Shown here: positions 1-64,000 of the stretch, in pieces | How positions within the stretch are numbered: the stretch's first letter is position 1 | Layout: the number at the start of each line of letters is the position of its first letter | Assembly: GCA_045632405.1 (NCBI GenBank) | Contig: JAZQWO010000030.1 | Coordinates: 23,769-87,768, forward strand | DNA length: 64,000 nt | Reading direction: 5' to 3' | Source of the DNA: Eubacteriales bacterium | Lineage (GTDB): Bacteria > Bacillota > Clostridia > Oscillospirales > CAG-272 | Notes under the pieces: generated by a model | Database searches by the model: none | What the model was told of the DNA's origin: nothing | The model's input: only the letters and a program-made list of their open reading frames with translations | Program-made: the position numbers and the translations under genes

Positions 1-1969
1 CCTCCTCTATTTCAGATGGCATCGCCATTGACTGAGAGCCCGGGAAAATATTCTCCTCCATACCGGGCAAAAATACCACAGGAAATTCAAGTCCCTTGGA
101 GCTATGAATTGTCATAAGAGTTACCGCATCAGCAGTTTCGTCATATTTATCAACATCAGAAACAAGTGCCGCCTCCTCCAAAAATCCTGAGAGAGTTGGC
201 TCGTCGGCTTCGTCCTCATACTCGCGCACTGCCTCGCAAAGAGAGTCTAGGTTGTCAAGCCTTTCCGCTTCGCTCTGTCCAAGGGCAACGAGGGCTGCCT
301 CGTAGCCTGTGCGCTTGATAACCTCGCGGACAAAGGCAGAAAGTGACATTCTTTGATTGTCAATATCGTCCATCAGGCTTTCCATTACCTTGGCAAAGGC
401 AACCATACTGTTTGCCGCCATTTTGGGGATTGCATTATATTCGGTTGCGTTTTTAAGAACTTGCAGGGTGGGCACGCCCAAGGATTCGGCAATTTGAGAA
501 GCCGCCTCAAAGGAAGCATCACCAATTTTACGCTTAGGCTCATTAACAATACGGCGAAGCCTTACACTGTCGCTTGGGTTGTTAATGATGGACAAATAGG
601 CAATTATGTCCTTAACCTCTTTACGATCATAGAAGCGAAGCGCACCAAGCATTCTATACGGAATACCGCTTTTTGCAAACATAGTTTCAAGGTTCATTGA
701 CTGTGCGTTCATTCTATAAAGAACTGCAAAATCCCTGTACTCTAAATTCTCTGTCTGCTTCATTTTAACAATGGTGTCAATGATGTAGCGGGATTCGTCA
801 TTTTGTGTAGGCGTTTCCTTAACTGTTATCTTTTCGCCCGGCTCATTTTCGCACCAAAGGGTTTTTACGTGCTTATGGTAATTATTTTGAATAATACTAT
901 TTGCCGCGTTCAAAATATTCGATGTTGAACGGTAGTTTTGCTCCAGCTTTACAACCTTGGCAGTTGGATTGTCCCTGTCAAAGTTGAGAATATTCTCAAT
1001 GGTAGCTCCACGGAATTTATAAATACTTTGGTCATCGTCACCAACAACCATTATATTTCCGTGACCTTGGCTGAGTAGCTTGATAAATACGTATTGAGCG
1101 TGGTTTGTATCCTGATACTCGTCAACGCTTATGTACTTGAACTTTCTCTGATAATAGGAAAGCACGTCCTTGTCCTGCTGAAATAGCTGAACCGTTTTCA
1201 TAATAATATCGTCAAAGTCCAAGAGGTTGGAGTCCTGCAACACCTTTTGGTATCTTGCATATATTTTTGCAATGTCCTTGTATTTGGCATCGTCACGCGC
1301 CGCCTCTGCGTACTCCTCAGGAGTTATAAGCTTATCCTTTGCTCTGCCGATTTCGTTTATTACGGTTTTGATAGCCAGCTGCTTTTCGTCAATTCCCAAG
1401 TCCTTCATACACTTGGAAATAACCTTTTTCGAGTCATCGGAGTCACATATGCTAAGATTTGGGCGGTAGCCGATTTTCTCTGCATTAGGGTACAAAATTT
1501 TCATACAAATCTTGTGGAATGTACCTGCCCAGATAGGCATTTCCGATTCCTCTGCATACTTGCCGCCAACCGTTTTTATCAATCTTTGCACAATTTCGTT
1601 TGCCGCCTTGTTGGTAAAGGTCACCGCCAAAATGCGCTCAGGGTCACACTCATCCACGGAAAGAACACGCAAATAGTTCTCAATAATTTCCTTGTCACCG
1701 CTTTTAGATGCCGTTTCCAAGTCCTCAATAGCATCGGGTGTTATAAATTCGGGAATATAGTCCGAAAAATATGTATCACCGTATTTTATGATATGGGCAA
1801 TACGGTTAACTAAAACGGTGGTTTTGCCGCTACCTGCACCTGCCAAAATCAAAACAGGACCGTTTACGGTATAAACCGCACGCCTTTGCTCCCCATTCAA
1901 AAAGGAATAATATTTATCGAAAAGAGCACGCTTGGCTCTTTGATATCGTTGTTTTTCTTGTTCTGTCAT
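1..1969 (-). CDS. ATP-dependent DNA helicase, UvrD/PcrA family (C-terminus cut by window edge; ~656 codons present)
   Basis: Open frame on the minus strand from ATG 1969..1967 to the left edge. It is absent from the ORF track because it has no in-window stop. My manual translation is continuous and carries the SF1 helicase motifs AGAGSGKT (Walker A), AVTFTNKAA, TFH, VDEYQDTN, VVGDDDQSIYKFRGA, LEQNYRST and TIHSSKGLEFPVVFLPGMEE. The plus-strand ORFs at 353-700 and 1227-1813 are antisense shadows. Confidence 0.9.
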   Translation of the reverse strand, partial: MTEQEKQRYQRAKRALFDKYYSFLNGEQRRAVYTVNGPVLILAGAGSGKTTVLVNRIAHIIKYGDTYFSDYIPEFITPDAIEDLETASKSGDKEIIENYLRVLSVDECDPERILAVTFTNKAANEIVQRLIKTVGGKYAEESEMPIWAGTFHKICMKILYPNAEKIGYRPNLSICDSDDSKKVISKCMKDLGIDEKQLAIKTVINEIGRAKDKLITPEEYAEAARDDAKYKDIAKIYARYQKVLQDSNLLDFDDIIMKTVQLFQQDKDVLSYYQRKFKYISVDEYQDTNHAQYVFIKLLSQGHGNIMVVGDDDQSIYKFRGATIENILNFDRDNPTAKVVKLEQNYRSTSNILNAANSIIQNNYHKHVKTLWCENEPGEKITVKETPTQNDESRYIIDTIVKMKQTENLEYRDFAVLYRMNAQSMNLETMFAKSGIPYRMLGALRFYDRKEVKDIIAYLSIINNPSDSVRLRRIVNEPKRKIGDASFEAASQIAESLGVPTLQVLKNATEYNAIPKMAANSMVAFAKVMESLMDDIDNQRMSLSAFVREVIKRTGYEAALVALGQSEAERLDNLDSLCEAVREYEDEADEPTLSGFLEEAALVSDVDKYDETADAVTLMTIHSSKGLEFPVVFLPGMEENIFPGSQSMAMPSEIEE

Positions 1970-2050
1970 TTTGTATCTCACTTCATTACACAATATATCA
2001 GTTTAATTCTAACATAGTATAAATAAAAAGTAAATACAAAATTGACATAA

Positions 2051-2090
2051 AAAAGAAAAAAATCCGCATTCTTACGAACGCGGATTTTTT
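2051..2090 (-). terminator. Rho-independent terminator downstream of tRNA-Leu
   Basis: Arms AATCCGC (2061-2067) and GCGGATT (2080-2086) with a 12-nt loop. An A-run lies on one side and a T-run on the other, so the minus-strand transcript ends in a U-run. Confidence 0.55.
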
Positions 2091-2092
2091 GT

Positions 2093-2179
2093 TGGTGCCG
2101 GTGATCGGGGTCGAACCGATACGGTATCGCTACCACTGGATTTTGAGTCCAGCACGTCTGCCAATTCCATCACACCGGC
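2093..2179 (-). tRNA. tRNA-Leu (anticodon CAA), class II with long variable arm, encoded CCA end
   Basis: The reverse complement reads GCCGGTG..GCTGGA-CTCAAAA-TCCAG..ATCGG-TTCGACC-CCGAT-CACCGGC-ACCA. It has a 7-bp acceptor stem, a 5-bp anticodon stem with loop CU-CAA-AA, a long variable arm and a T-arm with TTCGA. Length is 87 nt. Confidence 0.9.
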
Positions 2180-2256
2180 TTATTTACTCGACTATTGTAT
2201 CACAGTTTTTTCCACTTTGCAATACCTTTTTTAAAATTTTTTAATTTTTTTGAAAA

Positions 2257-2478
2257 TTACCTTTCCACGGTCTTGGTCGAAACAAGATTTACACCTTTAA
2301 TCACAAAGTTTCTCGCTATAATATCTCCTACTGTAATAGGAGCTTTCACGTTTATTTTAGCTATCCTTTTCATAGCCTTGCCGATTTTTTCAACATCTAT
2401 GGGCTTATCGGTTTTTACAGGCAGAAGCACGACCACCTCGCTTTTAATTTTCACTGTTGTTGTCAATATTGTTTCCAT
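2257..2478 (-). CDS. DUF1667-like small protein (C-terminal half only), third member of the GlpA-like flavoprotein cluster
   Basis: 73 aa. TILTTTVKI...LPVKTDKPI...VKAPITVGDIIARNF..GVNLVSTKTV matches my memory of the second half of DUF1667 (R.lTttV...lpVkT..piP...v.aPv..GdVi..n..gtg.divaT). It overlaps the upstream gene by 35 nt. Confidence 0.6.
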   Translation of the reverse strand: METILTTTVKIKSEVVVLLPVKTDKPIDVEKIGKAMKRIAKINVKAPITVGDIIARNFVIKGVNLVSTKTVER

Positions 2479-3748
2479 TTTCCTTCTCCGATGCGCAAAT
2501 TACAATTTCATTGGCATTTGCCAGCCTTTTAGCCAAGGCTCTGTTAATAACTATCTTGCCTGTTTCAAGCCAGGACATACTACCCTTTTCGCGCGAATAA
2601 ATAACCTCATTGTCCTTCAGAATTCTGACAACTAGATTGTCATATTTTCCCGTTACTCTGAAGTAGATAACACTGCCGACTATTCCCTCGTCATACACAT
2701 CAAGATGCTGTGGCACGGAATATAGGATTTTTTCACCGTTTTTGATTTTCACAGTGTGCCTCTGCTCACCCTGCGTGCCAAAAACATAATCGCACACTGA
2801 CTGTCCCACAAGCTGTGCTTCCTCTATGATATAGTCAACAAGGTCGTGAATTCTCACCGCGTTGCCGCAGGAAAAAATGCCCTTGACGTTTGTTTCAAAA
2901 TATTGGTTAACATAAGCACCCTTAGTACGCGTATCAATTCTGATACCCGTGTCCTTAACTATTTCATTTTCGGGCACTAAGCCGCACTGATATACAAAAG
3001 AGTCGCATTTAACTATTTTGCCTGTTCCCTTTAACACCTTGCCGTTTTTGCCCACACGGGATATTTCAACTGCCTCTACTCTTTCCTTGCCGAAAATGCC
3101 TGTTACAGTGTGACTATAAAGCAACGGAATATCAAACATCTTTATACATTCCGTCACGTGGCGCTCAGTGCCTTCTGCATATTCCTTTGGCTCACAAACG
3201 CAGACAACCTCACCGCCCTCTAATTTCAGGCGGCGCGCCACAATCATAGCCAAATCTCCCGAGCCAAGAACAACTGTTTTATTGCCAGGCATATAGCCCT
3301 TGAGATTTACTATTCTTTGAACTGCTCCTGCGGAGAAAACACCTGCAGGGCGAGTGCCACCGATTTTCAAAGCACCCTTTGTCATTTCACGGCATCCCAT
3401 TGCAAGGACAATGGCTGTGGCTTCAATTACGCAGTAGCCATATTTTGGAGAAACCAAGCGAATTCTTTTTTGCTTGTCAACGGATAATACGGTAGAGTCT
3501 GTTATATACTCAATTCCAAGCTCACGAATTCCGTCGCAAAGCATAGATGCAAGCTCTGTGCCTGTCACTACCTCGTCAAGATAGCTCCTGCCAAAGCCCG
3601 AATGTATGCACTGATTGAGCGTCCCGCCGATTTCGCTATCACGCTCTATTATGAGAATATCATCAGGGTCTATGCCGTTTTCACAGGCTGAAAGAGCGCA
3701 CACAAGCCCCGCAGGACCTGATCCGATTATTACTACTTTTCTTTCCAT
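2444..3748 (-). CDS. NAD(P)/FAD-dependent oxidoreductase (pyridine nucleotide-disulfide oxidoreductase family)
   Basis: 434 aa. Dinucleotide-binding motifs VVIIGSGPAGL (N-terminus) and VVLGSGDLAM (middle). It sits between the GlpA-like and DUF1667 genes, as in the three-gene clusters of Clostridia and Thermotogae. Confidence 0.8.
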   Translation of the reverse strand: MERKVVIIGSGPAGLVCALSACENGIDPDDILIIERDSEIGGTLNQCIHSGFGRSYLDEVVTGTELASMLCDGIRELGIEYITDSTVLSVDKQKRIRLVSPKYGYCVIEATAIVLAMGCREMTKGALKIGGTRPAGVFSAGAVQRIVNLKGYMPGNKTVVLGSGDLAMIVARRLKLEGGEVVCVCEPKEYAEGTERHVTECIKMFDIPLLYSHTVTGIFGKERVEAVEISRVGKNGKVLKGTGKIVKCDSFVYQCGLVPENEIVKDTGIRIDTRTKGAYVNQYFETNVKGIFSCGNAVRIHDLVDYIIEEAQLVGQSVCDYVFGTQGEQRHTVKIKNGEKILYSVPQHLDVYDEGIVGSVIYFRVTGKYDNLVVRILKDNEVIYSREKGSMSWLETGKIVINRALAKRLANANEIVICASEKENGNNIDNNSEN

Positions 3749-3755
3749 ATTTTAC

Positions 3756-5213
3756 TCACTTTGTTTTACCGAAAAGAAGATGAGAGTTTGAGGAAAACTT
3801 TTTAACCTCGGAAAGAGGTATATTATGCTCCTTCGCTATCATTTCGGCTATTTTGGCGCGGCAATAATTACCCTGACATCTACCCATACCGCCACGGGTT
3901 CGCCTTTTAACCATATCGACCGTACGGGCGGGGATTGGGCGGTGCAGGGCATCTAAAACATCTGCCTCCGTTACCATTTCGCAACGGCAAACGACCTTGG
4001 CATATGAAGGGTTAGTCGCAACCGCTTCTCTTCTTTGCTCCTCGGTCATTGCATAAAACGGCACAAAATTTCCGTTTTTGGTTCTTGTGGGGATATAGTC
4101 CTTCCTTTCTTCAAGAGAAAGGCCACATTCCTTCAGTATTTCAATAACATATTCGCCAATTGCAGGGGCAGACGCCAAGCCCGGGGATTCAATGCCTGCC
4201 ACGTGTATGAACTTTTTAAATTTGTCCGACTCCTGTATATAGAAATCTCCGCTTGTTGGAGTTGCACGCACACCTGCAAAGGTGGTAATTGTTGCATCTA
4301 AATTAATTGACGGAACAATGTGCAAAGCACCCTCAGCAATCTCCTCCAAGCCTGCCTCGGTAACGCTTGTATCCACTTTGGAATCAACTATATTCGCGTT
4401 TGGTCCAACTATTATATTCCCGTCAACGGTGGGAGAAATCAATATTCCCTTTCCCTTTTCACTGGGGGTCACAAAAAGAGTATGGGATGCGGTTTTAATT
4501 TCTGTTTTATCAAGCAGCATATATTCTCCGCGGCGCGGAATAATATCAAAAGGCAGCTTTTCGTTGAGCAAGCCTGCTATTTCATCCACAAACAAGCCTG
4601 CTGCATTAATGACGAAGCGCGCTTGCACCTTAATTCCGTTTTCGGTGTAAACCGTGTATAATTCACCCTTTTTCTTGATTTTATTTACCTTGCTCTCAAA
4701 ATGGAATTGAGTGCCGTTTGTGGCTGCATTTTCGCATAGAGCATATGCCAAATCATACGGACAAACAATGCCTGCGCTTGGAGCATAAAGAGCACATATT
4801 GCATCTTTGGAAACACACGGCTCCATTTTGTGAAGGTTTTCACCATCTATTATTTCAAGGTCAGGGACACCGTTTTTCTCACCGCGCGCCTTCAAAAGCT
4901 CCAAATGCTCTCTGTCCGCTTCCGAATAGCCAATAACCAAGGAGCCGCATTTTTTGTAGCTGACACCGAGCTTAGCGGTCAATCCCTCCATCAGCTCACA
5001 GCCGCGCACGTTCAATTTTGCCTTCAGTGTCCCGTCCTTTGCATCATAGCCTGCGTGGACTATTGCAGAATTAGCACGGGTTGAGCCAGATGCTACGTCA
5101 ATTCCCGCCTCTAAAACGCACACCTTCAAATCATATTTTGCAAGCTCGTAAGCCACCATTGAGCCCGAAATGCCTGCGCCTATTATAACAACATCATAAG
5201 ATGTATTAGCCAT
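3756..5213 (-). CDS. FAD-dependent oxidoreductase, GlpA/anaerobic glycerol-3-phosphate dehydrogenase-like, with BFD-like [2Fe-2S] domain
   Basis: 485 aa from ATG 5213. SD GGGAGG lies 7 nt upstream, and the ORF-track start at 5255 has no SD. Motifs: YDVVIIGAGISGS FAD motif; C-terminal CRCEMVTEADV...GMGRCQGNYC, a BFD-type Cys pattern. Confidence 0.8.
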   Translation of the reverse strand: MANTSYDVVIIGAGISGSMVAYELAKYDLKVCVLEAGIDVASGSTRANSAIVHAGYDAKDGTLKAKLNVRGCELMEGLTAKLGVSYKKCGSLVIGYSEADREHLELLKARGEKNGVPDLEIIDGENLHKMEPCVSKDAICALYAPSAGIVCPYDLAYALCENAATNGTQFHFESKVNKIKKKGELYTVYTENGIKVQARFVINAAGLFVDEIAGLLNEKLPFDIIPRRGEYMLLDKTEIKTASHTLFVTPSEKGKGILISPTVDGNIIVGPNANIVDSKVDTSVTEAGLEEIAEGALHIVPSINLDATITTFAGVRATPTSGDFYIQESDKFKKFIHVAGIESPGLASAPAIGEYVIEILKECGLSLEERKDYIPTRTKNGNFVPFYAMTEEQRREAVATNPSYAKVVCRCEMVTEADVLDALHRPIPARTVDMVKRRTRGGMGRCQGNYCRAKIAEMIAKEHNIPLSEVKKFSSNSHLLFGKTK

Positions 5214-5344
5214 TTTCAATCCTCCCTTGGAGTATTTACACACTAATATTAACATATTTTCCCTATTTTTTCAATACACTCTCTTGAATATCATAGCAAC
5301 TTGTGATAACATATAGGCAGTATTGCTATAATATAGGAGAAGTT

Positions 5345-5719
5345 ATGGATTTTTTTCAGTTGAATGCAGGAGCTCTTGCCTATCTTGGAGATTCTGTTTT
5401 AGAGGCCTTGGTGCGTGAGGCTCTCATTTTAAAGGGACTTGTAAAATCAGCACATTTGAATAAAGAGGCGCTCAACTACGTAACCGCAGTTAATCAAAAC
5501 AAGGCTTTTTTGAAAATTGAGCCTATTCTAACAGAGGACGAGGCGTCAATTTTCAAGCGCGGCAAAAACTGCTCACATCTTAATATACCCAAAAGCGCTT
5601 CCGCTCTTGAATATAAAAACGCCACAGGCTTTGAGGCGATTTTCGGTTATTTACACCTGACAAAAGACAGTGAAAGAATAAGGGAGCTTTTTTCGGTAGC
5701 ATACCCTGAGCTTGTTTAA
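5345..5719 (+). CDS. mrnC: Mini-ribonuclease 3 (Mini-III)
   Basis: 124 aa from ATG 5345 (SD AGGAG 5 nt upstream). LAYLGDSVLEALVRE matches the RNase III-like signature and NATGFEAIFGYLHL is typical of Mini-III. Confidence 0.8.
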   Translation: MDFFQLNAGALAYLGDSVLEALVREALILKGLVKSAHLNKEALNYVTAVNQNKAFLKIEPILTEDEASIFKRGKNCSHLNIPKSASALEYKNATGFEAIFGYLHLTKDSERIRELFSVAYPELV

Positions 5720-5780
5720 TTTATAGAAAATCAACTTTTTATTTTCACAAAAAATTCACTTTTTTTGACTCCCTTGTTAA

Positions 5781-5809
5781 TTGACATTGACTTAGCCGAG
5801 TGCTATAAT
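5781..5809 (+). promoter_or_regulatory. Consensus sigma-A promoter of the ABC exporter operon
   Basis: TTGACA (5781-5786), exactly 17 nt, TATAAT (5804-5809). It lies 45 nt upstream of ATG 5854. Confidence 0.7.
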
Positions 5810-5853
5810 ACTTATCATAAATTTCCATTTAATGTAAAAGAAAGGATGATATA

Positions 5854-7659
5854 ATGATCAAATCCCTACGTCAGCTAATGTCTTATGTAGGCAAGTACAA
5901 GATATACGCGGTTTTAACACCTATTATCGTATCTCTTGAGGTTGTTATGGAATGTCTTATTCCATTCTTCACCGCTGACCTTATCACATACGTTCAACAG
6001 GACTATGTTGTAACAGACAACATACTTACCAAATGGTTTATCTACTTTGTTGACTCACTGTTTCCGAATACTCCGTTAGCGGTTGTCGGTGGGTACTGTA
6101 TAGTTTTAATCGTTATGGCTCTGTTTTCCCTGTCCTTTGGCGCAATTGCAGGCATCACCTGTGCCAAGGCATCCTGTGGCTTTGCCAAGAATTTGCGCAC
6201 GGAGCTGTTCAACAAAACACAGAACTTCTCATTTGAAAATGTTGACAAATTCTCTACATCCAGCCTGGTGACAAGATTGACAACAGATGTTACAAACGTT
6301 CAACAGTCATTTATGATGATTATAAGAACCGCTATTCGTTCACCGCTTATGTTCATTTTCTCTATTTTAATGGCATTTATACGCGGCGGCTCAATGGCAC
6401 TTATTTTCGTTATCGTTATCCCTGTATTGCTCTTTGGCTTGATTATGATTGCTAAAAAGGCAATGCCGATTTTCAAAAAGGTATTCAAAAAATACGATGC
6501 CTTAAACGAGTCTGTGCAGGAAAACGTACACGGTATGAGAGTTGTTAAATCCTTTGTGCGTGAGGAGCACGAAAGCGAAAAGTTTGAGGCGGCATCCGGT
6601 AATGTTGCAGGCGACTTTTTAAGAGCGGACAAAATCCTTGCATTTAACGACCCCATTATGCTCCTTTGCATGTATGCAGTTATGACCTTCGTTTGTCTTT
6701 TCGGCTCACAGGCAATTGTCAAGGGCGACATTATTATCGGTGAATTCTCCGCACTGCTTACCTATGGTATGCAGATTTTAATGAGCTTGATGATGCTTTC
6801 TATGATTTTTGTAATGATTACAATGTCAGGCGAGTGCGCAAAGCGTATTTGCGAGGTGTTAAACGAGGATTCCACAATTAAGAATCCTGAAAGCCCTGTA
6901 TATGATGTAAAGAACGGCGATATTGACTTTAACAATGTTAGCTTCAAGTACTCCGAGCGCGCTGAAAGATATGCGCTTTCCGACATTGATTTGCACATCA
7001 AGTCCGGTCAGACTGTTGGTATTATCGGCGGTACAGGTAGCTCAAAATCCACACTTATACAGCTCATTCCAAGACTTTACGACGTATCAGCAGGAACACT
7101 CACTGTTGGCGGTGTTGACGTGCGCGACTATGACCTTGTTGCGCTTCGCGATGCTGTCAGTGTTGTTTTGCAGAAAAACGTTTTGTTCTCAGGCTCAATC
7201 AAGGATAATCTCCGTTGGGGCAACGAGCATGCAACTGACGAGGAAATCAAGCGTGTTTGCCGTCTTGCCTGCGCTGACGAGTTTATTGAGTCCTTCCCTG
7301 ATAAATACGACACATATATTGAGCAGGGCGGTACAAACGTATCAGGCGGACAAAAGCAAAGGCTTTGTATTGCAAGAGCACTTTTGAAAAAGCCGAAAAT
7401 CCTTATTCTTGACGACTCAACAAGTGCGGTTGACACAAAAACGGATGCTATGATACGAAAGGCGTTTGCAGAGGAAATTCCCGATACTACCAAAATTATT
7501 ATCGCTCAAAGAATATCAAGCGTTGAAAACGCAGATGTTATTATTATTCTTGATGACGGTAGAATTGACGGTATGGGCACTCACGAGGAGCTTTTGGAAA
7601 GCAACGCAATTTACAAAGAGATTTACGAGTCACAGACAAAAGGGGGTAAGATGCAATGA
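5854..7659 (+). CDS. ABC exporter permease/ATPase half-transporter (subunit carrying the degenerate catalytic site)
   Basis: 601 aa. N-terminal six-TM domain, Walker A GGTGSSKST, signature VSGGQKQR. Walker B is ILILDDSTS: Asp replaces the catalytic Glu. Confidence 0.9.
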   Translation: MIKSLRQLMSYVGKYKIYAVLTPIIVSLEVVMECLIPFFTADLITYVQQDYVVTDNILTKWFIYFVDSLFPNTPLAVVGGYCIVLIVMALFSLSFGAIAGITCAKASCGFAKNLRTELFNKTQNFSFENVDKFSTSSLVTRLTTDVTNVQQSFMMIIRTAIRSPLMFIFSILMAFIRGGSMALIFVIVIPVLLFGLIMIAKKAMPIFKKVFKKYDALNESVQENVHGMRVVKSFVREEHESEKFEAASGNVAGDFLRADKILAFNDPIMLLCMYAVMTFVCLFGSQAIVKGDIIIGEFSALLTYGMQILMSLMMLSMIFVMITMSGECAKRICEVLNEDSTIKNPESPVYDVKNGDIDFNNVSFKYSERAERYALSDIDLHIKSGQTVGIIGGTGSSKSTLIQLIPRLYDVSAGTLTVGGVDVRDYDLVALRDAVSVVLQKNVLFSGSIKDNLRWGNEHATDEEIKRVCRLACADEFIESFPDKYDTYIEQGGTNVSGGQKQRLCIARALLKKPKILILDDSTSAVDTKTDAMIRKAFAEEIPDTTKIIIAQRISSVENADVIIILDDGRIDGMGTHEELLESNAIYKEIYESQTKGGKMQ

Positions 7660-9743
7660 GTAAGCCAATAGCTAATCCCCGCGGTCCTAAAATGGCGCGC
7701 CCTGACCGCCGTGCAAAGAAGGGCACGTTCAAAAGACTTATAACCACTGTGATGCAGTTTTTCAAAAAGCGCTTTGTTTTGGTTTTTGCCTGTATTCTTA
7801 TAAGCGCATTGGTAACTGCATTGCCTGGTATTTTCCAGCAGGATGTTCTCTCCTCTGCCCAGGACGGTATTTATCTTGCAAATCCCGAAAAAATCACTGT
7901 TTCTGAGGAAGTGCGCGCAGAGTTCCCCGGTCTTACAGACGAGGAGCTTTTGGTAAAGGAAAAGGAAATTTTGCTGTCAAAATACAACTTGCCCGCAAAC
8001 ACCTTTGAAACAAATGACCTTTCTACAATTGAGGCACTTGATATTGTGCTTCCTTCCATTGTAAAAACAGTTACACTGTTAATTGTAATTTATATACTTG
8101 GTCTTATCGCTTCCTTTGTGAAAACAAGAACAATGGCGGTAATTACACAAGGCTTTTTGCACAAAATGCGAAACATTATGTTTGGCAAAATGCAGACCTT
8201 GCCAATCAAGTATTTTGACACTCACAAGCACGGCGACATAATGTCATATTACACAAACGATATCGACACTCTGCGTCAGCTCATTTCACAATCTTTGCCA
8301 CAGATTATTACCTCTTGCGTTATACTTGCAACTGTGCTTTTCATTATGCTCTATTTCAGCCTTTGGCTAACCCTCGTTGTGCTCTTTGGTGTTGTGCTTA
8401 TGCTCATTACATCCAAGAAAATCGGCGGTGGCGGTGCGAAATACTTTGTTAAGCAGCAGCAGGCACTTGGTAAATGCGAGGGCTATATCGAGGAAATGAT
8501 TAACGGTCAGAAGGTTGTTAAGGTATTTAACCACGAGCCAAAGACCAAGGAAGAGTTTGACAAGCTCAATGAACAGCTATGCTCAGACTCTACAACAGCC
8601 AACAAATATGCAAACACACTTATGCCAATTATCAACAACCTGGGTCATATTCTCTATGTTCTTCTTGTTCTGGTTGGCTCTATGCTTATATTCTTTAATG
8701 TTCCAAACATTTCCTTCTCGGGAAAGCCAATTGACGTTACAATTTTGATTCCGTTCCTTGGCATGTCAAAGCAGTTTACTAACAATGTATCTCAGCTCTC
8801 CCAACAGGCAAACGCCATTGTTATGGGTCTTGCAGGTGCGGACAGAGTGTTTGAGCTGATTGACGAGCCTAGCGAGGCAGACGAGGGCTATGTAACTCTT
8901 GTAAATGCCACCTACAACGAAAACGGCGAGCTTGTTGAAAGCGAAAAGCGCACAGGCATGTGGGCATGGAAGCATCCACACTCCGACGGAACTGTTACCT
9001 ACACCAAGCTGACGGGGGATGTCAGAATGAACGAGGTAGACTTCGGCTATACTGATGAAAAGATAGTTTTGCACGATATTTCACTTTACGCTGAGCCGGG
9101 TCAGAAAATCGCCTTTGTAGGCGCTACGGGTGCTGGTAAAACTACTATTACCAACTTGATTAACCGCTTCTATGATATTGCTGACGGTAAAATCCGCTAT
9201 GACGGAATAAACATCAACAAAATCAAGAAAAGCGACCTTCGTCGCTCCCTCGGTGTTGTTTTGCAGGACGTTAACCTGTTTACAGGTACAGTTATGGACA
9301 ACATCCGCTACGGCAAGCTTGATGCAACAGATGAGGAATGTATAGCGGCAGCAAAGCGCGCAAACGCACATTCCTTCATTACAATGCTCCCTGACGGCTA
9401 CAACACTGTTTTAACAGGTAACGGCAGTGGCTTGTCACAGGGACAAAGACAGCTTATCTCTATTGCACGAGCGGCGGTTGCAGACCCACCTGTTATGATT
9501 CTTGACGAGGCAACATCCTCGATTGACACAAGAACAGAATCAATTGTACAGGCAGGTATGGACGCGCTTATGCAGGGCAGAACCGTATTTGTTATTGCGC
9601 ATAGACTATCAACCATTAAAAACTCCGATGTTATTATGGTGCTTGATAAGGGTAGAATTATCGAGCGTGGCTCACACGACGATTTGATAGCGCAAAAGGG
9701 CAAATACTATCAGCTTTACACAGGTGCTTTTGAGCTTGAATAA
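7656..9743 (+). CDS. ABC exporter permease/ATPase half-transporter (consensus-site subunit), heterodimer partner
   Basis: 695 aa. ATGA overlap with the upstream gene. Walker A GATGAGKTT, Walker B VMILDEATSSID with the canonical Glu, signature degenerate (LSQGQRQ). A long ~80-aa loop lies between TM1 and TM2. Confidence 0.9.
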   Translation: MSKPIANPRGPKMARPDRRAKKGTFKRLITTVMQFFKKRFVLVFACILISALVTALPGIFQQDVLSSAQDGIYLANPEKITVSEEVRAEFPGLTDEELLVKEKEILLSKYNLPANTFETNDLSTIEALDIVLPSIVKTVTLLIVIYILGLIASFVKTRTMAVITQGFLHKMRNIMFGKMQTLPIKYFDTHKHGDIMSYYTNDIDTLRQLISQSLPQIITSCVILATVLFIMLYFSLWLTLVVLFGVVLMLITSKKIGGGGAKYFVKQQQALGKCEGYIEEMINGQKVVKVFNHEPKTKEEFDKLNEQLCSDSTTANKYANTLMPIINNLGHILYVLLVLVGSMLIFFNVPNISFSGKPIDVTILIPFLGMSKQFTNNVSQLSQQANAIVMGLAGADRVFELIDEPSEADEGYVTLVNATYNENGELVESEKRTGMWAWKHPHSDGTVTYTKLTGDVRMNEVDFGYTDEKIVLHDISLYAEPGQKIAFVGATGAGKTTITNLINRFYDIADGKIRYDGININKIKKSDLRRSLGVVLQDVNLFTGTVMDNIRYGKLDATDEECIAAAKRANAHSFITMLPDGYNTVLTGNGSGLSQGQRQLISIARAAVADPPVMILDEATSSIDTRTESIVQAGMDALMQGRTVFVIAHRLSTIKNSDVIMVLDKGRIIERGSHDDLIAQKGKYYQLYTGAFELE

Positions 9744-9779
9744 CAAAAAAAATCAGACCATTTGGTCTGATTTTTTTGT
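9744..9779. terminator. Bidirectional rho-independent terminator
   Basis: A8-ATCAGACC-attt-GGTCTGAT-T7 sits between the convergent stops at 9743 (+) and 9780 (-). Confidence 0.8.
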
Positions 9780-10226
9780 TTAATCGAGTACTGAAAGCTC
9801 TGAGTCCTCTGCAATTCTTGGAATCACTTCTCCTTCAAAGCTTGTTATATCCTTTGTGATGTAGTCAAGCACCTCAGGCTCACATATGGCAAATGTCATT
9901 TTATTTTCATTTTGCGTAACTGTTATTATTCCTTGCTTTTTGCGGTGTATTTTCAGCGCCTCATCCATATCATAAAGGCAAGCCATGTCGGAATAAACAA
10001 TCAAGAAGCAGCTTTCAAGACTGCCTCTTATTTTTTGAAGCTTGTCCTGTGTTCTCTCCTTCGCAAAGCTGTTTGCGGTTATTATTTCAATATCATTTAT
10101 TTGATAATAGCTTCTGTCAATATCTATTTCACCGTCGCAAAACACCACTATTCTGTCATAGCCGTATGCCACCAAATGATTTATAATTTTCTCTGCTCCT
10201 GCGCTTTTCAGCAAAATCGCTCTCAT
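9780..10226 (-). CDS. Small NTP-transferase-like protein with degenerate/deleted nucleotide-binding loop
   Basis: 148 aa from ATG 10226 (SD AAAGGAG). MRAILLKSAG-AEKIINHLVAYGYDRIVVF and FLIVYSDMACLYDMDEALKIHRKK resemble sugar-phosphate nucleotidyltransferases (aIiLAGG.GTRL...; fLvl.gD......dl..ll..H). The GxGTRL loop and about 20 following residues are missing. Confidence 0.45.
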   Translation of the reverse strand: MRAILLKSAGAEKIINHLVAYGYDRIVVFCDGEIDIDRSYYQINDIEIITANSFAKERTQDKLQKIRGSLESCFLIVYSDMACLYDMDEALKIHRKKQGIITVTQNENKMTFAICEPEVLDYITKDITSFEGEVIPRIAEDSELSVLD

Positions 10227-10296
10227 AATTTTCACATCTCCTTTTCTATTATTTTTTACCGAAAAGTGTATAATATTCCTCACATTTTATATTATG

Positions 10297-10316
10297 ATAT
10301 GCACACTTGTGCATAT
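10297..10316. promoter_or_regulatory. Perfect 9-2-9 palindrome (candidate operator) upstream of the NTP-transferase-like gene
   Basis: ATATGCACA-CT-TGTGCATAT. The arms are exact reverse complements. It lies 71-90 nt upstream of ATG 10226, next to a CATAAT -10-like hexamer on the minus strand. The 2-nt spacer is too short for an RNA hairpin loop. Confidence 0.4.
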
Positions 10317-10325
10317 TTAAATCGA

Positions 10326-10372
10326 AGAAAAAGCAAGAATATTGGACTATTGCCCTTTATTCTTGCTCTTTT
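10326..10372 (-). terminator. Probable terminator after the CotH gene
   Basis: AGCAAGAAT (10332-10340) and ATTCTTGCT (10359-10367), with an 18-nt loop and T-runs on both strands. Confidence 0.45.
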
Positions 10373-10377
10373 TTAAA

Positions 10378-12459
10378 TTATTTTTTCTTTCTTGTCAGCA
10401 GCACCACAACGGTCACTGTTGCAATAATTGCAATAACTCCCGCAACAGATGCTATGATAATCAAGACTGTAACTGTACTGTCATCTTTATTCGAGCCTTG
10501 ATTGCCACTGTTATTTTGGGCAGGCACGCTTGAATCCGTTGACGGCACAGAATCAACTGTCGAATTTGAATCAATTACAGGATTTGAGTCAATCACAGTG
10601 CTTGAATCAACCGGTGTTGAGTCTACATCTTGACTTGAATCTACTGTTATATCTGTGTCGATTGTGGGAGCGGACTCAGGTAATGAGCTGATTGGTGGTT
10701 CGGGTAATACAGGTTCTTTTTCTGTAAAGCTGCGCTGGCGGAGCTGCACGTTACATTCCCAATCTGTTGCGAGCCAATTAGCTCTTGCCTCTATATGCTC
10801 GCAAAGATAGCCGATTACTGTGGTTTCGTCCTCGTCATAGCCCTTTGAGTAGTAGCCATCAACAAAGTTGAATATTGGGGCTTGTGACTGCCATCTGTCA
10901 TAATGTGTACCGTCATAATATACAGGCCACTTGGAATAATTGTCAGAGTGCCATCTTGCTCTTTCCATAAAGATTGATTGACCGATTTCCTCAACCAACT
11001 GACTAACATAACCGCCTGCATCTATCATATCAAAAATTGCATCATATACTCTTGCAAACTCTTGACTCACCTTTTGGTTAAACTCAGCGTGCTGAGTAAG
11101 TCCTGCCCATATGCTTCTTCCCCTTGCCCAGTAGCCCTCGGGATTTGAAGCGCCGTTTTTGTGAATGTTACCAAGGGTATTATCACAATCCCAAAGCGGT
11201 CCCTTATAAATCTTTGATACCTGACCGTTTTTGTCAACATCCTTATAGAAGTACATGCTTGACGAGCCTGCATCATAGTTTCTGCCCAGCTCTGCCACAA
11301 TGTAAGCATAAACAAATGAGTCAATATCTACATATTCGGTATAATGCTTACCGAGGCGGTTATAGCCGTTTTTCGCCATCATTGCTTCTTCCATTTCGCC
11401 AAAAAGGGTGGCAATATACTCTACCTGCTCCTTTGAAGCATATTCAGGAGATTTAACAACATAGTGACTGCCGTTTTCGGTAATGAAGTAGCAAAGCTCA
11501 CCGCTCCAGTAGTTATTATCAAGCTCAATGAGATAACCGCCTGTAATATCGGCAGGATTTTTAACTCCCGGGATGTAGCTATATTCTGTAATAATTGTAT
11601 TTGGAATACCGCCTGTTACCTTAACTGCGGTTTCGGAATAAGTGGGATTTAATGCATCGTTTTCCTTTTCAAGCTCAAAAATATTAAGTCTTGCAGAGCT
11701 GATATTCACCTTTTCGCAAAGGAGATAAACACCGTAATACTCGCCGTCAAGGAACAAATCAACCATTTGGAACTCTGTGGTGCGCATACCCAGAAGCTCA
11801 CCGATTTTGTACATAATACTGTTACGGATTAAGGATTGGTCATCATAGTTGGCAAGAAGAAGCCATGTCTTGCTCTCTCCCATACCAAATATATCGGTTT
11901 TTGTGTCAAGCTTGATTTGAAACGGCTTTTTTGCGTATGCCTTGGTGGCATTGCCGCGCACCTTAATTTCGCTATTGTATCTGTAATCTACATACTCGTA
12001 TGAGCCGTCCTTATTTACAACGGTAACAAATGCCTGCTCGTCCTTGGCATTGTTTTTGGTTATATAGGACTCTCCCAATGTGGTTTCTATGTGAACGCTC
12101 GGCAATTCAGATGCAAAATGGAAAATCAACATATTTGATTTGCCGTTAACACGAAGGTTGAGTATATACGCTTCTTGCCCTGAGGGGGTAACATTTTTAA
12201 ACGGTGTCAAATCAAGAACTGTGCCGCTTGGCAGATTGATTCTTTGTCCTTGCAAATTTTCGTATTCAATTGATTTTGTTCCGTCGTGAGCAATTTTTAC
12301 ACTGCTTGGTGACACGTAAGATGGTAAATAGAAGTCTCCGTTCTCTGCCTTAAACTCTCTTTGGTCATTTGCCACAACATAAATATCTGCCGCACTTATT
12401 GACAAAGCAAGTATGATTATTGTCAGCAACACAAAAAACGCAAAGCATATTTTTTTCAT
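10378..12459 (-). CDS. CotH kinase family protein, secreted and C-terminally membrane-anchored
   Basis: 693 aa from ATG 12459 (SD GGGGAG), starting 1 nt after the upstream stop. Signal peptide MKKICFAFFVLLTIIILALSISA. CotH-type blocks FQIKLD, SLIRNSIMYKIGELLGM, VDLFLDGEYYGVYLLCEKV, GGYLIELD and GPLWDCDNTLGN. The C-terminus has a VDS/IDS-rich stalk, then TM helix VLIIIASVAGVIAIIATVTVVVLL and RKKK. Confidence 0.8.
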   Translation of the reverse strand: MKKICFAFFVLLTIIILALSISAADIYVVANDQREFKAENGDFYLPSYVSPSSVKIAHDGTKSIEYENLQGQRINLPSGTVLDLTPFKNVTPSGQEAYILNLRVNGKSNMLIFHFASELPSVHIETTLGESYITKNNAKDEQAFVTVVNKDGSYEYVDYRYNSEIKVRGNATKAYAKKPFQIKLDTKTDIFGMGESKTWLLLANYDDQSLIRNSIMYKIGELLGMRTTEFQMVDLFLDGEYYGVYLLCEKVNISSARLNIFELEKENDALNPTYSETAVKVTGGIPNTIITEYSYIPGVKNPADITGGYLIELDNNYWSGELCYFITENGSHYVVKSPEYASKEQVEYIATLFGEMEEAMMAKNGYNRLGKHYTEYVDIDSFVYAYIVAELGRNYDAGSSSMYFYKDVDKNGQVSKIYKGPLWDCDNTLGNIHKNGASNPEGYWARGRSIWAGLTQHAEFNQKVSQEFARVYDAIFDMIDAGGYVSQLVEEIGQSIFMERARWHSDNYSKWPVYYDGTHYDRWQSQAPIFNFVDGYYSKGYDEDETTVIGYLCEHIEARANWLATDWECNVQLRQRSFTEKEPVLPEPPISSLPESAPTIDTDITVDSSQDVDSTPVDSSTVIDSNPVIDSNSTVDSVPSTDSSVPAQNNSGNQGSNKDDSTVTVLIIIASVAGVIAIIATVTVVVLLTRKKK

Positions 12460-12460
12460 A

Positions 12461-13651
12461 TTAGTTCTCCCCATACCTTTCGGAATAATAGTCACGGTCA
12501 ATTGTCAAAACCAAATTGTACAGTGGGTTTATGTCCTTGATTCTCTTAGAAAGAATTGAAGAAATTTCATTGTTGGTAAGAACCATTTCGTCAGTTATGC
12601 TGATATCAAAAAGAACATTTGTATGCGTTACTCCCTTAACAATGCGAAAATCGTGCATTGACATAGGGTGAGAATATTCCTCAGACAATTGATTGATAAT
12701 GTCAAGGCATTTCAGTCTGAGATCGTTTGTCTCAGGGTCGGACACGGAAATAGGGTCCATATGGATAACCAAATTTATGTTTTCATTTTTAAGAAAATCA
12801 GCCTCAATGTTATCAATAAGGTCATGGCTTTCCATAATGTCGCCGTCTGCGTCAATTTCAACGTGAACGGTTGCAAAGCATCTGTTAGCGCCGTATGAGT
12901 GAATAACAAGATCGTGAATGCCCAAAACGCCGTCATAGCTCTTGATTTTTTGAATAATACTGTGGGTAAGCTCCTTATCGGGCGCTTCGCCAATCAAGGT
13001 ATTCGAGGACTCCGCTACAAGCTTAATACCCATCACCATAATGTAAACGGAAATAAGTATGCCTATAACGCCATCTGTATATGGGCCTGTATATGGGGTG
13101 ATAATCATACCCACAACAACGGCAGCGGTTGCCACAACGTCACTGATGCTATCAATGGCGGTGGCACGCAGAGCACGTGAGTCAATGTGCTTGCCTAACT
13201 TGAAGTTTAAAATAGCAACTATTATTTTGACAATAACAGTGGATGCCATAACAATAATAGATACCAGATTATAGCTTTGCGCCTCTGCCTCACCTGTCAG
13301 CTTACTGATAGATGTTGAGAGCATTTCAAAGCCAAGGAAGGTGATGATAATGGAAATGAAAAGACTGCACAAATATTCCATACGTGCGTGACCGTATGGG
13401 TGATCCTTGTCCGCAGGCTTGCCCGAAATTGTATATCCAACAACGGTTAAGATGTTAGAGCCTGAGTCGGACAAATTGTTGAGTGAGTCGGCAATAATGG
13501 AAATACTGCCGAAAATAAGACCAAACACCAGCTTAACCGCAAACAAAATGGCGTTTGCCACGATTCCGACAAAGCCGGCAAATCTACCAATTCGTACACG
13601 TACCTCGGTATTTTCCTTATCGTGGTAATTTTTAATTAACTTTTCTATCAT
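12461..13651 (-). CDS. Cation diffusion facilitator (CDF) family transporter, Asn/Asp-type transport site
   Basis: 396 aa, six TM helices plus a C-terminal cytoplasmic domain. TM2 has IADSLNNLSD (N-xxx-D where Zn-CDFs have H-xxx-D) and TM5 has AIDSISD (D-xxx-D). ATGA overlap with the upstream gene. Confidence 0.85.
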   Translation of the reverse strand: MIEKLIKNYHDKENTEVRVRIGRFAGFVGIVANAILFAVKLVFGLIFGSISIIADSLNNLSDSGSNILTVVGYTISGKPADKDHPYGHARMEYLCSLFISIIITFLGFEMLSTSISKLTGEAEAQSYNLVSIIVMASTVIVKIIVAILNFKLGKHIDSRALRATAIDSISDVVATAAVVVGMIITPYTGPYTDGVIGILISVYIMVMGIKLVAESSNTLIGEAPDKELTHSIIQKIKSYDGVLGIHDLVIHSYGANRCFATVHVEIDADGDIMESHDLIDNIEADFLKNENINLVIHMDPISVSDPETNDLRLKCLDIINQLSEEYSHPMSMHDFRIVKGVTHTNVLFDISITDEMVLTNNEISSILSKRIKDINPLYNLVLTIDRDYYSERYGEN

Positions 13652-14274
13652 ACTTCCTCTTTAACCGCGATAATATCCTTTGCATAAGGTAATGACATAA
13701 TCCAGTCGCACATTGTGTGCCATTCTGCTAGCTTATGCGTTCTTCTTGCGTAGTAAATGTTTATAAGTGTTTCGTAATTAAATGTGCAGGTGCGCATTTG
13801 ATTATAGCTTGAAGGAAGAAGCTGAATCATATCGTGCCAATAGGCTTTATCCTTTGTTTCGACATATTTGAGTCTTGCCTGCTCAAGATATTCAATTACG
13901 TTATCAAGAACCGCCAAAGCACCCTCTGTCATCCTGTCACAGCTGAAGTCTGCACGTTCAAACTCCTTTGAGTGGATTTTGTGCATTGTGGATGTGGAGT
14001 TGGCAACGGTTGCAACCTTATATGTATCGTACTCCTTCCACCAATAAAGAGGTGCGGTGATATCAACGGAAACAAAAATCTGACGGAGATATTTCCTGTG
14101 GTCAGAGCCAGCCTTTGCAAGCTTTTTAGCCAAGGCAAGGTCATTTTCACCAAGAATATAATTGCCACCCTCGTCATAATAGCTATCGCTTCTCGCCCAG
14201 GAATTGAGTGGGTTACGTGCTCCTCTTATAGCGTTTTCAAGGTTCATAACGCTGTATCTTTCAATTTTTATCAT
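13648..14274 (-). CDS. ThyX-fold-like protein lacking the RHR catalytic signature (function unknown)
   Basis: 208 aa from ATG 14274 (SD GGAGG 5 nt upstream; the ORF-track start at 14286 is TTG). GSDHRKYLRQIFVSVDITAPLYWWKEYDTYKVATVANSTSTMH aligns by eye to the T. maritima ThyX segment [41 protein letters not shown]. RHR-X7-S is replaced by TYK-X7-T. Confidence 0.5.
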   Translation of the reverse strand: MIKIERYSVMNLENAIRGARNPLNSWARSDSYYDEGGNYILGENDLALAKKLAKAGSDHRKYLRQIFVSVDITAPLYWWKEYDTYKVATVANSTSTMHKIHSKEFERADFSCDRMTEGALAVLDNVIEYLEQARLKYVETKDKAYWHDMIQLLPSSYNQMRTCTFNYETLINIYYARRTHKLAEWHTMCDWIMSLPYAKDIIAVKEEV

Positions 14275-14306
14275 AATTTCCTCCAAAAAAATTCGGTATT
14301 AAATAT

Positions 14307-14335
14307 ATAATATCATATAATAGTTGCTTTGTCAA
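14307..14335 (-). promoter_or_regulatory. Sigma-A-like promoter of the ThyX-like/CDF/CotH operon
   Basis: On the minus strand: TTGACA (14335..14330), 17 nt, TATTAT (14312..14307). Confidence 0.55.
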
Positions 14336-14431
14336 CAGAACAAGGTTACGCCCATAAATTTTGTGCTTGTGTATATTTTTTAGTTTTGAAGTAAATAATA
14401 CCCTTGCGAACCAACTGAAAGGAGCTTTTAA

Positions 14432-15079
14432 ATGAACGCACAAGACAAAAAATTCTCAAGAATTTTCTATTTAACCTTAGCAGTAATACTAACTGTCACT
14501 GCAATTATAATCATAGCGGTGGCGGTAGCAAGACGAAATCAACCATTACCAAATACAGACACTCCCTCAAGTATTTTGGACACAAATCCCGACACAAGCA
14601 CAGGCGTAGAGGAAGAGGAAAATGTATCGTTTGGTCTTCCCTTGGCGGAATGTACTCTTGATATAGATTACAGTGACACCGTTTTGGTGTTCTCCCCAAC
14701 TATGTCAGACTACCGAGCGCATTTAGGTATAGATTTACGCGGTGAAATCGGTCAAGAGGTAATGGCGGTTGCAGACGGTGTTGTGAAAAATATTTGGCAA
14801 GACCCTTTTATGGGCACATGTGTATCTATTGAGCACGATAAAAACACCATCAGCTATTACAAAAACCTTGACCCTGTGGTTAAAGAAGGGCTTGTAATAG
14901 GCACTGCCGTTTCCAAGGGTGATGTTATTGGAGCTATTGGCGAAAGCGCAATGAACGAGGTGGCGCAGGACCCACATCTTCACTTTGAGCTAAAGGTAAA
15001 CGACAAGCACGTTGACCCAAAGGACCATATAAAGCTGCCAACACCAGAGGTAACACCTGACAGCGAGGGAAACAAGTAA
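14432..15079 (+). CDS. M23/LytM family metallopeptidase with N-terminal membrane anchor
   Basis: 215 aa. TM helix IFYLTLAVILTVTAIIIIAVAV. M23 motifs HLGIDL and DPHLHFEL. Confidence 0.8.
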   Translation: MNAQDKKFSRIFYLTLAVILTVTAIIIIAVAVARRNQPLPNTDTPSSILDTNPDTSTGVEEEENVSFGLPLAECTLDIDYSDTVLVFSPTMSDYRAHLGIDLRGEIGQEVMAVADGVVKNIWQDPFMGTCVSIEHDKNTISYYKNLDPVVKEGLVIGTAVSKGDVIGAIGESAMNEVAQDPHLHFELKVNDKHVDPKDHIKLPTPEVTPDSEGNK

Positions 15080-15080
15080 T

Positions 15081-15115
15081 AAAAAGCACACAGATACTAC
15101 TCTGTGTGCTTTTTG
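15081..15115. terminator. Bidirectional rho-independent terminator
   Basis: AAAA-AGCACACAG-atactact-CTGTGTGCT-TTTT between convergent genes. Confidence 0.75.
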
Positions 15116-15151
15116 GTTATAATTCGTACAATGGGTCAAGTATTTTTAGAT

Positions 15152-16120
15152 TTATGCCCAACGCATACCTGTTGGCTTTGCTTCCTTGATCATAACCTTG
15201 TCAAGGAATTCAACAGCCTTGGAAAGACCCTCATCAATTGTCATCAAGCTATCCTCGTGCTCAATGGAAAGAACCTTATCATAGCCAACAAGACGGAGAT
15301 TTGAAACAAATGCTCTCCAAAATTCCTCGTTGTTGCCGTAGCCAACTGTACGGAAAATCCAAGAACGGTGAATTTCATCACCATAGTGCTTTGTATCAAG
15401 AACACCGTTAACTGCTGTATTTGCAGAGTCAACCTTTGTATCCTTTGCGTGTACGTGATAAATAGCGCCCTCAAGAGCTCTGATTGCCATAACAGGATTG
15501 ATGCCCTGCCAAATCAAGTGAGATGGGTCAAGGTTTGCGCCGATAACGTCACCTACTGCCGCACGGAGCTTCAAAAGTGTTTCGGGGTTATATACGCAGA
15601 AGCCAGGGTGCATTTCAAGAGCGATTTTGGTAACACCGTGAGATTTTGCAAATGCAGTTGCTTCCTTCCAATAAGGAATCAACACGTCGTTCCACTGATA
15701 GTTAAGGGTATCGAGAAAATCGTCAGGCCAAGGGCATGTAACCCAGCTTGGAAGCTTTGCATCAGGGTCAGAGCCGGGGCAGCCTGAGAATGTGATAATT
15801 GTATCAATTCCGAGCTTTTCAGCCAAGAGAATTGTATTTCTCATATCCTTGTCGAACTGTGCGGCAATTTCCTTGTTTGGATGAACAGGGTTGCCGTGTG
15901 TTGCAAGAGCGCAGATTTCTACATCATACTTTTTGAATGTGTTCTTGAATTCTTCAAGAGCCTTTGGATCTGCAAGAAGCTTTTCAGGGTCGCAGTGGTC
16001 CTTACCAGGATAACCGCCTGCACCGATTTCAACAGAATGAACGCCGAGTGAAGAAATAATTTTAAGTGCCTCGTCCAAAGGCTTGCTACCGTAAAGGTTA
16101 GCCAAAACGCTTAATTTCAT
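15152..16120 (-). CDS. Sugar phosphate isomerase/epimerase (xylose isomerase-like TIM barrel)
   Basis: 322 aa. The pattern VEIGAGGYPG...ALEMHPG...HVHAKD...SIEHED is typical of the AP-endonuclease-2/xylose-isomerase-like TIM family. Confidence 0.75.
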   Translation of the reverse strand: MKLSVLANLYGSKPLDEALKIISSLGVHSVEIGAGGYPGKDHCDPEKLLADPKALEEFKNTFKKYDVEICALATHGNPVHPNKEIAAQFDKDMRNTILLAEKLGIDTIITFSGCPGSDPDAKLPSWVTCPWPDDFLDTLNYQWNDVLIPYWKEATAFAKSHGVTKIALEMHPGFCVYNPETLLKLRAAVGDVIGANLDPSHLIWQGINPVMAIRALEGAIYHVHAKDTKVDSANTAVNGVLDTKHYGDEIHRSWIFRTVGYGNNEEFWRAFVSNLRLVGYDKVLSIEHEDSLMTIDEGLSKAVEFLDKVMIKEAKPTGMRWA

Positions 16121-16140
16121 AGCTTAATCTCCTTTTGAGA

Positions 16141-16256
16141 ACAAGGGCGAATTTTCGCCCTTGTAATTTTTATTAATTAGTTTGGGTATGTCACAGAGAA
16201 TAACTGATTAACGCACCGCGTAGTTTAGGGAGAAAAATCAGTTAAGTGAGGTGACA
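16141..16256 (-). promoter_or_regulatory. Structured intercistronic region (two hairpins) between the oxidoreductase and isomerase genes
   Basis: Hairpin 1: ACAAGGGCG-aatttt-CGCCCTTGT (16141-16164). Hairpin 2: TGTCAC (16189-94) / 6-nt internal loop / TAACTGATT (16201-09) / 26-nt loop / AATCAGTTA (16236-44) / 6-nt internal loop / GTGACA (16251-56). Confidence 0.4.
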
Positions 16257-16262
16257 GAGCCA

Positions 16263-17351
16263 TCAGTTAAAGTAGTATGGCTTGCCTGTCTTTGCAGACT
16301 CGTAAATACCCTCAAGAATCTGAGTTACGCAGTAAGCCTGCTCTGGCAATACTGTTGGCTGTGTGCCGTTGATAACAGCTTCAATCCACTGCTTAGCTTC
16401 TTGTCCGCCTGCGCTGTATCCGCCTGCATCGTAGAAAGCAACGCCCTTACCGTCAAGGTTTGGCTTTGTCTCATACATCTGGTTGTGCTTAACGCCGTTG
16501 ATTTCAAGGATACCCTGGTCGATCATCTTAGCGCCTGCCTTTGTACCGCAGATTGTTGTGCAAGCCTCCTTAGTTTCTGTCATATTGATAGCCCAAGAGG
16601 ACTCGAGAACGATTGTAGCACCGTTTTCCATAACGATAAAGCCGAATGCACTGTCTTCAACAGTGAATTCCTCAGGCTTCCACTGACCGAATACGTTAGC
16701 GGACTCCTTCTGATCGTTAAGCTTATGATATGTAGTACCAACACAGTACTTTGGCTTATAGTTGTTCATTGTCCAAAGTGTCAAGTCAAGAGCATGTGTA
16801 CCGATGTCGATAAGTGGACCGCCGCCCTGCTCATACTCGTTAATAAATACGCCCCATGTAGGAACTGCTCTTCTACGAAGCGCTGTTGCCTTTGCGTAGT
16901 AAATATCACCAAATACGCCTTCATCTGCTTCCTTCTTCAAGTAGATAGCGTCTTTTCTCTGTCTGTTCTGATAACCGATAGTGAGCATCTTGCCTGTTCT
17001 GTTAGCTGCATCAACCATCTTCTTAGCCTCTTCAGCATTGATAGCCATTGGCTTTTCACACATAACGTGCTTGCCTGACTCAAGAGCATCAACTGTGATG
17101 AAGCTGTGGCTTCTGTTAGGAGTGCAAACGTGAACAACGTCAATTGTTGTGTCCTTCAAAAGCTCCTTGTAGTCTGTGTAAACCTTAGCATCAGGGGTTC
17201 CGTACTTCTTTGCAGCTTCCTCTGCTCTTTCTTCGATAATATCGCAGAAAGCAACCATTTCAGCCTCTGCAACCTTTTGAAGTGATGGCATATGCTTGCC
17301 GTTAGCGATACCACCGCAGCCAATGATACCAATTCTTACTTTCTTTTCCAT
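16263..17351 (-). CDS. Gfo/Idh/MocA family oxidoreductase
   Basis: 362 aa from ATG 17351 (SD GGAGG). Rossmann motif VRIGIIGCGGIANGKH and the family EKP motif (VMCEKPMA). Confidence 0.85.
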   Translation of the reverse strand: MEKKVRIGIIGCGGIANGKHMPSLQKVAEAEMVAFCDIIEERAEEAAKKYGTPDAKVYTDYKELLKDTTIDVVHVCTPNRSHSFITVDALESGKHVMCEKPMAINAEEAKKMVDAANRTGKMLTIGYQNRQRKDAIYLKKEADEGVFGDIYYAKATALRRRAVPTWGVFINEYEQGGGPLIDIGTHALDLTLWTMNNYKPKYCVGTTYHKLNDQKESANVFGQWKPEEFTVEDSAFGFIVMENGATIVLESSWAINMTETKEACTTICGTKAGAKMIDQGILEINGVKHNQMYETKPNLDGKGVAFYDAGGYSAGGQEAKQWIEAVINGTQPTVLPEQAYCVTQILEGIYESAKTGKPYYFN

Positions 17352-17412
17352 GAATTTATTCCTCCGAACAAATAATATTCTCAAAAAACGCGTGTGGGTT
17401 ACACACAAACAA

Positions 17413-17441
17413 AGTATATCACATATTTACAAATTTTACAA
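17413..17441 (-). promoter_or_regulatory. Sigma-A-like promoter of the oxidoreductase/isomerase operon
   Basis: On the minus strand: TTGTAA (17441..17436), 17 nt, TATACT (17418..17413). Confidence 0.45.
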
Positions 17442-17457
17442 GTATTTAGAGCAATTT

Positions 17458-17940
17458 TTAGTATAATTTTCCGTGATTTGTAACGATTACACCACCGCTT
17501 ATGTTAAGCACACCAAATGTGCCACTGTAACCGATAGAGCCGGGATTGAAAAGGCGGATACTTTTACCGTGAATTTCAAGGATGTCATCACAGGGCTGAT
17601 GAGTGTGACCGAACAACACGGCATCCGCCTCTAACTCTCTTGCCCTGTATGCCAAACGAGCATAGCCGCTTTTTGCGCTATACAGGTGCCCGTGAGTTAT
17701 GAGCAAGCGAATTCCGTCCAAATCAAGCACTCTTTCCGCCTCGTATTCATTTATCATAAAGTCACAGTTTCCTTTAACTATGAAAAAGGCAAATTCCGAA
17801 TATTCATTCTTAATTTTCTCTATGTCACGAACTCCGTCACCCAAAAATATTACTCCGTCAAGGCTTCCTCTTTGCAGAGAAATGGCTTCCTTGATATTTT
17901 TATAGTTTGAATGAGAATCGGAAAATACTAAAAGCTTCAT
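17458..17940 (-). CDS. Metallophosphoesterase, YfcE/MJ0936 family
   Basis: 160 aa from ATG 17940 (SD AAGGAG). Motifs FSDSHSN, LGDGV, GNCD and GHTH. Confidence 0.8.
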   Translation of the reverse strand: MKLLVFSDSHSNYKNIKEAISLQRGSLDGVIFLGDGVRDIEKIKNEYSEFAFFIVKGNCDFMINEYEAERVLDLDGIRLLITHGHLYSAKSGYARLAYRARELEADAVLFGHTHQPCDDILEIHGKSIRLFNPGSIGYSGTFGVLNISGGVIVTNHGKLY

Positions 17941-18009
17941 ATGAACTCCTTGTGTCAAGCAAGTCAGCTCTTCATAAAATGATAATAATACCGCATAGGA
18001 GGTACTGAT

Positions 18010-18219
18010 ATGAAGATTGACAAAAAAATGATAGATAAGGTGCTAAAATTAAATGATGAGCAGTTATGGAGCGCAATACAGATTTTTGCGGCGAAATCCG
18101 ACACTCCAGCCATAAAGTCAATGGAAAAGCCGAAGGATATGTCAAAAATCAGAAGTGCTCTTTCTTCTCTTAAAGATGAGGACATTGACAAGATAGCTGA
18201 AATGCTGAAAAAGAGGTAA
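18010..18219 (+). CDS. Small hypothetical protein (69 aa, Lys/Asp/Glu-rich)
   Basis: SD AGGAGG 8 nt upstream. First gene of a tightly spaced tricistron, with 3-nt and 7-nt gaps. Confidence 0.6.
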   Translation: MKIDKKMIDKVLKLNDEQLWSAIQIFAAKSDTPAIKSMEKPKDMSKIRSALSSLKDEDIDKIAEMLKKR

Positions 18220-18222
18220 AAA

Positions 18223-18645
18223 ATGGCTGAGCTAAATTTTGATGAAATTTTGAATAAAATTGCTAAAAATCCCGATGTGCTATCTAAAATTTCAAAAATT
18301 TCCGAGAGCACAAAGGAAGGTGACAACGGCTCCCGCCTGTCAGAAATGATTGAAGCAATTTCACCTATTTTCTCCGAAAGCAGCAAAGAAAGCAGCTCCG
18401 AAAACGCAGAAATCGAAAGTATTTCAGCCGAAAAAACAGACACTCCCCTTGAAAAAACGCAAAATTTTGGCAAAAGCACAAATAGCGCTCTTCCATTGCC
18501 TGTTACAAAATTGACCGAACAAATACGAAACAACTCACCGCTTTTGTGCGCCCTAAAGCCATATCTTAGCCAAGGCAGACGGGAGCTGATTGACAATGTT
18601 TTGAAAATGGCACAGGTTGCTGATCTTATGCGTCTTATAAAGTGA
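18223..18645 (+). CDS. Hypothetical protein (140 aa), disordered Ser/Glu-rich centre, conserved-looking C-terminal helix ALKPYLSQGRRELIDNVLKMAQVADLMRLI
   Basis: Starts 3 nt after the upstream stop. I recognise no domain. Confidence 0.6.
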   Translation: MAELNFDEILNKIAKNPDVLSKISKISESTKEGDNGSRLSEMIEAISPIFSESSKESSSENAEIESISAEKTDTPLEKTQNFGKSTNSALPLPVTKLTEQIRNNSPLLCALKPYLSQGRRELIDNVLKMAQVADLMRLIK

Positions 18646-18652
18646 GGTATAT

Positions 18653-19105
18653 ATGTTTACAAAATACAGCGGCATAGACGTGCCGAAAAATTATAGCGGA
18701 AGCAGATTCAAGCAGAATTTGGAAACGGAAATGAAAACGCATAAGGCGCCGATTATTCAACCAGCTCCCACGGCCACGAAAAGCTCTCCTCAGCCAAGCT
18801 TCCAAAGCATCATTGATAAAGCGGTAAGCGATGAAAAGGAAACCCCTTCCGATTATACCGAACATACAGATGCTCCTAGCAATGAAATCCCCGACCCTGT
18901 ATCAATAATTGAGCCAAGTAGAGAGGGTGACGTTGATGTCCCCGCAGATAGCTCTTGTGTTAATTCAGCAATTAGCTCACTGCTTGAGTCCTTAAACGGA
19001 GATGACTTATTATTAATTGCTTTGATTATTCTTTTGTCGGGAAATGAGGGGTATGAAAACAAGGAAATTATAGTTACTCTTGCTCTTCTCCTTCTGTACC
19101 GGTAA
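18653..19105 (+). CDS. Hypothetical protein (150 aa), Pro/Ser/Asp-rich with C-terminal hydrophobic tail
   Basis: Starts 7 nt after the upstream stop. The C-terminus DDLLLIALIILLSGNEGYENKEIIVTLALLLLYR looks like a split hydrophobic tail anchor. Confidence 0.55.
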   Translation: MFTKYSGIDVPKNYSGSRFKQNLETEMKTHKAPIIQPAPTATKSSPQPSFQSIIDKAVSDEKETPSDYTEHTDAPSNEIPDPVSIIEPSREGDVDVPADSSCVNSAISSLLESLNGDDLLLIALIILLSGNEGYENKEIIVTLALLLLYR

Positions 19106-19967
19106 ACAAATTGTAATTGAACAAATCCATTGCATAAGACACAAGGCTTTTTTCGGTTGTTCCAAAAATTGATGCACATATTTTGTCCGTTTTGGAACCA
19201 TCCGCAGTTGTTATGAGGCTGATGCAAATGGAGCTCGGCATCACATCGACATCAAGGTCGATGTTGCCCTTGCCGCACAGTGATGTTACATAAGCGAGTC
19301 TCATAGCAACGTTTGGCTTTTGCTCGGCTAAGGAAAATGCGCCTTTAGAACGAGAAAATGTGTTCAAATTAACAGAAAAGTCCAAAATATGCTTGTCTAA
19401 TATATTTTTCACTGTAATCTCAATGGGATTTCTGTATTCTATCTCGTTAAGAATACTGATTATACCTGTTATTGCCGTTGTGAGAACCACAAGGTTACCT
19501 TGAAATTCAGCAGTTTTCTCTGATTTTCTTATTTCAACCTTTCTGTATGCGTAACGTATGTCCGATTTTATATTATCAACCACAGACACTATATAGCTAT
19601 TCAAATCAACACTGCCACGCACATTGCTACTGACAATTCTTGGATAGCTTTCAAATAGCTTTTTATCGCATTGCTCATTTTCGGCACAGGTCTTGCATAC
19701 ATTCCAAAGCTGCACTTGAATTGTGCGCAAAAGTCCTTGACCCACTATCTGCACAAGAGCTGTATTGTAGGGAAGATTTTTTGTTTTAATTATTTCAACA
19801 TAGCCATCGCGCAATGTATAATTCTCTAAAAGGTACTCGCTGATATTGTCGCCGATATGAGGGCAAGAAACTGCTGATATCAAGCTATTGTCAATAAAAA
19901 TAATCCGTCCGTTCAAATCAGCTATCAAGCACGGTGGTGTATCTAAGTTACAATTCTTTAAATTCAT
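19074..19967 (-). CDS. Hypothetical protein (297 aa); possible PAS-like N-terminus and degenerate GHKL-like C-terminal half
   Basis: Intact ORF divergent from hprK. The N-terminal LIADLNGRIIFIDNSLISAV..IGDNISEYL resembles a PAS core. GNLVVLTTAITGIISILNEIEY faintly recalls a histidine-kinase N-box. No H-box or G-boxes are visible. Confidence 0.5.
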   Translation of the reverse strand: MNLKNCNLDTPPCLIADLNGRIIFIDNSLISAVSCPHIGDNISEYLLENYTLRDGYVEIIKTKNLPYNTALVQIVGQGLLRTIQVQLWNVCKTCAENEQCDKKLFESYPRIVSSNVRGSVDLNSYIVSVVDNIKSDIRYAYRKVEIRKSEKTAEFQGNLVVLTTAITGIISILNEIEYRNPIEITVKNILDKHILDFSVNLNTFSRSKGAFSLAEQKPNVAMRLAYVTSLCGKGNIDLDVDVMPSSICISLITTADGSKTDKICASIFGTTEKSLVSYAMDLFNYNLFTGTEGEEQE

Positions 19968-20042
19968 ATTATTTTCCTTTTATTTATTGCTTTTTTGTAT
20001 TGTCTATGATAAAATTAAGATAAGTAAAATCAGGAGGGTATT

Positions 20043-20987
20043 ATGGACAACAACACCACTACTGCTATAAAGCCTGTTGCTTTATCAACAATAATTAAGG
20101 AGTTCAACCTGGAAACAGTTTATGCTCCTGAAAATATAGAGTCTGTTATGATAACAAGACCAGAAATTAACCGTCCCGGCTTGCCTCTTTCCGGTTTTTT
20201 TGATTATTTCGACCCTGAAAGAATCCAGATAATCGGCCGTGTTGAAGCTATTTATCTTGCCAAATGCACGCCACAGGAAAGGCGCGAGAAAATCGAAGCA
20301 TTTATGTCAAGAAGACCTGTTTGCATGATTATTGCTCGTAACATAGGTCCTTACCCCGAAATGATTGAATTTGCCGAAAAATATCAAATTCCGATTTTCA
20401 AAACCTCTGTTACAACAAACAGCTTTGTTTCAAGCATAATGGCATCACTGAAGGTGCATTTAGCACCTACAATCACAAGGCATGGCGTTTTGGTTGAGGT
20501 GTACGGCGAGGGTATTCTTATTACAGGCGACAGCGGCATAGGCAAGAGCGAAACAGCAATTGAGCTTATTAAGCGCGGACACCGATTGATAGCTGACGAT
20601 GCGGTTGAAATCAGCAAGGTTTCAGAAAAAACATTGGTCGGCAAGGCGCCTGATATTATCCGCTACTATATGGAGCTGCGTGGCATTGGTATCATTGACG
20701 TGCGCCGCATTTTTGGAGCAGGCTCTGTTAAGGAAACTGAAAAAATCGAGCTTGTTATAAACTTTGAGCCTTGGATTGAGGGCAAGGTTTACGACAGGCT
20801 TGGTATTGAAACGGAATATATTGATATTCTTGGAATCAAGGTGCCTTATATTAACGTGCCTGTACGTCCTGGCAGAAACTTGGCGGTTATTTTGGAAATT
20901 GCCGCAATGAATGCTCGTCTTAAAAAGATGGGCTACAACACTGCCGAGGAATTCAACAAGCGTCTTGAGGAAATATACAAGGCTTAA
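20043..20987 (+). CDS. hprK: HPr kinase/phosphorylase
   Basis: 314 aa. Walker A GDSGIGKSETAIELIKRGHRLIADD, with length and layout typical of HprK/P. Confidence 0.9.
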   Translation: MDNNTTTAIKPVALSTIIKEFNLETVYAPENIESVMITRPEINRPGLPLSGFFDYFDPERIQIIGRVEAIYLAKCTPQERREKIEAFMSRRPVCMIIARNIGPYPEMIEFAEKYQIPIFKTSVTTNSFVSSIMASLKVHLAPTITRHGVLVEVYGEGILITGDSGIGKSETAIELIKRGHRLIADDAVEISKVSEKTLVGKAPDIIRYYMELRGIGIIDVRRIFGAGSVKETEKIELVINFEPWIEGKVYDRLGIETEYIDILGIKVPYINVPVRPGRNLAVILEIAAMNARLKKMGYNTAEEFNKRLEEIYKA

Positions 20988-20996
20988 TATGCAAAT

Positions 20997-21025
20997 GAGG
21001 GTGGCTGTGCCACCCTCGTTTTTTA
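20997..21025. terminator. Rho-independent terminator after hprK (overlaps convergent stop)
   Basis: GAGGGTGGC-tgt-GCCACCCTC followed by GTTTTTT. Confidence 0.75.
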
Positions 21026-23221
21026 TGCTAATGTAATATGGTACAAGCGGGATGGGTATGTAAAGAAATCAAATTCCAAAAATAAACCAATGTTCATAAG
21101 CGCTGCGCCTAAATAGGTTTTCTCGCTACCGTTAATTCTGTACATCTTATCGGGGCAAAGACCCTTAACCTTAACATATTCGGGTGCTGTGCAAGCATCT
21201 GTTTCATAGCGAACGGCGCAAACGAGAGCTTCGCTGCCGTCAGGCTTTACAGTTTCCCAAGCGCAGAACAGGCTTTCTTCGGGTGTAAATGGAGAGATAA
21301 GACGGTAATAATCACCGCGCTGAATAAGCTCATAATAGCTCTTGAATTCCTTGATTTGACGGGAAATTTCTGCCTTTTCCTCATCTGTCATTTTTGTAAC
21401 GTCAAGCTCTAAGCCATATGTGCCGAAGTATGCTACGTTTCCTCTTGTTTTAAGAGGTGTCACACGTGCGTTTTGATGGTTAGGGCAAACGGAAACGTGC
21501 GCACCCATTGTGGATACAGGATATGCAAAGGATGTACCATACTGAATTTTGAGTCTATCTATTGCATCACTGTTATCACTTGTCCAAACCTGTGGCATAT
21601 AGTGAAGCATACCCATATCAAAGCGTCCACCGCCACCTGAGCAGCTTTCAAACAAAATATCGGGGTATCTTGATGTGATTCGCTCAAGCAAGTCGTAAAG
21701 TCCAAGCATATAGCGGTGATATACCTCGCCCTGCTTGTTAGCGGGCAACATCGCGCTATATAAGTCAGTAATATGTCTGTTGAAATCCCATTTTACGTAA
21801 GAAATATTTGCGCTGTCAAGAACAGAGACAAGCTGATTATATATATTATCAACCACGTCCTTGCGTGAAAAATCGAGCACGTACTGATTTCTTGAGAGCT
21901 GTGGTGCTCTGTTTGGCATTGCAAATGCGTAATCAGGATGAGCGCGGTAAAGGTCGCTATCCTCAGAAATACATTCCGGCTCAAACCAAATGCCGAACTT
22001 CATTCCCTCATCATTTATTCGCTTTGCAAGCTCGGAGAGTGTTCCTTGAAGCTTATTTTCGTTAGGTGTCCAGTCACCAAGGGCGCATCTATCATTATCG
22101 CGCTTGCCAAACCAACCGTCATCCATTACAAAAAGCTCAACGCCCATTTTTGCCGCCTCGTGAGCCATAGAAACAAGCTTGTCAGCGTTGAAATCGAAAT
22201 ATGTGCCTTCCCAGTTGTTGATAAGCACAGGGCGCATAGCATTTTTGAATTTGCCGCGGCAAAGATTGTTACGGATGGCACGGTGGAAGCAATTTGTCAT
22301 TTTCCCAAAGCCCTCGCCACTGTAAACCATAGCAACCTCAGGGCAAGTGAATGTGCCGTTGTTTTCTATTTCAAAATTAAAGTTTTCAGGGTTGATGCCC
22401 GCCACAACTCTTGTCTTTTCCTGCAGGTTTTTCTCGGCAGAAATCAAGAAGTTGCCGCTATAAACAAGACCAATACCCCAAGCATTTCCATATTCCTCAT
22501 TTGCGTTCTTGTCGCAAACCACAACAAATGGATTTTCCATATGTGAGGATGCGCCACGCATACTGGAAACAGAAAGCTGTGAATGCTTGATTCTTGATCT
22601 TTCCATCATTCTTTCACGGGTGTGTCTGCCGTGGAAGTACATCATATCATATGTGCCGTTTGGCAAGTCAAGTGTCAAGGTCAAAGCCTTTTCCAAGTGA
22701 ATTGGCGCGCCTGTTTTGTTCTCCACAACAATGCTTCTTGTAATAAGGTCGTATTCCTCGAAAACACCATAATAAAGGTGGAAATATACATCATTGGTAT
22801 TATCCTTGAGAGTAACAACCAAGGTATCTGCATCGTCACCATAGAATGATGGCAAGCCCTCTAATGAATACTTACCCTTTTGTATTTTTGCTGAAACAAA
22901 GCGAGGCTCTGCACAGAAAGAGCCATCAGCATAACGAACACCTGTTGTAGTTAGACGAAAGTCGCCTGAGCCTGCACAAGAAATTTCCTGGTGGATGGCA
23001 TTATAGGAATATGCCCACTGACCATTTGGAAAATCTGCCGGATTTGGTGAAAAGGATGCACCAAATACACATTCAACACCATAGTGCATATCCATATATT
23101 CCATTTTCTTGCCATAGTATGTATGCTCTAAAACGCCACACTCGTCAACCTTCATCTGATACATAGTATTTTTTGTAGTAAGTGTGTAGGTTTTATCTAC
23201 ATTATTAAATATAATAGCCAT
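21023..23221 (-). CDS. Alpha-galactosidase, glycoside hydrolase family 36
   Basis: 732 aa. GH36 blocks FVMDDGWF, KWDFNR and CSGGGGRFD. Confidence 0.9.
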   Translation of the reverse strand: MAIIFNNVDKTYTLTTKNTMYQMKVDECGVLEHTYYGKKMEYMDMHYGVECVFGASFSPNPADFPNGQWAYSYNAIHQEISCAGSGDFRLTTTGVRYADGSFCAEPRFVSAKIQKGKYSLEGLPSFYGDDADTLVVTLKDNTNDVYFHLYYGVFEEYDLITRSIVVENKTGAPIHLEKALTLTLDLPNGTYDMMYFHGRHTRERMMERSRIKHSQLSVSSMRGASSHMENPFVVVCDKNANEEYGNAWGIGLVYSGNFLISAEKNLQEKTRVVAGINPENFNFEIENNGTFTCPEVAMVYSGEGFGKMTNCFHRAIRNNLCRGKFKNAMRPVLINNWEGTYFDFNADKLVSMAHEAAKMGVELFVMDDGWFGKRDNDRCALGDWTPNENKLQGTLSELAKRINDEGMKFGIWFEPECISEDSDLYRAHPDYAFAMPNRAPQLSRNQYVLDFSRKDVVDNIYNQLVSVLDSANISYVKWDFNRHITDLYSAMLPANKQGEVYHRYMLGLYDLLERITSRYPDILFESCSGGGGRFDMGMLHYMPQVWTSDNSDAIDRLKIQYGTSFAYPVSTMGAHVSVCPNHQNARVTPLKTRGNVAYFGTYGLELDVTKMTDEEKAEISRQIKEFKSYYELIQRGDYYRLISPFTPEESLFCAWETVKPDGSEALVCAVRYETDACTAPEYVKVKGLCPDKMYRINGSEKTYLGAALMNIGLFLEFDFFTYPSRLYHITLA

Positions 23222-23247
23222 ATTACGCCCCCAAAAGCTTTTTCTTT

Positions 23248-23276
23248 AGTATATCACATACCACATATTATTTCAA
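23248..23276 (-). promoter_or_regulatory. Sigma-A-like promoter of the alpha-galactosidase gene
   Basis: On the minus strand: TTGAAA (23276..23271), 17 nt, TATACT (23253..23248). Confidence 0.45.
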
Positions 23277-23285
23277 TCAAAAAAT

Positions 23286-23320
23286 CAAAAAAAACGGGTT
23301 GAATCAACCCGTTTTTTTAT
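23286..23320. terminator. Rho-independent terminator after the solute-binding lipoprotein gene
   Basis: A8-ACGGGTTG-aat-CAACCCGT-T7. Confidence 0.75.
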
Positions 23321-23329
23321 TGTTTTCAG

Positions 23330-24988
23330 TTAGATACTGTCAGTTGCATCAAGCCATGCAAGGTTCCAGTCCTCCAATGTGCCGGAAGCATCTTCAACTG
23401 CGCCTGAGTAAGCAGCTGTGAAGTTGTTCTTACCGGAGGAGTAGGACTCGGACTGTACATCGGAGAGCAATCCGCTCCAACCGTAGCTATAACCAACGTC
23501 GTAGCAGAGGTTGTTGAAGATGTAGTTCTCAACGATATCCATACTGTCAGTAGCAGTTTCAGCGTCGAGCTTATTTCTTACGTTTTCCTTATAAGCGGAC
23601 ATAATGTACTTTTGTCCTGTGTAGGAAAGGATTTCGAAGAAGTAGTCAGACATTTCTCTGTCTGGTGTTGCCTTAGGAACACACATAAGAACTGACTGGT
23701 ATGCACATGGTGTGTAGTATGCCTCCTGTGCCTCAGAAAGCTTTGGACATGGGAGAAGACCTACCTTAAACTCGTCTGTCTGGTTTGTGAAGTAGTCTGT
23801 CTTTTGTACAACCTCATTGTAGAACAAAAGTCTGCCCTCTTCAAATGCCAACTGCATTGCGCCGAAGCCGCCGTCCCAGTTTGATCTTGCCCATTCAGCA
23901 CCGCCGATTGTAAGGATCTTGTCGATAAGAGTTGATACCTTTGTATCGTTAAGAGTAATCTTGTACTCGCCATCAACAACAGAAACCTGCTTAATGCCGC
24001 TGTACTGGAAGAATCTTGAAAGTGATGTTGTACCAAAGCCGTATGTATCGTCGTCTGTCCATTTCTGGTCGCCCTGGTTCTTTGTAACAAGCTTTGCAAC
24101 GTTTGTCATCTGGTCGATTGTCCACTTACCATCTCTTACCATCTGATAAAGATCTGGGAATGAATCGAAGCCATCTGTCATAGCAACGTTGTAGTACATA
24201 AGATAAGATGTCTGCTCGTCAAGGAAGCTGAAGTCACCTGCAACAAACAATGTCTTGTCATATACAGTGTAAGCCTCACGTGCTGCCTGGTTGTAGTATG
24301 ACTTATCAAGGTCAATGTACTTTCTGTCAGCAACGTTGAAAATTGTGTTTGAAATAACGATTGACTGTGCCTCGAGCATACGTGGCATAGCAATGTGGTA
24401 CTTTGTATTTTCGCTACCGCCGATAACAGCCTCAGAAAGAAGTGTAGCGATCATGTTGGAACGGGAGTTGATCCAGTTGATATCAACGCCGTATGTTTCC
24501 TTAATAAAGTCTCTTCTGTTAAGAACTGCAGAGTTAATAATAACGCCGAAGCCCTCTTTGCTATAGTAGTCGTCAGGACCTACGCACAACTCAACCTGTG
24601 ACCATGGTGCACCAGGAGCTGCATCTACAATCCATACTGTAGCAAGAACGTTAAGAGTGCTGCCACTCCATTTGGTTACTACGTCCGGTTCTTTTTCATC
24701 TACCGGTGGCTTTGGTGGTGTAACTGTACCTGAGCCTGAGCTTGATGTGGAATCTGTTGGTTTTGTACTGTCAGCCGGCTTGGAGCTATCGCCAGGATTT
24801 ACAATATCACTAGAATTTGTGGTGTCATCTGGCTTGCTGCTCTGTGGCTTGTTGCTTTCGCTTGGAGTTGTGGTATCTTGTGAGCTCTGTGTTGGAGTAG
24901 AAGACTCATTAGGATGCTCTTCACCGCACGCTACGATGGAAGGAAGAAGCATCAGCACAACAAGCAAAAGTGCGAAAAACTTTTTCAT
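23330..24988 (-). CDS. Large extracellular solute-binding lipoprotein (ABC-type, sugar-family) without adjacent permease genes
   Basis: 552 aa. Lipobox LLPSIVAC|G, an ~80-aa Ser/Thr/Pro/Asp linker, then a ~450-aa body resembling family-1 sugar-binding lipoproteins. The assignment is by overall pattern only. Confidence 0.55.
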   Translation of the reverse strand: MKKFFALLLVVLMLLPSIVACGEEHPNESSTPTQSSQDTTTPSESNKPQSSKPDDTTNSSDIVNPGDSSKPADSTKPTDSTSSSGSGTVTPPKPPVDEKEPDVVTKWSGSTLNVLATVWIVDAAPGAPWSQVELCVGPDDYYSKEGFGVIINSAVLNRRDFIKETYGVDINWINSRSNMIATLLSEAVIGGSENTKYHIAMPRMLEAQSIVISNTIFNVADRKYIDLDKSYYNQAAREAYTVYDKTLFVAGDFSFLDEQTSYLMYYNVAMTDGFDSFPDLYQMVRDGKWTIDQMTNVAKLVTKNQGDQKWTDDDTYGFGTTSLSRFFQYSGIKQVSVVDGEYKITLNDTKVSTLIDKILTIGGAEWARSNWDGGFGAMQLAFEEGRLLFYNEVVQKTDYFTNQTDEFKVGLLPCPKLSEAQEAYYTPCAYQSVLMCVPKATPDREMSDYFFEILSYTGQKYIMSAYKENVRNKLDAETATDSMDIVENYIFNNLCYDVGYSYGWSGLLSDVQSESYSSGKNNFTAAYSGAVEDASGTLEDWNLAWLDATDSI

Positions 24989-25121
24989 TATAGACCTCCT
25001 AAAAATTTATTTCAAAATTTCGCCAGAACTATTATACACTAACTTTATACAAAAATCAATATATAATGCGCATTTTTTTGTTAAAGATTTATAAATGAGG
25101 AATTGTTTTGTTTACAATTTA

Positions 25122-26474
25122 TTAAACAACACCCTGTGCGAGCATAGCGTCTGCAACCTTAATAAAGCCTGCAATGTTAGCACCAGCAACAAGGTCGTCG
25201 CCAAGACCGTACTGATTAGCTGCCTTGATGGAGTTATTGAAGATGTTCTTCATAATGCCCTTGAGCTTTTCGTCAACCTCTTCTGCTGTCCAGCTGTAAC
25301 GCATAGAGTTCTGTGACATTTCAAGACCTGAAACAGCAACACCGCCTGCGTTAACTGCCTTGGATGGAGCAACGATAACGCCGTTTGCCTTCAAGTAAGC
25401 AATTGCTTCATTTGTTGTAGGCATATTGGAAACCTCAACGTAGTACTTAACACCGTTTGCAACGATTTGCTCTGCTTCCTTCATACCAACCTCGTTCTGT
25501 GTTGCGCAAGGCATCAAGATATCTGCCTTAACACCCCAAGGCTTTTCCTTCGGGAAGAATGGAACACCGAACTTATCAGCATAATCCTGTACTCTATTGC
25601 GGCAAGAAGCACGCATTTCAAGCATAAAGTTAATCTTTTCCTCTGTGCAGATACCGTCCTTATCGTAGATGTAACCGTCAGGACCGGAAATTGTAACAAC
25701 CTTACCGCCAAGCTCACAAACCTTCTTAACTGTACCCCAAGCAACGTTACCGAAGCCTGAAATTGCAAAGGTCTTGCCCTTGATTGTGTCCTTGAAGTAA
25801 TCAAGCATATTTACTGTATAGTAAACAGCACCGTAGCCTGTTGCCTCAGGACGGATGAGAGAACCACCGTAGGAGATGCCCTTACCTGTCAAAACGCCTG
25901 TAAACTCGTTACGGAGACGCTTGTACTGACCGAACATATAGCCAACCTCTCTTGCGCCAACACCGATGTCACCTGCAGGAACGTCAAGGTCAGCACCGAT
26001 GTGTCTTGAAAGCTCTGTCATAAAGCTCTGGCAGAAGCGCATAACCTCTGCATCGCTCTTGCCCTGTGGGTCAAAGTCAGAGCCGCCCTTACCACCGCCC
26101 ATAGGAAGTGATGTCAAGCTGTTTTTGAATGTCTGCTCAAAGCCGAGAAACTTGATAATGCCCTCGTAAACAGATGGATGGAAGCGCAAGCCGCCCTTGT
26201 ATGGACCGATAGCGCTGTTGAACTGAATTCTAAAGCCGCGGTTAACCTGAACGTTACCGTTGTCATCTACCCACGGAACTCTGAACTTGATAATTCTTTC
26301 AGGCTCTACCATTCTTTCAAGAACGCCGCTCTTAATGTACTCCGGACGTGCCTCTACAACAGGCTCGATAGATTCCAAAACCTCTTTTACGGTTTGATGA
26401 AATTCCGGTTCGTTTGCATTTCTCTTAATTACTCTTTCCATTAATTCGTTAAGATACTGATTTTTAAAGCTCAT
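25122..26474 (-). CDS. gdhA: NADP-specific glutamate dehydrogenase
   Basis: 450 aa. Catalytic Lys box LPMGGGKGGSDFDP and Rossmann motif ISGFGNVAWG. Hexameric GDH length. Confidence 0.9.
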   Translation of the reverse strand: MSFKNQYLNELMERVIKRNANEPEFHQTVKEVLESIEPVVEARPEYIKSGVLERMVEPERIIKFRVPWVDDNGNVQVNRGFRIQFNSAIGPYKGGLRFHPSVYEGIIKFLGFEQTFKNSLTSLPMGGGKGGSDFDPQGKSDAEVMRFCQSFMTELSRHIGADLDVPAGDIGVGAREVGYMFGQYKRLRNEFTGVLTGKGISYGGSLIRPEATGYGAVYYTVNMLDYFKDTIKGKTFAISGFGNVAWGTVKKVCELGGKVVTISGPDGYIYDKDGICTEEKINFMLEMRASCRNRVQDYADKFGVPFFPKEKPWGVKADILMPCATQNEVGMKEAEQIVANGVKYYVEVSNMPTTNEAIAYLKANGVIVAPSKAVNAGGVAVSGLEMSQNSMRYSWTAEEVDEKLKGIMKNIFNNSIKAANQYGLGDDLVAGANIAGFIKVADAMLAQGVV

Positions 26475-26548
26475 TGTTGTTTACCCTCCTGATTTTCTAA
26501 TTAAACAATGATTTTTTATATTAATGCTCTTTTTTTAAGTGAGCTAAC

Positions 26549-28504
26549 TTACTTAATTAATTTGCGCTTTTTGTGCACAAAGATAATTGACACCAAAAGC
26601 AAAGCGATAACCACTGCACCTATGATAATAGAAACAACCGCTACTATTTTGTTACTGCCATCATCCTCAGCTTGACCGCCTGTGCTTGTGCCATCCTGTT
26701 GAACGTTCGAGCTGTCGGGCTGCAAGTCTGTTGTGCCATCCACAATTGGAGATGCCATAGGAACATTTTCTGTAGCATTACCGTTTGGAAGTGGCTGTGC
26801 CAAGCTCTCATTCTTTGTTGTGCAGTCAATGAAAGTTGGTGGATCTACCATCTGACCCATACCGTCAAACATAGGAACAACACCGTTTGGTGAATAAATT
26901 TCAAGCTCCTTCAAGTGAGCGAAGGTGCCGTTGCCGCTTGTGTACAAAATTCTGATATCGTCTGTGACAACGGGATCAAATTTGAATGCAGGACAATATT
27001 TCAAATCCTTATCGTAGGATTTTGTTGTAACGAGAGTAACATACTCACCGTCAATCTTTGCCTGTATCTGAATGCCCATAATATCTATTCCCTCTTCTGC
27101 AGGAGTATGGAAATAAAGGGCAACTCTATCTATGGTTTGCATTTCGTGGAATGTAACTCCACAATATGATGGCATATCAATAACGCCTGTAAACCAAACG
27201 TATGCATATTCGTCAATCTGACCGTCAACTATGTAGTTAACATCCGAATATGGAGCAAAGTCACGGTTAGCGTACGGTGTACCAATGATGGCAATATTAC
27301 CCTTTGATGCGCTAAGCCTTTGGAAGCTATCATATCTGTCCTCAAGATAATATGTTCTGTCGTTGCTCAAATGAGTTTCAAATTCATATATATTAGGTCT
27401 TTTTGTAAAGCCCTCTGTAAGCACAAGCTTGATAGCTGTCGTTTCGATCTCATTGAAAGTATATTCGGTTGTCTGTGTGCTATTTGCAGTGTCAAGAGAG
27501 TGGCCAGATGCCAAGACAATCCATTCACCGTTAACCAATGCTTCAATATTAAATTTATAATCCGTATAGTCAACTCCAGCAAGATATTCACCGAAGTTAA
27601 CAACAACCTTGTTGATTTTCTTTGCATCTACATAGCTGAGCATCAAATACTCGCCTGCTTCTCTGCCCTTTGGTGACCAAGATGTAGTCACCTTGCCGTC
27701 AATGGCATTGTATGGATACTTATAAGATGTAGATGAAGATGCAGATGGATAAGAATGATAGCCAACATTTGTGGAAACATATGCTCCCTCGGGAAGCTCA
27801 AGCTCAGGGGTTTCACCTCTAACACCGATAAGCTCCATTTCATATACATATGGGAAAATAAGCACGTCTCCGCCCGGATAGTTCTTAGCGTACTCGCTGA
27901 TAGTAACTCTCACATTGTTGGTGTTAACAGGGGTATCAAGAGTGAAACGATATTCTGAAGGAATATGGTAGAAGCTAGTGTCCTTTTCCATTGCTTCCTC
28001 ATATGACTCGTAGTTAACAGGCTTTGTGTCAGAATCGTAGAACTCCTTAACAGTCACCCACATACCTTCAACCAAGCACTGAACGGTGAACTTAGCATTT
28101 TGATGTCCCATAGCGGCATGCAAGCCTATGTTAAAATACATTTCGCTAATTTCGTAGTATTCCTTGTTGGTAAATTTAATACCGAAATATTGACCGGAAA
28201 AGCCTGCAGAGGTATCTGCTCCGTAAATAATATCAGGATAACCGCACTCCCAGCCTTGCCAGTTACTCTCTGTGCCGTTGTTATACGCTCCGTCATTCAA
28301 GGCAACCGACGGTGTCCACAGTGTATTCTTCTCACTTGAGGCATACGCCAAGGCGTTTTCAACGCGAGCTACATTATATGGCTCCTCCACTAAAGTTTCG
28401 TCGCCTGATGTGCCACCATCCACTGCATCATCAGCAAATGCCAACGTTGACAAGCCAGACAAAAGGAATATGATTGAAAGAAGGAACGATATGCCTTTTT
28501 TCAT
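26549..28504 (-). CDS. Surface protein with discoidin (F5/8 type C)/CBM-like domains, signal peptide and C-terminal TM anchor
   Basis: 651 aa. Signal peptide ...LSTLAFA|DD. Three A.DG...T.W-type segments (ALNDGAYNNGTESNWQGW, NAIDGKVTTSWSP, YIVDGQIDEYAYVWF). C-terminal low-complexity stalk, then TM IVAVVSIIIGAVVIALLLVSIIFV and HKKRK. Confidence 0.6.
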   Translation of the reverse strand: MKKGISFLLSIIFLLSGLSTLAFADDAVDGGTSGDETLVEEPYNVARVENALAYASSEKNTLWTPSVALNDGAYNNGTESNWQGWECGYPDIIYGADTSAGFSGQYFGIKFTNKEYYEISEMYFNIGLHAAMGHQNAKFTVQCLVEGMWVTVKEFYDSDTKPVNYESYEEAMEKDTSFYHIPSEYRFTLDTPVNTNNVRVTISEYAKNYPGGDVLIFPYVYEMELIGVRGETPELELPEGAYVSTNVGYHSYPSASSSTSYKYPYNAIDGKVTTSWSPKGREAGEYLMLSYVDAKKINKVVVNFGEYLAGVDYTDYKFNIEALVNGEWIVLASGHSLDTANSTQTTEYTFNEIETTAIKLVLTEGFTKRPNIYEFETHLSNDRTYYLEDRYDSFQRLSASKGNIAIIGTPYANRDFAPYSDVNYIVDGQIDEYAYVWFTGVIDMPSYCGVTFHEMQTIDRVALYFHTPAEEGIDIMGIQIQAKIDGEYVTLVTTKSYDKDLKYCPAFKFDPVVTDDIRILYTSGNGTFAHLKELEIYSPNGVVPMFDGMGQMVDPPTFIDCTTKNESLAQPLPNGNATENVPMASPIVDGTTDLQPDSSNVQQDGTSTGGQAEDDGSNKIVAVVSIIIGAVVIALLLVSIIFVHKKRKLIK

Positions 28505-28535
28505 AATTACCTCCTAAAGAACATTTATTTATTAT

Positions 28536-28564
28536 ATCATACCACATGCGCGCGTTGATTTCAA
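28536..28564 (-). promoter_or_regulatory. Sigma-A-like promoter (extended -10) of the discoidin-domain surface protein gene
   Basis: On the minus strand: TTGAAA (28564..28559), 17 nt, TG-g-TATGAT (-10 at 28541..28536). Confidence 0.5.
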
Positions 28565-28587
28565 GTTATTTTTATTAATTTTTAACG

Positions 28588-28625
28588 AAAACAGGCACAC
28601 TTTTTTGCAAAGTGTGCCTGTTTTT
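28588..28625 (-). terminator. Rho-independent terminator after the Clp ATPase gene
   Basis: AACAGGCACACT-ttgcaaaa-AGTGTGCCTGTT followed by TTTC on the minus strand. 12-bp stem. Confidence 0.8.
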
Positions 28626-28627
28626 CA

Positions 28628-30895
28628 CTAAATACAATCAACCTTTATACTGTCATCCTGAATTGTTACTGCCGCAGCGGAAATATTGCCCTTAATAACG
28701 AATATCATAGCCTCTGCAAGTTTGTCCTCAATTTCAGTCTGAATATACCTGCGCATATTTCTCGCGCCGAACTTTTTACTAAAGGATTTACTTGCTACAA
28801 AATTGCAAACCTCGTCGGTAAAGGTAAACTTGATATTTCTTTCTTCAAGTGCCTTTTGTAGGTCGCCAAGCATGATTTTTGCAATTTCACGGAAGTTCTC
28901 CTCATCAAGAGAACGGAAGGTGATAATTTCGTCAATTCTATTGATAAACTCAGGGCGAAGGAAGGACGAAAGTGCCTTCTCTGTTCTTTCCTTGGCAATC
29001 TCTGTTTCGCTTGAACCAAAGCCTGCCTGGGATGATGTCACATTTGCGCCTGCATTTGTTGTCATAACAATAACCGTGTTTTCAAAATTGATAAGTCTGC
29101 CTTGAGAATCAGAAATCTTACCGTCATCCAAAATCTGCAACAAAATGTTGAGAACATCAGGGTGCGCCTTTTCTATTTCGTCAAAAAGCACCACGGGATA
29201 AGGGGAGCGTCTGATCTTTTCTGTCAGCTGACCTGCTTCGGCATAGCCAACATAGCCTGGAGGAGAGCCAACGATTTTGGAAACTGAATGCTTTTCCATA
29301 TATTCGGACATATCAAGGCGAACAAGTGCTTCCTCGGAATTGAAAAGCTCCTTGGCAAGAGTCTTAACAAGCTCTGTTTTACCAACACCTGTAGGTCCTG
29401 CGAAAATGAAGGATGCGGGGCGCTTTTTAACACTAACACCTGCTCTGTTTCTGCGAATGGCAGAGGAAAGAGCCTTTACAGCATCATCTTGACCTATAAT
29501 TCTTGTTTTAAGATTTGGCTCAAGGAGAGCAAGCCTTTCAAACTCCTCCTCGGAAATGTTGCTTGCGGGAATACCTGTCCAAATTTCAACAACGCCTGCC
29601 AAATCCTGCTTAGTCATAACAGTGCCGCGACATTCCTCGTCAAGCTTTTCCTTGTCGAGCAAAAGCATAGATCTTTCTGTTTTTAACTCAGCAAGCTGTT
29701 TATATTGCTCCTCAGTAGGCGCATCTCCGCCCTCGGCAATTTTGGCATTGAGAGAGTCTGTCTTTGAGTCAATCTCCGCCAAGCGCTCCACCACCTTGTG
29801 TCTTTCGTTGATATGTGGAGAGTGCAACACTATGTGTGAGCATGCCTCGTCAATTAAGTCTATTGCCTTATCGGGTAAAAACCTGTCTGTAATGTATCTT
29901 TCACTCATTACAACAGCACATCTTGCCATATCGTCCGGAATCTTAACACCGTGATAAATCTCATAGTAGCTCTTGATTCCCTTTATCATTTCAACACATT
30001 CGTCAATAGATGGCTCGTCAACCTTAACAGGCTGGAAGCGTCTTTCAAGAGCGCTATCCTTTTCGATGTATTTGCGATACTCCTTCAGAGTTGTTGCGCC
30101 AATAACCTGTATTTCGCCTCTTGAAAGTGCGGGCTTCAAAATATTAGCCGCATTCATGCTGCCTTCAGAATTGCCTGTACCAACGATATTATGAATTTCA
30201 TCAATTACAAGAATAATGTTGCCTGCCTTTTTAACCTCGTTCAAAAGGCCGTTAATCCTTGCTTCAAACTGACCTCTGAACTGTGTTCCAGCCACAAGTG
30301 CAGTCAAGTCCACCAAGTAAACCTCACAGTTTTTCAGCTTATAAGGCACGTCGCCACTGACAATCCTCTGCGCCAACGCCTCGGCAATAGCAGTTTTACC
30401 AACACCAGGCTCACCTATTAAGCAGGGATTGTTCTTTTGTCTTCTCGACAAAATTTGAATAACGCGCTCAAGCTCCCTTTTTCTGCCCACAATTCTGTCA
30501 AGCTTGCCGTTCATAGCATCCTGTGTGAGATTGTGGCAGAAGGTGTTAAGGTGCTTCCTGTCATCCTTCTTCTTTTTATTATCATTTGGGGCTTCGTTCT
30601 TGCCGCCCACATTAAAGCCTGCATTTTTCATAAGCTTTGAAAAGTCAATGGTTGGACCGTCCTCGCCGTCTTCCCCATCCTCAGGGTTGACGGGAAGCAT
30701 TTCGGCAAACATCTTTTCCATGTTTTCAAGCTCTTCCTCGGAAATGCCCATTTTTTTCATAAAGTCGTTAACAGGCTTAATTCCAAGCTCATTAGCACAC
30801 TGTAAGCAAAGCCCCTCTTGCTTTTGGACATTGTTTTCCAGCTTCATTATATATACTGTTGCAGGTCTTTTTTTGCATCTTGCACATAATTCCAT
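28628..30895 (-). CDS. Two-ring AAA+ Clp ATPase (ClpA/ClpC class) with N-terminal C4 zinc-ribbon in place of Clp_N repeats
   Basis: 755 aa. Motifs: D1 Walker [14 protein letters not shown]2 Walker [13 protein letters not shown], Walker B LVIDEIH and [11 protein letters not shown]-terminus MELCARCKK...[12 protein letters not shown] (CxxC...CxxC) followed by an acidic/basic linker. Confidence 0.85.
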
Positions 30896-30918
30896 AAAAA
30901 ATTTCCTTAAACCGCCAA

Positions 30919-31629
30919 TTAAAATATTTTTTCAGCCAAGCCGATTAGCATTGACCTATCAAGAATTTCTTTTGTCAAGCTACCGCCGAAGCCGTTTGTT
31001 ACATTTACTAAAAATACAAGCACCAGGGATGCAAGCCACACAGCACCCAAAGCGCACACCAAACCAAGCGCAAAGCCAAGCACTCTGTTAACAAGCTTAA
31101 TTAGTGCAAAGGACATCAATGCATCAAGAAGCTTGTTAAGTATAGTCAACACAAGGAGCATAACGAAAAACATAACTACCACGGCAATTATTGTGGAGAG
31201 GAACATAGAAATTGCCTCGCCAAGCTCGACGGAAAGCTCCTGTATGCTCTCCTCCGTTATTGCCTCGCCATCTCCAAGCGCGCTGACATCCCCCAAGCCA
31301 AATGCCGAGAGGATTTTATTGAACAGACCAGGAGCGTTGTTATACAGCTCCACAAAATTCACAAGTGTATCGTTGCCCTCAAAGGCTTCAAGCAGGGATT
31401 GGTTCACCCAGCTGACAATACCGTCCCTCAAAAACCACGAATTTATAAGCTTTGCCACAGGCGCACGAAGCGCGTATGCTATAATTCCCGCAAAGACGAC
31501 CTTGAGTGAGTCAAGAACGCTCCTTAAAAAGCCCTTGACTGTAAATTTGATAATGATGAATAGCGCAATAACGCTAAGCACAATATCTATTACAACATTT
31601 GCGCCCACCGAAGATCCTCCCTTCGCCAA
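30919..31629 (-). CDS. CvpA family membrane protein (paralog 2)
   Basis: 236 aa, multi-TM. The N-terminal pattern IIIKFTVKGFLRSVLD is typical of CvpA (colicin V production protein family). Confidence 0.7.
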   Translation of the reverse strand: MAKGGSSVGANVVIDIVLSVIALFIIIKFTVKGFLRSVLDSLKVVFAGIIAYALRAPVAKLINSWFLRDGIVSWVNQSLLEAFEGNDTLVNFVELYNNAPGLFNKILSAFGLGDVSALGDGEAITEESIQELSVELGEAISMFLSTIIAVVVMFFVMLLVLTILNKLLDALMSFALIKLVNRVLGFALGLVCALGAVWLASLVLVFLVNVTNGFGGSLTKEILDRSMLIGLAEKIF

Positions 31630-31646
31630 AATTTATGCATCCTTTA

Positions 31647-32375
31647 TTATTTTCCGAAAAGCTCCTTAGCCATAGTAAACAAATTGTGCTCACCAAAGAA
31701 GCTGACGATAACAGATTCCTCGATAATTTGATTGTTAAATATTTCCGGATAATAATTGCTACCGAAATCGAAAATAAATATAATTGCTATTGAAATGAGC
31801 CATGCTATAACTGCGGATACAACAAATCCAACAGATGCGCCCAACACAAAGTTAACTATTCTCCAAACTGAGACCTTGCCAAGCTTATTTAAAAGAGCGC
31901 CAACGCCGATCAAAACAAGCTCGATGACTACAAAAATAGAAACAAATGCAATCACCGTGGAAATAAGCATTGACAACGCGTCGCCCAGTGGGATTGAAAG
32001 CTCGTCAACCAGCTCAACAGAGGCAAGATTTTCCTCAACAAAATACGTTTGTACAGTATCGGGATCTATACCACGGCTAAAGCTAACCTTGGTAAACCAC
32101 TCTGGAATACCGTCAAAAATTTCATATAGCGCATAACCGCCATTTTTTCGCGTGCCAAGCATAATATCCTTAACCCAACCGCGGGAAAGGTCACTGAAGA
32201 ACCATTCACTAAGCTTTCTTGCCAATGGTCCGCTGAAAAGATATGCCAAAAAGATTGCCAAAACAGACTTCATAAGAGTAATAAAAGACTTAATGAAGCC
32301 GCGAATGGCGTTTCTTATGATTATGATAAAGCTAATAACGGCAATGATAATGTCAAAAATTAAACTAACAGCCAA
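31647..32375 (-). CDS. CvpA family membrane protein (paralog 1)
   Basis: 242 aa, multi-TM. IIIIRNAIRGFIKSFITL. Same architecture as the downstream paralog. Confidence 0.7.
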   Translation of the reverse strand: MAVSLIFDIIIAVISFIIIIRNAIRGFIKSFITLMKSVLAIFLAYLFSGPLARKLSEWFFSDLSRGWVKDIMLGTRKNGGYALYEIFDGIPEWFTKVSFSRGIDPDTVQTYFVEENLASVELVDELSIPLGDALSMLISTVIAFVSIFVVIELVLIGVGALLNKLGKVSVWRIVNFVLGASVGFVVSAVIAWLISIAIIFIFDFGSNYYPEIFNNQIIEESVIVSFFGEHNLFTMAKELFGK

Positions 32376-32436
32376 GCTATTTCCTCCTATCTGTTTCTTG
32401 AGTGTCCATATATTATAAACTCTTTTTAGACATTTG

Positions 32437-33201
32437 TCAAGAATAATAATATATTTTCTTTAAGTATAAACCGTCAGGCTTTGCGGTAAAGCCTGCTCTT
32501 TCTCTGTCTCTTGAATTAATAATGGCAGGAATTTCCTCGGGTGCAATCTTGCCGCTTTCAACACGCAAAAGCGTGCCTACCATTATTCTAACCATATTGT
32601 ACAAAAATCCATTGGCACTAACTGTAAATTCAACAAGATCCCCATTTCTTTCAACCTTGGCTTCAAAAACAGTCCGTTCCGTGTTCTCAATTTGAGAGCC
32701 TTGCGCCATAAAGGCATCAAAATGGTGAGTACCAACAAAGTGCTGTGCCGCGCTTTGCATTTTTTCAAGCGATGTGTCGCTGATTTCTCTGCCGTACTCC
32801 AATGCTAATCCCTCATAAAATGGATTTTTCACACGGCTAGCGTGGATTTTGTACACATATTCCTTTTTAACTGCATCGTACCTGGGATGAAAATCCAAGC
32901 TCACCTCTCTTGCCTCTAAAACAGAGATGTCGGGCGGCAGCTTGATATTAACAGCTATTGGAATTTTGTCAATAGGCACAGTTATTTCATCCTCGTGATT
33001 TTTAGGCTCTACACACGCGCAAAAGCCAAGGGCGTGTACCCCTGCATCTGTTCTGCTGCAGCCTGTAACATTACATTCAACACTAAAGGCAGCACACACG
33101 GCGCGATTAAGCATAAGAGAAACTGTTGGCAGCTCCTCCTGAAGCTGATATCCGTGATATGCGCGGCCGTTGTATGCAACTGTAAGTAATACCTTTTTCA
33201 T
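32437..33201 (-). CDS. truA: tRNA pseudouridine(38-40) synthase
   Basis: 254 aa from ATG 33201 (the ORF-track start at 33207 is TTG). YNGRAYHGYQ and the catalytic Asp motif GCSRTDAGVHA. Confidence 0.9.
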   Translation of the reverse strand: MKKVLLTVAYNGRAYHGYQLQEELPTVSLMLNRAVCAAFSVECNVTGCSRTDAGVHALGFCACVEPKNHEDEITVPIDKIPIAVNIKLPPDISVLEAREVSLDFHPRYDAVKKEYVYKIHASRVKNPFYEGLALEYGREISDTSLEKMQSAAQHFVGTHHFDAFMAQGSQIENTERTVFEAKVERNGDLVEFTVSANGFLYNMVRIMVGTLLRVESGKIAPEEIPAIINSRDRERAGFTAKPDGLYLKKIYYYS

Positions 33202-33203
33202 AA

Positions 33204-34037
33204 TCAAACCTTGTAGCCCTTTGCGTAAATGTTAAGCAAAATCACTCCTGCCACCATCATTGCCATAAAAAGCAGGAACAAATAATCTCTTGCCTTCATT
33301 TTCAAAACCTTCATACGGGTTCTTCCGTTGCCACCTCGGTAACACCTACATTCCATAGCGGTGGCAAGCTCGTCAGCACGTCTGAAGGATGAAACAAAAA
33401 GTGGAATGATAATAGGAATAAGCGCCTTTGCTCGCTTTATCAAACCGCCGCTTGCAAAATCCGCACCTCTTGCCTTTTGCGCATTCATAATTTTTGTTGT
33501 TTCGTCAACTAACGTTGGAATGAATCTGAGCGCAATTGTCATCATCATGGCAAACTCATGAACAGGAACCTTGATTACCTTTAAAAATCCAAGTCCTGTT
33601 TCAATGCCGTCGGTCAATTCAATAGGTGTTGTTGTATATGAAAAATACAAGCTGGTGCAAGCCATCAAAATTATAATTCTCAAGGCAAGCACACCTGCTC
33701 TTATAAGGCTTTCCTTGTATATCGTTATTGTCCAAAAGTTAGGAATAACGTTCCATGTTGCCAAAACAGTTTGACCCTCTGTCCAAAACAGGTTGAGTAT
33801 GGCTGTAATGAGCATAATGATAATTATCGGCTTTAGTCCCTTCAAAACCATAAGAACTGGAACACGGCTAACAATAATAGATGCCACGGTGATGGCTATC
33901 AAAAGAAGATACGCGTAAATATCACTTGCCAAAAAGATGCATACGATAAATGTAATTACAAAAAGGAGCTTTATTCTTGGGTCAAGCTTATGAATAAGAG
34001 AATCCTTTTCGTAATAAACGCCGAAGGAAGCCTCCAT
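33204..34037 (-). CDS. ecfT: Energy-coupling factor transporter transmembrane subunit
   Basis: 277 aa, multi-TM. Conserved coupling-helix motif AQKARGADF. Lies in the canonical ecfA1-ecfA2-ecfT-truA order. Confidence 0.9.
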   Translation of the reverse strand: MEASFGVYYEKDSLIHKLDPRIKLLFVITFIVCIFLASDIYAYLLLIAITVASIIVSRVPVLMVLKGLKPIIIIMLITAILNLFWTEGQTVLATWNVIPNFWTITIYKESLIRAGVLALRIIILMACTSLYFSYTTTPIELTDGIETGLGFLKVIKVPVHEFAMMMTIALRFIPTLVDETTKIMNAQKARGADFASGGLIKRAKALIPIIIPLFVSSFRRADELATAMECRCYRGGNGRTRMKVLKMKARDYLFLLFMAMMVAGVILLNIYAKGYKV

Positions 34038-34038
34038 A

Positions 34039-34899
34039 CTACTCGCCCTCCCTTCGATAAAGTGACATCAGTGCAGAAACCGCACCGTCAACAGTATATA
34101 TATTTTCAGGAATATCCACACCAACCTCGCGAAGCGCCAAAACAATGCCTGTAATTTCCGGCACATCCAAGCCAGCATCTAAAAGAAGCCTATGCTGAGA
34201 AAATACCTCTTGACAGGTGCCGTGTGTCAACATTTTACCGTGTGACATAACAATAGCCCTGTCGCAGTACATTGCCATATCCTCCATACTGTGGCTGACA
34301 ATGACAACGCTTGTGCCGCTTTTTCTCTGATATTCCTTAATTCCGCCAAGAATTTCCCGTCTGCCCTTTGGGTCAAGACCTGCCGCTGGCTCATCCAAAA
34401 CAAGGATTTTCGGCTTCATTGCCATAACGCCTGCCAAAGCCACACGCCTTTTTTGTCCTCCCGATAAGTCAAATGGTGACTTATCAAGAACATCCGCCTT
34501 CAAGCCGCAAAACTCTAAGCTTTCTTTTGTTCTTTCTTCAATTTCTTCGTTGGAAAGTCCCATATTTTTCGGTCCGTAGGCAATATCCTCGCGAACAGTA
34601 TCTGCAAAAAGCTGATACTCGGGATATTGCATAACCATACCCACCAAAAATCGGTATTTATTTATTTCCTTTGGCTTTTCCCATATATCATTTCCGTCAA
34701 TCAACACCTTGCCACTGTCTGCTCTTATCAAGCCGTTCAAAAGCTGAATCAATGTTGACTTTCCCGAGCCTGTGTGACCGATAATACCCGTGATACAGTT
34801 TTCCTGTATAGTCAAGGTAATATCATCAAGTGCTTTAATTTCATATGGAGTTTTTTTGCCGTATACGAAGCTAACCTCATTTAATTCTACTATCGACAT
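34039..34899 (-). CDS. ecfA2: Energy-coupling factor transporter ATPase 2
   Basis: 286 aa. Walker A GHTGSGKST, signature LSGGQKRR, Walker B LVLDEP. Confidence 0.9.
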   Translation of the reverse strand: MSIVELNEVSFVYGKKTPYEIKALDDITLTIQENCITGIIGHTGSGKSTLIQLLNGLIRADSGKVLIDGNDIWEKPKEINKYRFLVGMVMQYPEYQLFADTVREDIAYGPKNMGLSNEEIEERTKESLEFCGLKADVLDKSPFDLSGGQKRRVALAGVMAMKPKILVLDEPAAGLDPKGRREILGGIKEYQRKSGTSVVIVSHSMEDMAMYCDRAIVMSHGKMLTHGTCQEVFSQHRLLLDAGLDVPEITGIVLALREVGVDIPENIYTVDGAVSALMSLYRREGE

Positions 34900-34933
34900 T
34901 TCTTTTCCTTACGATACGATAAAATCAATATAA

Positions 34934-35800
34934 TCAGTTGTGCAAAATCGCTTTCTTCACAATTTTTGCACATTCCTCTTTGTTGTAAATCTGCAGTGGA
35001 ATTTCAAGTCCAAGACCCTTGTTCAGCTTGTCAATAAGCTCAACACCTTGGGGAACCTCAAGTCCTGCCTTCCATAGCTTTTCGGGCTGCGAGAAAACCT
35101 CATTCGGTGTGCCCTCTAAGTACACCTTGCCGCTTCTCATAACCACAACCTTGTCAGCCTCCTGCGCCTCGTTCATATAGTGAGTTATCAAAACTATGGT
35201 CATTCCCTCACTATTCAAATGCTTGATGGTTTTCATAACCTCTTTTCTGCCAAGAGGGTCAAGCATAGCTGTTGATTCGTCAAAAATGATACACTCAGGC
35301 TTCATAGCAATAACGCCTGCTATGGCTATACGCTGCTTTTGACCGCCCGATAGCTTGTGAGGTGCGTGCCTTGCATATTCCTGCATATTGACAACCTCAA
35401 GAGCCTCGTCAACTCTTTGTCGGATTTCGGTAGGAGACAGTCCCAAATTTTCAGGACCGAAGGCAACATCCTCCTCAACAACCGTTGCAACAATTTGGTT
35501 GTCAGGGTTTTGGAAAACCATACCTACTCTTTTTCTTACCTCAAAAACATCCTCGTCTGTCAAATCCTTGGCGGTAACATCCTTGCCGCCAATGTATATT
35601 TTTCCGCTATCAGCGGTCAATATCAGATTAATTAACTTTGCTGTTGTGGATTTACCAGAGCCGTTATGCCCAAGAATAGCCACAAAGTCGCCCTTGTTGA
35701 TTTCAAGTGAAACATTGTTCACCGCAAAGTTGTTTTCCCCAAGCTCCGAATTCGGATAGCTGAAGGAAACATTTTCTAACTTAATAAGTGGCTCTGCCAT
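34934..35800 (-). CDS. ecfA1: Energy-coupling factor transporter ATPase 1
   Basis: 288 aa. Walker A GHNGSGKST, signature LSGGQKQR, Walker B IIFDEST. Confidence 0.9.
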   Translation of the reverse strand: MAEPLIKLENVSFSYPNSELGENNFAVNNVSLEINKGDFVAILGHNGSGKSTTAKLINLILTADSGKIYIGGKDVTAKDLTDEDVFEVRKRVGMVFQNPDNQIVATVVEEDVAFGPENLGLSPTEIRQRVDEALEVVNMQEYARHAPHKLSGGQKQRIAIAGVIAMKPECIIFDESTAMLDPLGRKEVMKTIKHLNSEGMTIVLITHYMNEAQEADKVVVMRSGKVYLEGTPNEVFSQPEKLWKAGLEVPQGVELIDKLNKGLGLEIPLQIYNKEECAKIVKKAILHN

Positions 35801-36690
35801 TATTTAACCTCGTCTGCAACCCAGCGTGCACTAGCACCGCAGGGCAAAAAGCTTTTTGTCTGTGTAACAGGCAATGCAAGCTCACCTGTTTCTGCACGTC
35901 CGCCGTGCTTTTTAACAATTTCTACATCTAAAACATAACCCATAGTCAAGGCACTTAGTCCTGTTGTATATGAGTTGATAAGCATAAACAACGGGTCAGC
36001 GGAGAGCACCTGCTCGCAAAGTGACACAAAGTCGCAAACCGCGTCCTCAAGCTTCCAAACCTCACCGCCCGGGCCTCTGCCATAAGACGGAGGGTCCATA
36101 ATAATACCGTCATATTTATTGCCTCTGCGGATTTCCCTTTCCACAAACTTACGGCAATCGTCAACAATATAGCGCACAGGCGCATCTGCCAAGCCGCTTG
36201 ATGCAAGATTTTCCTTAGCGCAGGCAACCATACCCTTTGATGCATCAACGTGAACAACCTGTGCACCCGCCTTAGCGGCTGCAGCTGTTGCTCCGCCTGT
36301 ATATGCAAAAAGGTTCAAAACCTTGACTGTTTTGCCCTGACCGCGTCTTTCCTCTATCAGCTTGGAAAACCAATCCCAATTTGCCGCCTGCTCGGGGAAA
36401 AGGCCTGTATGCTTAAAGCCCATAGGCTTCAGGTTGAATGTAAGCTCACCGTAGCCTATTGTCCACTTTTCTGGCACATCGTTTTTGACCCACGCGCCGC
36501 CACCGCTGTTTGAGCGCCTGTAAATACCGTGTGCACTCTTCCATAGCTTATGCTCGCGCTTGCCCTTCCAAATAACCTGTGGGTCAGGTCTTATCAGAAT
36601 ATATTTACCCCATCTTTCAAGCCTTTCGCCATTAGATGTATCCAAAAGCTCATAATCCTTCCAATTGTCTGCTAAATACATATTTTGCAC
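35800..36690 (-). CDS. Class I SAM-dependent (rRNA-type, RlmI/RlmK-like) methyltransferase
   Basis: 296 aa. Motif I VLNLFAYTGGAT and motif IV IIMDPPSYG. TAATG overlap with ecfA1. Confidence 0.7.
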   Translation of the reverse strand: MQNMYLADNWKDYELLDTSNGERLERWGKYILIRPDPQVIWKGKREHKLWKSAHGIYRRSNSGGGAWVKNDVPEKWTIGYGELTFNLKPMGFKHTGLFPEQAANWDWFSKLIEERRGQGKTVKVLNLFAYTGGATAAAAKAGAQVVHVDASKGMVACAKENLASSGLADAPVRYIVDDCRKFVEREIRRGNKYDGIIMDPPSYGRGPGGEVWKLEDAVCDFVSLCEQVLSADPLFMLINSYTTGLSALTMGYVLDVEIVKKHGGRAETGELALPVTQTKSFLPCGASARWVADEVK

Positions 36691-36692
36691 TC

Positions 36693-37190
36693 CTACATTT
36701 TGTAATATTTACTAAGCACATTCGACCCTGCGTGACCGTGGCAAATTGCCAATGCCAATGCGTCAGCTGTATCGTCTGGCTTTGGGGGCTTAGGCAAATT
36801 CAAAAGTGAGGTAACCATGGTGATAACCTGCCGTTTTTCTGCTCTGCCATAGCCAACAACCGCTTGCTTTACCTGTAGCGGTGTATATTCAAAAATCTCC
36901 AAGCCTTTTTTGTGAGCGGCAAGCAATATTGTTCCTCTTGCCTCTGCTACGCAAATGCCTGTTTTTTGATTCGTGTTCCAAAAAAGCTCCTCAATTGCCA
37001 TAACCTGTGGCTTGTACTTATCTATAATGGTGTTCATACCGTCATAAATTTGCAAAAGCCTCTCTTCAATGGGAAGCCCTGCCTTGGTTTGTATAGAGCC
37101 ATAGCCCATAACGCGAAACTTGCCGCCCACACATTCCAAAACGCCCCAACCAACAATAGCAAAGCCGGGGTCAATGCCCAAAATAACCAT
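36693..37190 (-). CDS. ruvC: Crossover junction endodeoxyribonuclease RuvC
   Basis: 165 aa from ATG 37190 (SD AAAGGAG). ILGIDPG, EELFWN and DDTADALALAICH are the catalytic acidic residues of the RuvC fold. Confidence 0.9.
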   Translation of the reverse strand: MVILGIDPGFAIVGWGVLECVGGKFRVMGYGSIQTKAGLPIEERLLQIYDGMNTIIDKYKPQVMAIEELFWNTNQKTGICVAEARGTILLAAHKKGLEIFEYTPLQVKQAVVGYGRAEKRQVITMVTSLLNLPKPPKPDDTADALALAICHGHAGSNVLSKYYKM

Positions 37191-37296
37191 ATGTTTAGCT
37201 TCTCCTTTCGCACCATAGCAATTGTTTTTCAGTATATTATAACACAAAACTTTTTGCGTGTCAAATAATATTTATAATAATTAACATTTATTTTCC

Positions 37297-37325
37297 TTGA
37301 TTTTGGCATCACTTTGTGTTATACT
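37297..37325 (+). promoter_or_regulatory. Sigma-A promoter (extended -10) of the DUF951-yfhO-ruvAB operon
   Basis: TTGATT (37297-37302), 17 nt, TG-t-TATACT (-10 at 37320-37325). Confidence 0.6.
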
Positions 37326-37369
37326 GTACAATGTATTATTATGGCAAAATTTTCAAGACGAGGTTAAGG

Positions 37370-37573
37370 ATGAAAAATATTCCTGTTTTCGGAGTCGGAG
37401 ATACGGTGGAATTGAAAAAAGCACACCCTTGCGGATGCAGTCTGTTTACCGTTTTGCGTGTAGGCTCTGACGTAAAAATTGTATGTAATGAATGCAAGCG
37501 GGCATTGATAATTGACAGAATCAAGCTCGAAAAAATGATAAAATCTATAAAAAGCGGTGAAATCAATGGATAA
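37370..37573 (+). CDS. DUF951 family small protein
   Basis: 67 aa from ATG 37370. FGVGDTVELKKAHPCGCSLFTVLRVGSDVKIVCNECKRALIIDRIKLEKMIK matches the DUF951 pattern (hPCG...w...R.GaDi.ikC..C.r...l.R...ek). Confidence 0.75.
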   Translation: MKNIPVFGVGDTVELKKAHPCGCSLFTVLRVGSDVKIVCNECKRALIIDRIKLEKMIKSIKSGEING

Positions 37574-40487
37574 CGAAATCAATGTATTAGACACCCCTGT
37601 GTGCCAGGGTAAGCCAACATTAGGGGACAAGCTACTCTCCGTTTGGAGAAAATTCAAGCGTGGCTTTTCAAACAGCCTGCGCGAAAAGAATTATTGCTAT
37701 CTTTCCTTTGCCATTCCGGTGATTATTATATATATTACTTTTATCGTGATGGGTATGTGGCCCTTTGGCAACAAGGCAATTCTTACTCTTGATATGGACG
37801 GACAGTATATTTACTTCTTCGAGCAGCTTCGCGATGTGTACACGGGCAAGGAGTCTCTCTTTTACACCTTCGAAAGGTGCTTGGGCGGTGAGTTTTTAGG
37901 CTATTTTACCTACTATCTTGCATCCCCTATTTCATTCCTTGTGGTTCTTTTCCCTGAAACTATGATAACCGAGGCGGTTATGAGTATGATGATACTCAAA
38001 AGCGGTCTTGCGGGTCTTACATTTTCCATCTATCTTGGAAGAACAAGACAGAAAAACACTGTGGGCTTCACAATGTTCTCTGTTATGTATGCTCTTTGCT
38101 CATATGCCACAATGTATCAGTTCAATGTTATGTGGATGGACGCTCTTATCTGGCTTCCCCTAATTACTCTTGGCATTGAGTCCTTGGTAAAGGATGGCAG
38201 ATTCTTACTTTTTGTTATTTCCCTTGCAATGGCAATTTGCAGCAACTACTATATCGGTTATATGCTCTGCATATACGTTGCTCTCTACTTTTTCTTTTTC
38301 ATTGCGTCAAAGCCATATGACGAGCTCAACGGAATGAATGAGAGCTATCATAGATTAAAGAGCCTTGTACGTATAGGAGTGGCCTCTGTTATTGCCTTGA
38401 TGATTGCAATGGCAATTATCCTTTCTGCATACTATTCTCTCCAATTGGGTAAGACAAGCTATCAGGATAACGCCTTTGACCCCGATTTGAGATTTGACAT
38501 CTTGCATTTGATGGCAAAGATGTTTGTAGGCTCCTTTGACACTGTAAGGCTTGAGGGCACGCCTAATGTTTACGCAGGCACTCTTATGCTTATTATGCTC
38601 CCTGTGTTCTATATGTCAAAGCGCATCAAATCAAGAGAAAAGGCTCTCTATACTGCTCTTGCTCTTATATTTATTATCAGCTTTTCTCTTAATACAATTG
38701 ACCTTGTATGGCACGGATTCCAAACTCCTGTATGGTTCAATTACAGATACAGCTTTATGTTCTCATTCATTCTCCTCTGTATGGCATACCGCGGATACGA
38801 GGAGATAGACGAGGTAAGCACAGGATTTTTGGGTAAGACAGGCGCTTTGCTGATACTGTTGGTTGTCATTATTCAAAAAACCGTGGTGCTGACAAGATAC
38901 GAGTATATTGACGGCGCTTGGACAGCGCTTAGTGTTAAGCCAGGCATTGGAATGGCGTGGCTCACAATTTTGCTTGTTCTTGCATACCTTGCAGTTTTCC
39001 TTGTAAAAAAGCACACCGACTTAAAGCGCACTGCTACTATCTTTCTATCCATTATTGTTTTTGTAGAAGCATTTGCAAATTCCGCTATTAACTGGGCGGG
39101 AGAGCTGAAGGACGGCGGATGTGCAACAAGAGATAATTACCGCGATTACGCGGTTAAGCTGGAAACTGCTGTAAACGAGGTTTACTCCAAGGACTCATCA
39201 TTCTTCCGAATGGAGCATCTTTTCTACAGAAAGCAAAACGACAATATGCTTGGTAACGTAAACGGTATGTCAGAGTTTACATCAACCTTTAACGCATCAA
39301 CAGTTAACTTTATGAAAAAGTTAGGCTTTTTCACATCTGACCCAACCGTTAAATATGTGTCTGGCAACCCAGTTGCCGATGCTTTGCTCGGTGTCAAATA
39401 CGTTATCGGCACAAGCGAGGAGGATACAAACGGCAACTTGCCAGGGCTCAGTAGTGTATATTCAGGCTACTCCTCTGTTACAACCGAGAGTGGATTTGTA
39501 ATTTATGAAAATCCATATGTATTGCCTATTGCATACAGAGTTGAAAAGAACATCAACAAATTATTCGACGAGCACCAATTCTACGGTGGAGACAAATCTC
39601 CCTTTGCAACCTTAAATCACATTATGAGCAGTATGCTCGGCCGTGACACATACGCATTTGAGACGTGCCATTACACCACAAGCAAGGGCTCTCTCAGTGG
39701 CATTGATTACGATGACAACGGTGGCATTAGCTTCCGCCGTGGCTCAGGAAGTGATTCTTCTTATTTCTACTTTACCGTACAGGCAGCACACGATGGCAAC
39801 ATTTATATGTATTTGCCGTCCCCATACACAACCGCTGCTACCTTGAAGGTAAATGGCAAATCAATTTTTACAAATATGTTCCAGGGTGAAACCAAGAGGA
39901 TTATTGACCTTGGCTCATACAAAAAGGGAGAGGTTGTGCGCGTCGAGCTTTCCTTCTCTCATTACAGACTTTATTTGTGGGACACCAAGGATTATTTTGT
40001 ACAGATAAATGAAGCTGTGCTGAAGGAAGCGACCGACACCTTGAAGGCAGGCGGCTTGCAGATTAAGGAATATTCCGATACAAGCTTCACAGGTACATTA
40101 AACGCTGTTCGCGACGGTGCGGTATTCACATCTATTCCGTACGACTCCAACTGGCGCGTATATGTTGACGGTGAAAGAGTTGAAACATACGAAATGATTG
40201 ATGCTATGCTTGGATTTGACGTTTCCGCAGGAGAGCATCAAATCGAGTTGGTTTATGTTCATACACCATTTATTGCAGGTGTTATTATCAGTCTTGTGGG
40301 CATAGGCTTGCTTATTGTCTGGTCCATACTTGACGCAAAGTGGAGAAAAAAGCGCGTTATAGCAATTGCTACTGAGAGTGAGCTTGATTCTCTTGATACC
40401 GAAGCAACAGAGGAAGAGCTACATGATTCAGCTCACACGCAAAACAACGATGATTTAAGCGAGGAAAACAATGATATACCATCTTAA
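37566..40487 (+). CDS. YfhO family membrane protein (GT-C-type glycosyltransferase family)
   Basis: 973 aa from ATG 37566 (alternative GTG at 37557). Many TM helices in the first ~500 aa, a large extracytoplasmic domain, a final TM, then an acidic tail. The overall layout and the N-terminal LSFAIPVIIIYITFIVMGMWPFGNKAILTLDMDGQYIYFF are typical of YfhO. Confidence 0.8.
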   Translation: MDNEINVLDTPVCQGKPTLGDKLLSVWRKFKRGFSNSLREKNYCYLSFAIPVIIIYITFIVMGMWPFGNKAILTLDMDGQYIYFFEQLRDVYTGKESLFYTFERCLGGEFLGYFTYYLASPISFLVVLFPETMITEAVMSMMILKSGLAGLTFSIYLGRTRQKNTVGFTMFSVMYALCSYATMYQFNVMWMDALIWLPLITLGIESLVKDGRFLLFVISLAMAICSNYYIGYMLCIYVALYFFFFIASKPYDELNGMNESYHRLKSLVRIGVASVIALMIAMAIILSAYYSLQLGKTSYQDNAFDPDLRFDILHLMAKMFVGSFDTVRLEGTPNVYAGTLMLIMLPVFYMSKRIKSREKALYTALALIFIISFSLNTIDLVWHGFQTPVWFNYRYSFMFSFILLCMAYRGYEEIDEVSTGFLGKTGALLILLVVIIQKTVVLTRYEYIDGAWTALSVKPGIGMAWLTILLVLAYLAVFLVKKHTDLKRTATIFLSIIVFVEAFANSAINWAGELKDGGCATRDNYRDYAVKLETAVNEVYSKDSSFFRMEHLFYRKQNDNMLGNVNGMSEFTSTFNASTVNFMKKLGFFTSDPTVKYVSGNPVADALLGVKYVIGTSEEDTNGNLPGLSSVYSGYSSVTTESGFVIYENPYVLPIAYRVEKNINKLFDEHQFYGGDKSPFATLNHIMSSMLGRDTYAFETCHYTTSKGSLSGIDYDDNGGISFRRGSGSDSSYFYFTVQAAHDGNIYMYLPSPYTTAATLKVNGKSIFTNMFQGETKRIIDLGSYKKGEVVRVELSFSHYRLYLWDTKDYFVQINEAVLKEATDTLKAGGLQIKEYSDTSFTGTLNAVRDGAVFTSIPYDSNWRVYVDGERVETYEMIDAMLGFDVSAGEHQIELVYVHTPFIAGVIISLVGIGLLIVWSILDAKWRKKRVIAIATESELDSLDTEATEEELHDSAHTQNNDDLSEENNDIPS

Positions 40488-41076
40488 AGGAACACTTGAG
40501 CTTTGTGAGGAAGGCTCTTGCGTTATTGACTGTGTGGGCGTTGGCTATAAGCTCTTTATCAGTGATAACACCTATACTGCTATTGTAGGCAAGGTCGGCA
40601 GTGAATTAAAGCTACTGACATATTTGCAGATAAGAGAGGATGCTGTGGAGCTTTACGGCTTCAAAACAAATGATGAATTAAGCGCATTTAAGCTTTTGAT
40701 TACCGTATCGGGCGTTGGTCCAAAGGCGGCTATGTCTATTCTCTCCTTGCTCACACCTGACAAGCTGAGCATGGCAATTGTTGGAGAGGACACAAAAACT
40801 ATTGCTAAGGCAAGCGGAATCGGTGCTAAGACTGCGGCAAGAGTTGTTCTTGAATTAAAGGATAAGATATCAAAGCAGGTATTTGCCGCATCAACCGTTG
40901 GTGGCACTCAAGCCCCTGCCTCATTTGCAAAAAGCTCCAACCTTTCCGAGGCTCTTGATGCTTTGGTGGTGCTTGGCTATTCAAGAGCTGAGGCACAAAG
41001 AGCTCTTAGCGGAATTGACCCAACACTTGATGTTACAAAAATTATTCCTATGGCACTATCTAAGCTAATGAAGTGA
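40471..41076 (+). CDS. ruvA: Holliday junction branch migration complex subunit RuvA
   Basis: 201 aa. HhH motifs [13 protein letters not shown] and [17 protein letters not shown]. Overlaps the yfhO end by 17 nt. Confidence 0.9.
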
Positions 41077-41077
41077 G

Positions 41078-42133
41078 GTGACGGCTGTGATTGAAGAAAC
41101 AGAATTTGATTATGAAAGCAGAATAGTTTCCACAGAAATGTCCGGTGAGGACGGTGAGGTAGAGGTCAGCCTTCGTCCTAAGGCCTTTGACGAGTATATC
41201 GGTCAAGAAAAGGTTAAGGAAATGCTGAAGGTTTACATTCAAGCGGCTAAGGGCAGACAGGATTCCCTTGACCACGTGCTTTTATACGGCCCTCCAGGTC
41301 TTGGTAAAACTACTCTTTCCGGTATTATTGCAACCGAAATGGGAGTTAACTTCCGAGTAACGTCAGGTCCTGCTATCGAAAAGCAAGGAGATTTGGCAGC
41401 CATACTTACCAATCTTGCCCCAGGGGATGTACTTTTCATTGACGAAATACACCGCTTGTCACGTTCCATCGAGGAAATTCTTTACCCTGCAATGGAAGAC
41501 TTTGTTCTTGATATTATTATCGGCAAAGGACCTGCGGCAAGAAGCATCCGCGTTCCGTTGCCAAGATTCACATTAGTCGGCGCTACCACCAGAGCAGGTC
41601 AGTTGACAACTCCTTTGCGCGACAGATTTGGCGTTCTGCTCCGCTTGGAGCTATACACAACCTCAGAGCTTGCTACAATTATCAAGCGAAGCGCATCACT
41701 TTTGGAGGTTGGAATTGACGAGGATGGCGCTACGGAAATTGCATCACGCTCCCGCGGTACTCCCCGTATTGCCAACAGGCTTTTGAAGCGTGTACGCGAC
41801 TATGCGCAGGTAAAGGGCGATGGCGTAATCACCTTGGAAATCGCTAAAGAAGCCTTAAAGGCACTTGAAATCGACCAGCTTGGACTTGATAACATTGACA
41901 GAAAAATGCTTGAAACAATTATTAAGTTTTATGATGGCGGTCCTGTGGGACTTGAAACCTTGGCGGCTACCATCGGTGAGGAGGCTATCACTATTGAGGA
42001 TGTTTATGAGCCTTATCTTATGCAAATCGGATTCCTTTCAAGGACTCCACGCGGAAGATGTGTAACCCGCTTGGCTTATGAGCATTTAGGTATCCCATTT
42101 AAGGGCTCATCATACCAAATGAAAATCGACTAA
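41078..42133 (+). CDS. ruvB: Holliday junction branch migration DNA helicase RuvB
   Basis: 351 aa (GTG start). Walker [10 protein letters not shown], Walker B FIDEIHRL, sensor TTRAG. Confidence 0.95.
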
Positions 42134-42139
42134 AAATAT

Positions 42140-42178
42140 ACACTCCCTGCAGAAAAACGGCAGGGAGTGTTTGTTTTT
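42140..42178. terminator. Bidirectional rho-independent terminator after ruvB
   Basis: ACACTCCCTGC-agaaaaacg-GCAGGGAGTGT then TTGTTTTT. 11-bp stem. Confidence 0.8.
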
Positions 42179-43589
42179 ATGGTTTTTTAACTCTAAAAAG
42201 TAAGGATTTAAGCGCTTTCCAATTGAAGGGAATAAGCGGATAAAGATAATCCCTTTTTCCAAGAACGGTTTTGTTTGTGGCTACTAGAATCATTGTTATT
42301 AGTGTTCCTAAAATCAAGCCCCAATAGTTTAAAAAATGGACAAGAATTATTGAAAGAATTCTCATAAATTTAAAGGCGTAGCCAAGCTCATAGTTTGACT
42401 GTGTAAACCCTGCAATTGCCTCAATTGCCATATAAAAAATAGCATCGGGACATAGCCAACCGATTTGCACTGCAAAATCTCCAAGCAAAAGGCCGCCAAC
42501 AACGCTAAAGGAATTTGACAGAACACTGGGAGTGTTCAAGGATGCCAGCTTCAAGCCATCCAACACAAACTCTACTATTATGAGCTGCGCGATAATTGGC
42601 ACTTGACCCATATCCTTTGGGACAATAAATGCAATCCACTCTGGTAAATGCTGTGCGTTCACAACAAGAGTGTACCAAACGGGTGTTAAAAATATTGCTC
42701 CCAAAAACACCATCTGTCGTATCAAGCGCAGATATGTGCCTGTAAAGCTCGGATAATAATAATCGTCTGTTTCCTGCAAAAAATCAAAAATTGATGTTGG
42801 CAAAATCATCGCCTCGGGAGAGGTGTCGCATAATACTATTACACTTCCCTCAAGAATTGATGCGCAGGCGGCATCGGGTCTTTCTGTGCACCTGACCTTT
42901 GGGAAGGGATTATACCAACGCTTTTTAATAAGACATTCAATAAGGCTTTGGTGACCCATGGGAAGGGCGTCTGTTTTAATTGAATTTATCTTCTCTATCA
43001 GCTGTTTTACGTACACTGGGTCGGCTTTTCCCTCAATATACACCACGGCAACATCTGTTTTTGAGCGCTCACCCACGTTTGCGTATTTTACCCTTAATCG
43101 CGGGTCTCTTATTCTTCTTCGCACCATGGCCGTATTAAAAATAAGAGTTTCCACAAATCCGTCACGCGCACCGCGCATTACCTTGTCGTTTCCCGGCTCC
43201 TCCGTCACTCTTGCAGGGTACGAGCGAGCATCAACAATGACCGCGCCCGCACCAAAGCCATCAGATAAAATAGCGGAGCAGCCTGACAACACCATTGTTA
43301 CTATGGTATCATAGTCATATACCGCGTCCACCTCAACACTAGGCACGCTTGTTTTTACAAACCTTTCAACGTCGCCCGCCTTGCCACTACCAAAGCTTTT
43401 AACCGAGGTTAAATGCATCATCAGCTTTTGCATAATCTGAGCAGTTACAAAGCCGTCAATATAGTACATTACCACTCGCTGCGAGTTGATTTCCATTTCC
43501 CTTTTTATAATATCAAAATTGTCCTTTACATTCAAAATACCGTCAAGAGTGTCGATATTTTCATCAAATGAGGACGAAAGCTCCTGCAT
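42177..43589 (-). CDS. Spore germination protein, GerA-subunit/SpoVAF family (orphan)
   Basis: 470 aa from ATG 43589 (SD GGAGG 7 nt upstream). Soluble N-terminal domain (VMYYIDGFV...), then 5-6 C-terminal TM helices, as in GerAA/SpoVAF. No GerB/GerC-type genes are adjacent. Confidence 0.7.
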   Translation of the reverse strand: MQELSSSFDENIDTLDGILNVKDNFDIIKREMEINSQRVVMYYIDGFVTAQIMQKLMMHLTSVKSFGSGKAGDVERFVKTSVPSVEVDAVYDYDTIVTMVLSGCSAILSDGFGAGAVIVDARSYPARVTEEPGNDKVMRGARDGFVETLIFNTAMVRRRIRDPRLRVKYANVGERSKTDVAVVYIEGKADPVYVKQLIEKINSIKTDALPMGHQSLIECLIKKRWYNPFPKVRCTERPDAACASILEGSVIVLCDTSPEAMILPTSIFDFLQETDDYYYPSFTGTYLRLIRQMVFLGAIFLTPVWYTLVVNAQHLPEWIAFIVPKDMGQVPIIAQLIIVEFVLDGLKLASLNTPSVLSNSFSVVGGLLLGDFAVQIGWLCPDAIFYMAIEAIAGFTQSNYELGYAFKFMRILSIILVHFLNYWGLILGTLITMILVATNKTVLGKRDYLYPLIPFNWKALKSLLFRVKKP

Positions 43590-43596
43590 AAAAGCA

Positions 43597-43631
43597 CCTC
43601 CGCAAATACTTTTCCTTAGTATTTGCGGAGG
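43597..43631 (-). promoter_or_regulatory. Perfect 14-bp hairpin sequestering the SD of the GerA/SpoVAF-like gene (or terminator/5' stem-loop)
   Basis: mRNA sense: CCUCCGCAAAUACU-aaggaaa-AGUAUUUGCGGAGG-ugcuuuu-AUG. The 3' arm contains GGAGG (43601..43597). A TATAAT hexamer lies at 43644..43639, 8 nt upstream of the stem. Confidence 0.6.
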
Positions 43632-43670
43632 CTTGTTAATTATACCCAATGCAGTACAATTTATCTTATA

Positions 43671-44798
43671 TTATTTCTTCTCGTTTTTAAAAAACTGATA
43701 GAAGTAGCAGGGTATCATACCGTTATATAGCTTTCTCACCTTGTCGGCTCGTCTGCCGTACAGCTTGCAAAAATCCTCATGGCTGGTAATAACGTATATT
43801 TGCCATCTGTCAAGAGTTTTAAAATGCTCACCCATTTTTTTGTAAAGTGCTTCTGTTTCCTTCATTGAGAAAAGGCGCTCTCCATACGGTGGGTTACAAA
43901 CAACTGTTCCTCGCTTGCCATCTGTGGTAATTGTCAAGGCATCCTGCTTGAATATTCTCATATTTTTGTAAACACCTGCGTGCTTTGCGGTTTCCTTGGC
44001 AATTTCCACACATTCGGGATCAATATCGGATGCATATGCCATAAAGCCTGAGTCAGTTATGATTTTGCTTCTTGCCTCTTCTCTTGCATCTTGCCATATT
44101 TCCTTGGAAAACTGTGGAAATGTCTGCGCTATGAATGCTCTTTGCAAGCCCGGAGCTGTGTTCGTCATCAGCATTGCTGCCTCTGTTGCAATTGTACCTG
44201 AGCCACAGAACGGATCCCAAAACAAAACATCCTCGCGGGGGCGAGAGAGCTTTGCCAGCGCGCACGCCAGAGTTTCTCTGATTGGTGCTTCGTTTGACTT
44301 AGGGCGATAGCCTCTTTTATGAAGCGGTGTGCCTGATGTGTCTATCATAAGCGTTGCTCTATTTTTGAAAATAAAGAAGTCAATTTGGTATTTAACCCCC
44401 TGCTCGGTAAACCAGGAAATACCGTATTTTTCTGTCAGCCTTGAAGCAACGGCTTTTTTGATTATTTTCTGACAGTCGGGAATGGAAAACAAATTGCTTT
44501 TGATGCTGTGACCGCGCACGGGAAATTCGTCATTTTTGCCAATCCATTTTTCCCATTCGAGGGACTTTGTTCCCTCAAACAAATCGTCAAAGGTATAAGC
44601 TGAAAATTCACCTATTTTCAAGTAAAGGCGCTCAGCAAAGCGAAGCCCTATGCTACATTTAGCAACGGCACACTCGTCACCTATAAAGCTGACTCTGCCA
44701 TCCATAGTTTCTGTTCTTTTATAGCCAAGGCTGTCTATTTCCTCGCCTAAAAGGCTTTCCAAGCCAAAAAGACAGGTTGCAACATACTCAATTACCAA
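43671..44798 (-). CDS. THUMP domain-containing class I SAM-dependent RNA methyltransferase (RlmL/YpsC-like)
   Basis: 375 aa. Motif I DPFCGSGTI and motif IV VVCNPPYGERL, with an N-terminal ferredoxin-like/THUMP region. Confidence 0.8.
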   Translation of the reverse strand: MVIEYVATCLFGLESLLGEEIDSLGYKRTETMDGRVSFIGDECAVAKCSIGLRFAERLYLKIGEFSAYTFDDLFEGTKSLEWEKWIGKNDEFPVRGHSIKSNLFSIPDCQKIIKKAVASRLTEKYGISWFTEQGVKYQIDFFIFKNRATLMIDTSGTPLHKRGYRPKSNEAPIRETLACALAKLSRPREDVLFWDPFCGSGTIATEAAMLMTNTAPGLQRAFIAQTFPQFSKEIWQDAREEARSKIITDSGFMAYASDIDPECVEIAKETAKHAGVYKNMRIFKQDALTITTDGKRGTVVCNPPYGERLFSMKETEALYKKMGEHFKTLDRWQIYVITSHEDFCKLYGRRADKVRKLYNGMIPCYFYQFFKNEKK

Positions 44799-46303
44799 TT
44801 TTTATCACCTCGTGCAAGGGTGAATGAGAATTCACACCACTTTTCATATTCACTATTAACTGTCATATCTCCGTTATGCGCATCAATAATAGCCTTTGAT
44901 ATAAACAATCCAAGTCCCACACCTGTTTTGTCAAGTCCGCGGCTCTTGTCACTCTTATAAAATCTATCAAAGACAAAGGGCAATTCTTCCTTTGCTATAC
45001 CGATACCCTCGTTATAAACAGAGAATTTTATTCTATCCTCAAAGTTTTTAATGCTAACCCTATATTTTCCGTTTTCATATGAAAACTTAATTGCGTTATG
45101 GCACAGATTATACACAACCTGGTTGATAGCATCCGTATCTCCCAAGGCAATCATATCATAGTCGTCAACATCAAACTCCACATCAAGATTTTTCTTATTA
45201 AACTGAGCTTCAAAGGAAATGATGGTTTGCCTTGCAAGCTCACATATATTAAACGGCTTTTGGTCAAACTTTCGCTCCCCTGACTGAAGCCTTGATATGT
45301 CAAGCAGAGATGTAACAAGACGGTTGAGCCTTTGCACCTCGCTTTTGATAATGTTCAAGTAGTAATCCTGCTTTTCCTTTGGAATAGCACCGTCCAAAAT
45401 ACCGTCAATAAAGCCTGCTATTGTTGTCATCGGTGTGCGTAGGTCGTGGGAAGCATTGCTCAAAAATTGCTTTTGCATTTCGTCCTTGCCTTGAATTTCA
45501 ATTGCCATTTTGTTGAAGGATTTAGCAAGGTCAGCTAGCTCATCGTGTCCGCGGACAGGAACGCGCACATCAAATTTACCTCTTGCGAAGCACTTTGCAG
45601 CATTACTTATCTCACGAAGCGGTGTCATAACCTTATAGCTGACAACGTAAATAGCAACAATAGCAACGAACAAAAGCCAAAGCGCCGTCAAGGCGATTGA
45701 CTTTATCATTTCGCCAAACAAATCCTCCTCGCCGCCTAAGGGAGCGTACGAAATAATATAGCCTATTACTTCTCTTTCCTCACTGTAAAGTGTTGAAGCG
45801 TTCCAAATAACCTGCTCGTCAAACAGGTCATTACAGTTATTATTCATAGAAAGATTGCCGTCAGCCGAAATATCTACAAGGGTTTCTGCCGGAATAACCT
45901 GCATATTCAGTATTTCAACTGATGTTTCTTCATTGCTGAAATAGCTGATTAGCGGTGGTTGCCCTCTTACCGCTTTGCAAGCATGCATAATCAAGTTGCC
46001 ATCCTTGTCAGCAACAATCACCTCACACCCCTCAGTTGTCAAAAAGGTAACGGACAAGATGTGAGAAAGGGTTTTCTCTGTACTCTTAAACGTTTCCTCC
46101 ATATTCTTGTTTTCCTTATCAACCTCGTTATAATAGGATTTGAACAGAATATTCGAGGTTGTCAAGTCCTCCATCTTTGCATCAATGGCGTAGTTCGACA
46201 AAATGGTGGCTATCATAGTACCCAGCACAACAACGGTAAGCACAATAAGGGTCATAAATATGAGCATATATTTGGTTGTAATTGTACGGAATATTCTTCT
46301 CAT
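44792..46303 (-). CDS. Sensor histidine kinase (two TM, extracytoplasmic loop, HAMP, HisKA, HATPase_c)
   Basis: 503 aa from ATG 46303 (SD AAGGAG; the ORF-track start at 46321 is GTG). H-box SNASHDLRTPMTTI, N-box NLCHNAIKF, G-boxes YNEGIGI and GVGLGLFISKAI. Confidence 0.9.
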   Translation of the reverse strand: MRRIFRTITTKYMLIFMTLIVLTVVVLGTMIATILSNYAIDAKMEDLTTSNILFKSYYNEVDKENKNMEETFKSTEKTLSHILSVTFLTTEGCEVIVADKDGNLIMHACKAVRGQPPLISYFSNEETSVEILNMQVIPAETLVDISADGNLSMNNNCNDLFDEQVIWNASTLYSEEREVIGYIISYAPLGGEEDLFGEMIKSIALTALWLLFVAIVAIYVVSYKVMTPLREISNAAKCFARGKFDVRVPVRGHDELADLAKSFNKMAIEIQGKDEMQKQFLSNASHDLRTPMTTIAGFIDGILDGAIPKEKQDYYLNIIKSEVQRLNRLVTSLLDISRLQSGERKFDQKPFNICELARQTIISFEAQFNKKNLDVEFDVDDYDMIALGDTDAINQVVYNLCHNAIKFSYENGKYRVSIKNFEDRIKFSVYNEGIGIAKEELPFVFDRFYKSDKSRGLDKTGVGLGLFISKAIIDAHNGDMTVNSEYEKWCEFSFTLARGDKNW

Positions 46304-46335
46304 AGCCATTCTCCTTTGCACGGTTTATTATACTA

Positions 46336-46364
46336 AGTATAGACTAAATTTGTCATAAAGTCAA
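46336..46364 (-). promoter_or_regulatory. Candidate internal promoter in front of the histidine kinase gene
   Basis: On the minus strand: TTGACT (46364..46359), 17 nt, TATACT (46341..46336). Confidence 0.45.
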
Positions 46365-46366
46365 TA

Positions 46367-46396
46367 TAAAAATGGGTCGCTCTTGAGCAACCCATT
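46367..46396 (-). terminator. Rho-independent terminator-like hairpin directly after the response regulator gene
   Basis: On the minus strand: AATGGGT-t-GCT-caag-AGC-g-ACCCATT followed by TTTTAT. Confidence 0.5.
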
Positions 46397-46401
46397 ATGA
46401 A

Positions 46402-47106
46402 TTAATCAGCATTCTGAGGAAAAACCTCGAATTTATAGCCAACGCCCCAAACAGTCTTCAGCTCCCATTTGTCGGAAACACCGTTCAGCTTCTCGCGAAG
46501 GCGCTTAACGTGAACGTCAACTGTACGTGAGTCACCAAGATAGTCAAAGCTCCAAACCTTATTAAGAAGCTGATCTCTTGTATATACTCTGTTGAAGTTC
46601 TTTGCAAGGAAGTAAAGAAGCATAAGCTCCTTGTGTGGAATGTCAATGCTCTCACCCTTGATTTTGAGCTCGTGATTTGCCAAGCTGATTTCCATATTGT
46701 CAAAGCGTAAAATGTCCTTGTCAACGTGACTTTCCATTGTGCTATATCTACGCAAAACAGCCTTGACTCTTGCAAGAAGCTCCTTCATATCAAAGGGCTT
46801 AACAACAAAGTCGTCAGCACCAAGCTCCAAGCCGAGAACCTTGTCAAAAACCTCGCCCTTAGCAGTTATCATAATCATTGGCTTATTGGAATTGGCTCTG
46901 ATTTCACGGCAAACATCAGTGCCGTCCTTTTTTGGAAGCATCAAATCAAGCAAAACGATATCAGGGTCGTAGCTCTTGAACATAGACATACCCTCAATAC
47001 CGTCGTGAGCAACGGCAACCTCATAGCCCTCGTTTTGGAAATAAACCTTTATAAGCTCGCAGATGTTGGTATCGTCATCAATAACAAGCATTTTTGTTCC
47101 TAACAT
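46402..47106 (-). CDS. OmpR-family response regulator
   Basis: 234 aa from ATG 47106 (SD GGGAGG 7 nt upstream; alternative ATG at 47091). Receiver MLVIDDD...DLMLP...KP, and winged helix RLREKL...TVWGVGYKF. Confidence 0.9.
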   Translation of the reverse strand: MLGTKMLVIDDDTNICELIKVYFQNEGYEVAVAHDGIEGMSMFKSYDPDIVLLDLMLPKKDGTDVCREIRANSNKPMIMITAKGEVFDKVLGLELGADDFVVKPFDMKELLARVKAVLRRYSTMESHVDKDILRFDNMEISLANHELKIKGESIDIPHKELMLLYFLAKNFNRVYTRDQLLNKVWSFDYLGDSRTVDVHVKRLREKLNGVSDKWELKTVWGVGYKFEVFPQNAD

Positions 47107-47300
47107 TTTAATTCCTCCCATTTTGCCTGACTGATATAAAAATTCAAGATTTATAAACAATTTATTCAAAAATCTAAAGAACACGTTCAAATTTAATTAA
47201 TTTCTTGTTGATATTCTAAACTACAATTGTGACAAGTATGTGAACAAGGAGTGTGATTATACCAAAAATAATAAGTTTTTTAAAAATTTACCTTTTACCC

Positions 47301-47329
47301 TTGCATAAACCGAAAAATTAATGTATAAT
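47301..47329 (+). promoter_or_regulatory. Sigma-A promoter of ychF
   Basis: TTGCAT (47301-47306), 17 nt, TATAAT (47324-47329). Confidence 0.6.
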
Positions 47330-47364
47330 ATGTACGACTTATTTTAAATTATAAGAGGTATATA

Positions 47365-48459
47365 ATGAAACTTGGTATTGTTGGTTTGCCTAATGTTGGC
47401 AAAAGTACACTTTTTAATGCTTTGACTAATGCGGGTGCGCAGAGCGCAAACTACCCGTTCTGCACAATTGAGCCAAACGTTGGCGTTGTTATGGTTCCCG
47501 ACTCACGTCTTGATGTGCTTGCAGAGATGTACAAGCCTGAAAAGTACACTCCTGCGGTTATTGAGTTTGTTGATATTGCAGGTCTTGTTAAGGGCGCTTC
47601 CAAGGGCGAGGGGCTTGGTAATAAGTTCCTTTCCCACATTCGTGAGGTTGATGCTATTGTGCACGTTGTCCGTTGCTTTGAAAACAGCGATATCATCCAC
47701 GTGGACGGTGATATTAACCCAATCCGCGACCTTGAAACTATAAATTTTGAGCTTATTCTTTCCGATATGGAAATTCTTGAAAGAAGAATTGATGCGGTTA
47801 AGAAGGCTATGAAGGGGGACAAAACCTTAGCTCCAAAGCTTGACCTTTATGAGCGCGTTATGAAGGCGCTTGAGGAAGGCAAGAGCGCACGCAGTCTTGA
47901 TTATGATGACGAGGAAAGAGCTTGGATTTCCGAGGTTGCTCTCCTGACAATCAAGCCTGTTATTTATGCGGCTAACATCAGCGAGGACGATCTTGCATCC
48001 GATTTGAGCGATAACAAGTTCTACCAGAGTGTTTTGGAGTTTGCAAAGAGCGAAAAGAGCGAGGTTATTCCTGTTTGCGCAGGCATAGAGGCTGAAATTG
48101 CGGAGCTTGACGATGAGGAAAAGAAAATGTTCCTCTCCGACCTTGGCATTGAAGAAAGCGGTCTTGACAAGCTCATTAAGGCAAGCTATTCTCTCCTGGG
48201 TCTTATCAGCTATTTGACAGCAGGCCCTCAAGAGGTACGCGCTTGGACAATTACAAAGGGTACAAAAGCACCACAGGCGGCAGGCAAAATCCACTCCGAC
48301 TTTGAGCGCGGATTTATCAGAGCCGAGATTGTTGCATTTGACGATTTGATTGCTTGCGGCACAATGACCGCCGCCAAGGAAAAGGGCTTGGTTCGCTCCG
48401 AGGGTAAGGAATATGTAATTGCCGACGGAGATATAGTTCTCTTCAGATTTAACGTATAA
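47365..48459 (+). CDS. ychF: Redox-regulated ATPase YchF
   Basis: 364 aa. G1 GLPNVGKST, DIAGLV, and a C-terminal TGS domain. Canonical length. Confidence 0.95.
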   Translation: MKLGIVGLPNVGKSTLFNALTNAGAQSANYPFCTIEPNVGVVMVPDSRLDVLAEMYKPEKYTPAVIEFVDIAGLVKGASKGEGLGNKFLSHIREVDAIVHVVRCFENSDIIHVDGDINPIRDLETINFELILSDMEILERRIDAVKKAMKGDKTLAPKLDLYERVMKALEEGKSARSLDYDDEERAWISEVALLTIKPVIYAANISEDDLASDLSDNKFYQSVLEFAKSEKSEVIPVCAGIEAEIAELDDEEKKMFLSDLGIEESGLDKLIKASYSLLGLISYLTAGPQEVRAWTITKGTKAPQAAGKIHSDFERGFIRAEIVAFDDLIACGTMTAAKEKGLVRSEGKEYVIADGDIVLFRFNV

Positions 48460-48465
48460 AACCGA

Positions 48466-48502
48466 AAACGGATTTCCCGAAAAGGAAATCCGTTTCTTTT
48501 TT
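48466..48502. terminator. Bidirectional rho-independent terminator
   Basis: AAACGGATTTCC-cgaaaa-GGAAATCCGTTT then CTTTTTT. 12-bp stem. Confidence 0.8.
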
Positions 48503-48508
48503 ATCTTA

Positions 48509-51175
48509 TTACAATTCCCTAAAAACAACTACGTCTGTTATTTCCTCGGGAATAAAGCATCTCTCCACCACCACTAAGTGCAAAACAGTGCAAGCAAAGC
48601 CATTCACAACTATATCTTCATCCTCACCGTGTTTGTATTGTGGGTAATACTTTGTTATATAGATTGTATTGTTCTTAACTGTAAAATCCTTAAAGCCCCC
48701 ATATGCTAGCATATCGTAACCCTCTTTATAGCATATGGCTAAAACAACGGAGCTGTCAAACACGTTATCAAGCACGCCATACTCTACGTTTCCTGTATAT
48801 TTCTCGTACAAAAGGTCAAGCTCTTGCTTGCTCGTTATCAGTTTCCAAGAAAAATCAGGTATTGCACTAAGCCCGTCACTTGTGGTAAAGGTTAAGGTCA
48901 AATGCTCAGACTCGATATAGTCATAGCCAGGATATTCCTCATCCCAATCCATTGCGTAGTGCTTTTCGATAAAGTAAATAGTATCCATTCCGCCCTCAAA
49001 GTGCGCTTTTTCAACGGCGATAAAGTAAATGGTTGGGTTCATTGCCGCACCACCCATATGTCCTTCAACTCGCTTGTCAATATACATCACTCTGTCGCCT
49101 ACTCGCACGTTACAAAACGCAGTTGAGCTATTGCAAGCAGTACAAGGCTCGTATTGATAATATGCAATCACATTCCAAATTTCAAAATCGATGCTTGGGT
49201 AAACCTCAAAATTGGTATGCTCCGCTAAGAATTCCTCGTATGCCTCTTGGCTTTCAATTACCGTGTACTCGTTTTTTGGCACTTTAGCGATAGTGTTACC
49301 TTCATAGTGAGAGGCAAAAAAGCTACTGTTATACTGCACTATCCTCTCGGGAGCATCCAAAACCTTGGCATACTGCTGACGGTATTTTAGCAGATGTACC
49401 GTTACCTCCCTCTCTGTACAATTAAGGCTGGACAGCGGTATTCTTGTCACATAAAGCCTTGGTGCATATTCCACTCCATAGTCTATATAGTTCATTTCAA
49501 TATAAACATTGTTTTCATTAGATTGGCAATCTAAAAAGCGTGTATCATAGGGGGCTTTGCCGTAATACACAAGCAAGAACTCACCCTTTTTCATATTTCT
49601 GCTCACATCAATGCCTGTTGCAAGTCTGACCTCTTGGGCATCTGCACCCTCAACCACCATCCAAACGGAGTCCATGCTTGGGGTGTATCCCTCACCAATA
49701 TTTCCGTATACGGTAGTATAGTAATGTTCCTCATCGTCAATGTCGCTGAACACAAGGTAAGTACCGCCTATGTTGTCACCTCTGTCCATAATATCAACCT
49801 TGTCCTTTGGTACTGATACATAGCAATATTGGGATTGGAAGTCCTTTGCTTCAAAAAGTTCTTCCTGCTTATTTAGCTCGCCTTCGTCTCTGCGGTTGAA
49901 TCGACTATCGTCATCCATATAGACAGTAAGCACGCCGTCTGCACTAAGTACAAGTCTTCTTATACCCAAGGTATAAAGAGGCGAGTATCCGTCAAGGCGC
50001 AAAACAACTACGTAATTATTTTCAAAATAGCTCTCTTCAAGATATGGGTTTTCCACATATACGTCAAGCATTGACTTTGATGTGATAATATGGTACGCCA
50101 TACCCTTTGGTAGTTGACTGTCATAATAATATATTCCCAAATCCAACAGGTCATAGTAGTCATCGGATTTTTCGTTTACTATTACTGTATTTGTAATAAT
50201 TTTCTCGTAGCTATACTCGTGGCAAATAAGCATACGCTCAGTAAAGTTCGAGCTTGTATAGCTCTCTGAGGCTAACATTTCTTTCGGTATTGCTATAAGC
50301 TCAAGCACAGGAGTGTTTGAATATTCCGCATCGCTCTTATAAAGACGCTCGATACTCAAATGTCCCTCAAGGGAAGAAAGAACGTTATAGCCAAGTGAGG
50401 CAGGAGTATTTACATCAAGAACACGAGCTATAACCTTATACGCCTCTGTTATTTCAAATTGTGGCAAGATATCAACATCTTTTTCTGACAAAAACTCTGT
50501 GATTTCTCGCTCTTCCAAAAGATATGCGGTGTTTGGCGCAAGAGTTGAATTCGTCAACGGTATTTGCATCATTTGCAAAAATTCAACCTCTTCTCTTTGT
50601 ATATCCATCAAGCCGCCAACGGCTGAGCTTTCCTCGAATACAATATCTTCCTTTGGAATTAATAAATATACAGTTTCACACACAATCTCGCCCTCTCGGG
50701 AAACGGTTGGCTCTACTTCTAAAGTCTTTATAGACGTTCTTTTTCCGTCAAAGGTAAAATCATAATATCCTACTGCCTCGTAGCTATCGCAAATGCGGTA
50801 GGTATGGAGTGCCAAAACAACATTTTCTTCAAATATGGTGCTTGAATAGCCCGCTCCCCCTGATGTCTTTGCAGTTAGCTCCTCGTGAGTATCTATTATC
50901 CTATACTCATAGGTATTCAAGGCAATGCGGGCAAAGTCTGCTGCTTCAAATCTACCGCAGTCTATCATTGGATAAAATTCGTCAGCTTTTTCTTCAATAT
51001 AGAGTGCTAATGGGGTGTTTTCCTCTTTATTGTTCTCTTTATCGGGCGTGCCTGCCACTGAACTTGACGAGCTATCTCCTGTGGGAGTGCTGCTATTATC
51101 AGTATGAATTGTGCCACAGGACACAATTAAAAGAATAACTAATAGTGCGATTATCATGGTTAATATTTTCTTCAT
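48509..51175 (-). CDS. Large lipoprotein of unknown function, six tandem ~130-150-aa modules (paralog B)
   Basis: 888 aa from ATG 51175 (SD AGGAGAG). Lipobox LLIVSC|G and a Ser-rich linker. Six repeated modules colinear with the upstream paralog (see findings). Confidence 0.75.
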   Translation of the reverse strand: MKKILTMIIALLVILLIVSCGTIHTDNSSTPTGDSSSSSVAGTPDKENNKEENTPLALYIEEKADEFYPMIDCGRFEAADFARIALNTYEYRIIDTHEELTAKTSGGAGYSSTIFEENVVLALHTYRICDSYEAVGYYDFTFDGKRTSIKTLEVEPTVSREGEIVCETVYLLIPKEDIVFEESSAVGGLMDIQREEVEFLQMMQIPLTNSTLAPNTAYLLEEREITEFLSEKDVDILPQFEITEAYKVIARVLDVNTPASLGYNVLSSLEGHLSIERLYKSDAEYSNTPVLELIAIPKEMLASESYTSSNFTERMLICHEYSYEKIITNTVIVNEKSDDYYDLLDLGIYYYDSQLPKGMAYHIITSKSMLDVYVENPYLEESYFENNYVVVLRLDGYSPLYTLGIRRLVLSADGVLTVYMDDDSRFNRRDEGELNKQEELFEAKDFQSQYCYVSVPKDKVDIMDRGDNIGGTYLVFSDIDDEEHYYTTVYGNIGEGYTPSMDSVWMVVEGADAQEVRLATGIDVSRNMKKGEFLLVYYGKAPYDTRFLDCQSNENNVYIEMNYIDYGVEYAPRLYVTRIPLSSLNCTEREVTVHLLKYRQQYAKVLDAPERIVQYNSSFFASHYEGNTIAKVPKNEYTVIESQEAYEEFLAEHTNFEVYPSIDFEIWNVIAYYQYEPCTACNSSTAFCNVRVGDRVMYIDKRVEGHMGGAAMNPTIYFIAVEKAHFEGGMDTIYFIEKHYAMDWDEEYPGYDYIESEHLTLTFTTSDGLSAIPDFSWKLITSKQELDLLYEKYTGNVEYGVLDNVFDSSVVLAICYKEGYDMLAYGGFKDFTVKNNTIYITKYYPQYKHGEDEDIVVNGFACTVLHLVVVERCFIPEEITDVVVFREL

Positions 51176-51225
51176 AGCTATTCTCTCCTTTCTTTTCTGT
51201 CTGACAGAAATGAAGCTAATCGGCT

Positions 51226-54003
51226 TTATAGCCAATCAATTTCGCAGGTATCGACTACCTCGTTAATTTCCTCAGGGGTGAATATTTTTTCTACTGCAAT
51301 CAAGTGAAGCACTGTGTACATGCCATCATTGCCTGAGATCATCCCATTTGCTTCAATATATTTGTCAATGAAAATTTTGTTATTCTCAACACGCATATTT
51401 CTAAAGCCGCCCAAAACCAAGGATGAATCATACATTCTTACGTAGGCAACTATGCACATTTTTTCAAAATCAAGGTTTAAAAGTGCGTCAAGTCCGTTAT
51501 TTTCAGTGTATTTTGCGTAAATTTCTTCAAGTGCCTCTTTACTTTCGATTATTGCATAATCAAAGTCGGGCAATTCCTTAAGGTTATCTATAATGTGAGC
51601 GGTATATTCGGAATTTACTCTTTTGTGCTCTGACACGGAATACGTGTTCTTTTGAAGCACAACCGCATTTGTAACCTCGCCTGTTACCTTTTCTTTAGGT
51701 ATTACAATAAAGTATAGACACGGTGACTCAGCTTCTCCGCCGCCATGGTTATCATAATATTTATCAATATACAGGCATCCGTTTCCGTATCTTACATTTT
51801 CAAAGGATGCGGCACTATGACATTCTATACAGCCCTCCACTTTATAGTGTGCAAGAACATATGCAGTTTCAAAATCAATGTCCTTCAGCTGTGCGGTTGG
51901 GTATATGCCGCCATACTCTGCAAACACCTCTGATAGTGTGTCGTAATTATCTATGAGCTTCCATTCAAAGTCAGGTGCTTTGCGCAAGCCAACCTCTGCA
52001 TCGTTGCTAAGCACGTAGCTATACAGAGATTCTGTCAAATATTCGCCGCGGCGGATGCTTGCAGGCTCTCTTGTATATTTTGTTATGTTCATTTTGTACT
52101 TCTGTGCTTCGTTGTAGCCTATAAAGTTATCCAGCTTAATTACATAGTAATAACCCTTGGGCTCTTCCTTGCCTGCATCCTGTACTATGTCAAGATACAT
52201 TTTATTGCCGTCTATACGGAAATTATAGAATCTCGGATTTGTGCGAAGCTTGCCGTAAAATACAAGATAAAGCTCACCGTTTCCTAAGGTTGTGATATAT
52301 GGATTTAAATCAATATTTAATAGTGATTCGAGCGCATCTCTTTCTGCATAGGTTTTAGCCGCCCAAACCTGGTTAAGTGCCGCATATGGCGTTGAGAGGC
52401 CTGTAAAGCTATGGGAGTGTGCGTCCTCGTCACTCACCTTTGTCAATTTAATGTTACCTGTAAGCGCCTGACCCTCAATATTAAGCTCTTCTCTCGACAC
52501 TAAGATGTAAAGAACATTGTCGGGGTATTGATTTATAATCTCTAATTCCTCGTCATCACGGCAGTAGCCTATGTCTGCCGTGGCGCAAAGAACTCCGATT
52601 TCATCGAAGTGAAGGTCGCGTATGCCGTATACAATGCGTTCAAGTCTTTCGTAATCATAGCCGTCTATCTTGACTGCCACAACGTAATTACTGCTCATTT
52701 CCTCTGCTGAAATGAAAGGATTTGCCACATATTGCTTTAATTCCTCGTAGCTTGTGATTATGCGGTATGCATCACCTACGGGGAGCTTATCATAATAGTA
52801 GTAAATACCAAGGTCAAGGAATTCGTAGTAATTGTAGGTCTTTTCCTCTACGTTTGCCATGTTGGAAAGGTCAATATCGCTTCTTTCCGGAGATGAGCTT
52901 ACGTGCTCAATGCTTGTTACACTTATGGCATTTATATTTTCCGGTTGCTCCTTGAAAACGTAATTTGGAATTGCTACAAACTCAAAGCCTTGTATATTTT
53001 TCGTTCTAGGTGAATATGTTTCGTACTCTCTTGTAATATAAAGAGTATCGCCCTCAACAGATGCGTTTTTGTAGCCAAAGGGTTTGTCGCTAAAGCTGAT
53101 GCCTGTTCCCATATCCTCGTGATATATTATCAAAATTTTATAGGCGGTGCTACAATGGTAATAGTCGCACTGACAGTCACAGGTACGATTCCAAGTAACA
53201 CTAAGTCTATTGTCGCTTAAAAACTGCTTAAGCTCGGCAGGCTCAATCAACCAGGATTGACCGTTTTCATAGCCTCTATTGTCTTTCACGGAGCAATAAG
53301 CAGTATCATAAGTATGAGTTGCATTTGATGAAATGCTAAGCTTGCCCCATGTCGGCAAGGAATATTCCTCACCTGTGCTTTGTTCTATCTCGCTGTATTT
53401 ATCTACCGCTTCGCGTGGAATTAAAACATAGTGCAAATCAACCCACTCTCCGCTCACAGTATCCAAAAAATCAGCATCCCAATAGCAACGGTCGATAGTA
53501 ACCATTCCTCTTGATAATCTGAAGTTCTTGTAGCCGAGAAAATTACCGATCACGTTTTCCCTGAATCTATAAGAACGGTATATTGCCATAACGTAGTTAT
53601 CTTCAAATATTTCCTCTTTATAGTCGCAACCGCGCTCTGTTTTGGCGCAAAGCTCCTTGTAGGTTTTAATAATTGAATAATAGCAATTTAACTCTTGTGC
53701 CCCGTTAAATTCGTCACCAAAATATTCGCCGCACAGAAGTGTTGGGTAATATTCGGTTTTTTCGCCCCCAAAGGTAGCAAGCAGCTTTTTTTCATTCTCG
53801 GGGATTTCGTCATTTGGGTCATCTACCTTGTCCTCTCTGCTGCTTGATGACGGAATATCAGCAACCACATCATTTTGGCTTGACTGTGTGCCAAGCACAT
53901 CCTCGCTGCTGCCTGTTGTACCTGAATTAGCACCGCTATCTCCACAAGAGATTAACAAAAGTGTCAATGCTAAAGCTATTAGTAATACTATAAATTTTTT
54001 CAT
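51226..54003 (-). CDS. Large lipoprotein of unknown function, six tandem ~130-150-aa modules (paralog A)
   Basis: 925 aa from ATG 54003 (SD GGGAG). Lipobox LLLISC|G and a Ser/Asp-rich linker. Colinear with paralog B along its full length, e.g. YYEFLDLGIYYYYDKLPVGDAYRIITSYEELKQYV versus YYDLLDLGIYYYDSQLPKGMAYHIITSKSMLDVYV. Confidence 0.75.
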   Translation of the reverse strand: MKKFIVLLIALALTLLLISCGDSGANSGTTGSSEDVLGTQSSQNDVVADIPSSSSREDKVDDPNDEIPENEKKLLATFGGEKTEYYPTLLCGEYFGDEFNGAQELNCYYSIIKTYKELCAKTERGCDYKEEIFEDNYVMAIYRSYRFRENVIGNFLGYKNFRLSRGMVTIDRCYWDADFLDTVSGEWVDLHYVLIPREAVDKYSEIEQSTGEEYSLPTWGKLSISSNATHTYDTAYCSVKDNRGYENGQSWLIEPAELKQFLSDNRLSVTWNRTCDCQCDYYHCSTAYKILIIYHEDMGTGISFSDKPFGYKNASVEGDTLYITREYETYSPRTKNIQGFEFVAIPNYVFKEQPENINAISVTSIEHVSSSPERSDIDLSNMANVEEKTYNYYEFLDLGIYYYYDKLPVGDAYRIITSYEELKQYVANPFISAEEMSSNYVVAVKIDGYDYERLERIVYGIRDLHFDEIGVLCATADIGYCRDDEELEIINQYPDNVLYILVSREELNIEGQALTGNIKLTKVSDEDAHSHSFTGLSTPYAALNQVWAAKTYAERDALESLLNIDLNPYITTLGNGELYLVFYGKLRTNPRFYNFRIDGNKMYLDIVQDAGKEEPKGYYYVIKLDNFIGYNEAQKYKMNITKYTREPASIRRGEYLTESLYSYVLSNDAEVGLRKAPDFEWKLIDNYDTLSEVFAEYGGIYPTAQLKDIDFETAYVLAHYKVEGCIECHSAASFENVRYGNGCLYIDKYYDNHGGGEAESPCLYFIVIPKEKVTGEVTNAVVLQKNTYSVSEHKRVNSEYTAHIIDNLKELPDFDYAIIESKEALEEIYAKYTENNGLDALLNLDFEKMCIVAYVRMYDSSLVLGGFRNMRVENNKIFIDKYIEANGMISGNDGMYTVLHLIAVEKIFTPEEINEVVDTCEIDWL

Positions 54004-54121
54004 AGTTGTTTCTCCCTTCAAATTTTGCCTTTCACCCTAATAGACGGAAAAGTGTGTTGATTGGTTACAACTTTTTTGAATTTTTTTTGATTTTTTTGTG
54101 AAAAGTATCCTAATATAGCAA

Positions 54122-54160
54122 CAAAAAAGGCAAATACAGAAAAAATTCCGCATTTGCCTT
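54122..54160 (-). terminator. Rho-independent terminator after the alpha/beta hydrolase gene
   Basis: AAGGCAAAT (54127-35) and ATTTGCCTT (54152-60), 16-nt loop. The minus-strand transcript continues with TTTTGTT. Confidence 0.5.
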
Positions 54161-54164
54161 TTAT

Positions 54165-55142
54165 TTATTTTGTAGTTGGAACAGGCAAGCTACTTAAAAG
54201 CTCGGCGATTGCATTATCGTACCTTTCAGTATCGGTAATACGGAGCATAGAGTGTCTGCCGTGGTCGAACCAGACGAGCTTTTTATTTTTTGAGCCAGCC
54301 TTATCAAATAGCTTTTGAGCGTATTCGGGAGTGGAATATATATCTTCCTTACTATGTAGCATTAAGAGTGGCGTCTGAAGCTTATCTATAACGTCAATAG
54401 GGCCTTTTTTCATTGAGTGACCCGTGTACTTTTTCATCCACATATTAACAAGCATAAAGGTTGGAAAAACCACCCTTCTTTGCTCTCGCATATGATTTTT
54501 CACGGACTCGCCGAAGTTAGGGAACATACCCTCAGCAACAAGGGCGTCAACTATTGGCGGACAGTCGCGTGTGGTGAGCGCCAGCAAGCCACCTGCTGAG
54601 CCAATGCAAATGCCGTGCAAAACAACTGAGGAAATACCCTTTTCCTCGTGGAGCATTTTAATCCAAGCGGCATAGTCACCGCTTTCCTCAAATCCCACTG
54701 TATTATAAGTACCGTCGCTCAAGCCGTGGGCGCGAGGGTCTGTGACTAAAATATTACAGCCGTTTTTTGCATATGGTATGGCAAAATAATAGCCGTAGCG
54801 AAGGCTCTCCGTTCTGCCTGACAAAATGATTGCGCATCTGTCATAGCCGAAATCGTAATACTCTCCGTACAGATTCAAGCCACCGCTGACAATATGCACG
54901 TCCTCTTTTTTGTCCTTGTTTTGCTGTGCCCACGCCAAGCCTGTATCATACATCGAAATATGATCGGGCTCCATTTCGCTGGGCAAGTCGCGTCCCCATT
55001 GCTCTTTTTTTCTCCTTTTCAATGTACATACATACACAAAGTACGATGCAACAACAAAGGAAATCATCCAGAAAATGAGCAACGATATTACAAAGCCGAC
55101 AACTGACCATATAAATGCGGGGTGGGTCAAAAAATCTGTCAT
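54165..55142 (-). CDS. Membrane-anchored alpha/beta hydrolase with Cys in the nucleophile elbow
   Basis: 325 aa. N-terminal TM FIWSVVGFVISLLIFWMISFVVASYFVYV. RAHGLSDG, nucleophile elbow H-G-I-C-I-G-S (GxCxG instead of GxSxG), and candidate Asp (HSKEDIY) and His (DHGRHSM). Confidence 0.7.
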   Translation of the reverse strand: MTDFLTHPAFIWSVVGFVISLLIFWMISFVVASYFVYVCTLKRRKKEQWGRDLPSEMEPDHISMYDTGLAWAQQNKDKKEDVHIVSGGLNLYGEYYDFGYDRCAIILSGRTESLRYGYYFAIPYAKNGCNILVTDPRAHGLSDGTYNTVGFEESGDYAAWIKMLHEEKGISSVVLHGICIGSAGGLLALTTRDCPPIVDALVAEGMFPNFGESVKNHMREQRRVVFPTFMLVNMWMKKYTGHSMKKGPIDVIDKLQTPLLMLHSKEDIYSTPEYAQKLFDKAGSKNKKLVWFDHGRHSMLRITDTERYDNAIAELLSSLPVPTTK

Positions 55143-55792
55143 TTTTTTCTCCTTGATTCTTTTGCCTTAATTTTCTCAAGCCTTGCGCGAAGCTCCGCTA
55201 CCTTGGCAAAAACGTAATTATTTATTGCTTCAAGCTCTTCTCTTGTGGGAGTTCTGCGGTTTGATGTTATAAAGCCTGAGATATCTATTTCCTTGCCTAC
55301 TATAACTCTTGCGCGCTTAAAAAGACCGTAATTACCGTCTGTGACGATAGGTACTATGGGTGCGCCCGCACGGTAGGCAATAACAATATAGCTTTTTTTG
55401 AACTCATGCAGCTTGCCGTCGGGAGTGTTTTGCCCCTCGGGGTAAATCTGCACAAGCTGACCCTTTTTGATAACATCTGCCGCTATGTCCATAAAGCGCA
55501 TGCTTTTTGTTTCTCGGTTAGCCTCAATAGCGCCGAAAAAGCGCATACCGAAGCGGGTAATTCGGCTCTTGAAGGGCATTTCAGATGCAACCACATTTAA
55601 TTTCCTGGGAAATACAACAAATGAGGTCAAAACGTAATCAAACATATTATAGTGATTTGTTATTATCAGCTTGCCGCCCTTTTTTAGGTTTGTGCTTGCC
55701 TTATCCTCGTAGTAGGTTTTTCTCTTGAAGAAAAGCCACTGAATTGGATAGCCCAAAATCAAGCCTATAATACGAAAAATTTTATATATCAT
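55139..55792 (-). CDS. Lysophospholipid acyltransferase, PlsC/LPLAT family
   Basis: 217 aa. HX4D motif NHYNMFD and motif III YPEGQ, with an N-terminal hydrophobic segment. ATGA overlap with the downstream hydrolase and TAATG overlap with the upstream MFS gene. Confidence 0.8.
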   Translation of the reverse strand: MIYKIFRIIGLILGYPIQWLFFKRKTYYEDKASTNLKKGGKLIITNHYNMFDYVLTSFVVFPRKLNVVASEMPFKSRITRFGMRFFGAIEANRETKSMRFMDIAADVIKKGQLVQIYPEGQNTPDGKLHEFKKSYIVIAYRAGAPIVPIVTDGNYGLFKRARVIVGKEIDISGFITSNRRTPTREELEAINNYVFAKVAELRARLEKIKAKESRRKK

Positions 55793-57144
55793 TATTTTTT
55801 ATCGTTTTCGCCAAAGGATTCCTCTGAATTTTCCTTGCCCATATAAGCAATTTCGGGCTTAAAGGCAAAGGACATACCAAATGCGCTCATGCAGCAAACG
55901 GCAACGATAATAGGCAAGAGGGAAATAACGTTATTAGCCTTGAGTGCAACAAGAATCAAGCCTGTTGCAACACCTGCGGCAACGCCCTCGAAAAGACCCT
56001 GAACCGCAAAAAGCATGGATGCAATTTTTTTGCCTGATCTTTTTTCCTCATTAACTGCCAGATGTGATGGTACTGTATATGTGATTGAGAAAAACGCACC
56101 GATTGCAAAGGACACAAAAATGCCGCCGCAAATTGCCACCAAGGTGAGCTGCAATTCCGTCATATTATCGGAATTAATGTTGCAGAAGAACATGATGAGC
56201 ATACCTATTGAGAACACGGAAAGCACATATCTGTATGCAAAGCCAAGTCCTTTTTTCTTAACTATGTAGTTATAAAGAATAATGGTTAGCGGAACAGGCA
56301 CAAAGGATGACGCCATAACGAAGGTCATATTCAAGCCTGTTGAGGAAAACAGCTCGTTAATACCACCGAGGAAGAGCTGAAGACCGATTGTCATAACAGA
56401 GGATGTAAACATCCAATAAATGAACGGCTTATTTGTCATAGCGGTGCCAAGAGCCTTACCGAGTGTAAGAGCGCGCACGGACTTTTCGTCTCCGTCCTCG
56501 TTATGTTCCTTGAGCAAAAGCATAGGAATTATCATAGTCAAGGAAAGTGGCAAGAAAATGAGCGCTACTATACGAATGTTAATTCCCATTGAAACAAAAA
56601 CAGGAATCAACGCAAAGCCGAGAATGTAATATACTACATCGCACACAGATTTAATGTTGGACAAGTATACTGTGTCCTGCTCGTTTTGACAAACCTCGGA
56701 AAAGGTTGCGTAATATGTAAGCATTGTAAGTGTGTAGAAGGTGTAAAATACGCAAAGCATAACACCAAACCAAATGGTGTTTAAAATAGTTGCACCGCTG
56801 TTTAGTGGGAACAAAAATGCAACGTACGCCAAAACCATAGGTACGAAGCCTAAAACAAGCGCGGTTTTTCTTCTACCAAAGCGGGAATTGAGCTTGTCTG
56901 CAAATGTGGCGAGAGGCAAGTCGATGATGCCGTCAAGCGCCTTTGCAAGAAACACAAAAATTGCCCAAAGTCCTGCAACAACCAAGTCCTTGCTAAGATA
57001 CGTCCAAGACTCGATATGCTCATCAAAGCCACCAACAAGCAACGCACTGCAAAGATACGAGCCAACTATGAGTGTGAGCATGTTGACGCCCATACCCGAG
57101 CAGCCGTAAAGAGCCAATTTTTTTCTGTCTGTAATTTTTTTCAT
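55792..57144 (-). CDS. MFS transporter, glycoside-pentoside-hexuronide (GPH/MelB-like) type
   Basis: 450 aa from ATG 57144 (SD GAGGGAG; alternative ATG at 57165). 12 predicted TM helices. The loop 2-3 motif DGIIDLPLATFADKLNSRFGRRK is typical of GPH/MFS_2. Confidence 0.75.
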   Translation of the reverse strand: MKKITDRKKLALYGCSGMGVNMLTLIVGSYLCSALLVGGFDEHIESWTYLSKDLVVAGLWAIFVFLAKALDGIIDLPLATFADKLNSRFGRRKTALVLGFVPMVLAYVAFLFPLNSGATILNTIWFGVMLCVFYTFYTLTMLTYYATFSEVCQNEQDTVYLSNIKSVCDVVYYILGFALIPVFVSMGINIRIVALIFLPLSLTMIIPMLLLKEHNEDGDEKSVRALTLGKALGTAMTNKPFIYWMFTSSVMTIGLQLFLGGINELFSSTGLNMTFVMASSFVPVPLTIILYNYIVKKKGLGFAYRYVLSVFSIGMLIMFFCNINSDNMTELQLTLVAICGGIFVSFAIGAFFSITYTVPSHLAVNEEKRSGKKIASMLFAVQGLFEGVAAGVATGLILVALKANNVISLLPIIVAVCCMSAFGMSFAFKPEIAYMGKENSEESFGENDKK

Positions 57145-57157
57145 TTTTTCTCCCTCA

Positions 57158-58813
57158 TCATTCAAAAGTGACTGTCAAATCATAATTTGCTTCATAAGTT
57201 GGAATGACGGCTACCTCAACATCGTAGCCAAAGGCTTCTATTTTTTCGGAAAGCCACTCTGCTATTTCCTCGGAAATACTTTTGCCATAGAATAGACTGA
57301 CAACGCAATATTCATTTTTGCCAAGCATATTTTGCACAACACGCAGGGTAACATCCTCCAAGGTGGTGCTTACATCAAGAATTTGGTTGTTGGAAAGGGC
57401 GAAAAAATCCTTTTGCAGTATTCTCTTTTTACCAAAAACTCTATCTCTTGTAGCGCGGTAAATAGAAAGCTGATGCATGCCCGAAATCGTCTGATTTGAG
57501 GTATCAATTGCCTTTTGCAAGTCTCCCTCAAAATCCATAACGGACAAGGATGCGTAGCACTCTGCAAAGGAACGGCTATTCAACACCGCCACCTTAGCAT
57601 CGCGGCAAAGCTTGCACGCCTGCTTTGCTGACAAAATCGAATTGGAGCAATTTGGGAACACCAAAATTTTGTCCGCCAAGGTCAGCTTGAAGGCATCTAC
57701 AAAGTCCTGTGAGGATGGAGCGATTTCACTGAGAATAACAACATCTGCACCCATTTCAAAGAGTTTTTGCTGCGTTTCTCCGTTTGTAGCCACTGCCACA
57801 ACCGCAAAGCTTGCCTTTTCACGCTCAGGGTCGTAGAGGTATTTTTGCGTTTCCTCTTTTGACTTAGCCTTTTGCATCATATTTTGCACAGTCATATTAT
57901 CAATTTTAACAGTTAAAAGCTCACCGTGATTTTGCAGATATGACATAAGTCTGCCAAGGTCTTTAACGTGAACGTGTAGCTTAACCTTGTCGGTTTCCTG
58001 TGATGTAACAACACTTTCGCCAATGCCTGTTAAGGCTTTTGTGAATTCCTTCACATCAAAATTCTTTGTATCAACTGTTAGCTGAAGCAAGCCCTCGACG
58101 CAGTAGCCATATTCAAAAACAGTTTCCTTTGAGAATAGCCCTAAATCCAAAGGCTCACCTCTTGTGTCCTCACTCACCGACTTGGAGTCAAGCTCCTCAC
58201 CGTTCAAGAACTTCTGAACTCCCTCAAAGAAATAAACAATACCGCTACCGCCGCTATCAACAACGCTTGCCTTTTTGAGAATTGGCAATAGCTCAGGGGT
58301 GTTTTGAAGTGATATTCTCGCTTTGTCAAGAAAGGTATCTACTACCTTATGTATATCACTCAGTGGAAGTGCATCAATAACCGCAGATGAAGCATCCTTC
58401 AAGACCGTGAGCATCGTGCCCTCGACAGGGTTAGCAACAGATGCATATGCCTGATGACAGCCACATTGTAGCGCGTGGGCGAAGGCAACAGGGTCAGCCT
58501 CGTCTGCTCCGTCAAGCGCTTCTGCTATGCCCTTAAAAAACTGAGAAACAATAACTCCTGAGTTACCTCGCGCGCCAAATACCGCGCCTGAGGAGAAATG
58601 CTTTGCAATCTCTGACAGGGAGTCTGTTTTGTTTTTAATGGAATCAAAGCCGTATTTTAAGGTCATAACCATATTTGTTCCTGTATCACCGTCGGGAACA
58701 GGAAAAACATTCAGGTCGTTCAAAATGCTTCTGTGCCTGTCTAAATTTTTGATGCCGCTATTTAGCAAATCCACATAGTTGGCGCCTAAAATTTTAGTCA
58801 ACATATATTTCAC
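57158..58813 (-). CDS. DAK2 domain-containing protein, YloV/FakA (fatty acid kinase) family
   Basis: 551 aa. N-terminal LNDLNVFPVPDGDTGTNM is the Dak2 nucleotide-binding signature. Three-domain length matches YloV/FakA (~550 aa). Confidence 0.8.
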   Translation of the reverse strand: MKYMLTKILGANYVDLLNSGIKNLDRHRSILNDLNVFPVPDGDTGTNMVMTLKYGFDSIKNKTDSLSEIAKHFSSGAVFGARGNSGVIVSQFFKGIAEALDGADEADPVAFAHALQCGCHQAYASVANPVEGTMLTVLKDASSAVIDALPLSDIHKVVDTFLDKARISLQNTPELLPILKKASVVDSGGSGIVYFFEGVQKFLNGEELDSKSVSEDTRGEPLDLGLFSKETVFEYGYCVEGLLQLTVDTKNFDVKEFTKALTGIGESVVTSQETDKVKLHVHVKDLGRLMSYLQNHGELLTVKIDNMTVQNMMQKAKSKEETQKYLYDPEREKASFAVVAVATNGETQQKLFEMGADVVILSEIAPSSQDFVDAFKLTLADKILVFPNCSNSILSAKQACKLCRDAKVAVLNSRSFAECYASLSVMDFEGDLQKAIDTSNQTISGMHQLSIYRATRDRVFGKKRILQKDFFALSNNQILDVSTTLEDVTLRVVQNMLGKNEYCVVSLFYGKSISEEIAEWLSEKIEAFGYDVEVAVIPTYEANYDLTVTFE

Positions 58814-58820
58814 CTATAAG

Positions 58821-59753
58821 TTAATTTTCTGAAATAGCCAAGTCCATGGCTTCCTTTTCCTTCACGGAATTTTCGGTAACAGGCTCGCCCATAAAGTAGG
58901 AGCTGATCATACCCGGACCGATATTTGTGCCGCATCCGCTGAACACGTCACTGACAAAGACCTTTTTGCAAGGAATATTCTTCTCGATTTTTTCCTTGAG
59001 CAAATTAGCATATTCCTCTCTGTCGCTATGCATAATGAAAATGTACTGATTTTCAACATCGGTAGCCACGCGCTTGATATAAGACACAGTAACATCAAGT
59101 GCCTTTTTTATGCCCTTAACCTTTGCAAGCACGGAAACATAGCCGTCTGTGTTGGAGTCTCCCATTGGCTTAATACCAACAAGATTACCCATAAATGCCT
59201 TTCCGCTGGAAATCTGACCGCGACGGGCAATAAATGTAAGGTCGTCAATAGGACCCATTTGGTGTACTCTTTGCTTATTTTCCTCAAGCCAGGCAACTAT
59301 TTCCTCAAAGCTCTTGCCATTTTTCTTCATTTCGCAGGCATATGCCACCAAAAGACCGAAGGAGCCTGACATACGGTAAGAATCAAGACAGTATGTATCG
59401 ATATCAGGGTATTCCTCTTTAATGCGGTTCATAGCAGACACGGCGATATTATAGGTCGCGCTGATTTTTGAGGAAATGGACATGCTGATAATACCATAGC
59501 CCTCCTCTGCATACTTTTTGAATATCTGATAATACTCCTCAGGGCTTGCAGCCGCAGAGCTAACCTTATTTCTCTTGCTTGAAAGTGTTTTATAAAATTT
59601 ATCTCTTGTTATGTTAGTCCAGTCAAGAGATGTTCTTATACTGTCATCATTAATATGAACGTGTCCCTGTATGTAGTCGGTAAGACCAAAATAATCTCTT
59701 ATTTCCTGTGACAGGTCGCAGGTAACATCAGGTAAAATTACAAAATCCTTCAT
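58821..59753 (-). CDS. DegV family fatty-acid-binding protein (FakB-like)
   Basis: 310 aa. The pattern SSAAASPEEYYQIF...IISMSISSKISATYNIA...CLDSYRMSGSFGLLV is typical of DegV (TS.ps...f; lSs.lSgTy.sA; viDS...s.g.g). Confidence 0.85.
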   Translation of the reverse strand: MKDFVILPDVTCDLSQEIRDYFGLTDYIQGHVHINDDSIRTSLDWTNITRDKFYKTLSSKRNKVSSAAASPEEYYQIFKKYAEEGYGIISMSISSKISATYNIAVSAMNRIKEEYPDIDTYCLDSYRMSGSFGLLVAYACEMKKNGKSFEEIVAWLEENKQRVHQMGPIDDLTFIARRGQISSGKAFMGNLVGIKPMGDSNTDGYVSVLAKVKGIKKALDVTVSYIKRVATDVENQYIFIMHSDREEYANLLKEKIEKNIPCKKVFVSDVFSGCGTNIGPGMISSYFMGEPVTENSVKEKEAMDLAISEN

Positions 59754-59790
59754 TTATTAACTCCTTGTTAATTATTTAATGCCAGCTTAT

Positions 59791-59819
59791 ATTATAATAT
59801 ATATTTGAACAAATTACAA
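59791..59819 (-). promoter_or_regulatory. Sigma-A promoter of the degV/fakA operon
   Basis: On the minus strand: TTGTAA (59819..59814), 17 nt, TATAAT (59796..59791). Flanked by two copies of TGCCAGCTT (59780-88 and 59853-61 on the plus strand). Confidence 0.55.
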
Positions 59820-59920
59820 GTATTTTGTTACATTTTGTCGTTTGGTGCTCATTGCCAGCTTGAAAAAACAGTGAAAATTTACATAGGCTTTACATAACGC
59901 TGAAAAGTCCTTTAAGCATC

Positions 59921-59950
59921 AAAAAAGCCTCCTCACTTGGAGAAGACTTT
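59921..59950 (-). terminator. Probable terminator after ridA
   Basis: On the minus strand: AGUCUUCUC-caagu-GAGGAGGCU (9 bp including 2 G-U pairs) followed by UUUUU. Confidence 0.45.
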
Positions 59951-59958
59951 TTATGTAT

Positions 59959-60333
59959 TTAAATTTCTGCAATAACCTCAACCTCTACCAAAGCGCCCTT
60001 TGGCAAGTCCTTAACTGCAACGCAGCTTCTTGCAGGCTTTTCAGTAAAGTATTTTGCATATACCTCGTTGAAGGCGGCAAAGTCACTGATGTTTGCAAGG
60101 AAGCAGGTGGTTTTAATAGCCTTTTCAAAGCTTGAACCTGCCTCGCTAAGAACAGCGCCAAGATTTTTCATAACCTGCTCTGTTTGCTCGGTAATGGTTG
60201 TTGCTTCTATGTTACCTGTTTGTGGGTTAATCGGAATTTGGCCCGATGTGAAAAGCATATTGCCAAACACGATAGCCTGTGAATATGGACCTATTGCGCT
60301 TGGTGCTTTGTCGGTTGCTATTTTTTTCAACAT
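59959..60333 (-). CDS. ridA: RidA family reactive enamine/imine deaminase
   Basis: 124 aa. YjgF/UK114 pattern APSAIGPYSQA...GQIPINP...ARSCVAVKDLPKGALVEVE. Lies immediately downstream of threonine dehydratase. Confidence 0.85.
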   Translation of the reverse strand: MLKKIATDKAPSAIGPYSQAIVFGNMLFTSGQIPINPQTGNIEATTITEQTEQVMKNLGAVLSEAGSSFEKAIKTTCFLANISDFAAFNEVYAKYFTEKPARSCVAVKDLPKGALVEVEVIAEI

Positions 60334-60343
60334 AATATTCTCC

Positions 60344-61537
60344 TTAGATAAGCTTGAAGCCGAAGTCTGTCAAGCCCTTCTTGATTTCTTCTATATGCTC
60401 GTAATTTCTTGTTTCCATAACTATACGTAGATAGCATCCGTTAACGTCAGAGCCTTCATTTGCTCTTTCGTGGTGAACAGATGTAACATTGCCACCAAGG
60501 TCGGCAATAATGCGAGAAACGTTCTTCAACTGACCAGGCTTGTCTGCAAGCTCAACTGTGAGCTGACAGGTTCTTCCTGACATCAAAAGACCTCGCTTGA
60601 TTACTCTTGAAAGAATTGTAACGTCAATATTACCGCCTGAGCATAGACAAACAACCTTTTTGCCCTTGATGTCAACCTTGTTGAACATTGCGGCAGCAAC
60701 GGCAGTTGCGCCTGCGCCCTCTGTTACAAGCTTCTGCTGTTCCATAAGAGCCAAGATAGCTGCTGAAATTTCGTCATCTGTAACGGTAACAATTTTGTCA
60801 ACATATTTTTTACAAAGCTCATATGTAAGGTCGCCAGGCTTTTTAACCGCAATACCGTCAGCGATTGTGGAAACGCCTGCAAGCTCGATAATTTCACCGT
60901 TTTCGACGGATTTTGCCATAGATGGAGCGCCGCTTGCCTGTACACCGTAAACCTTAATGCTTGGATTGAGCATTTTAATTGTATAAGCAACACCGGCAAT
61001 AAGTCCGCCACCACCGATTGGTACAATAACCGCATCCATATCAGCAATCTGCTCCATCAATTCAAGAGCAATAGTGCCTTGACCTGCAATTACGTCAGGG
61101 TCATTGAATGGGTGAATAAAGGAATATCCGCACTCGTCACGAAGCTCAAGCGCCTTTTTGTAGGCATCGTCATAAACACCCTCAACCAAGCAAACCTCTG
61201 CGCCATAGCTTTTAGTTGCTTCAATTTTGGAAATGGGCGCACCGTCAGGCAAGCAAATAACTGCCTTGATGCCGTTTTTCTGTGCCGCCAAGGCAACACC
61301 CTGTGCGTGGTTACCCGCTGAGCAAGCAATAACTCCCTTTGCCTTTTCCTCAGCGGACAGGGTTGTCATTTTATAGTATGAGCCGCGGATTTTGAAGGAG
61401 CCTGTTATTTGCAGGTTCTCTGTTTTCAAGTATATATCTGCGTCCTTATTCAGCTTAGGTGCGCGGATTACGTCTGTTTTGCGAATTACACCCTTTAGGG
61501 CATAGCTTGCACGATATACATTATCAAGTGTTAACAT
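60344..61537 (-). CDS. ilvA: Threonine ammonia-lyase (threonine dehydratase) with C-terminal ACT-like domain
   Basis: 397 aa. PLP-lysine motif TGSFKIRGS, GNHAQG and PIGGGGLIAG. The short regulatory C-terminus is of the 'biosynthetic short' type. Confidence 0.85.
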   Translation of the reverse strand: MLTLDNVYRASYALKGVIRKTDVIRAPKLNKDADIYLKTENLQITGSFKIRGSYYKMTTLSAEEKAKGVIACSAGNHAQGVALAAQKNGIKAVICLPDGAPISKIEATKSYGAEVCLVEGVYDDAYKKALELRDECGYSFIHPFNDPDVIAGQGTIALELMEQIADMDAVIVPIGGGGLIAGVAYTIKMLNPSIKVYGVQASGAPSMAKSVENGEIIELAGVSTIADGIAVKKPGDLTYELCKKYVDKIVTVTDDEISAAILALMEQQKLVTEGAGATAVAAAMFNKVDIKGKKVVCLCSGGNIDVTILSRVIKRGLLMSGRTCQLTVELADKPGQLKNVSRIIADLGGNVTSVHHERANEGSDVNGCYLRIVMETRNYEHIEEIKKGLTDFGFKLI

Positions 61538-61549
61538 AAATTTTCCTCT

Positions 61550-62725
61550 TTAAAGTAAGGTGTTTATAAATTGCTCCGCACAGCGAGCTGAGCGATAGCC
61601 TCTGTTCAAGGCAAATGCTTCTGCCTTTATATCAAGCTCATCCTCATCCATTAGCACTCCGTGGCGCTCAGCAAGCTCGTGCACTATTTCGAGATAAAGC
61701 TTTTTGTCCGGCTTTGCAAAGCGAATTGTCAAGCCAAAGCGCTCGGACAGTGACAGAGTTTCCTGCACTGTGTCATTTCTGTGTATATCTCCGCCCTCGC
61801 GCTCAGAAAAGCTTTCCTTCACGATATGGCGGCGATTGCTTGTTGCATAAATAACCGCATTTTTGGCTTTTGCGGAGGCTGAGCCCTCAAGGGTTGCCTT
61901 GAGCATACTGAAGTTATCGTCATTCTGATTAAATGACAAATCATCAATGAAAATAATAAACTTGAGTGGATTTTTGCTAATTTCAGCCATCACCTTAGGA
62001 AGTAACAGAAGCTGAGTTTTGCGAATTTCCACTAAGCGAAGCCCCTCATCAAAGAAATGATTTGCAACAGCCTTAACCGTTGAGGACTTGCCTGTACCCG
62101 CATCACCGTAAAGCAAAATGTTTGAAGCACTTCTGCCCTCGATAAACGACATCGTATTATCGATCACTCTTTGGCGCTCCTCTTGATAGCCGATAAAGTC
62201 TGCAATTGTTGTTTCGTCCGCAGTTGCAACAGGAACAACCGCCCCTGTGTCTGTAACAGAGAACATACAGTTAGCGGTAAAGATGCCGTAGCCGTACTTT
62301 TCAATACTCTTCAAGCGCTTCAAATACTCACCGTACAAATCCTCCTTGTGACTATCAAAGGACGGCAAAAATCCATTGTAGCCCATATCAGCTGCAAAGT
62401 CGTAGCTTGTCAAGCAAGCAAATTCTGAAAGGACTGAAAGCTCATTTTTCACTGCTAACTCAATGTTTTTATTGATTGGCTTTTTTGCGCTGACCGCTTT
62501 AACGTACACATTTGGGTCTTCAAAGGTAATGCGCTTGATATAAGCGGTTAAGTCCGCGCCGTGCGAATATAAGTTATTTACAAATTCGCCGTACTTTCTG
62601 ATTTTCTCGTCCCCTTCTCTTTCCTTTACGTACTCGCGGAATTTTTTGAATATTGTTTTCATAAAAACTCCGTTAAACACGGAAAAAGTGGCAAGACGTG
62701 TGTATAATTCGTTAATTTTCGACAT
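61550..62725 (-). CDS. DUF815-type AAA ATPase of unknown function
   Basis: 391 aa. Walker A LLYGDAGTGKSSTVKA and Walker B FIIFIDDLSF. The ~170-aa N-terminal extension has no motif I recognise. Confidence 0.65.
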   Translation of the reverse strand: MSKINELYTRLATFSVFNGVFMKTIFKKFREYVKEREGDEKIRKYGEFVNNLYSHGADLTAYIKRITFEDPNVYVKAVSAKKPINKNIELAVKNELSVLSEFACLTSYDFAADMGYNGFLPSFDSHKEDLYGEYLKRLKSIEKYGYGIFTANCMFSVTDTGAVVPVATADETTIADFIGYQEERQRVIDNTMSFIEGRSASNILLYGDAGTGKSSTVKAVANHFFDEGLRLVEIRKTQLLLLPKVMAEISKNPLKFIIFIDDLSFNQNDDNFSMLKATLEGSASAKAKNAVIYATSNRRHIVKESFSEREGGDIHRNDTVQETLSLSERFGLTIRFAKPDKKLYLEIVHELAERHGVLMDEDELDIKAEAFALNRGYRSARCAEQFINTLL

Positions 62726-62729
62726 ATTA

Positions 62730-63797
62730 TTAAAGATTTTCTATTATCTTGTCTGTGATTTCGGTTGTGGAAAGTGATGGTGCACCGTGAGCAAGGTCTG
62801 CTGTTCTGTAGCCTGCTTCAAGCACCTTATCAACCGCATTTACAATAGCGTCACTCTCTGCCTTTAAATTGAAGGAGTAAAGAAGCATCATAGCGGCTGA
62901 CAAAATAGTTGCGATTGGGTTAGCAATATTCTTGCCTGCAATATCAGGGGCAGAGCCGTGAATAGGCTCATAAAGTCCTCTTGTAGAATAGCCGAGAGAT
63001 GCAGATGGAAGCATACCGATTGAGCCTGTAATCTGTGAAGCCTCGTCAGACAAAATGTCACCAAACATATTTGTAGTAACAATTACATCAAACTGTGCAG
63101 GGTTGCGAACAAGCTGCATAGCCGCATTGTCAACGAGCATATCTGCACACTCAACATCTGGGTACTGTGACTCCATTTCGTGCACAATCTTTCTCCAAAG
63201 GCGTGAAGAGTCAAGAACGTTTGCTTTGTCAATGCTTGTTAGCCTCTTGCCCCTCTTTTGTGCCGCCTCATAGGCTACCTTGCAAATTCTTTCAATTTCC
63301 ATACGGGAATAGCACTCTGTGTCGTAGGCTTCCTCACCGTACTTGCCTACTCTCATTCCGCGCTCACCAAAGTAGATGCCGCCTGTTAGCTCGCGGACAA
63401 TCAAAATATCAAAGCCGTTTGCAACAATATCCTCACGAAGTGGGCAATCTCCCTTTAATGCAGGATAAAGCTTAGCAGGGCGGAGATTTGTAAAAAGCTC
63501 CATAGCTGAACGAATACCGAGAAGTGCCTTTTCCGGACGCATATTGCCAGGAAGTGTGTCCCATTTCGGTCCGCCAACAGCGCCGAGCAGCACACTGTCA
63601 GATGCCAAGCAGCCGTCAACTGTTTCCTGTGGGAGTGGTGCGCCTGTTGCGTCAATAGCACATCCGCCTATTAAATACGGAGTAAAATTAAACACGTGTC
63701 CGTACTTTTTGCCGACAACCTCTAAAACGCGAACTGCACTGTCAACAATTTCAGGACCTATTCCGTCACCCTTTAATAATGCTATATTGTAATTCAT
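62730..63797 (-). CDS. leuB: 3-isopropylmalate dehydrogenase
   Basis: 355 aa from ATG 63797 (1 nt after the leuD stop; the ORF-track start at 63848 would overlap leuD). [14 protein letters not shown] and [12 protein letters not shown]. Confidence 0.9.
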
Positions 63798-63798
63798 T

Positions 63799-64000
63799 TT
63801 AGTTAAGCTCTCCCTTTTTGATAGTTTCGATAAGTCCGCCATTTTCAATTATCTTTTGAATAAATGCAGGGAATGGCTGAGTTTTGAACTCCTTACCTGT
63901 TGTGCGGTTGTAAATTATGCCGTTATCAAGGTCTGCTTCTACTGTGTCGCCGTCGCTGATATTGGCAACTGCCTCAGGACACTCCAAAATTGCAAGACCG
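63799..64000 (-). CDS. leuD: 3-isopropylmalate dehydratase small subunit (C-terminal part; N-terminus beyond window)
   Basis: The frame is open to the right edge. C-terminus ...[46 protein letters not shown] is typical of short LeuD proteins, and the gene sits directly upstream of leuB. Confidence 0.75.

Follow-up and report, generated by a model that had tools for sequence, protein, structure and literature searches.

The window, i.e. the whole stretch of 64,000 nucleotides that was analysed, contains three adjacent genes encoding a ThyX-like protein, a CDF transporter and a CotH-family protein. These genes probably make up a genuine operon of the vegetative type, put together step by step in just one lineage, that of uncultured Oscillospirales-like gut Clostridia, rather than a machine of three parts that is conserved. 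The most unusual of them, and the best lead, is the first: the family of the ThyX-like protein is a larger point than the triad itself, since its members share their fold with an enzyme that is a major target of antibacterials but lack the catalytic motif of that enzyme.

Anatomy of the operon

The features identified in this region are as follows.

14307..14335, minus strand: sigma-70-type promoter, TTGACA, 17 nt and a TG-extended TATTAT (read directly from the sequence)
13648..14274, minus strand: gene 1 (P1), 208 aa, ThyX-fold protein without the ThyX motif, phrog_6721 family (profile match and AlphaFold model)
12461..13651, minus strand: gene 2, YiiP/FieF-type CDF exporter of 396 aa that has an ND-DD site (Pfam, TIGR01297 and alignment to YiiP)
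10378..12459, minus strand: gene 3, kinase-like member of the CotH family, 693 aa, for which a type I membrane topology is predicted (PF08757, AlphaFold/Foldseek)
12388..12459, minus strand: signal peptide of CotH, aa 1-24, with MKK, a hydrophobic core and SAA followed by D (sequence features)
10771..11967, minus strand: kinase-like domain of CotH, aa 165-563, with NYD (D396) and WDCD (D426) (Pfam region and motif alignment)
10480..10707, minus strand: disordered stalk of CotH, aa 585-660, rich in Ser, Thr, Asp and Pro, with repeated (V/I)DS (low pLDDT)
10381..10479, minus strand: C-terminal transmembrane helix of CotH and RKKK stop-transfer, aa 661-693 (model and orthologue alignment)
10322..10371, minus strand: intrinsic terminator in which a 14-bp stem encloses a second one of 4 bp and precedes a U-run (RNA fold)

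All the sequence signals looked for in a single operon are present, namely one promoter, coupled junctions and one terminator, and the three genes are probably co-transcribed. Ahead of gene 1, the boxes TTGACA (14335-14330) and TATTAT (14312-14307), separated by 17 nt, form a strong promoter; nowhere else in 9700-14700 is the sigma-70 pattern matched so well (11 of 12 positions, plus the TG extension). The TGA of gene 1 overlaps the ATG of the CDF gene as ATGA (13651-13648), the TAA of the latter (12463-12461) stands 1 nt ahead of the CotH ATG (12459), and the CotH Shine–Dalgarno sequence GGGGAG lies within the 3' end of the CDF gene. A preliminary description of this DNA, made by reading its letters, had given the same promoter, overlap and 1-nt junction. 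On the 3' side of CotH, the strong terminator hairpin (10328-10371) has a dG of -27.8 kcal/mol (z = -6.2), and none of 200 shuffled sequences folded equally well. Tight spacing recurs in related genomes, gene 1 and CDF being separated by -4 to +6 nt in the 13 closest genome loci, and CDF and CotH by 1-16 nt in three further loci; it is thus not a chance feature of the window.

The transporter and the CotH protein

The CDF protein matches PF01545 (3e-43, 148 bits) and PF16916 (ZT_dimer, 57 bits), as well as TIGR01297 (206 bits for a cut-off of 82), and E. coli YiiP is its best solved relative (2e-27). It has in common with YiiP/FieF and with MntE/MneP-type CDFs (clade 1, ND-DD) both the CDF fold and a C-terminal ZT_dimer domain with conserved His/Asp sites. 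In the alignment to YiiP (2qfi), the motifs ADSLNNLSD and AIDSISD, which had been singled out previously, place N58 and D62 opposite D45 and D49, and D167 and D171 opposite H153 and D157. The resulting ND-DD quartet, given in the preliminary description as distinguishing manganese exporters, is indeed the signature of manganese-type CDFs of clade 1 (Barber-Zucker 2017, PMC5703985). The transporter is a YiiP-like antiporter, and this site predicts that it exports Mn2+. However, gene 2 differs from MntE and MneP in several respects. Its score against the MntE equivalog model NF052621 (103 bits) is far below the cut-off of 500, the NCBIfam scores for MamM and FieF being 135 and 132 bits, and a search of the window and of 12 related loci revealed no manganese riboswitch. 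Compared with MntE and YiiP, the protein also carries an extra C-terminal region of about 95 aa, with no Pfam match and no similarity to the CTD; orthologues are of similar overall length.

The assignment of gene 3 to the CotH family was confirmed by PF08757 (143 bits, 2e-41, over model positions 1-322), and the only significant PDB matches of its AlphaFold model are the B. cereus CotH structures 5jd9/5jda (E 3e-10, TM 0.62, target-normalized). With an identity of 14%, the protein has the same fold as Bacillus CotH, matches the Pfam model over its full length and keeps the NYD and WDxD motifs. At motif level, the catalytic D228 of B. subtilis CotH aligns with D396 and the metal-binding D251 (WDYD) with D426, both of which are invariant in 42 orthologues. 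The protein would be a kinase, although an invariant Ser401 stands, in an alignment made at motif level only, in place of N233 (the Asn five residues past the catalytic Asp), so that catalysis is not guaranteed.

Features of gene 3 that set it apart from Bacillus CotH are a signal peptide, about 140 aa of additional beta-rich domain at the N-terminus, a stalk and an anchor in the membrane. The signal peptide, stalk and RKKK-terminated helix, already noticed in the preliminary description, are reproduced in the model and kept in most orthologues. Indeed, signal-peptide features are found in 12 orthologues (model helix at residues 2-20) and the anchor (model helix 661-691) in 9-10 of these 12, the stalk (pLDDT <50 over 585-664) differing in length and sequence from one orthologue to another. 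Some orthologues, unlike Bacillus CotH, end with a thioredoxin-like domain, and the recurrence of such C-terminal thioredoxin/redoxin fusions fits with an extracytoplasmic location. Whereas Bacillus CotH belongs to the spore coat, the gene 3 protein is predicted to be exported and to face the cell exterior while anchored in the membrane.

Origin of the gene order and possible metal supply

The triad forms a single monophyletic clade (13 loci in addition to the window), corresponding to one lineage of uncultured gut Clostridia, and in the three loci checked synteny extends to the genes on either flank, MocA, AP_endonuc_2 and M23. Inheritance of the gene order accounts for the arrangement no less well than selection. 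The three genes were not found together across independent lineages, i.e. they do not behave as a conserved module. Just outside the lineage, CotH homologues (36-43% identity) are not accompanied by a CDF within 5 kb, nor is there one nearby in 77 of the 80 CotH-anchored metagenome loci. The gene 1–CDF pair exists without CotH in about 12 further genome loci and predates the triad, while gene 1 partners elsewhere with many unrelated genes.

In the stepwise assembly that we favour, gene 1 would merely head the transcript and the YiiP-like antiporter would export Mn2+. CotH would leave the cell by Sec, lose its signal peptide after SAA and stay attached to the outside of the membrane through its flexible stalk and C-terminal anchor; through co-expression, exported Mn2+ might reach it incidentally. 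We infer that no dedicated functional link joins the three genes.

The preliminary description had proposed a closer relationship, in which Mn2+ export by the CDF would serve specifically to charge the CotH kinase, made from the same operon, with its metal outside the membrane. We consider this rather unlikely, even though the 1-nt junction, the Shine–Dalgarno sequence inside the CDF gene and the manganese-type site would all agree with it. A preference for manganese has been reported for CotH, and the ND-DD site fits suggestively with it. Moreover, CDF–CotH adjacency is retained in every lineage locus examined, with CotH down to 42% identity, and such tight adjacency despite divergence may be due not to inertia but to selection that keeps the two co-expressed. 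A precedent also exists in B. subtilis, where two TerC proteins, MeeF and MeeY, are manganese exporters that metalate Sec-exported manganese enzymes (PMC10550928). The mechanism is the one proposed for CDF and CotH, a membrane manganese exporter supplying an extracytoplasmic enzyme; however, the TerC proteins belong to another transporter family, serve many exoenzymes and have no operon link to a client. Against specific loading stand the restriction of the pairing to one lineage in which the flanks are syntenic too, the lack of a CDF beside the nearest outside relatives of CotH and in most of the 80 CotH-anchored loci, the greater age of the CDF–gene 1 pair, the missing riboswitch and the difficulty of an ATP source for an extracytoplasmic kinase. 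Manganese supply to exported CotH is therefore possible within the lineage, where adjacency argues for it, and finds no support beyond. If the CDF does metalate CotH, the two would represent the first operon-encoded transporter–client pair for the metalation of an extracytoplasmic enzyme, and a handle on the role of exported bacterial CotH kinases.

It is quite improbable that the genes form a sporulation operon, with CotH directed to the forespore intermembrane space or spore surface and the CDF adjusting metal levels during sporulation. Indeed, the promoter is near-consensus sigma-70, with no recognisable sigma-E or sigma-K type, no sporulation genes adjoin the operon, and Bacillus CotH has neither the signal peptide nor the membrane anchor of gene 3. 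Such a role would nevertheless suit a member of the Clostridia and a family defined on spore coats, which includes a spore-coat kinase in Bacillus (PMC7821199).

The ThyX-like family of gene 1

Gene 1 has no match in Pfam even at E = 10, PF02511 (Thy1) included, and none in NCBIfam, but belongs by profile to phrog_6721 (8.6e-69). The ThyX fold suggested in the preliminary description, to which Pfam is blind, was borne out by structure: the AlphaFold model has a pLDDT of 95.4, and its top 50 PDB matches in Foldseek are all ThyX (TM 0.60-0.70, E about 1e-7). Going by this model, gene 1 has the fold and size of ThyX (Thy1, PF02511; T. maritima TM0449, PDB 1o26), and equivalents of ThyX R174 and H178 are retained in its family, whereas sequence identity is 14-20%.

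The motif RHRxxSxxxxSxR, which provides flavin and dUMP contacts in ThyX, is absent from gene 1. In the HMM alignment of gene 1 to T. maritima ThyX used for this comparison, R78/H79/R80 correspond to T84/Y85/K86, and R78, H79, R80, S88, R90 and Y91 become T, Y, K, T, T and M, the region reading T84-Y85-K86 ... T89 ... T94-S95-T96-M97. The replacements T84, Y85, T96 and M97 are nearly invariant in the gene 1 family, unlike K86 and T94, and no ThyX motif residue occurs among its near-invariant positions here (T84, Y85, T89, N92, S93 and S95-H98). The family has a conserved set of its own (R20, N21, S25, W26, D30, D45, H59-R60-K61, R64 and NSxSTMH), distinct from that of ThyX, and its profile recovered no ThyX from the PDB by sequence.

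Clustering of this family gives more than 8000 groups at 90% identity and, with E <= 0.001, 3775 at 50% identity; it is abundant in Clostridia and gut phages, without a Pfam or NCBIfam model. Identity is 72-94% among its 80 closest genome loci, which bear the labels of several Clostridia families. Thy1 is touched weakly by 16 of 70 diverse relatives (best 9e-7), and the homologue of phage phiCTP1 scores 23.8 bits for a gathering score of 24.8.

The genomic company of the family is ThyX-like. In bacteria, folA lies directly downstream of a gene 1 homologue in 13 loci that form a monophyletic clade and are mainly labelled as Lachnospiraceae, and tmk and gmk lie downstream at single loci. In viruses, relatives are encoded on at least 570 stretches; in the best 80 viral loci, the neighbours are MazG (31), DUF3310 (21), NrdD (18), NrdG (16), dUTPase (7) and gmk-like genes (5), and neither ThyA nor ThyX was found within the stretches examined, of up to 10 kb on either side. 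Likewise, phage PMBT24 has genes for dUTPase, class III RNR and dNMP kinase, with no ThyA or ThyX. These neighbours (folA, tmk and gmk, and NrdD, MazG and dUTPase in phages) indicate nucleotide metabolism.

Taken together, these data describe a very large, unannotated and seemingly ThyX-derived family, the contexts of which point to pyrimidine or dNMP metabolism. We propose only tentatively that it is an unrecognised enzyme family of that metabolism. In many gut phages, it may occupy the slot of a thymidylate synthase and, because the flavin motif of ThyX is lost, may either use a cofactor chemistry unlike that of ThyA and ThyX or make a modified nucleotide. That gene 1 is an ordinary, merely divergent flavin-dependent thymidylate synthase ThyX can scarcely be maintained: the fold, the weak Thy1 matches among relatives and the nucleotide-metabolism neighbourhoods speak for it, but the missing PF02511 match, the replaced and partly near-invariant motif positions and the failure of the family profile to retrieve ThyX speak against it. 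Knowledge of the reaction of this family could bring to light, in gut bacteria and their phages, chemistry of thymidylate or of modified nucleotides that is new.

A homologue of gene 1 was also observed inserted between proB and proA.

Organization of the operon

The three-gene unit is a real operon, every part of which was correctly named in the preliminary description: the promoter, the ATGA overlap, the 1-nt junction and the internal Shine-Dalgarno sequence are all found in the sequence. Its features, on the minus strand of the window, are as follows:

10322-14335, minus: operon, promoter through terminator, from sequence reading
14274-13648, minus: gene 1, 208 aa
13651-12461, minus: cation diffusion facilitator (CDF) gene, 396 aa, starting within the gene 1 stop codon (ATGA)
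12459-10378, minus: CotH gene, 693 aa, starting 1 nt past the CDF stop

The promoter (TTGACA-17-TATTAT, with a TG extension) is a near-consensus sigma-70-type element without a better match in the surrounding 5 kb. The CotH Shine-Dalgarno sequence lies within the CDF gene, and a strong hairpin followed by a U-run (dG -27.8 kcal/mol, z = -6.2) closes the operon. The close gene spacing is seen again in related genomes. No relevant match was returned by a PADLOC search for defence systems, and riboswitches were detected neither in the window nor in 12 gene 1-CDF loci. Horizontal transfer is not indicated, the base composition being free from anomaly.

Gene 1, a ThyX-like protein lacking the ThyX signature

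Gene 1 had been described as having the fold of ThyX, the flavin-dependent thymidylate synthase (Pfam Thy1, PF02511). The Pfam scan for Thy1 that had been suggested was negative: gene 1 matched nothing in Pfam or NCBIfam, even at E = 10. Likewise, sequence searches of the PDB retrieved no ThyX, either with the single sequence or with a 70-sequence profile, and hhalign aligned residues 43-81 to Thermotoga maritima ThyX and nothing beyond. Since sequence searches missed ThyX, it took structure prediction together with an unfiltered HMM alignment to reveal the relationship. The AlphaFold model, computed from 70 diverse family members, is very confident (pLDDT 95.4), and all 50 of its 50 best PDB structure matches are ThyX (TM 0.60-0.70, 14-20% identity), which bears out the described fold. 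Among viral structures, uncharacterised gut-phage proteins come first and phage ThyX next. Of the 70 relatives, 16 touch Thy1 weakly, and the homologue from phage phiCTP1 scores slightly below the Thy1 gathering threshold. On the strength of the model, the PDB and viral structure matches and these near-matches in relatives, we regard it as established that gene 1 has the predicted ThyX fold and is distantly descended from ThyX.

This unfiltered alignment also served to map residues onto T. maritima ThyX, the sequence of which was verified against PDB 1kq4.

Residues of T. maritima ThyX and their equivalents in gene 1
R78: T84
H79: Y85
R80: K86
S83: T89
S88: T94
R90: T96
Y91: M97
R174: R177 (kept)
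H178: H180 (kept)

The ThyX signature residues are thus absent from gene 1, whereas the equivalents of R174 and H178 are retained. The family has its own motif, N92-S93-x-S95-T96-M97-H98, invariant or nearly so, and further (near-)invariant residues at R20, N21, S25, W26, D30, D45, K61, R64 and E184. Because the signature is gone and different residues are conserved, gene 1 should not be filed as ThyX.

Gene 1 belongs to phrog_6721 (8.6e-69; labelled as of unknown function in PHROGs). At 90% identity more than 8000 family clusters were scored, the 120 best of which are all 'hypothetical protein' and all from Clostridia; at 50% identity, 3775 clusters had E <= 0.001. No description of this ThyX-like family was found in the literature. 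It is the most novel element of the operon and merits direct study.

Genomic neighbours of gene 1 in bacteria and phages

The bacterial contexts were sampled from the 80 best genome loci, each approximately 12 kb long. The CDF gene lies directly downstream of gene 1 in 25 of them. In 13 loci, forming one monophyletic clade mainly labelled Lachnospiraceae, gene 1 is followed at 3-78 nt by dihydrofolate reductase (DHFR; PF00186, 4.8e-45), the slot beside which is usually that of thyA. Thymidylate kinase and guanylate kinase each occur downstream in one locus; pth, nadE, serC and others, named by sequence recognition alone, are found elsewhere. Neither ThyA nor ThyX was detected in the window or in the ~12-kb stretches that make up the 80 loci.

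In locus coordinates, gene 1 occupies approximately 6001-6620 ahead of DHFR in L027, L034, L037, L039, L052, L053, L056, L060, L061, L064, L067 and L079, with an NfnAB-like oxidoreductase pair coming next in L037 and L060. Pseudoruminococcus-like genomes display the order proB - gene 1 - proA, the genes being 23 and 2 nt apart (5184-7876 in L168 and L169; also L014 and L033), as if gene 1 were inserted in a proline operon. Such contexts are strikingly varied across Clostridia despite 72-94% protein identity.

Relatives of gene 1 are also encoded by at least 570 stretches of IMG/VR contigs. Neighbours were counted in the best 80 viral loci, within 4 kb and on the strand of gene 1, except for the Gmk-like kinase, which was counted by tblastn directly downstream of gene 1.

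Neighbours of gene 1 relatives in viral loci
MazG: 31/80
DUF3310: 21/80
NrdD: 18/80
NrdG: 16/80
dUTPase: 7/80
Gmk-like kinase, directly downstream: 5/80

Up to 10 kb on each side of gene 1, these 80 loci contained no ThyA, ThyX or DHFR. The complete, 100-kb genome of Enterocloster phage PMBT24 (OQ326496.2; L082, L163, L164) carries a gene 1 homologue; beside it are encoded a dUTPase, a class III RNR and a dNMP kinase, and neither annotation nor tblastn revealed ThyA or ThyX in the whole phage. Neighbourhoods of this kind are the normal home of thymidylate synthases or of enzymes that modify dNMPs. Nothing in the neighbourhoods of gene 1 elsewhere hints at a link to metals or kinases. The role of gene 1 in the operon had been left unexplained; the nucleotide-metabolism neighbours provide an answer, in that gene 1 most likely serves nucleotide metabolism as well and stands first in the transcript of the triad (gene 1, CDF and CotH) by coincidence.

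The triad, the CDF transporter and CotH

The preliminary description had proposed that the CDF supplies Mn2+, which CotH reportedly prefers, to an exported CotH kinase. The triad is confined to one clade, which comprises 13 species-level genomes, the window, three metagenome contigs and three further look-ups in which CotH identity falls as low as 42%. It is not co-conserved elsewhere: neither a CDF nor gene 1 lies within 5 kb of the next closest CotH homologues (36-43% identity, full length), which occupy unrelated contexts, and a CDF is absent from 77 of 80 CotH-anchored loci. The gene 1-CDF pair without CotH was found in approximately 12 further genomes, with gaps of 37-224 nt. The preliminary description had named lack of co-conservation elsewhere as a refuting condition; by that standard the reading of the triad as a functional module is weakened, although it may hold within the lineage. 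Moreover, the flanks are conserved, AP_endonuc_2 and a divergent M23 peptidase being present in 3/3 of the further look-ups and a MocA-type oxidoreductase in 2/3; the window is flanked in the same way, and 20 of the 80 genome loci likewise have the M23 gene upstream of gene 1. A broader conservation of gene order therefore explains the triad pattern. Functional coupling of the three genes could be a possibility limited to this lineage, for which the metalation of exoenzymes by TerC offers a mechanistic precedent (PMC10550928).

Several observations concern the surroundings of the triad:

14432-15079, plus: membrane-anchored M23 peptidase (PF01551, 1.6e-21), divergently transcribed
9783-10226, minus: small gene of 148 aa past the CotH terminator, with its own Shine-Dalgarno sequence and no Pfam match; homologue downstream of CotH in eight related loci
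9746-9777: strong terminator closing this small gene

For all three genes, the proteins of a 2.9-kb metagenome contig (L083, JAEIGA010228097.1) are 97-100% identical to those of the window; the contig thus comes from the same or a near-identical organism sampled elsewhere.

Pfam scans confirmed both the Cation_efflux (also TIGR01297) and CotH assignments, the CotH match spanning the full model. Aligned to the solved E. coli YiiP, the CDF conserves site B and the C-terminal His/Asp ligands; in the transport site, D45, D49, H153 and D157 of YiiP correspond to N58, D62, D167 and D171. This ND-DD quartet is unique to the manganese-selective clade of bacterial CDFs (PMC5703985), so that the preliminary description was right to take it as a manganese-type signature. 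The CDF nevertheless falls below every NCBIfam equivalog cut-off (MntE: 103 bits versus 500), with similar scores for the MamM and FieF models, and no manganese riboswitch was found upstream here or in 12 related loci. Residues 300-396 (12464-12760, minus) form a C-terminal extension of ~95 aa past the ZT_dimer domain, without Pfam match; the orthologous transporters are of comparable total length (388-404 aa). A second copy of the CDF cytoplasmic domain was considered for this extension and rejected, as sequence similarity is lacking.

The AlphaFold model of CotH (pLDDT 79.5) comprises an N-terminal helix (signal peptide), a folded part (25-585), a disordered stalk (585-664) and a helix (661-691). 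At least seven orthologue clusters bear a C-terminal thioredoxin/redoxin domain, of a type typical of extracytoplasmic proteins. With signal peptide, stalk and anchor kept in most orthologues, the model layout and these fusions uphold the predicted membrane-anchored, outward topology. The fusion proteins (P0275-P0279, P0282, P0293; L166 5001-7370; L003 7816-10176) are approximately 785-790 aa long and TlpA-like at their C-terminus.

The only significant PDB matches of the model are to B. cereus CotH. The catalytic residues of B. subtilis CotH, D228 (in NYD) and D251 (in WDYD) (PMC7821199), are not lost, corresponding to D396 and D426, invariant in 42/42 orthologues, whereas N233 is replaced by S401, likewise invariant in the 42. 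Kinase activity is plausible. In stalk residues 585-660 (10480-10707, minus), (V/I)DS is loosely repeated and Ser, Thr and Asp abound; the stalks of orthologues, although unalignable, share this composition. The stalk could be a substrate of the adjoining kinase domain, or a mere linker.

Follow-up and report, generated by a model that had tools for sequence, protein, structure and literature searches.

Gene organization of the locus

The window, a 64,000-nt stretch of DNA from a Eubacteriales bacterium (GCA_045632405.1 JAZQWO010000030.1:23769-87768), carries five minus-strand genes that encode, in order, a DegV/FakB protein, FakA, a GPH-type MFS_2 transporter, a PlsC-like acyltransferase, and an α/β-fold enzyme, referred to below as the hydrolase or the Cys enzyme (Table 1). 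A sequence-only reading had described these five ORFs; all are present where that reading placed them, and profile matches upheld each of its domain calls. Judging from the sequence, the genes probably form one translationally coupled transcription unit.

Table 1. Predicted genes and regulatory features of the five-gene locus.
Feature	Coordinates	Strand	Remarks
Promoter, sigma-70-type, TTGTAA-17-TATAAT	59791..59819	-	Predicted; ~38 nt upstream of degV ATG
DegV/FakB-type fatty-acid-binding protein, 310 aa	58821..59753	-	PF02645, TIGR00762
FakA/YloV fatty-acid kinase catalytic subunit, 548 aa	57158..58804	-	ATG 58804; ORF opens at GTG 58813
GPH-type (MFS_2) 12-helix transporter/flippase, putatively cation-coupled, 450 aa	55792..57144	-	PF13347
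PlsC/LPLAT-superfamily acyltransferase, 217 aa	55139..55792	-	PF01553; start overlaps MFS stop (TAATG)
Membrane-anchored α/β-fold Cys-His-Asp acyl-enzyme (predicted), 325 aa	54165..55142	-	Start overlaps acyltransferase stop (ATGA)
Intrinsic terminator	54125..54162	-	From scan; 17-bp stem and T-run, 3 nt past hydrolase stop

The degV TAA (58823-58821) lies 7 nt from a GTG at 58813, which is the junction originally proposed, but a start at ATG 58804 is favored by the position of AGGTGA (58815-58810), which resembles the Shine-Dalgarno sequence of that ATG and makes the gap 16 nt. The 548-aa form starting at this ATG is also the version held in the public protein collection. The 13 nt between the fakA TGA (57160-57158) and the MFS ATG at 57144 could be read directly; a GGGAG Shine-Dalgarno sequence accompanies this start, and the 450-aa form is again the public one. 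The TAATG overlap at 55792 and the ATGA overlap at 55139-55142 were both seen in the sequence.

The proposal of a single good promoter was borne out in part. The TTGTAA-17-TATAAT site ranked first in our promoter scan (10 of 12 matches), and a -35/-10-type promoter, often TGnTATAAT-like, lies directly 5' of degV in most of 55 orthologous upstream regions, as judged by eye on printed sequences. However, promoter-like sites in the region were no more numerous than in shuffled sequence (16 observed, 17.1 expected). The terminator proposed to close the operon is a strong individual hairpin (54162..54125; dG -23.4 kcal/mol, z = -6.6 by RNA folding) that was equaled by none of 200 shuffles.

Conservation of the gene block

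Of 61 species-level loci, 49 carry all five genes in the same order, and their flanks are unrelated. These 61 genomes are from uncultured gut Clostridia/Bacilli, and every locus recovered derives from gut metagenomes. Colinearity amid different flanks places the arrangement far beyond chance, and synteny in relatives, on which the sequence-only reading had staked its operon, holds, the gene set being kept in more distant loci too. In 80 distant metagenomic loci, whose hydrolases are 34-51% identical, the genes stand in other orders (MFLADH, DMFH, FADH, DH) but the set recurs. The pair with the most persistent linkage is DegV and the Cys enzyme, with DegV at most 400 nt away in 44 of 56 distant loci and, in locus L099, an overlap between the stop of one gene and the start of the other (7965/7962). 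Approximately 10-17 distant Cys-enzyme loci are without a nearby DegV or MFS gene. Within the window-type loci, FakA and the acyltransferase are occasionally missing (the acyltransferase gene is gone from seven loci, where the MFS gene abuts the hydrolase gene), whereas DegV, the MFS, and the Cys enzyme never are. A sixth gene, for a Zn-ribbon membrane protein, belongs to the module in many relatives but is lacking in the window. These observations support the five genes as a real, autonomous, and conserved module. Public sources name all five proteins generically, each belonging to a large generic family, and our literature search found no published description of the five-gene module, in agreement with the sequence-only reading, whose author was not aware of a described Fak system with a transporter, PlsC-type enzyme, and hydrolase.

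FakA and an atypical DegV protein

The DAK2 protein was correctly taken for FakA: it has three domains (Dak2, FakA_M, and FakA_C) and scores 449 bits against TIGR03599 (YloV; cut-off 396), and its DGDTG, ARGNSG, DSGG, and C238/H280/H282 motifs do not vary in any orthologue spanning them (55-56 of 56). The assignment of DegV as the FakB component stands with respect to family (PF02645, E = 1e-53; TIGR00762, 192 bits) and to the Ser/Thr and Arg ligand residues, which are conserved among orthologues, but the protein is atypical in lacking the canonical His. Asn277 aligns to the conserved His of solved DegV/FakB structures and is invariant in all 59 close orthologues; none of the 54 alignable distant orthologues has His at the equivalent position. 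The hydrolase Cys and the loss of the DegV His thus co-occur in both sets (59/59 and 54/54), while the His is retained by DegV paralogues that lie apart from the module on two of the contigs concerned. In FakB, the network Ser171-His270-Thr62-FA-Ser95 hydrogen-bonds the fatty acid carboxylate (PMC8892158). Because the His-to-Asn change falls in this network, the DegV ligand may differ from an ordinary free fatty acid. FakB1 has been reported to activate fatty acids from phospholipid turnover (PMC8892158), a precedent for the salvage role discussed below.

The pair shares with the FakA/FakB systems of S. aureus, streptococci, and E. faecalis a three-domain FakA with invariant catalytic motifs, a DegV-fold partner with the Ser/Thr and Arg ligand residues intact, and acyl-phosphate as the predicted product. 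It differs in having an invariant Asn277 in place of the FakB His and in its gene context, as fakA usually sits in the yloU-yloV-recG context whereas here fakB and fakA are adjacent and outside it. In the Fak systems known to us, the genes are not linked to any set of transporter, acyltransferase, and α/β-enzyme genes.

A GPH-type transporter without the MelB sugar ligands

MelB, a Na+/melibiose symporter, and MFSD2A, a Na+/lysophosphatidylcholine flippase, both belong to the GPH family. The proposed placement of the window MFS in this branch is well founded: it matches MFS_2 (PF13347) with 88 bits against a cut-off of 27, and the closest folds to its AF2 model (pLDDT 75.8) are MelB, which ranks first (TM 0.71-0.74), and MFSD2A (TM 0.67-0.76), at 13-16% identity. 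Sequence searches of PDB and NCBIfam gave no match. Since MelB and MFSD2A match about equally, the fold search cannot part a sugar from a lipid substrate.

The transporter keeps a cation site common to MelB and MFSD2A: its Asp pair in helix II (D-x-x-x-D; D71 and D75) and its Thr in helix IV (T138) match according to published equivalences (PMC10013850), and K68, likewise shared by both, is also present. The MelB sugar ligands, in contrast, appear to be replaced (D19 by N21, D124 by M141, and R149 by L175, each the family-wide residue in at least 94% of 61 orthologues), in a mapping that relies on alignments at ~15% identity in which two methods agree for helices II and IV only. The position of K377/K436 aligns, with low confidence, to G387, beside an invariant E386, and the loop between TM1 and TM2 carries an invariant E-S-W-T-Y-L motif. 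As to the possibility that the protein is a sugar symporter, which would have counted against the lipid reading, the outcome favors the latter: its fold is nearest to MelB and the cation Asp pair is kept, but the sugar ligands appear not to be.

Another MFS gene coupled to membrane-lipid enzymes is found in ypfP-ltaA of S. aureus, which encodes a glycolipid synthase and an MFS glycolipid flippase. An MGDG-synthase/UgtP-like glycosyltransferase is likewise coupled to the module in distant loci, although no glycosyltransferase is linked to it in the window. LtaA is an MFS_1 proton antiporter, and it was not in the top 50 fold matches of the window MFS.

The acyltransferase and comparison with LplT-Aas

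The acyltransferase (PF01553, 77 bits) has T. maritima PlsC as its best solved relative (5KYM, E = 1e-11). It shows 27% identity with E. coli PlsC and 24% with the acyltransferase domain of Aas, and its HX4D and PEG motifs are invariant in orthologues. As in E. coli, where the lplT and aas genes overlap, it is coupled to the MFS gene. Five of the 61 species-level loci, and many of the distant ones, have a gene for an acyl-AMP ligase-ACP fusion between these two genes and thereby reproduce all three Aas/LplT activities. The window differs in lacking an acyl-ACP synthetase, with Fak in its place, and the parallel drawn earlier between its transporter and LplT fails at the level of homology, the former being GPH/MFS_2. 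LplT/Aas has been described as an envelope-repair system of Gram-negative bacteria (PMC11416262). The sequence-only reading had also put re-acylation at the center of the module. That FakA and the acyltransferase are its dispensable parts argues against this, and the retention of DegV, the MFS, and the Cys enzyme fits a core of deacylation and fatty-acid capture.

An α/β enzyme with a cysteine nucleophile

The hydrolase matches Hydrolase_4 and Abhydrolase_1 (Pfam) and has a predicted triad of C179, D267, and H297, with C179 in an H-G-x-C-x-G motif and at the strand/helix nucleophile elbow of the AF2 model (pLDDT 87). C179 is invariant in all 61 orthologues and all 80 distant loci, D267 and H297 are invariant among orthologues, and the clade has a Cys nucleophile throughout (44 representative clusters, 61 + 80 loci). 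This clade is nested within Ser hydrolases, from which, on sequence evidence, it is derived; relatives at greater distance (identity of ~26% or below) are serine hydrolases with a TM anchor and a G-x-S-M-G motif. The nearest structure is the Pf2001 esterase. Fold, Asp/His positions, and Pfam family are those of Hydrolase_4 lysophospholipases and monoacylglycerol lipases, which instead use a Ser nucleophile. Cys-His-Asp α/β enzymes (PhaC, BAAT, dienelactone hydrolase) include acyltransferases, and in PhaC and BAAT the Cys nucleophile goes with acyl transfer. By the positive-inside rule, the catalytic domain is predicted to be cytoplasmic in 54 of 61 proteins, on the same side as DegV and FakA. 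The view of this protein as an accessory trimming enzyme had to be abandoned, as the protein is a member of the invariant core whose nucleophile is not Ser but an unvarying Cys.

Accessory genes in relatives

In relatives, lipid-acting genes lie in or beside the block, including those for a patatin phospholipase, a GDSL lipase (a lipoprotein in locus L063), LRAT, and extra acyltransferases. A separate Ser-type TM hydrolase often coexists with the module, which implies that "the lipase" is not an adequate label for the Cys enzyme. At fixed offsets in distant loci we found MGDG-synthase-like GT28 (15 loci; in L099 its gene overlaps the hydrolase stop), GT2 (16 and 8 loci), a DXD-type GT (11), a polysaccharide deacetylase (13), and LRAT/PPTase (9). 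The glycosyltransferase and deacetylase neighbors suggest biosynthesis rather than salvage, although the loci behind the glycosyltransferase counts belong to related lineages from termite gut and rumen, and these counts lack independence. No recurrent glycosyltransferase neighbor was found among the 61 window-type loci, and none of the loci examined had a linked regulator of the efflux-operon type.

Possible functions of the module

Our tentative preference, which we rate at somewhat below an even chance, is that the operon is a self-contained module for acyl-lipid salvage and remodeling. The cation-coupled MFS would, like MFSD2A, bring an amphipathic acyl compound (candidates are a lysophospholipid, a monoacylglycerol, or a lyso-glycolipid) to the cytoplasmic leaflet from the outside or from the outer leaflet; both the import direction and a lysolipid substrate are our inference. 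The conserved triad, membrane anchor, and orientation of the Cys enzyme suggest that it could bind the acyl chain through a thioester at Cys179 and then free the fatty acid. From established Fak biochemistry, the His-less DegV would capture this fatty acid and FakA would phosphorylate it to acyl-phosphate, which would feed PlsY/PlsX, presumed to be encoded elsewhere in the genome. The PlsC-like acyltransferase, where present, may re-esterify the lyso-backbone or lysophosphatidate. The net effect would be the recapture of exogenous or turned-over esterified fatty acids into membrane lipid, a scheme that resembles the Lands cycle and LplT-Aas but is built on the Fak system. The lipid-related accessory genes, including the acyl-AMP ligase-ACP fusion with its Aas logic, support an acyl-lipid role, and the predicted retention of the MFS cation site with loss of the sugar ligands supports salvage. 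Against salvage, simple ester hydrolysis does not need a Cys nucleophile.

The glycosyltransferase neighbors of distant loci keep alive an outward, biosynthetic reading, which we consider rather unlikely though a serious contender. Free fatty acid, which DegV/FakA would activate to acyl-phosphate and which some species would also activate through the acyl-AMP ligase-ACP fusion, would serve to build or acylate a membrane (glyco)lipid. The MFS would then flip this lipid to the outer leaflet, a role that LtaA has for the YpfP glycolipid in S. aureus. The Cys enzyme would be an acyltransferase passing its thioester, possibly formed from DegV-bound acyl-phosphate, to a lipid or sugar hydroxyl. This would suit an invariant Cys from Ser ancestors, the tight and sometimes overlapping adjacency of DegV and the Cys enzyme and the joint change of their signatures, the fixed-offset GT28, GT2, DXD-type GT, polysaccharide deacetylase, and LRAT/PPTase genes, the coexisting Ser-type hydrolase, and the recognition of glycosides by the GPH family. 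However, recurrent glycosyltransferases are absent from the window-type loci, those of distant loci are not independent, and the patatin and GDSL lipases suit degradation and salvage better. Moreover, all characterized Asp-pair GPH members except MFSD2B are, to our knowledge, importers, and we know of no α/β-fold enzyme that uses acyl-phosphate.

The operon might instead shield gut bacteria from antimicrobial fatty acids, with toxic free fatty acids either exported by the MFS or neutralized by the Cys enzyme and acyltransferase, and the remainder incorporated by Fak. Free fatty acids abound in the gut, from whose metagenomes all loci derive. Fak helps staphylococci to detoxify fatty acids, and there are MFS pumps, Tet38 being an example, that export such acids. 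We nevertheless regard detoxification as improbable, as the MFS belongs to the GPH type, with a cation site like that of a symporter, and not to the DHA-type efflux pumps, no efflux-type regulator is linked, and the acyl-AMP ligase-ACP fusion, patatin, LRAT, and glycosyltransferase neighbors are left unexplained. Most improbable of all is a fortuitous juxtaposition of housekeeping fakB-fakA with an unrelated glycoside symporter, a PlsC paralogue, and a generic esterase, which the large generic families, generic public names, and top MFS fold match to MelB would allow but which is contradicted by the synteny amid different flanks, the persistence of the set despite shuffling, the translational coupling, the linked DegV and hydrolase signatures, and the loss of the MelB sugar ligands.

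Operon Organization and Regulatory Signals

The five minus-strand genes had been read from sequence alone as a possible exogenous-lipid uptake and re-acylation operon, and profile searches upheld the domain call for each of them (see the table). The tight junctions described between them were also found, with overlaps of TAATG at 55792 and ATGA at 55139-55142 and a 13-nt spacing between the fakA stop and the MFS start at ATG 57144, a codon with GGGAG ahead of it. For the degV-fakA junction, the proposed GTG start at 58813 exists, but it sits within a Shine-Dalgarno-like AGGTGA, which makes ATG 58804 the better candidate for the fakA start; the gap then becomes 16 nt. The public protein collection holds the 548-aa FakA and 450-aa MFS forms.

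The proposed promoter (TTGTAA-17-TATAAT) was the top-ranked match of our scan, although such matches were no commoner than in shuffled sequence. Judged by eye, a separate -35/-10-type promoter stands immediately 5' of degV in most of the 55 orthologous upstream regions, and across these 55 loci we saw promoter elements only and no conserved operator. The terminator is individually strong (dG -23.4 kcal/mol, z = -6.6), and a weak terminator-like site found by scanning 3' of ridA divides the block from the upstream unit.

Positions of the operon genes and other features in the window
Feature	Position	Strand	Matches and remarks
DegV	58821-59753	minus	PF02645, E = 1e-53; TIGR00762, 192 bits vs cut-off 99.7
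FakA/YloV	57158-58813 (likelier start ATG 58804)	minus	Dak2, FakA_M and FakA_C; TIGR03599, 449 bits vs 396
MFS	55792-57165 (450-aa form starts at ATG 57144)	minus	MFS_2 PF13347, 88 bits vs 27
MFS TM1-TM2 loop, residues 45-55	~56980-57012	minus	
Acyltransferase	55139-55792	minus	PF01553, 77 bits
Alpha/beta hydrolase-fold gene (Cys enzyme)	54165-55142	minus	Hydrolase_4 / Abhydrolase_1
Tandem paralogous genes, 908 and 931 aa	48509-54021 (overlap 51226-51235)	minus	29% identical; no Pfam match for either
233-aa ORF	47827-48528	minus	no Pfam match
ychF	47365-48459	plus	
YfhO-family membrane protein, 976 aa	37557-40487	plus	

Conservation of the Gene Set

The order of the five genes is preserved, between wholly different flanks, in three relatives (MFS 69-77% identical), and the MFS of one Oscillospiraceae MAG (L006) is 87% identical to that of the window. 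Public data contained 1433 homologues of the MFS and 959 of the hydrolase. With an MFS alignment as seed, scanning a single genome per species gave 61 species-level loci, all from uncultured gut MAGs assigned to Oscillospiraceae, Christensenellaceae, Acutalibacteraceae, Faecousia, and 'Eubacteriales', and also to Bacilli, Erysipelotrichaceae, and Anaeroplasma. Synteny in relatives, the check named by the sequence-only reading, was borne out: 49 of the 61 loci keep all five genes colinear, with gaps typically of -8 to +40 nt. The acyltransferase is absent, so that MFS abuts hydrolase, from six loci (L033, L046, L051, L053, L058, L061) and matched only weakly in L063 (29% identity), while FakA is absent and DegV abuts MFS in L022, L041, and L061. 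DegV, MFS, and hydrolase were found wherever the contig permits.

A sixth gene lies directly 3' of the Cys-hydrolase gene, often overlapping it, in 34 of the 61 loci (including L001, L004, and L005; e.g., L005 10966-11379). Its product, a small membrane protein, has a zinc ribbon at the N terminus; the gene also occurs, with an added DUF4190, in 14 distant loci (e.g., L098 8954-10039); tblastn gave no match to it in the window.

To more distant relatives we extended the search with a metagenome scan seeded with a seven-sequence alignment of distant Cys-clade hydrolases. The resulting 80 loci come from termite gut, rumen, and human gut, and their hydrolases are 34-51% identical to that of the window. 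DegV is encoded nearby in 56 of them, within 400 nt in 44. Gene orders include MFS-FakA-ligase/ACP-acyltransferase-DegV-hydrolase, DegV-MFS-FakA-hydrolase-Zn ribbon, FakA-acyltransferase-DegV-hydrolase, and DegV-hydrolase alone, and it is the gene set that recurs. Because gene content is kept despite shuffled order, functional coupling is strongly supported. As judged from these neighborhoods, no link within the module is older or tighter than that between DegV and the Cys enzyme.

The Cys enzyme stands alone in about 10-17 distant loci. One such subclade (e.g., L093, L096, L105, L116, L127, L128) has no DegV or MFS nearby and carries a GT2 glycosyltransferase at offset -1/-2 and a polysaccharide deacetylase at +1, a context that hints at a role of the enzyme on glycan or glycolipid acceptors.

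A Cysteine Nucleophile in the Alpha/Beta Enzyme

The product of the last gene, called a hydrolase in the sequence-only reading, shares its fold and its Asp and His with the serine alpha/beta hydrolases (lysophospholipase/MGL, Hydrolase_4) but lacks their serine nucleophile. In the window the nucleophile elbow reads H-G-I-C-I-G rather than G-x-S-x-G, and across the 61 orthologues it reads H176-G-x-C179-I-G181 with Cys invariant, as are D267 and H297. The Cys is likewise present in 80/80 distant hydrolases. In the AlphaFold model (pLDDT 87), strand 172-178 and helix 180-191 flank Cys179, which thus occupies the nucleophile elbow, and residues 8-41 form the only helix at the N terminus. The catalytic domain is predicted to be cytoplasmic in 54/61 orthologues by the positive-inside rule.

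An exhaustive homologue search over 1.84 billion cluster representatives separated two groups. G-x-C-x-G was found in 44 of the 48 representatives at >= ~27% identity, with Ser in the other four, whereas none of the 57 more distant representatives has the Cys and nearly all have G-x-S-M-G; Asp and His are kept throughout. This clean split indicates that the Cys clade derived from TM-anchored serine hydrolases and that selection has preserved it. Among solved structures, the serine esterase Pf2001 comes nearest, and the fold matches many other hydrolases too. Ser182, suggested as nucleophile by a phmmer alignment to Pf2001, was rejected: it is mostly Ala in orthologues, and the invariant C179 occupies the modelled elbow.

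DegV and FakA

The window DegV has 22 solved DegV/FakB relatives and shares the DegV fold and family assignment. Its Asn277 aligns to the His of G-x-H-x-G-P-G in the solved proteins and is invariant in 59/59 orthologues, in which the Ser/Thr and Arg positions are conserved. In S. aureus FakB1, the corresponding His270 belongs to a Ser171-His270-Thr62-FA carboxylate-Ser95 network (PMC8892158). With Asn277 for His, the window DegV does not have the complete FakB carboxylate hydrogen-bond network. The His position of the distant module-linked DegVs (n = 54) holds Asn in 48, Ser in five, Thr in one, and His in none, whereas two unlinked DegV paralogues on operon-bearing contigs retain His. Three distant loci (L120, L123, and L132, 5951-7801) have two tandem module-linked DegVs, one with Asn and one with Ser at this position, beside patatin, MFS, and FakA genes, with the Cys hydrolase on the opposite strand.

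FakA has all three expected domains above cut-off (PF02734, PF21645, PF13684). The S. aureus FakA equivalog model NF038248 reached only 330 against a cut-off of 975. The nucleotide/metal motifs DGDTG, ARGNSG, and DSGG and, in the middle domain, the Cys/His/His site are invariant in the orthologues covering them (55-56/56). Of the window pair, FakA has the domains and motifs of its family, and DegV lacks one defining feature of FakB, the His.

The Transporter

The sequence-only reading had placed the MFS protein in the MelB/GPH group, and both its MFS_2 match and its fold agree with that placement. The AlphaFold model (pLDDT 75.8) best matched MelB (TM 0.71-0.74) and MFSD2A (TM 0.67-0.76) in Foldseek, at 13-16% identity and above other MFS families. 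We found no sequence match among solved structures in the PDB, with either the single protein or a family profile, even at E <= 10, and no NCBIfam model for the protein. Homology to E. coli LplT was rejected (hhalign probability of the family profile against LplT, 0.6%).

Invariant residues D71, D75, and T138 correspond to MelB D55, D59, and T121, with hhalign and MAFFT agreeing for helices II and IV; the MelB residues are equivalent to D93, D97, and T154 of hMFSD2A (PMC10013850). Clustering with characterised sugar symporters, together with retention of their sugar and cation ligands, had been set against the lipid proposal; the cation residues are kept, but the MelB sugar ligands are not in an alignment of ~15% identity that is of low confidence outside helices II/IV (I, V, XI). 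There, K18, D19, D124, R149, and K377 of MelB become V20, N21, M141, L175, and G387, each family-wide (85-100% of 61), and G387 adjoins the invariant E386. Of the charged cavity residues of MFSD2A (R90, R186, and K436), R90 aligns to K68, and the other two positions show no conservation in the alignment. We class the MFS as a third, uncharacterised GPH-like branch because its fold and cation site are MelB/MFSD2A-like, the sugar ligands are not kept, and it is unrelated to LplT. It is probably cation-coupled.

The TM1-TM2 loop carries an E-S-W-T-Y-L...D-L-V motif that is invariant family-wide and lies within a stretch modelled at pLDDT < 50 (residues 32-60). This loop could be a substrate- or partner-binding element without a MelB counterpart.

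Acyltransferase and Accessory Genes

The acyltransferase is best classed as a member of the LPLAT superfamily, with HX4D and (F/Y)PEG motifs present and HX4D and PEG invariant among orthologues. Its score for the PlsC model TIGR00530 is 59 against a cut-off of 103, the Aas-type model is equally weak, and its identity to E. coli PlsC (27%) or the Aas acyltransferase domain (24%) does not separate PlsC from Aas.

Exactly between MFS and acyltransferase, five of the 61 species-level loci encode an AMP-binding + PP-binding fusion of 640-655 aa, in which a fatty-acyl-AMP ligase carries its carrier domain along; this fusion is present in many distant loci and absent from the window. In two loci a patatin-like phospholipase gene separates fakA from the MFS gene, and nine loci encode nearby a second hydrolase that is TM-anchored and whose G-H-S-x-G elbow is canonical. 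Extra PlsC-like acyltransferases and a protein joining LRAT and phosphopantetheinyl-transferase domains also recur near the module, and a GDSL-lipase lipoprotein is found near it in L063.

Two unusual fusion types occur near the module (L099 5931-6941; L076 1958-2995; L103 2027-3076). In one, a PlsC-like acyltransferase is joined to LRAT, a Cys acyltransferase domain of NlpC/P60 type; in the other, found in nine distant and four species-level loci, LRAT is joined to a 4'-phosphopantetheinyl transferase. In L061, a second lipid cluster (11939-19224, minus strand) adjoins a reduced DegV-MFS-hydrolase block and encodes an AMP-binding/PP-binding protein, a 626-aa MFS_2 paralogue (29% identical), two PlsC-like acyltransferases, an AMP-binding protein, an ACP, and an LRAT + phosphopantetheinyl transferase protein. 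In these bacteria, enzymes of acyl activation and acyl transfer seem to be recurrent partners of MFS_2 carriers.

Comparison with Known Lipid Systems

The Fak system is thought to need no transporter. Our literature searches on the gene arrangement found no account of a Fak operon that includes a transporter, an acyltransferase, and an alpha/beta enzyme of these kinds, in line with the sequence-only reading. A parallel is LplT-Aas of E. coli, described as a Gram-negative system (PMC11416262). The lplT and aas genes overlap as the MFS and acyltransferase genes do here through TAATG, and the functional set of LplT-Aas (MFS, acyl-activating enzyme with ACP, LPLAT) is matched in the fusion-bearing relatives. 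The module is not a member of that system, because the transporter is non-homologous and the window has no acyl-ACP synthetase. By analogy, the module may work like a hybrid of Fak and LplT-Aas with an MFSD2A/MelB-type carrier.

Proposed Function of the Module

The function of the module is wholly inferred. The best-supported reading, which we hold tentatively and at somewhat less than even confidence, is acyl-lipid salvage or remodelling. The MFS would supply the inner leaflet with an amphipathic acyl compound, the Cys enzyme would strip the acyl chain via a thioester, DegV and FakA would turn the fatty acid into acyl-phosphate by the ATP-dependent reaction of Fak systems, and the optional acyltransferase would re-esterify the backbone.

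The main rival runs outward and seems to us unlikely, if still a serious contender: the Cys enzyme and acyltransferases would move free fatty acid, activated by Fak or the ligase-ACP fusion, onto a (glyco)lipid, which the MFS would flip outward. A Cys nucleophile is transfer-prone, ordinary Ser hydrolases coexist with the Cys enzyme, and the neighbours in distant loci include GT2, a DXD-type GT, polysaccharide deacetylase, the LRAT fusions, and, in 15 loci, an MGDG-synthase-like GT28, whose gene in L099 overlaps the stop of the hydrolase gene. These neighbour counts are, however, phylogenetically non-independent, and no glycosyltransferase neighbour recurs in the 61 window-type loci.

There is a rather slim chance of an acyl relay, in which FakA would phosphorylate the fatty acid on the His-less DegV, the Cys enzyme would take the acyl group straight from the DegV-bound acyl-phosphate as a thioester and pass it to a lyso-lipid or glycolipid, and the GPH-type MFS would flip the lipid to the other side of the membrane. 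If true, this would be acyl-phosphate-dependent lipid acylation independent of PlsX, PlsY, and ACP, and the first bacterial GPH-family lipid flippase. Fatty-acid detoxification is poorly supported and improbable, and a fortuitous juxtaposition of genes, equally poor in support, is more improbable still.

Salvage or remodelling would bear on how Gram-positives, especially uncultured gut anaerobes with reduced genomes, obtain esterified lipids rather than free fatty acids. The module is a concrete and widespread candidate in which Fak is linked to what may be a bacterial equivalent of MFSD2A, the lysolipid flippase, and it offers two signatures testable by point mutation, a His-less FakB subfamily and a Cys-His-Asp alpha/beta clade from serine hydrolases. 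A lipid biochemist may be surprised by the Cys switch, the His-less FakB, their deep co-occurrence, and a candidate Gram-positive lysolipid/glycolipid carrier. If confirmed, models of exogenous-lipid use, FASII-inhibitor resistance, and membrane remodelling in gut Firmicutes would change, and new acyl-transfer chemistry could emerge.

Genomic Surroundings

The host is a spore-forming member of Clostridia. Neighbours in the window are ridA, an ilvA-like gene, a DUF815 ATPase gene, leuB, ychF, a two-component system, GerA, ruvABC, an ECF-transporter module, truA, and YfhO, and no further lipid gene adjoins the operon there. Immediately 3' of the operon terminator are the 908- and 931-aa paralogues, both with lipoprotein signal peptides (L-L-I/V-S-C-G) and absent beside the module in relatives. 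The 233-aa ORF that abuts the 908-aa lipoprotein gene is mostly antisense to ychF and is probably no real gene or a mis-started N-terminal extension. The YfhO-family protein, encoded directly 5' of ruvA-ruvB and ~14 kb from the operon, belongs to a family implicated in teichoic acid glycosylation, and it may be relevant to the module only if the module acts on glycolipids.
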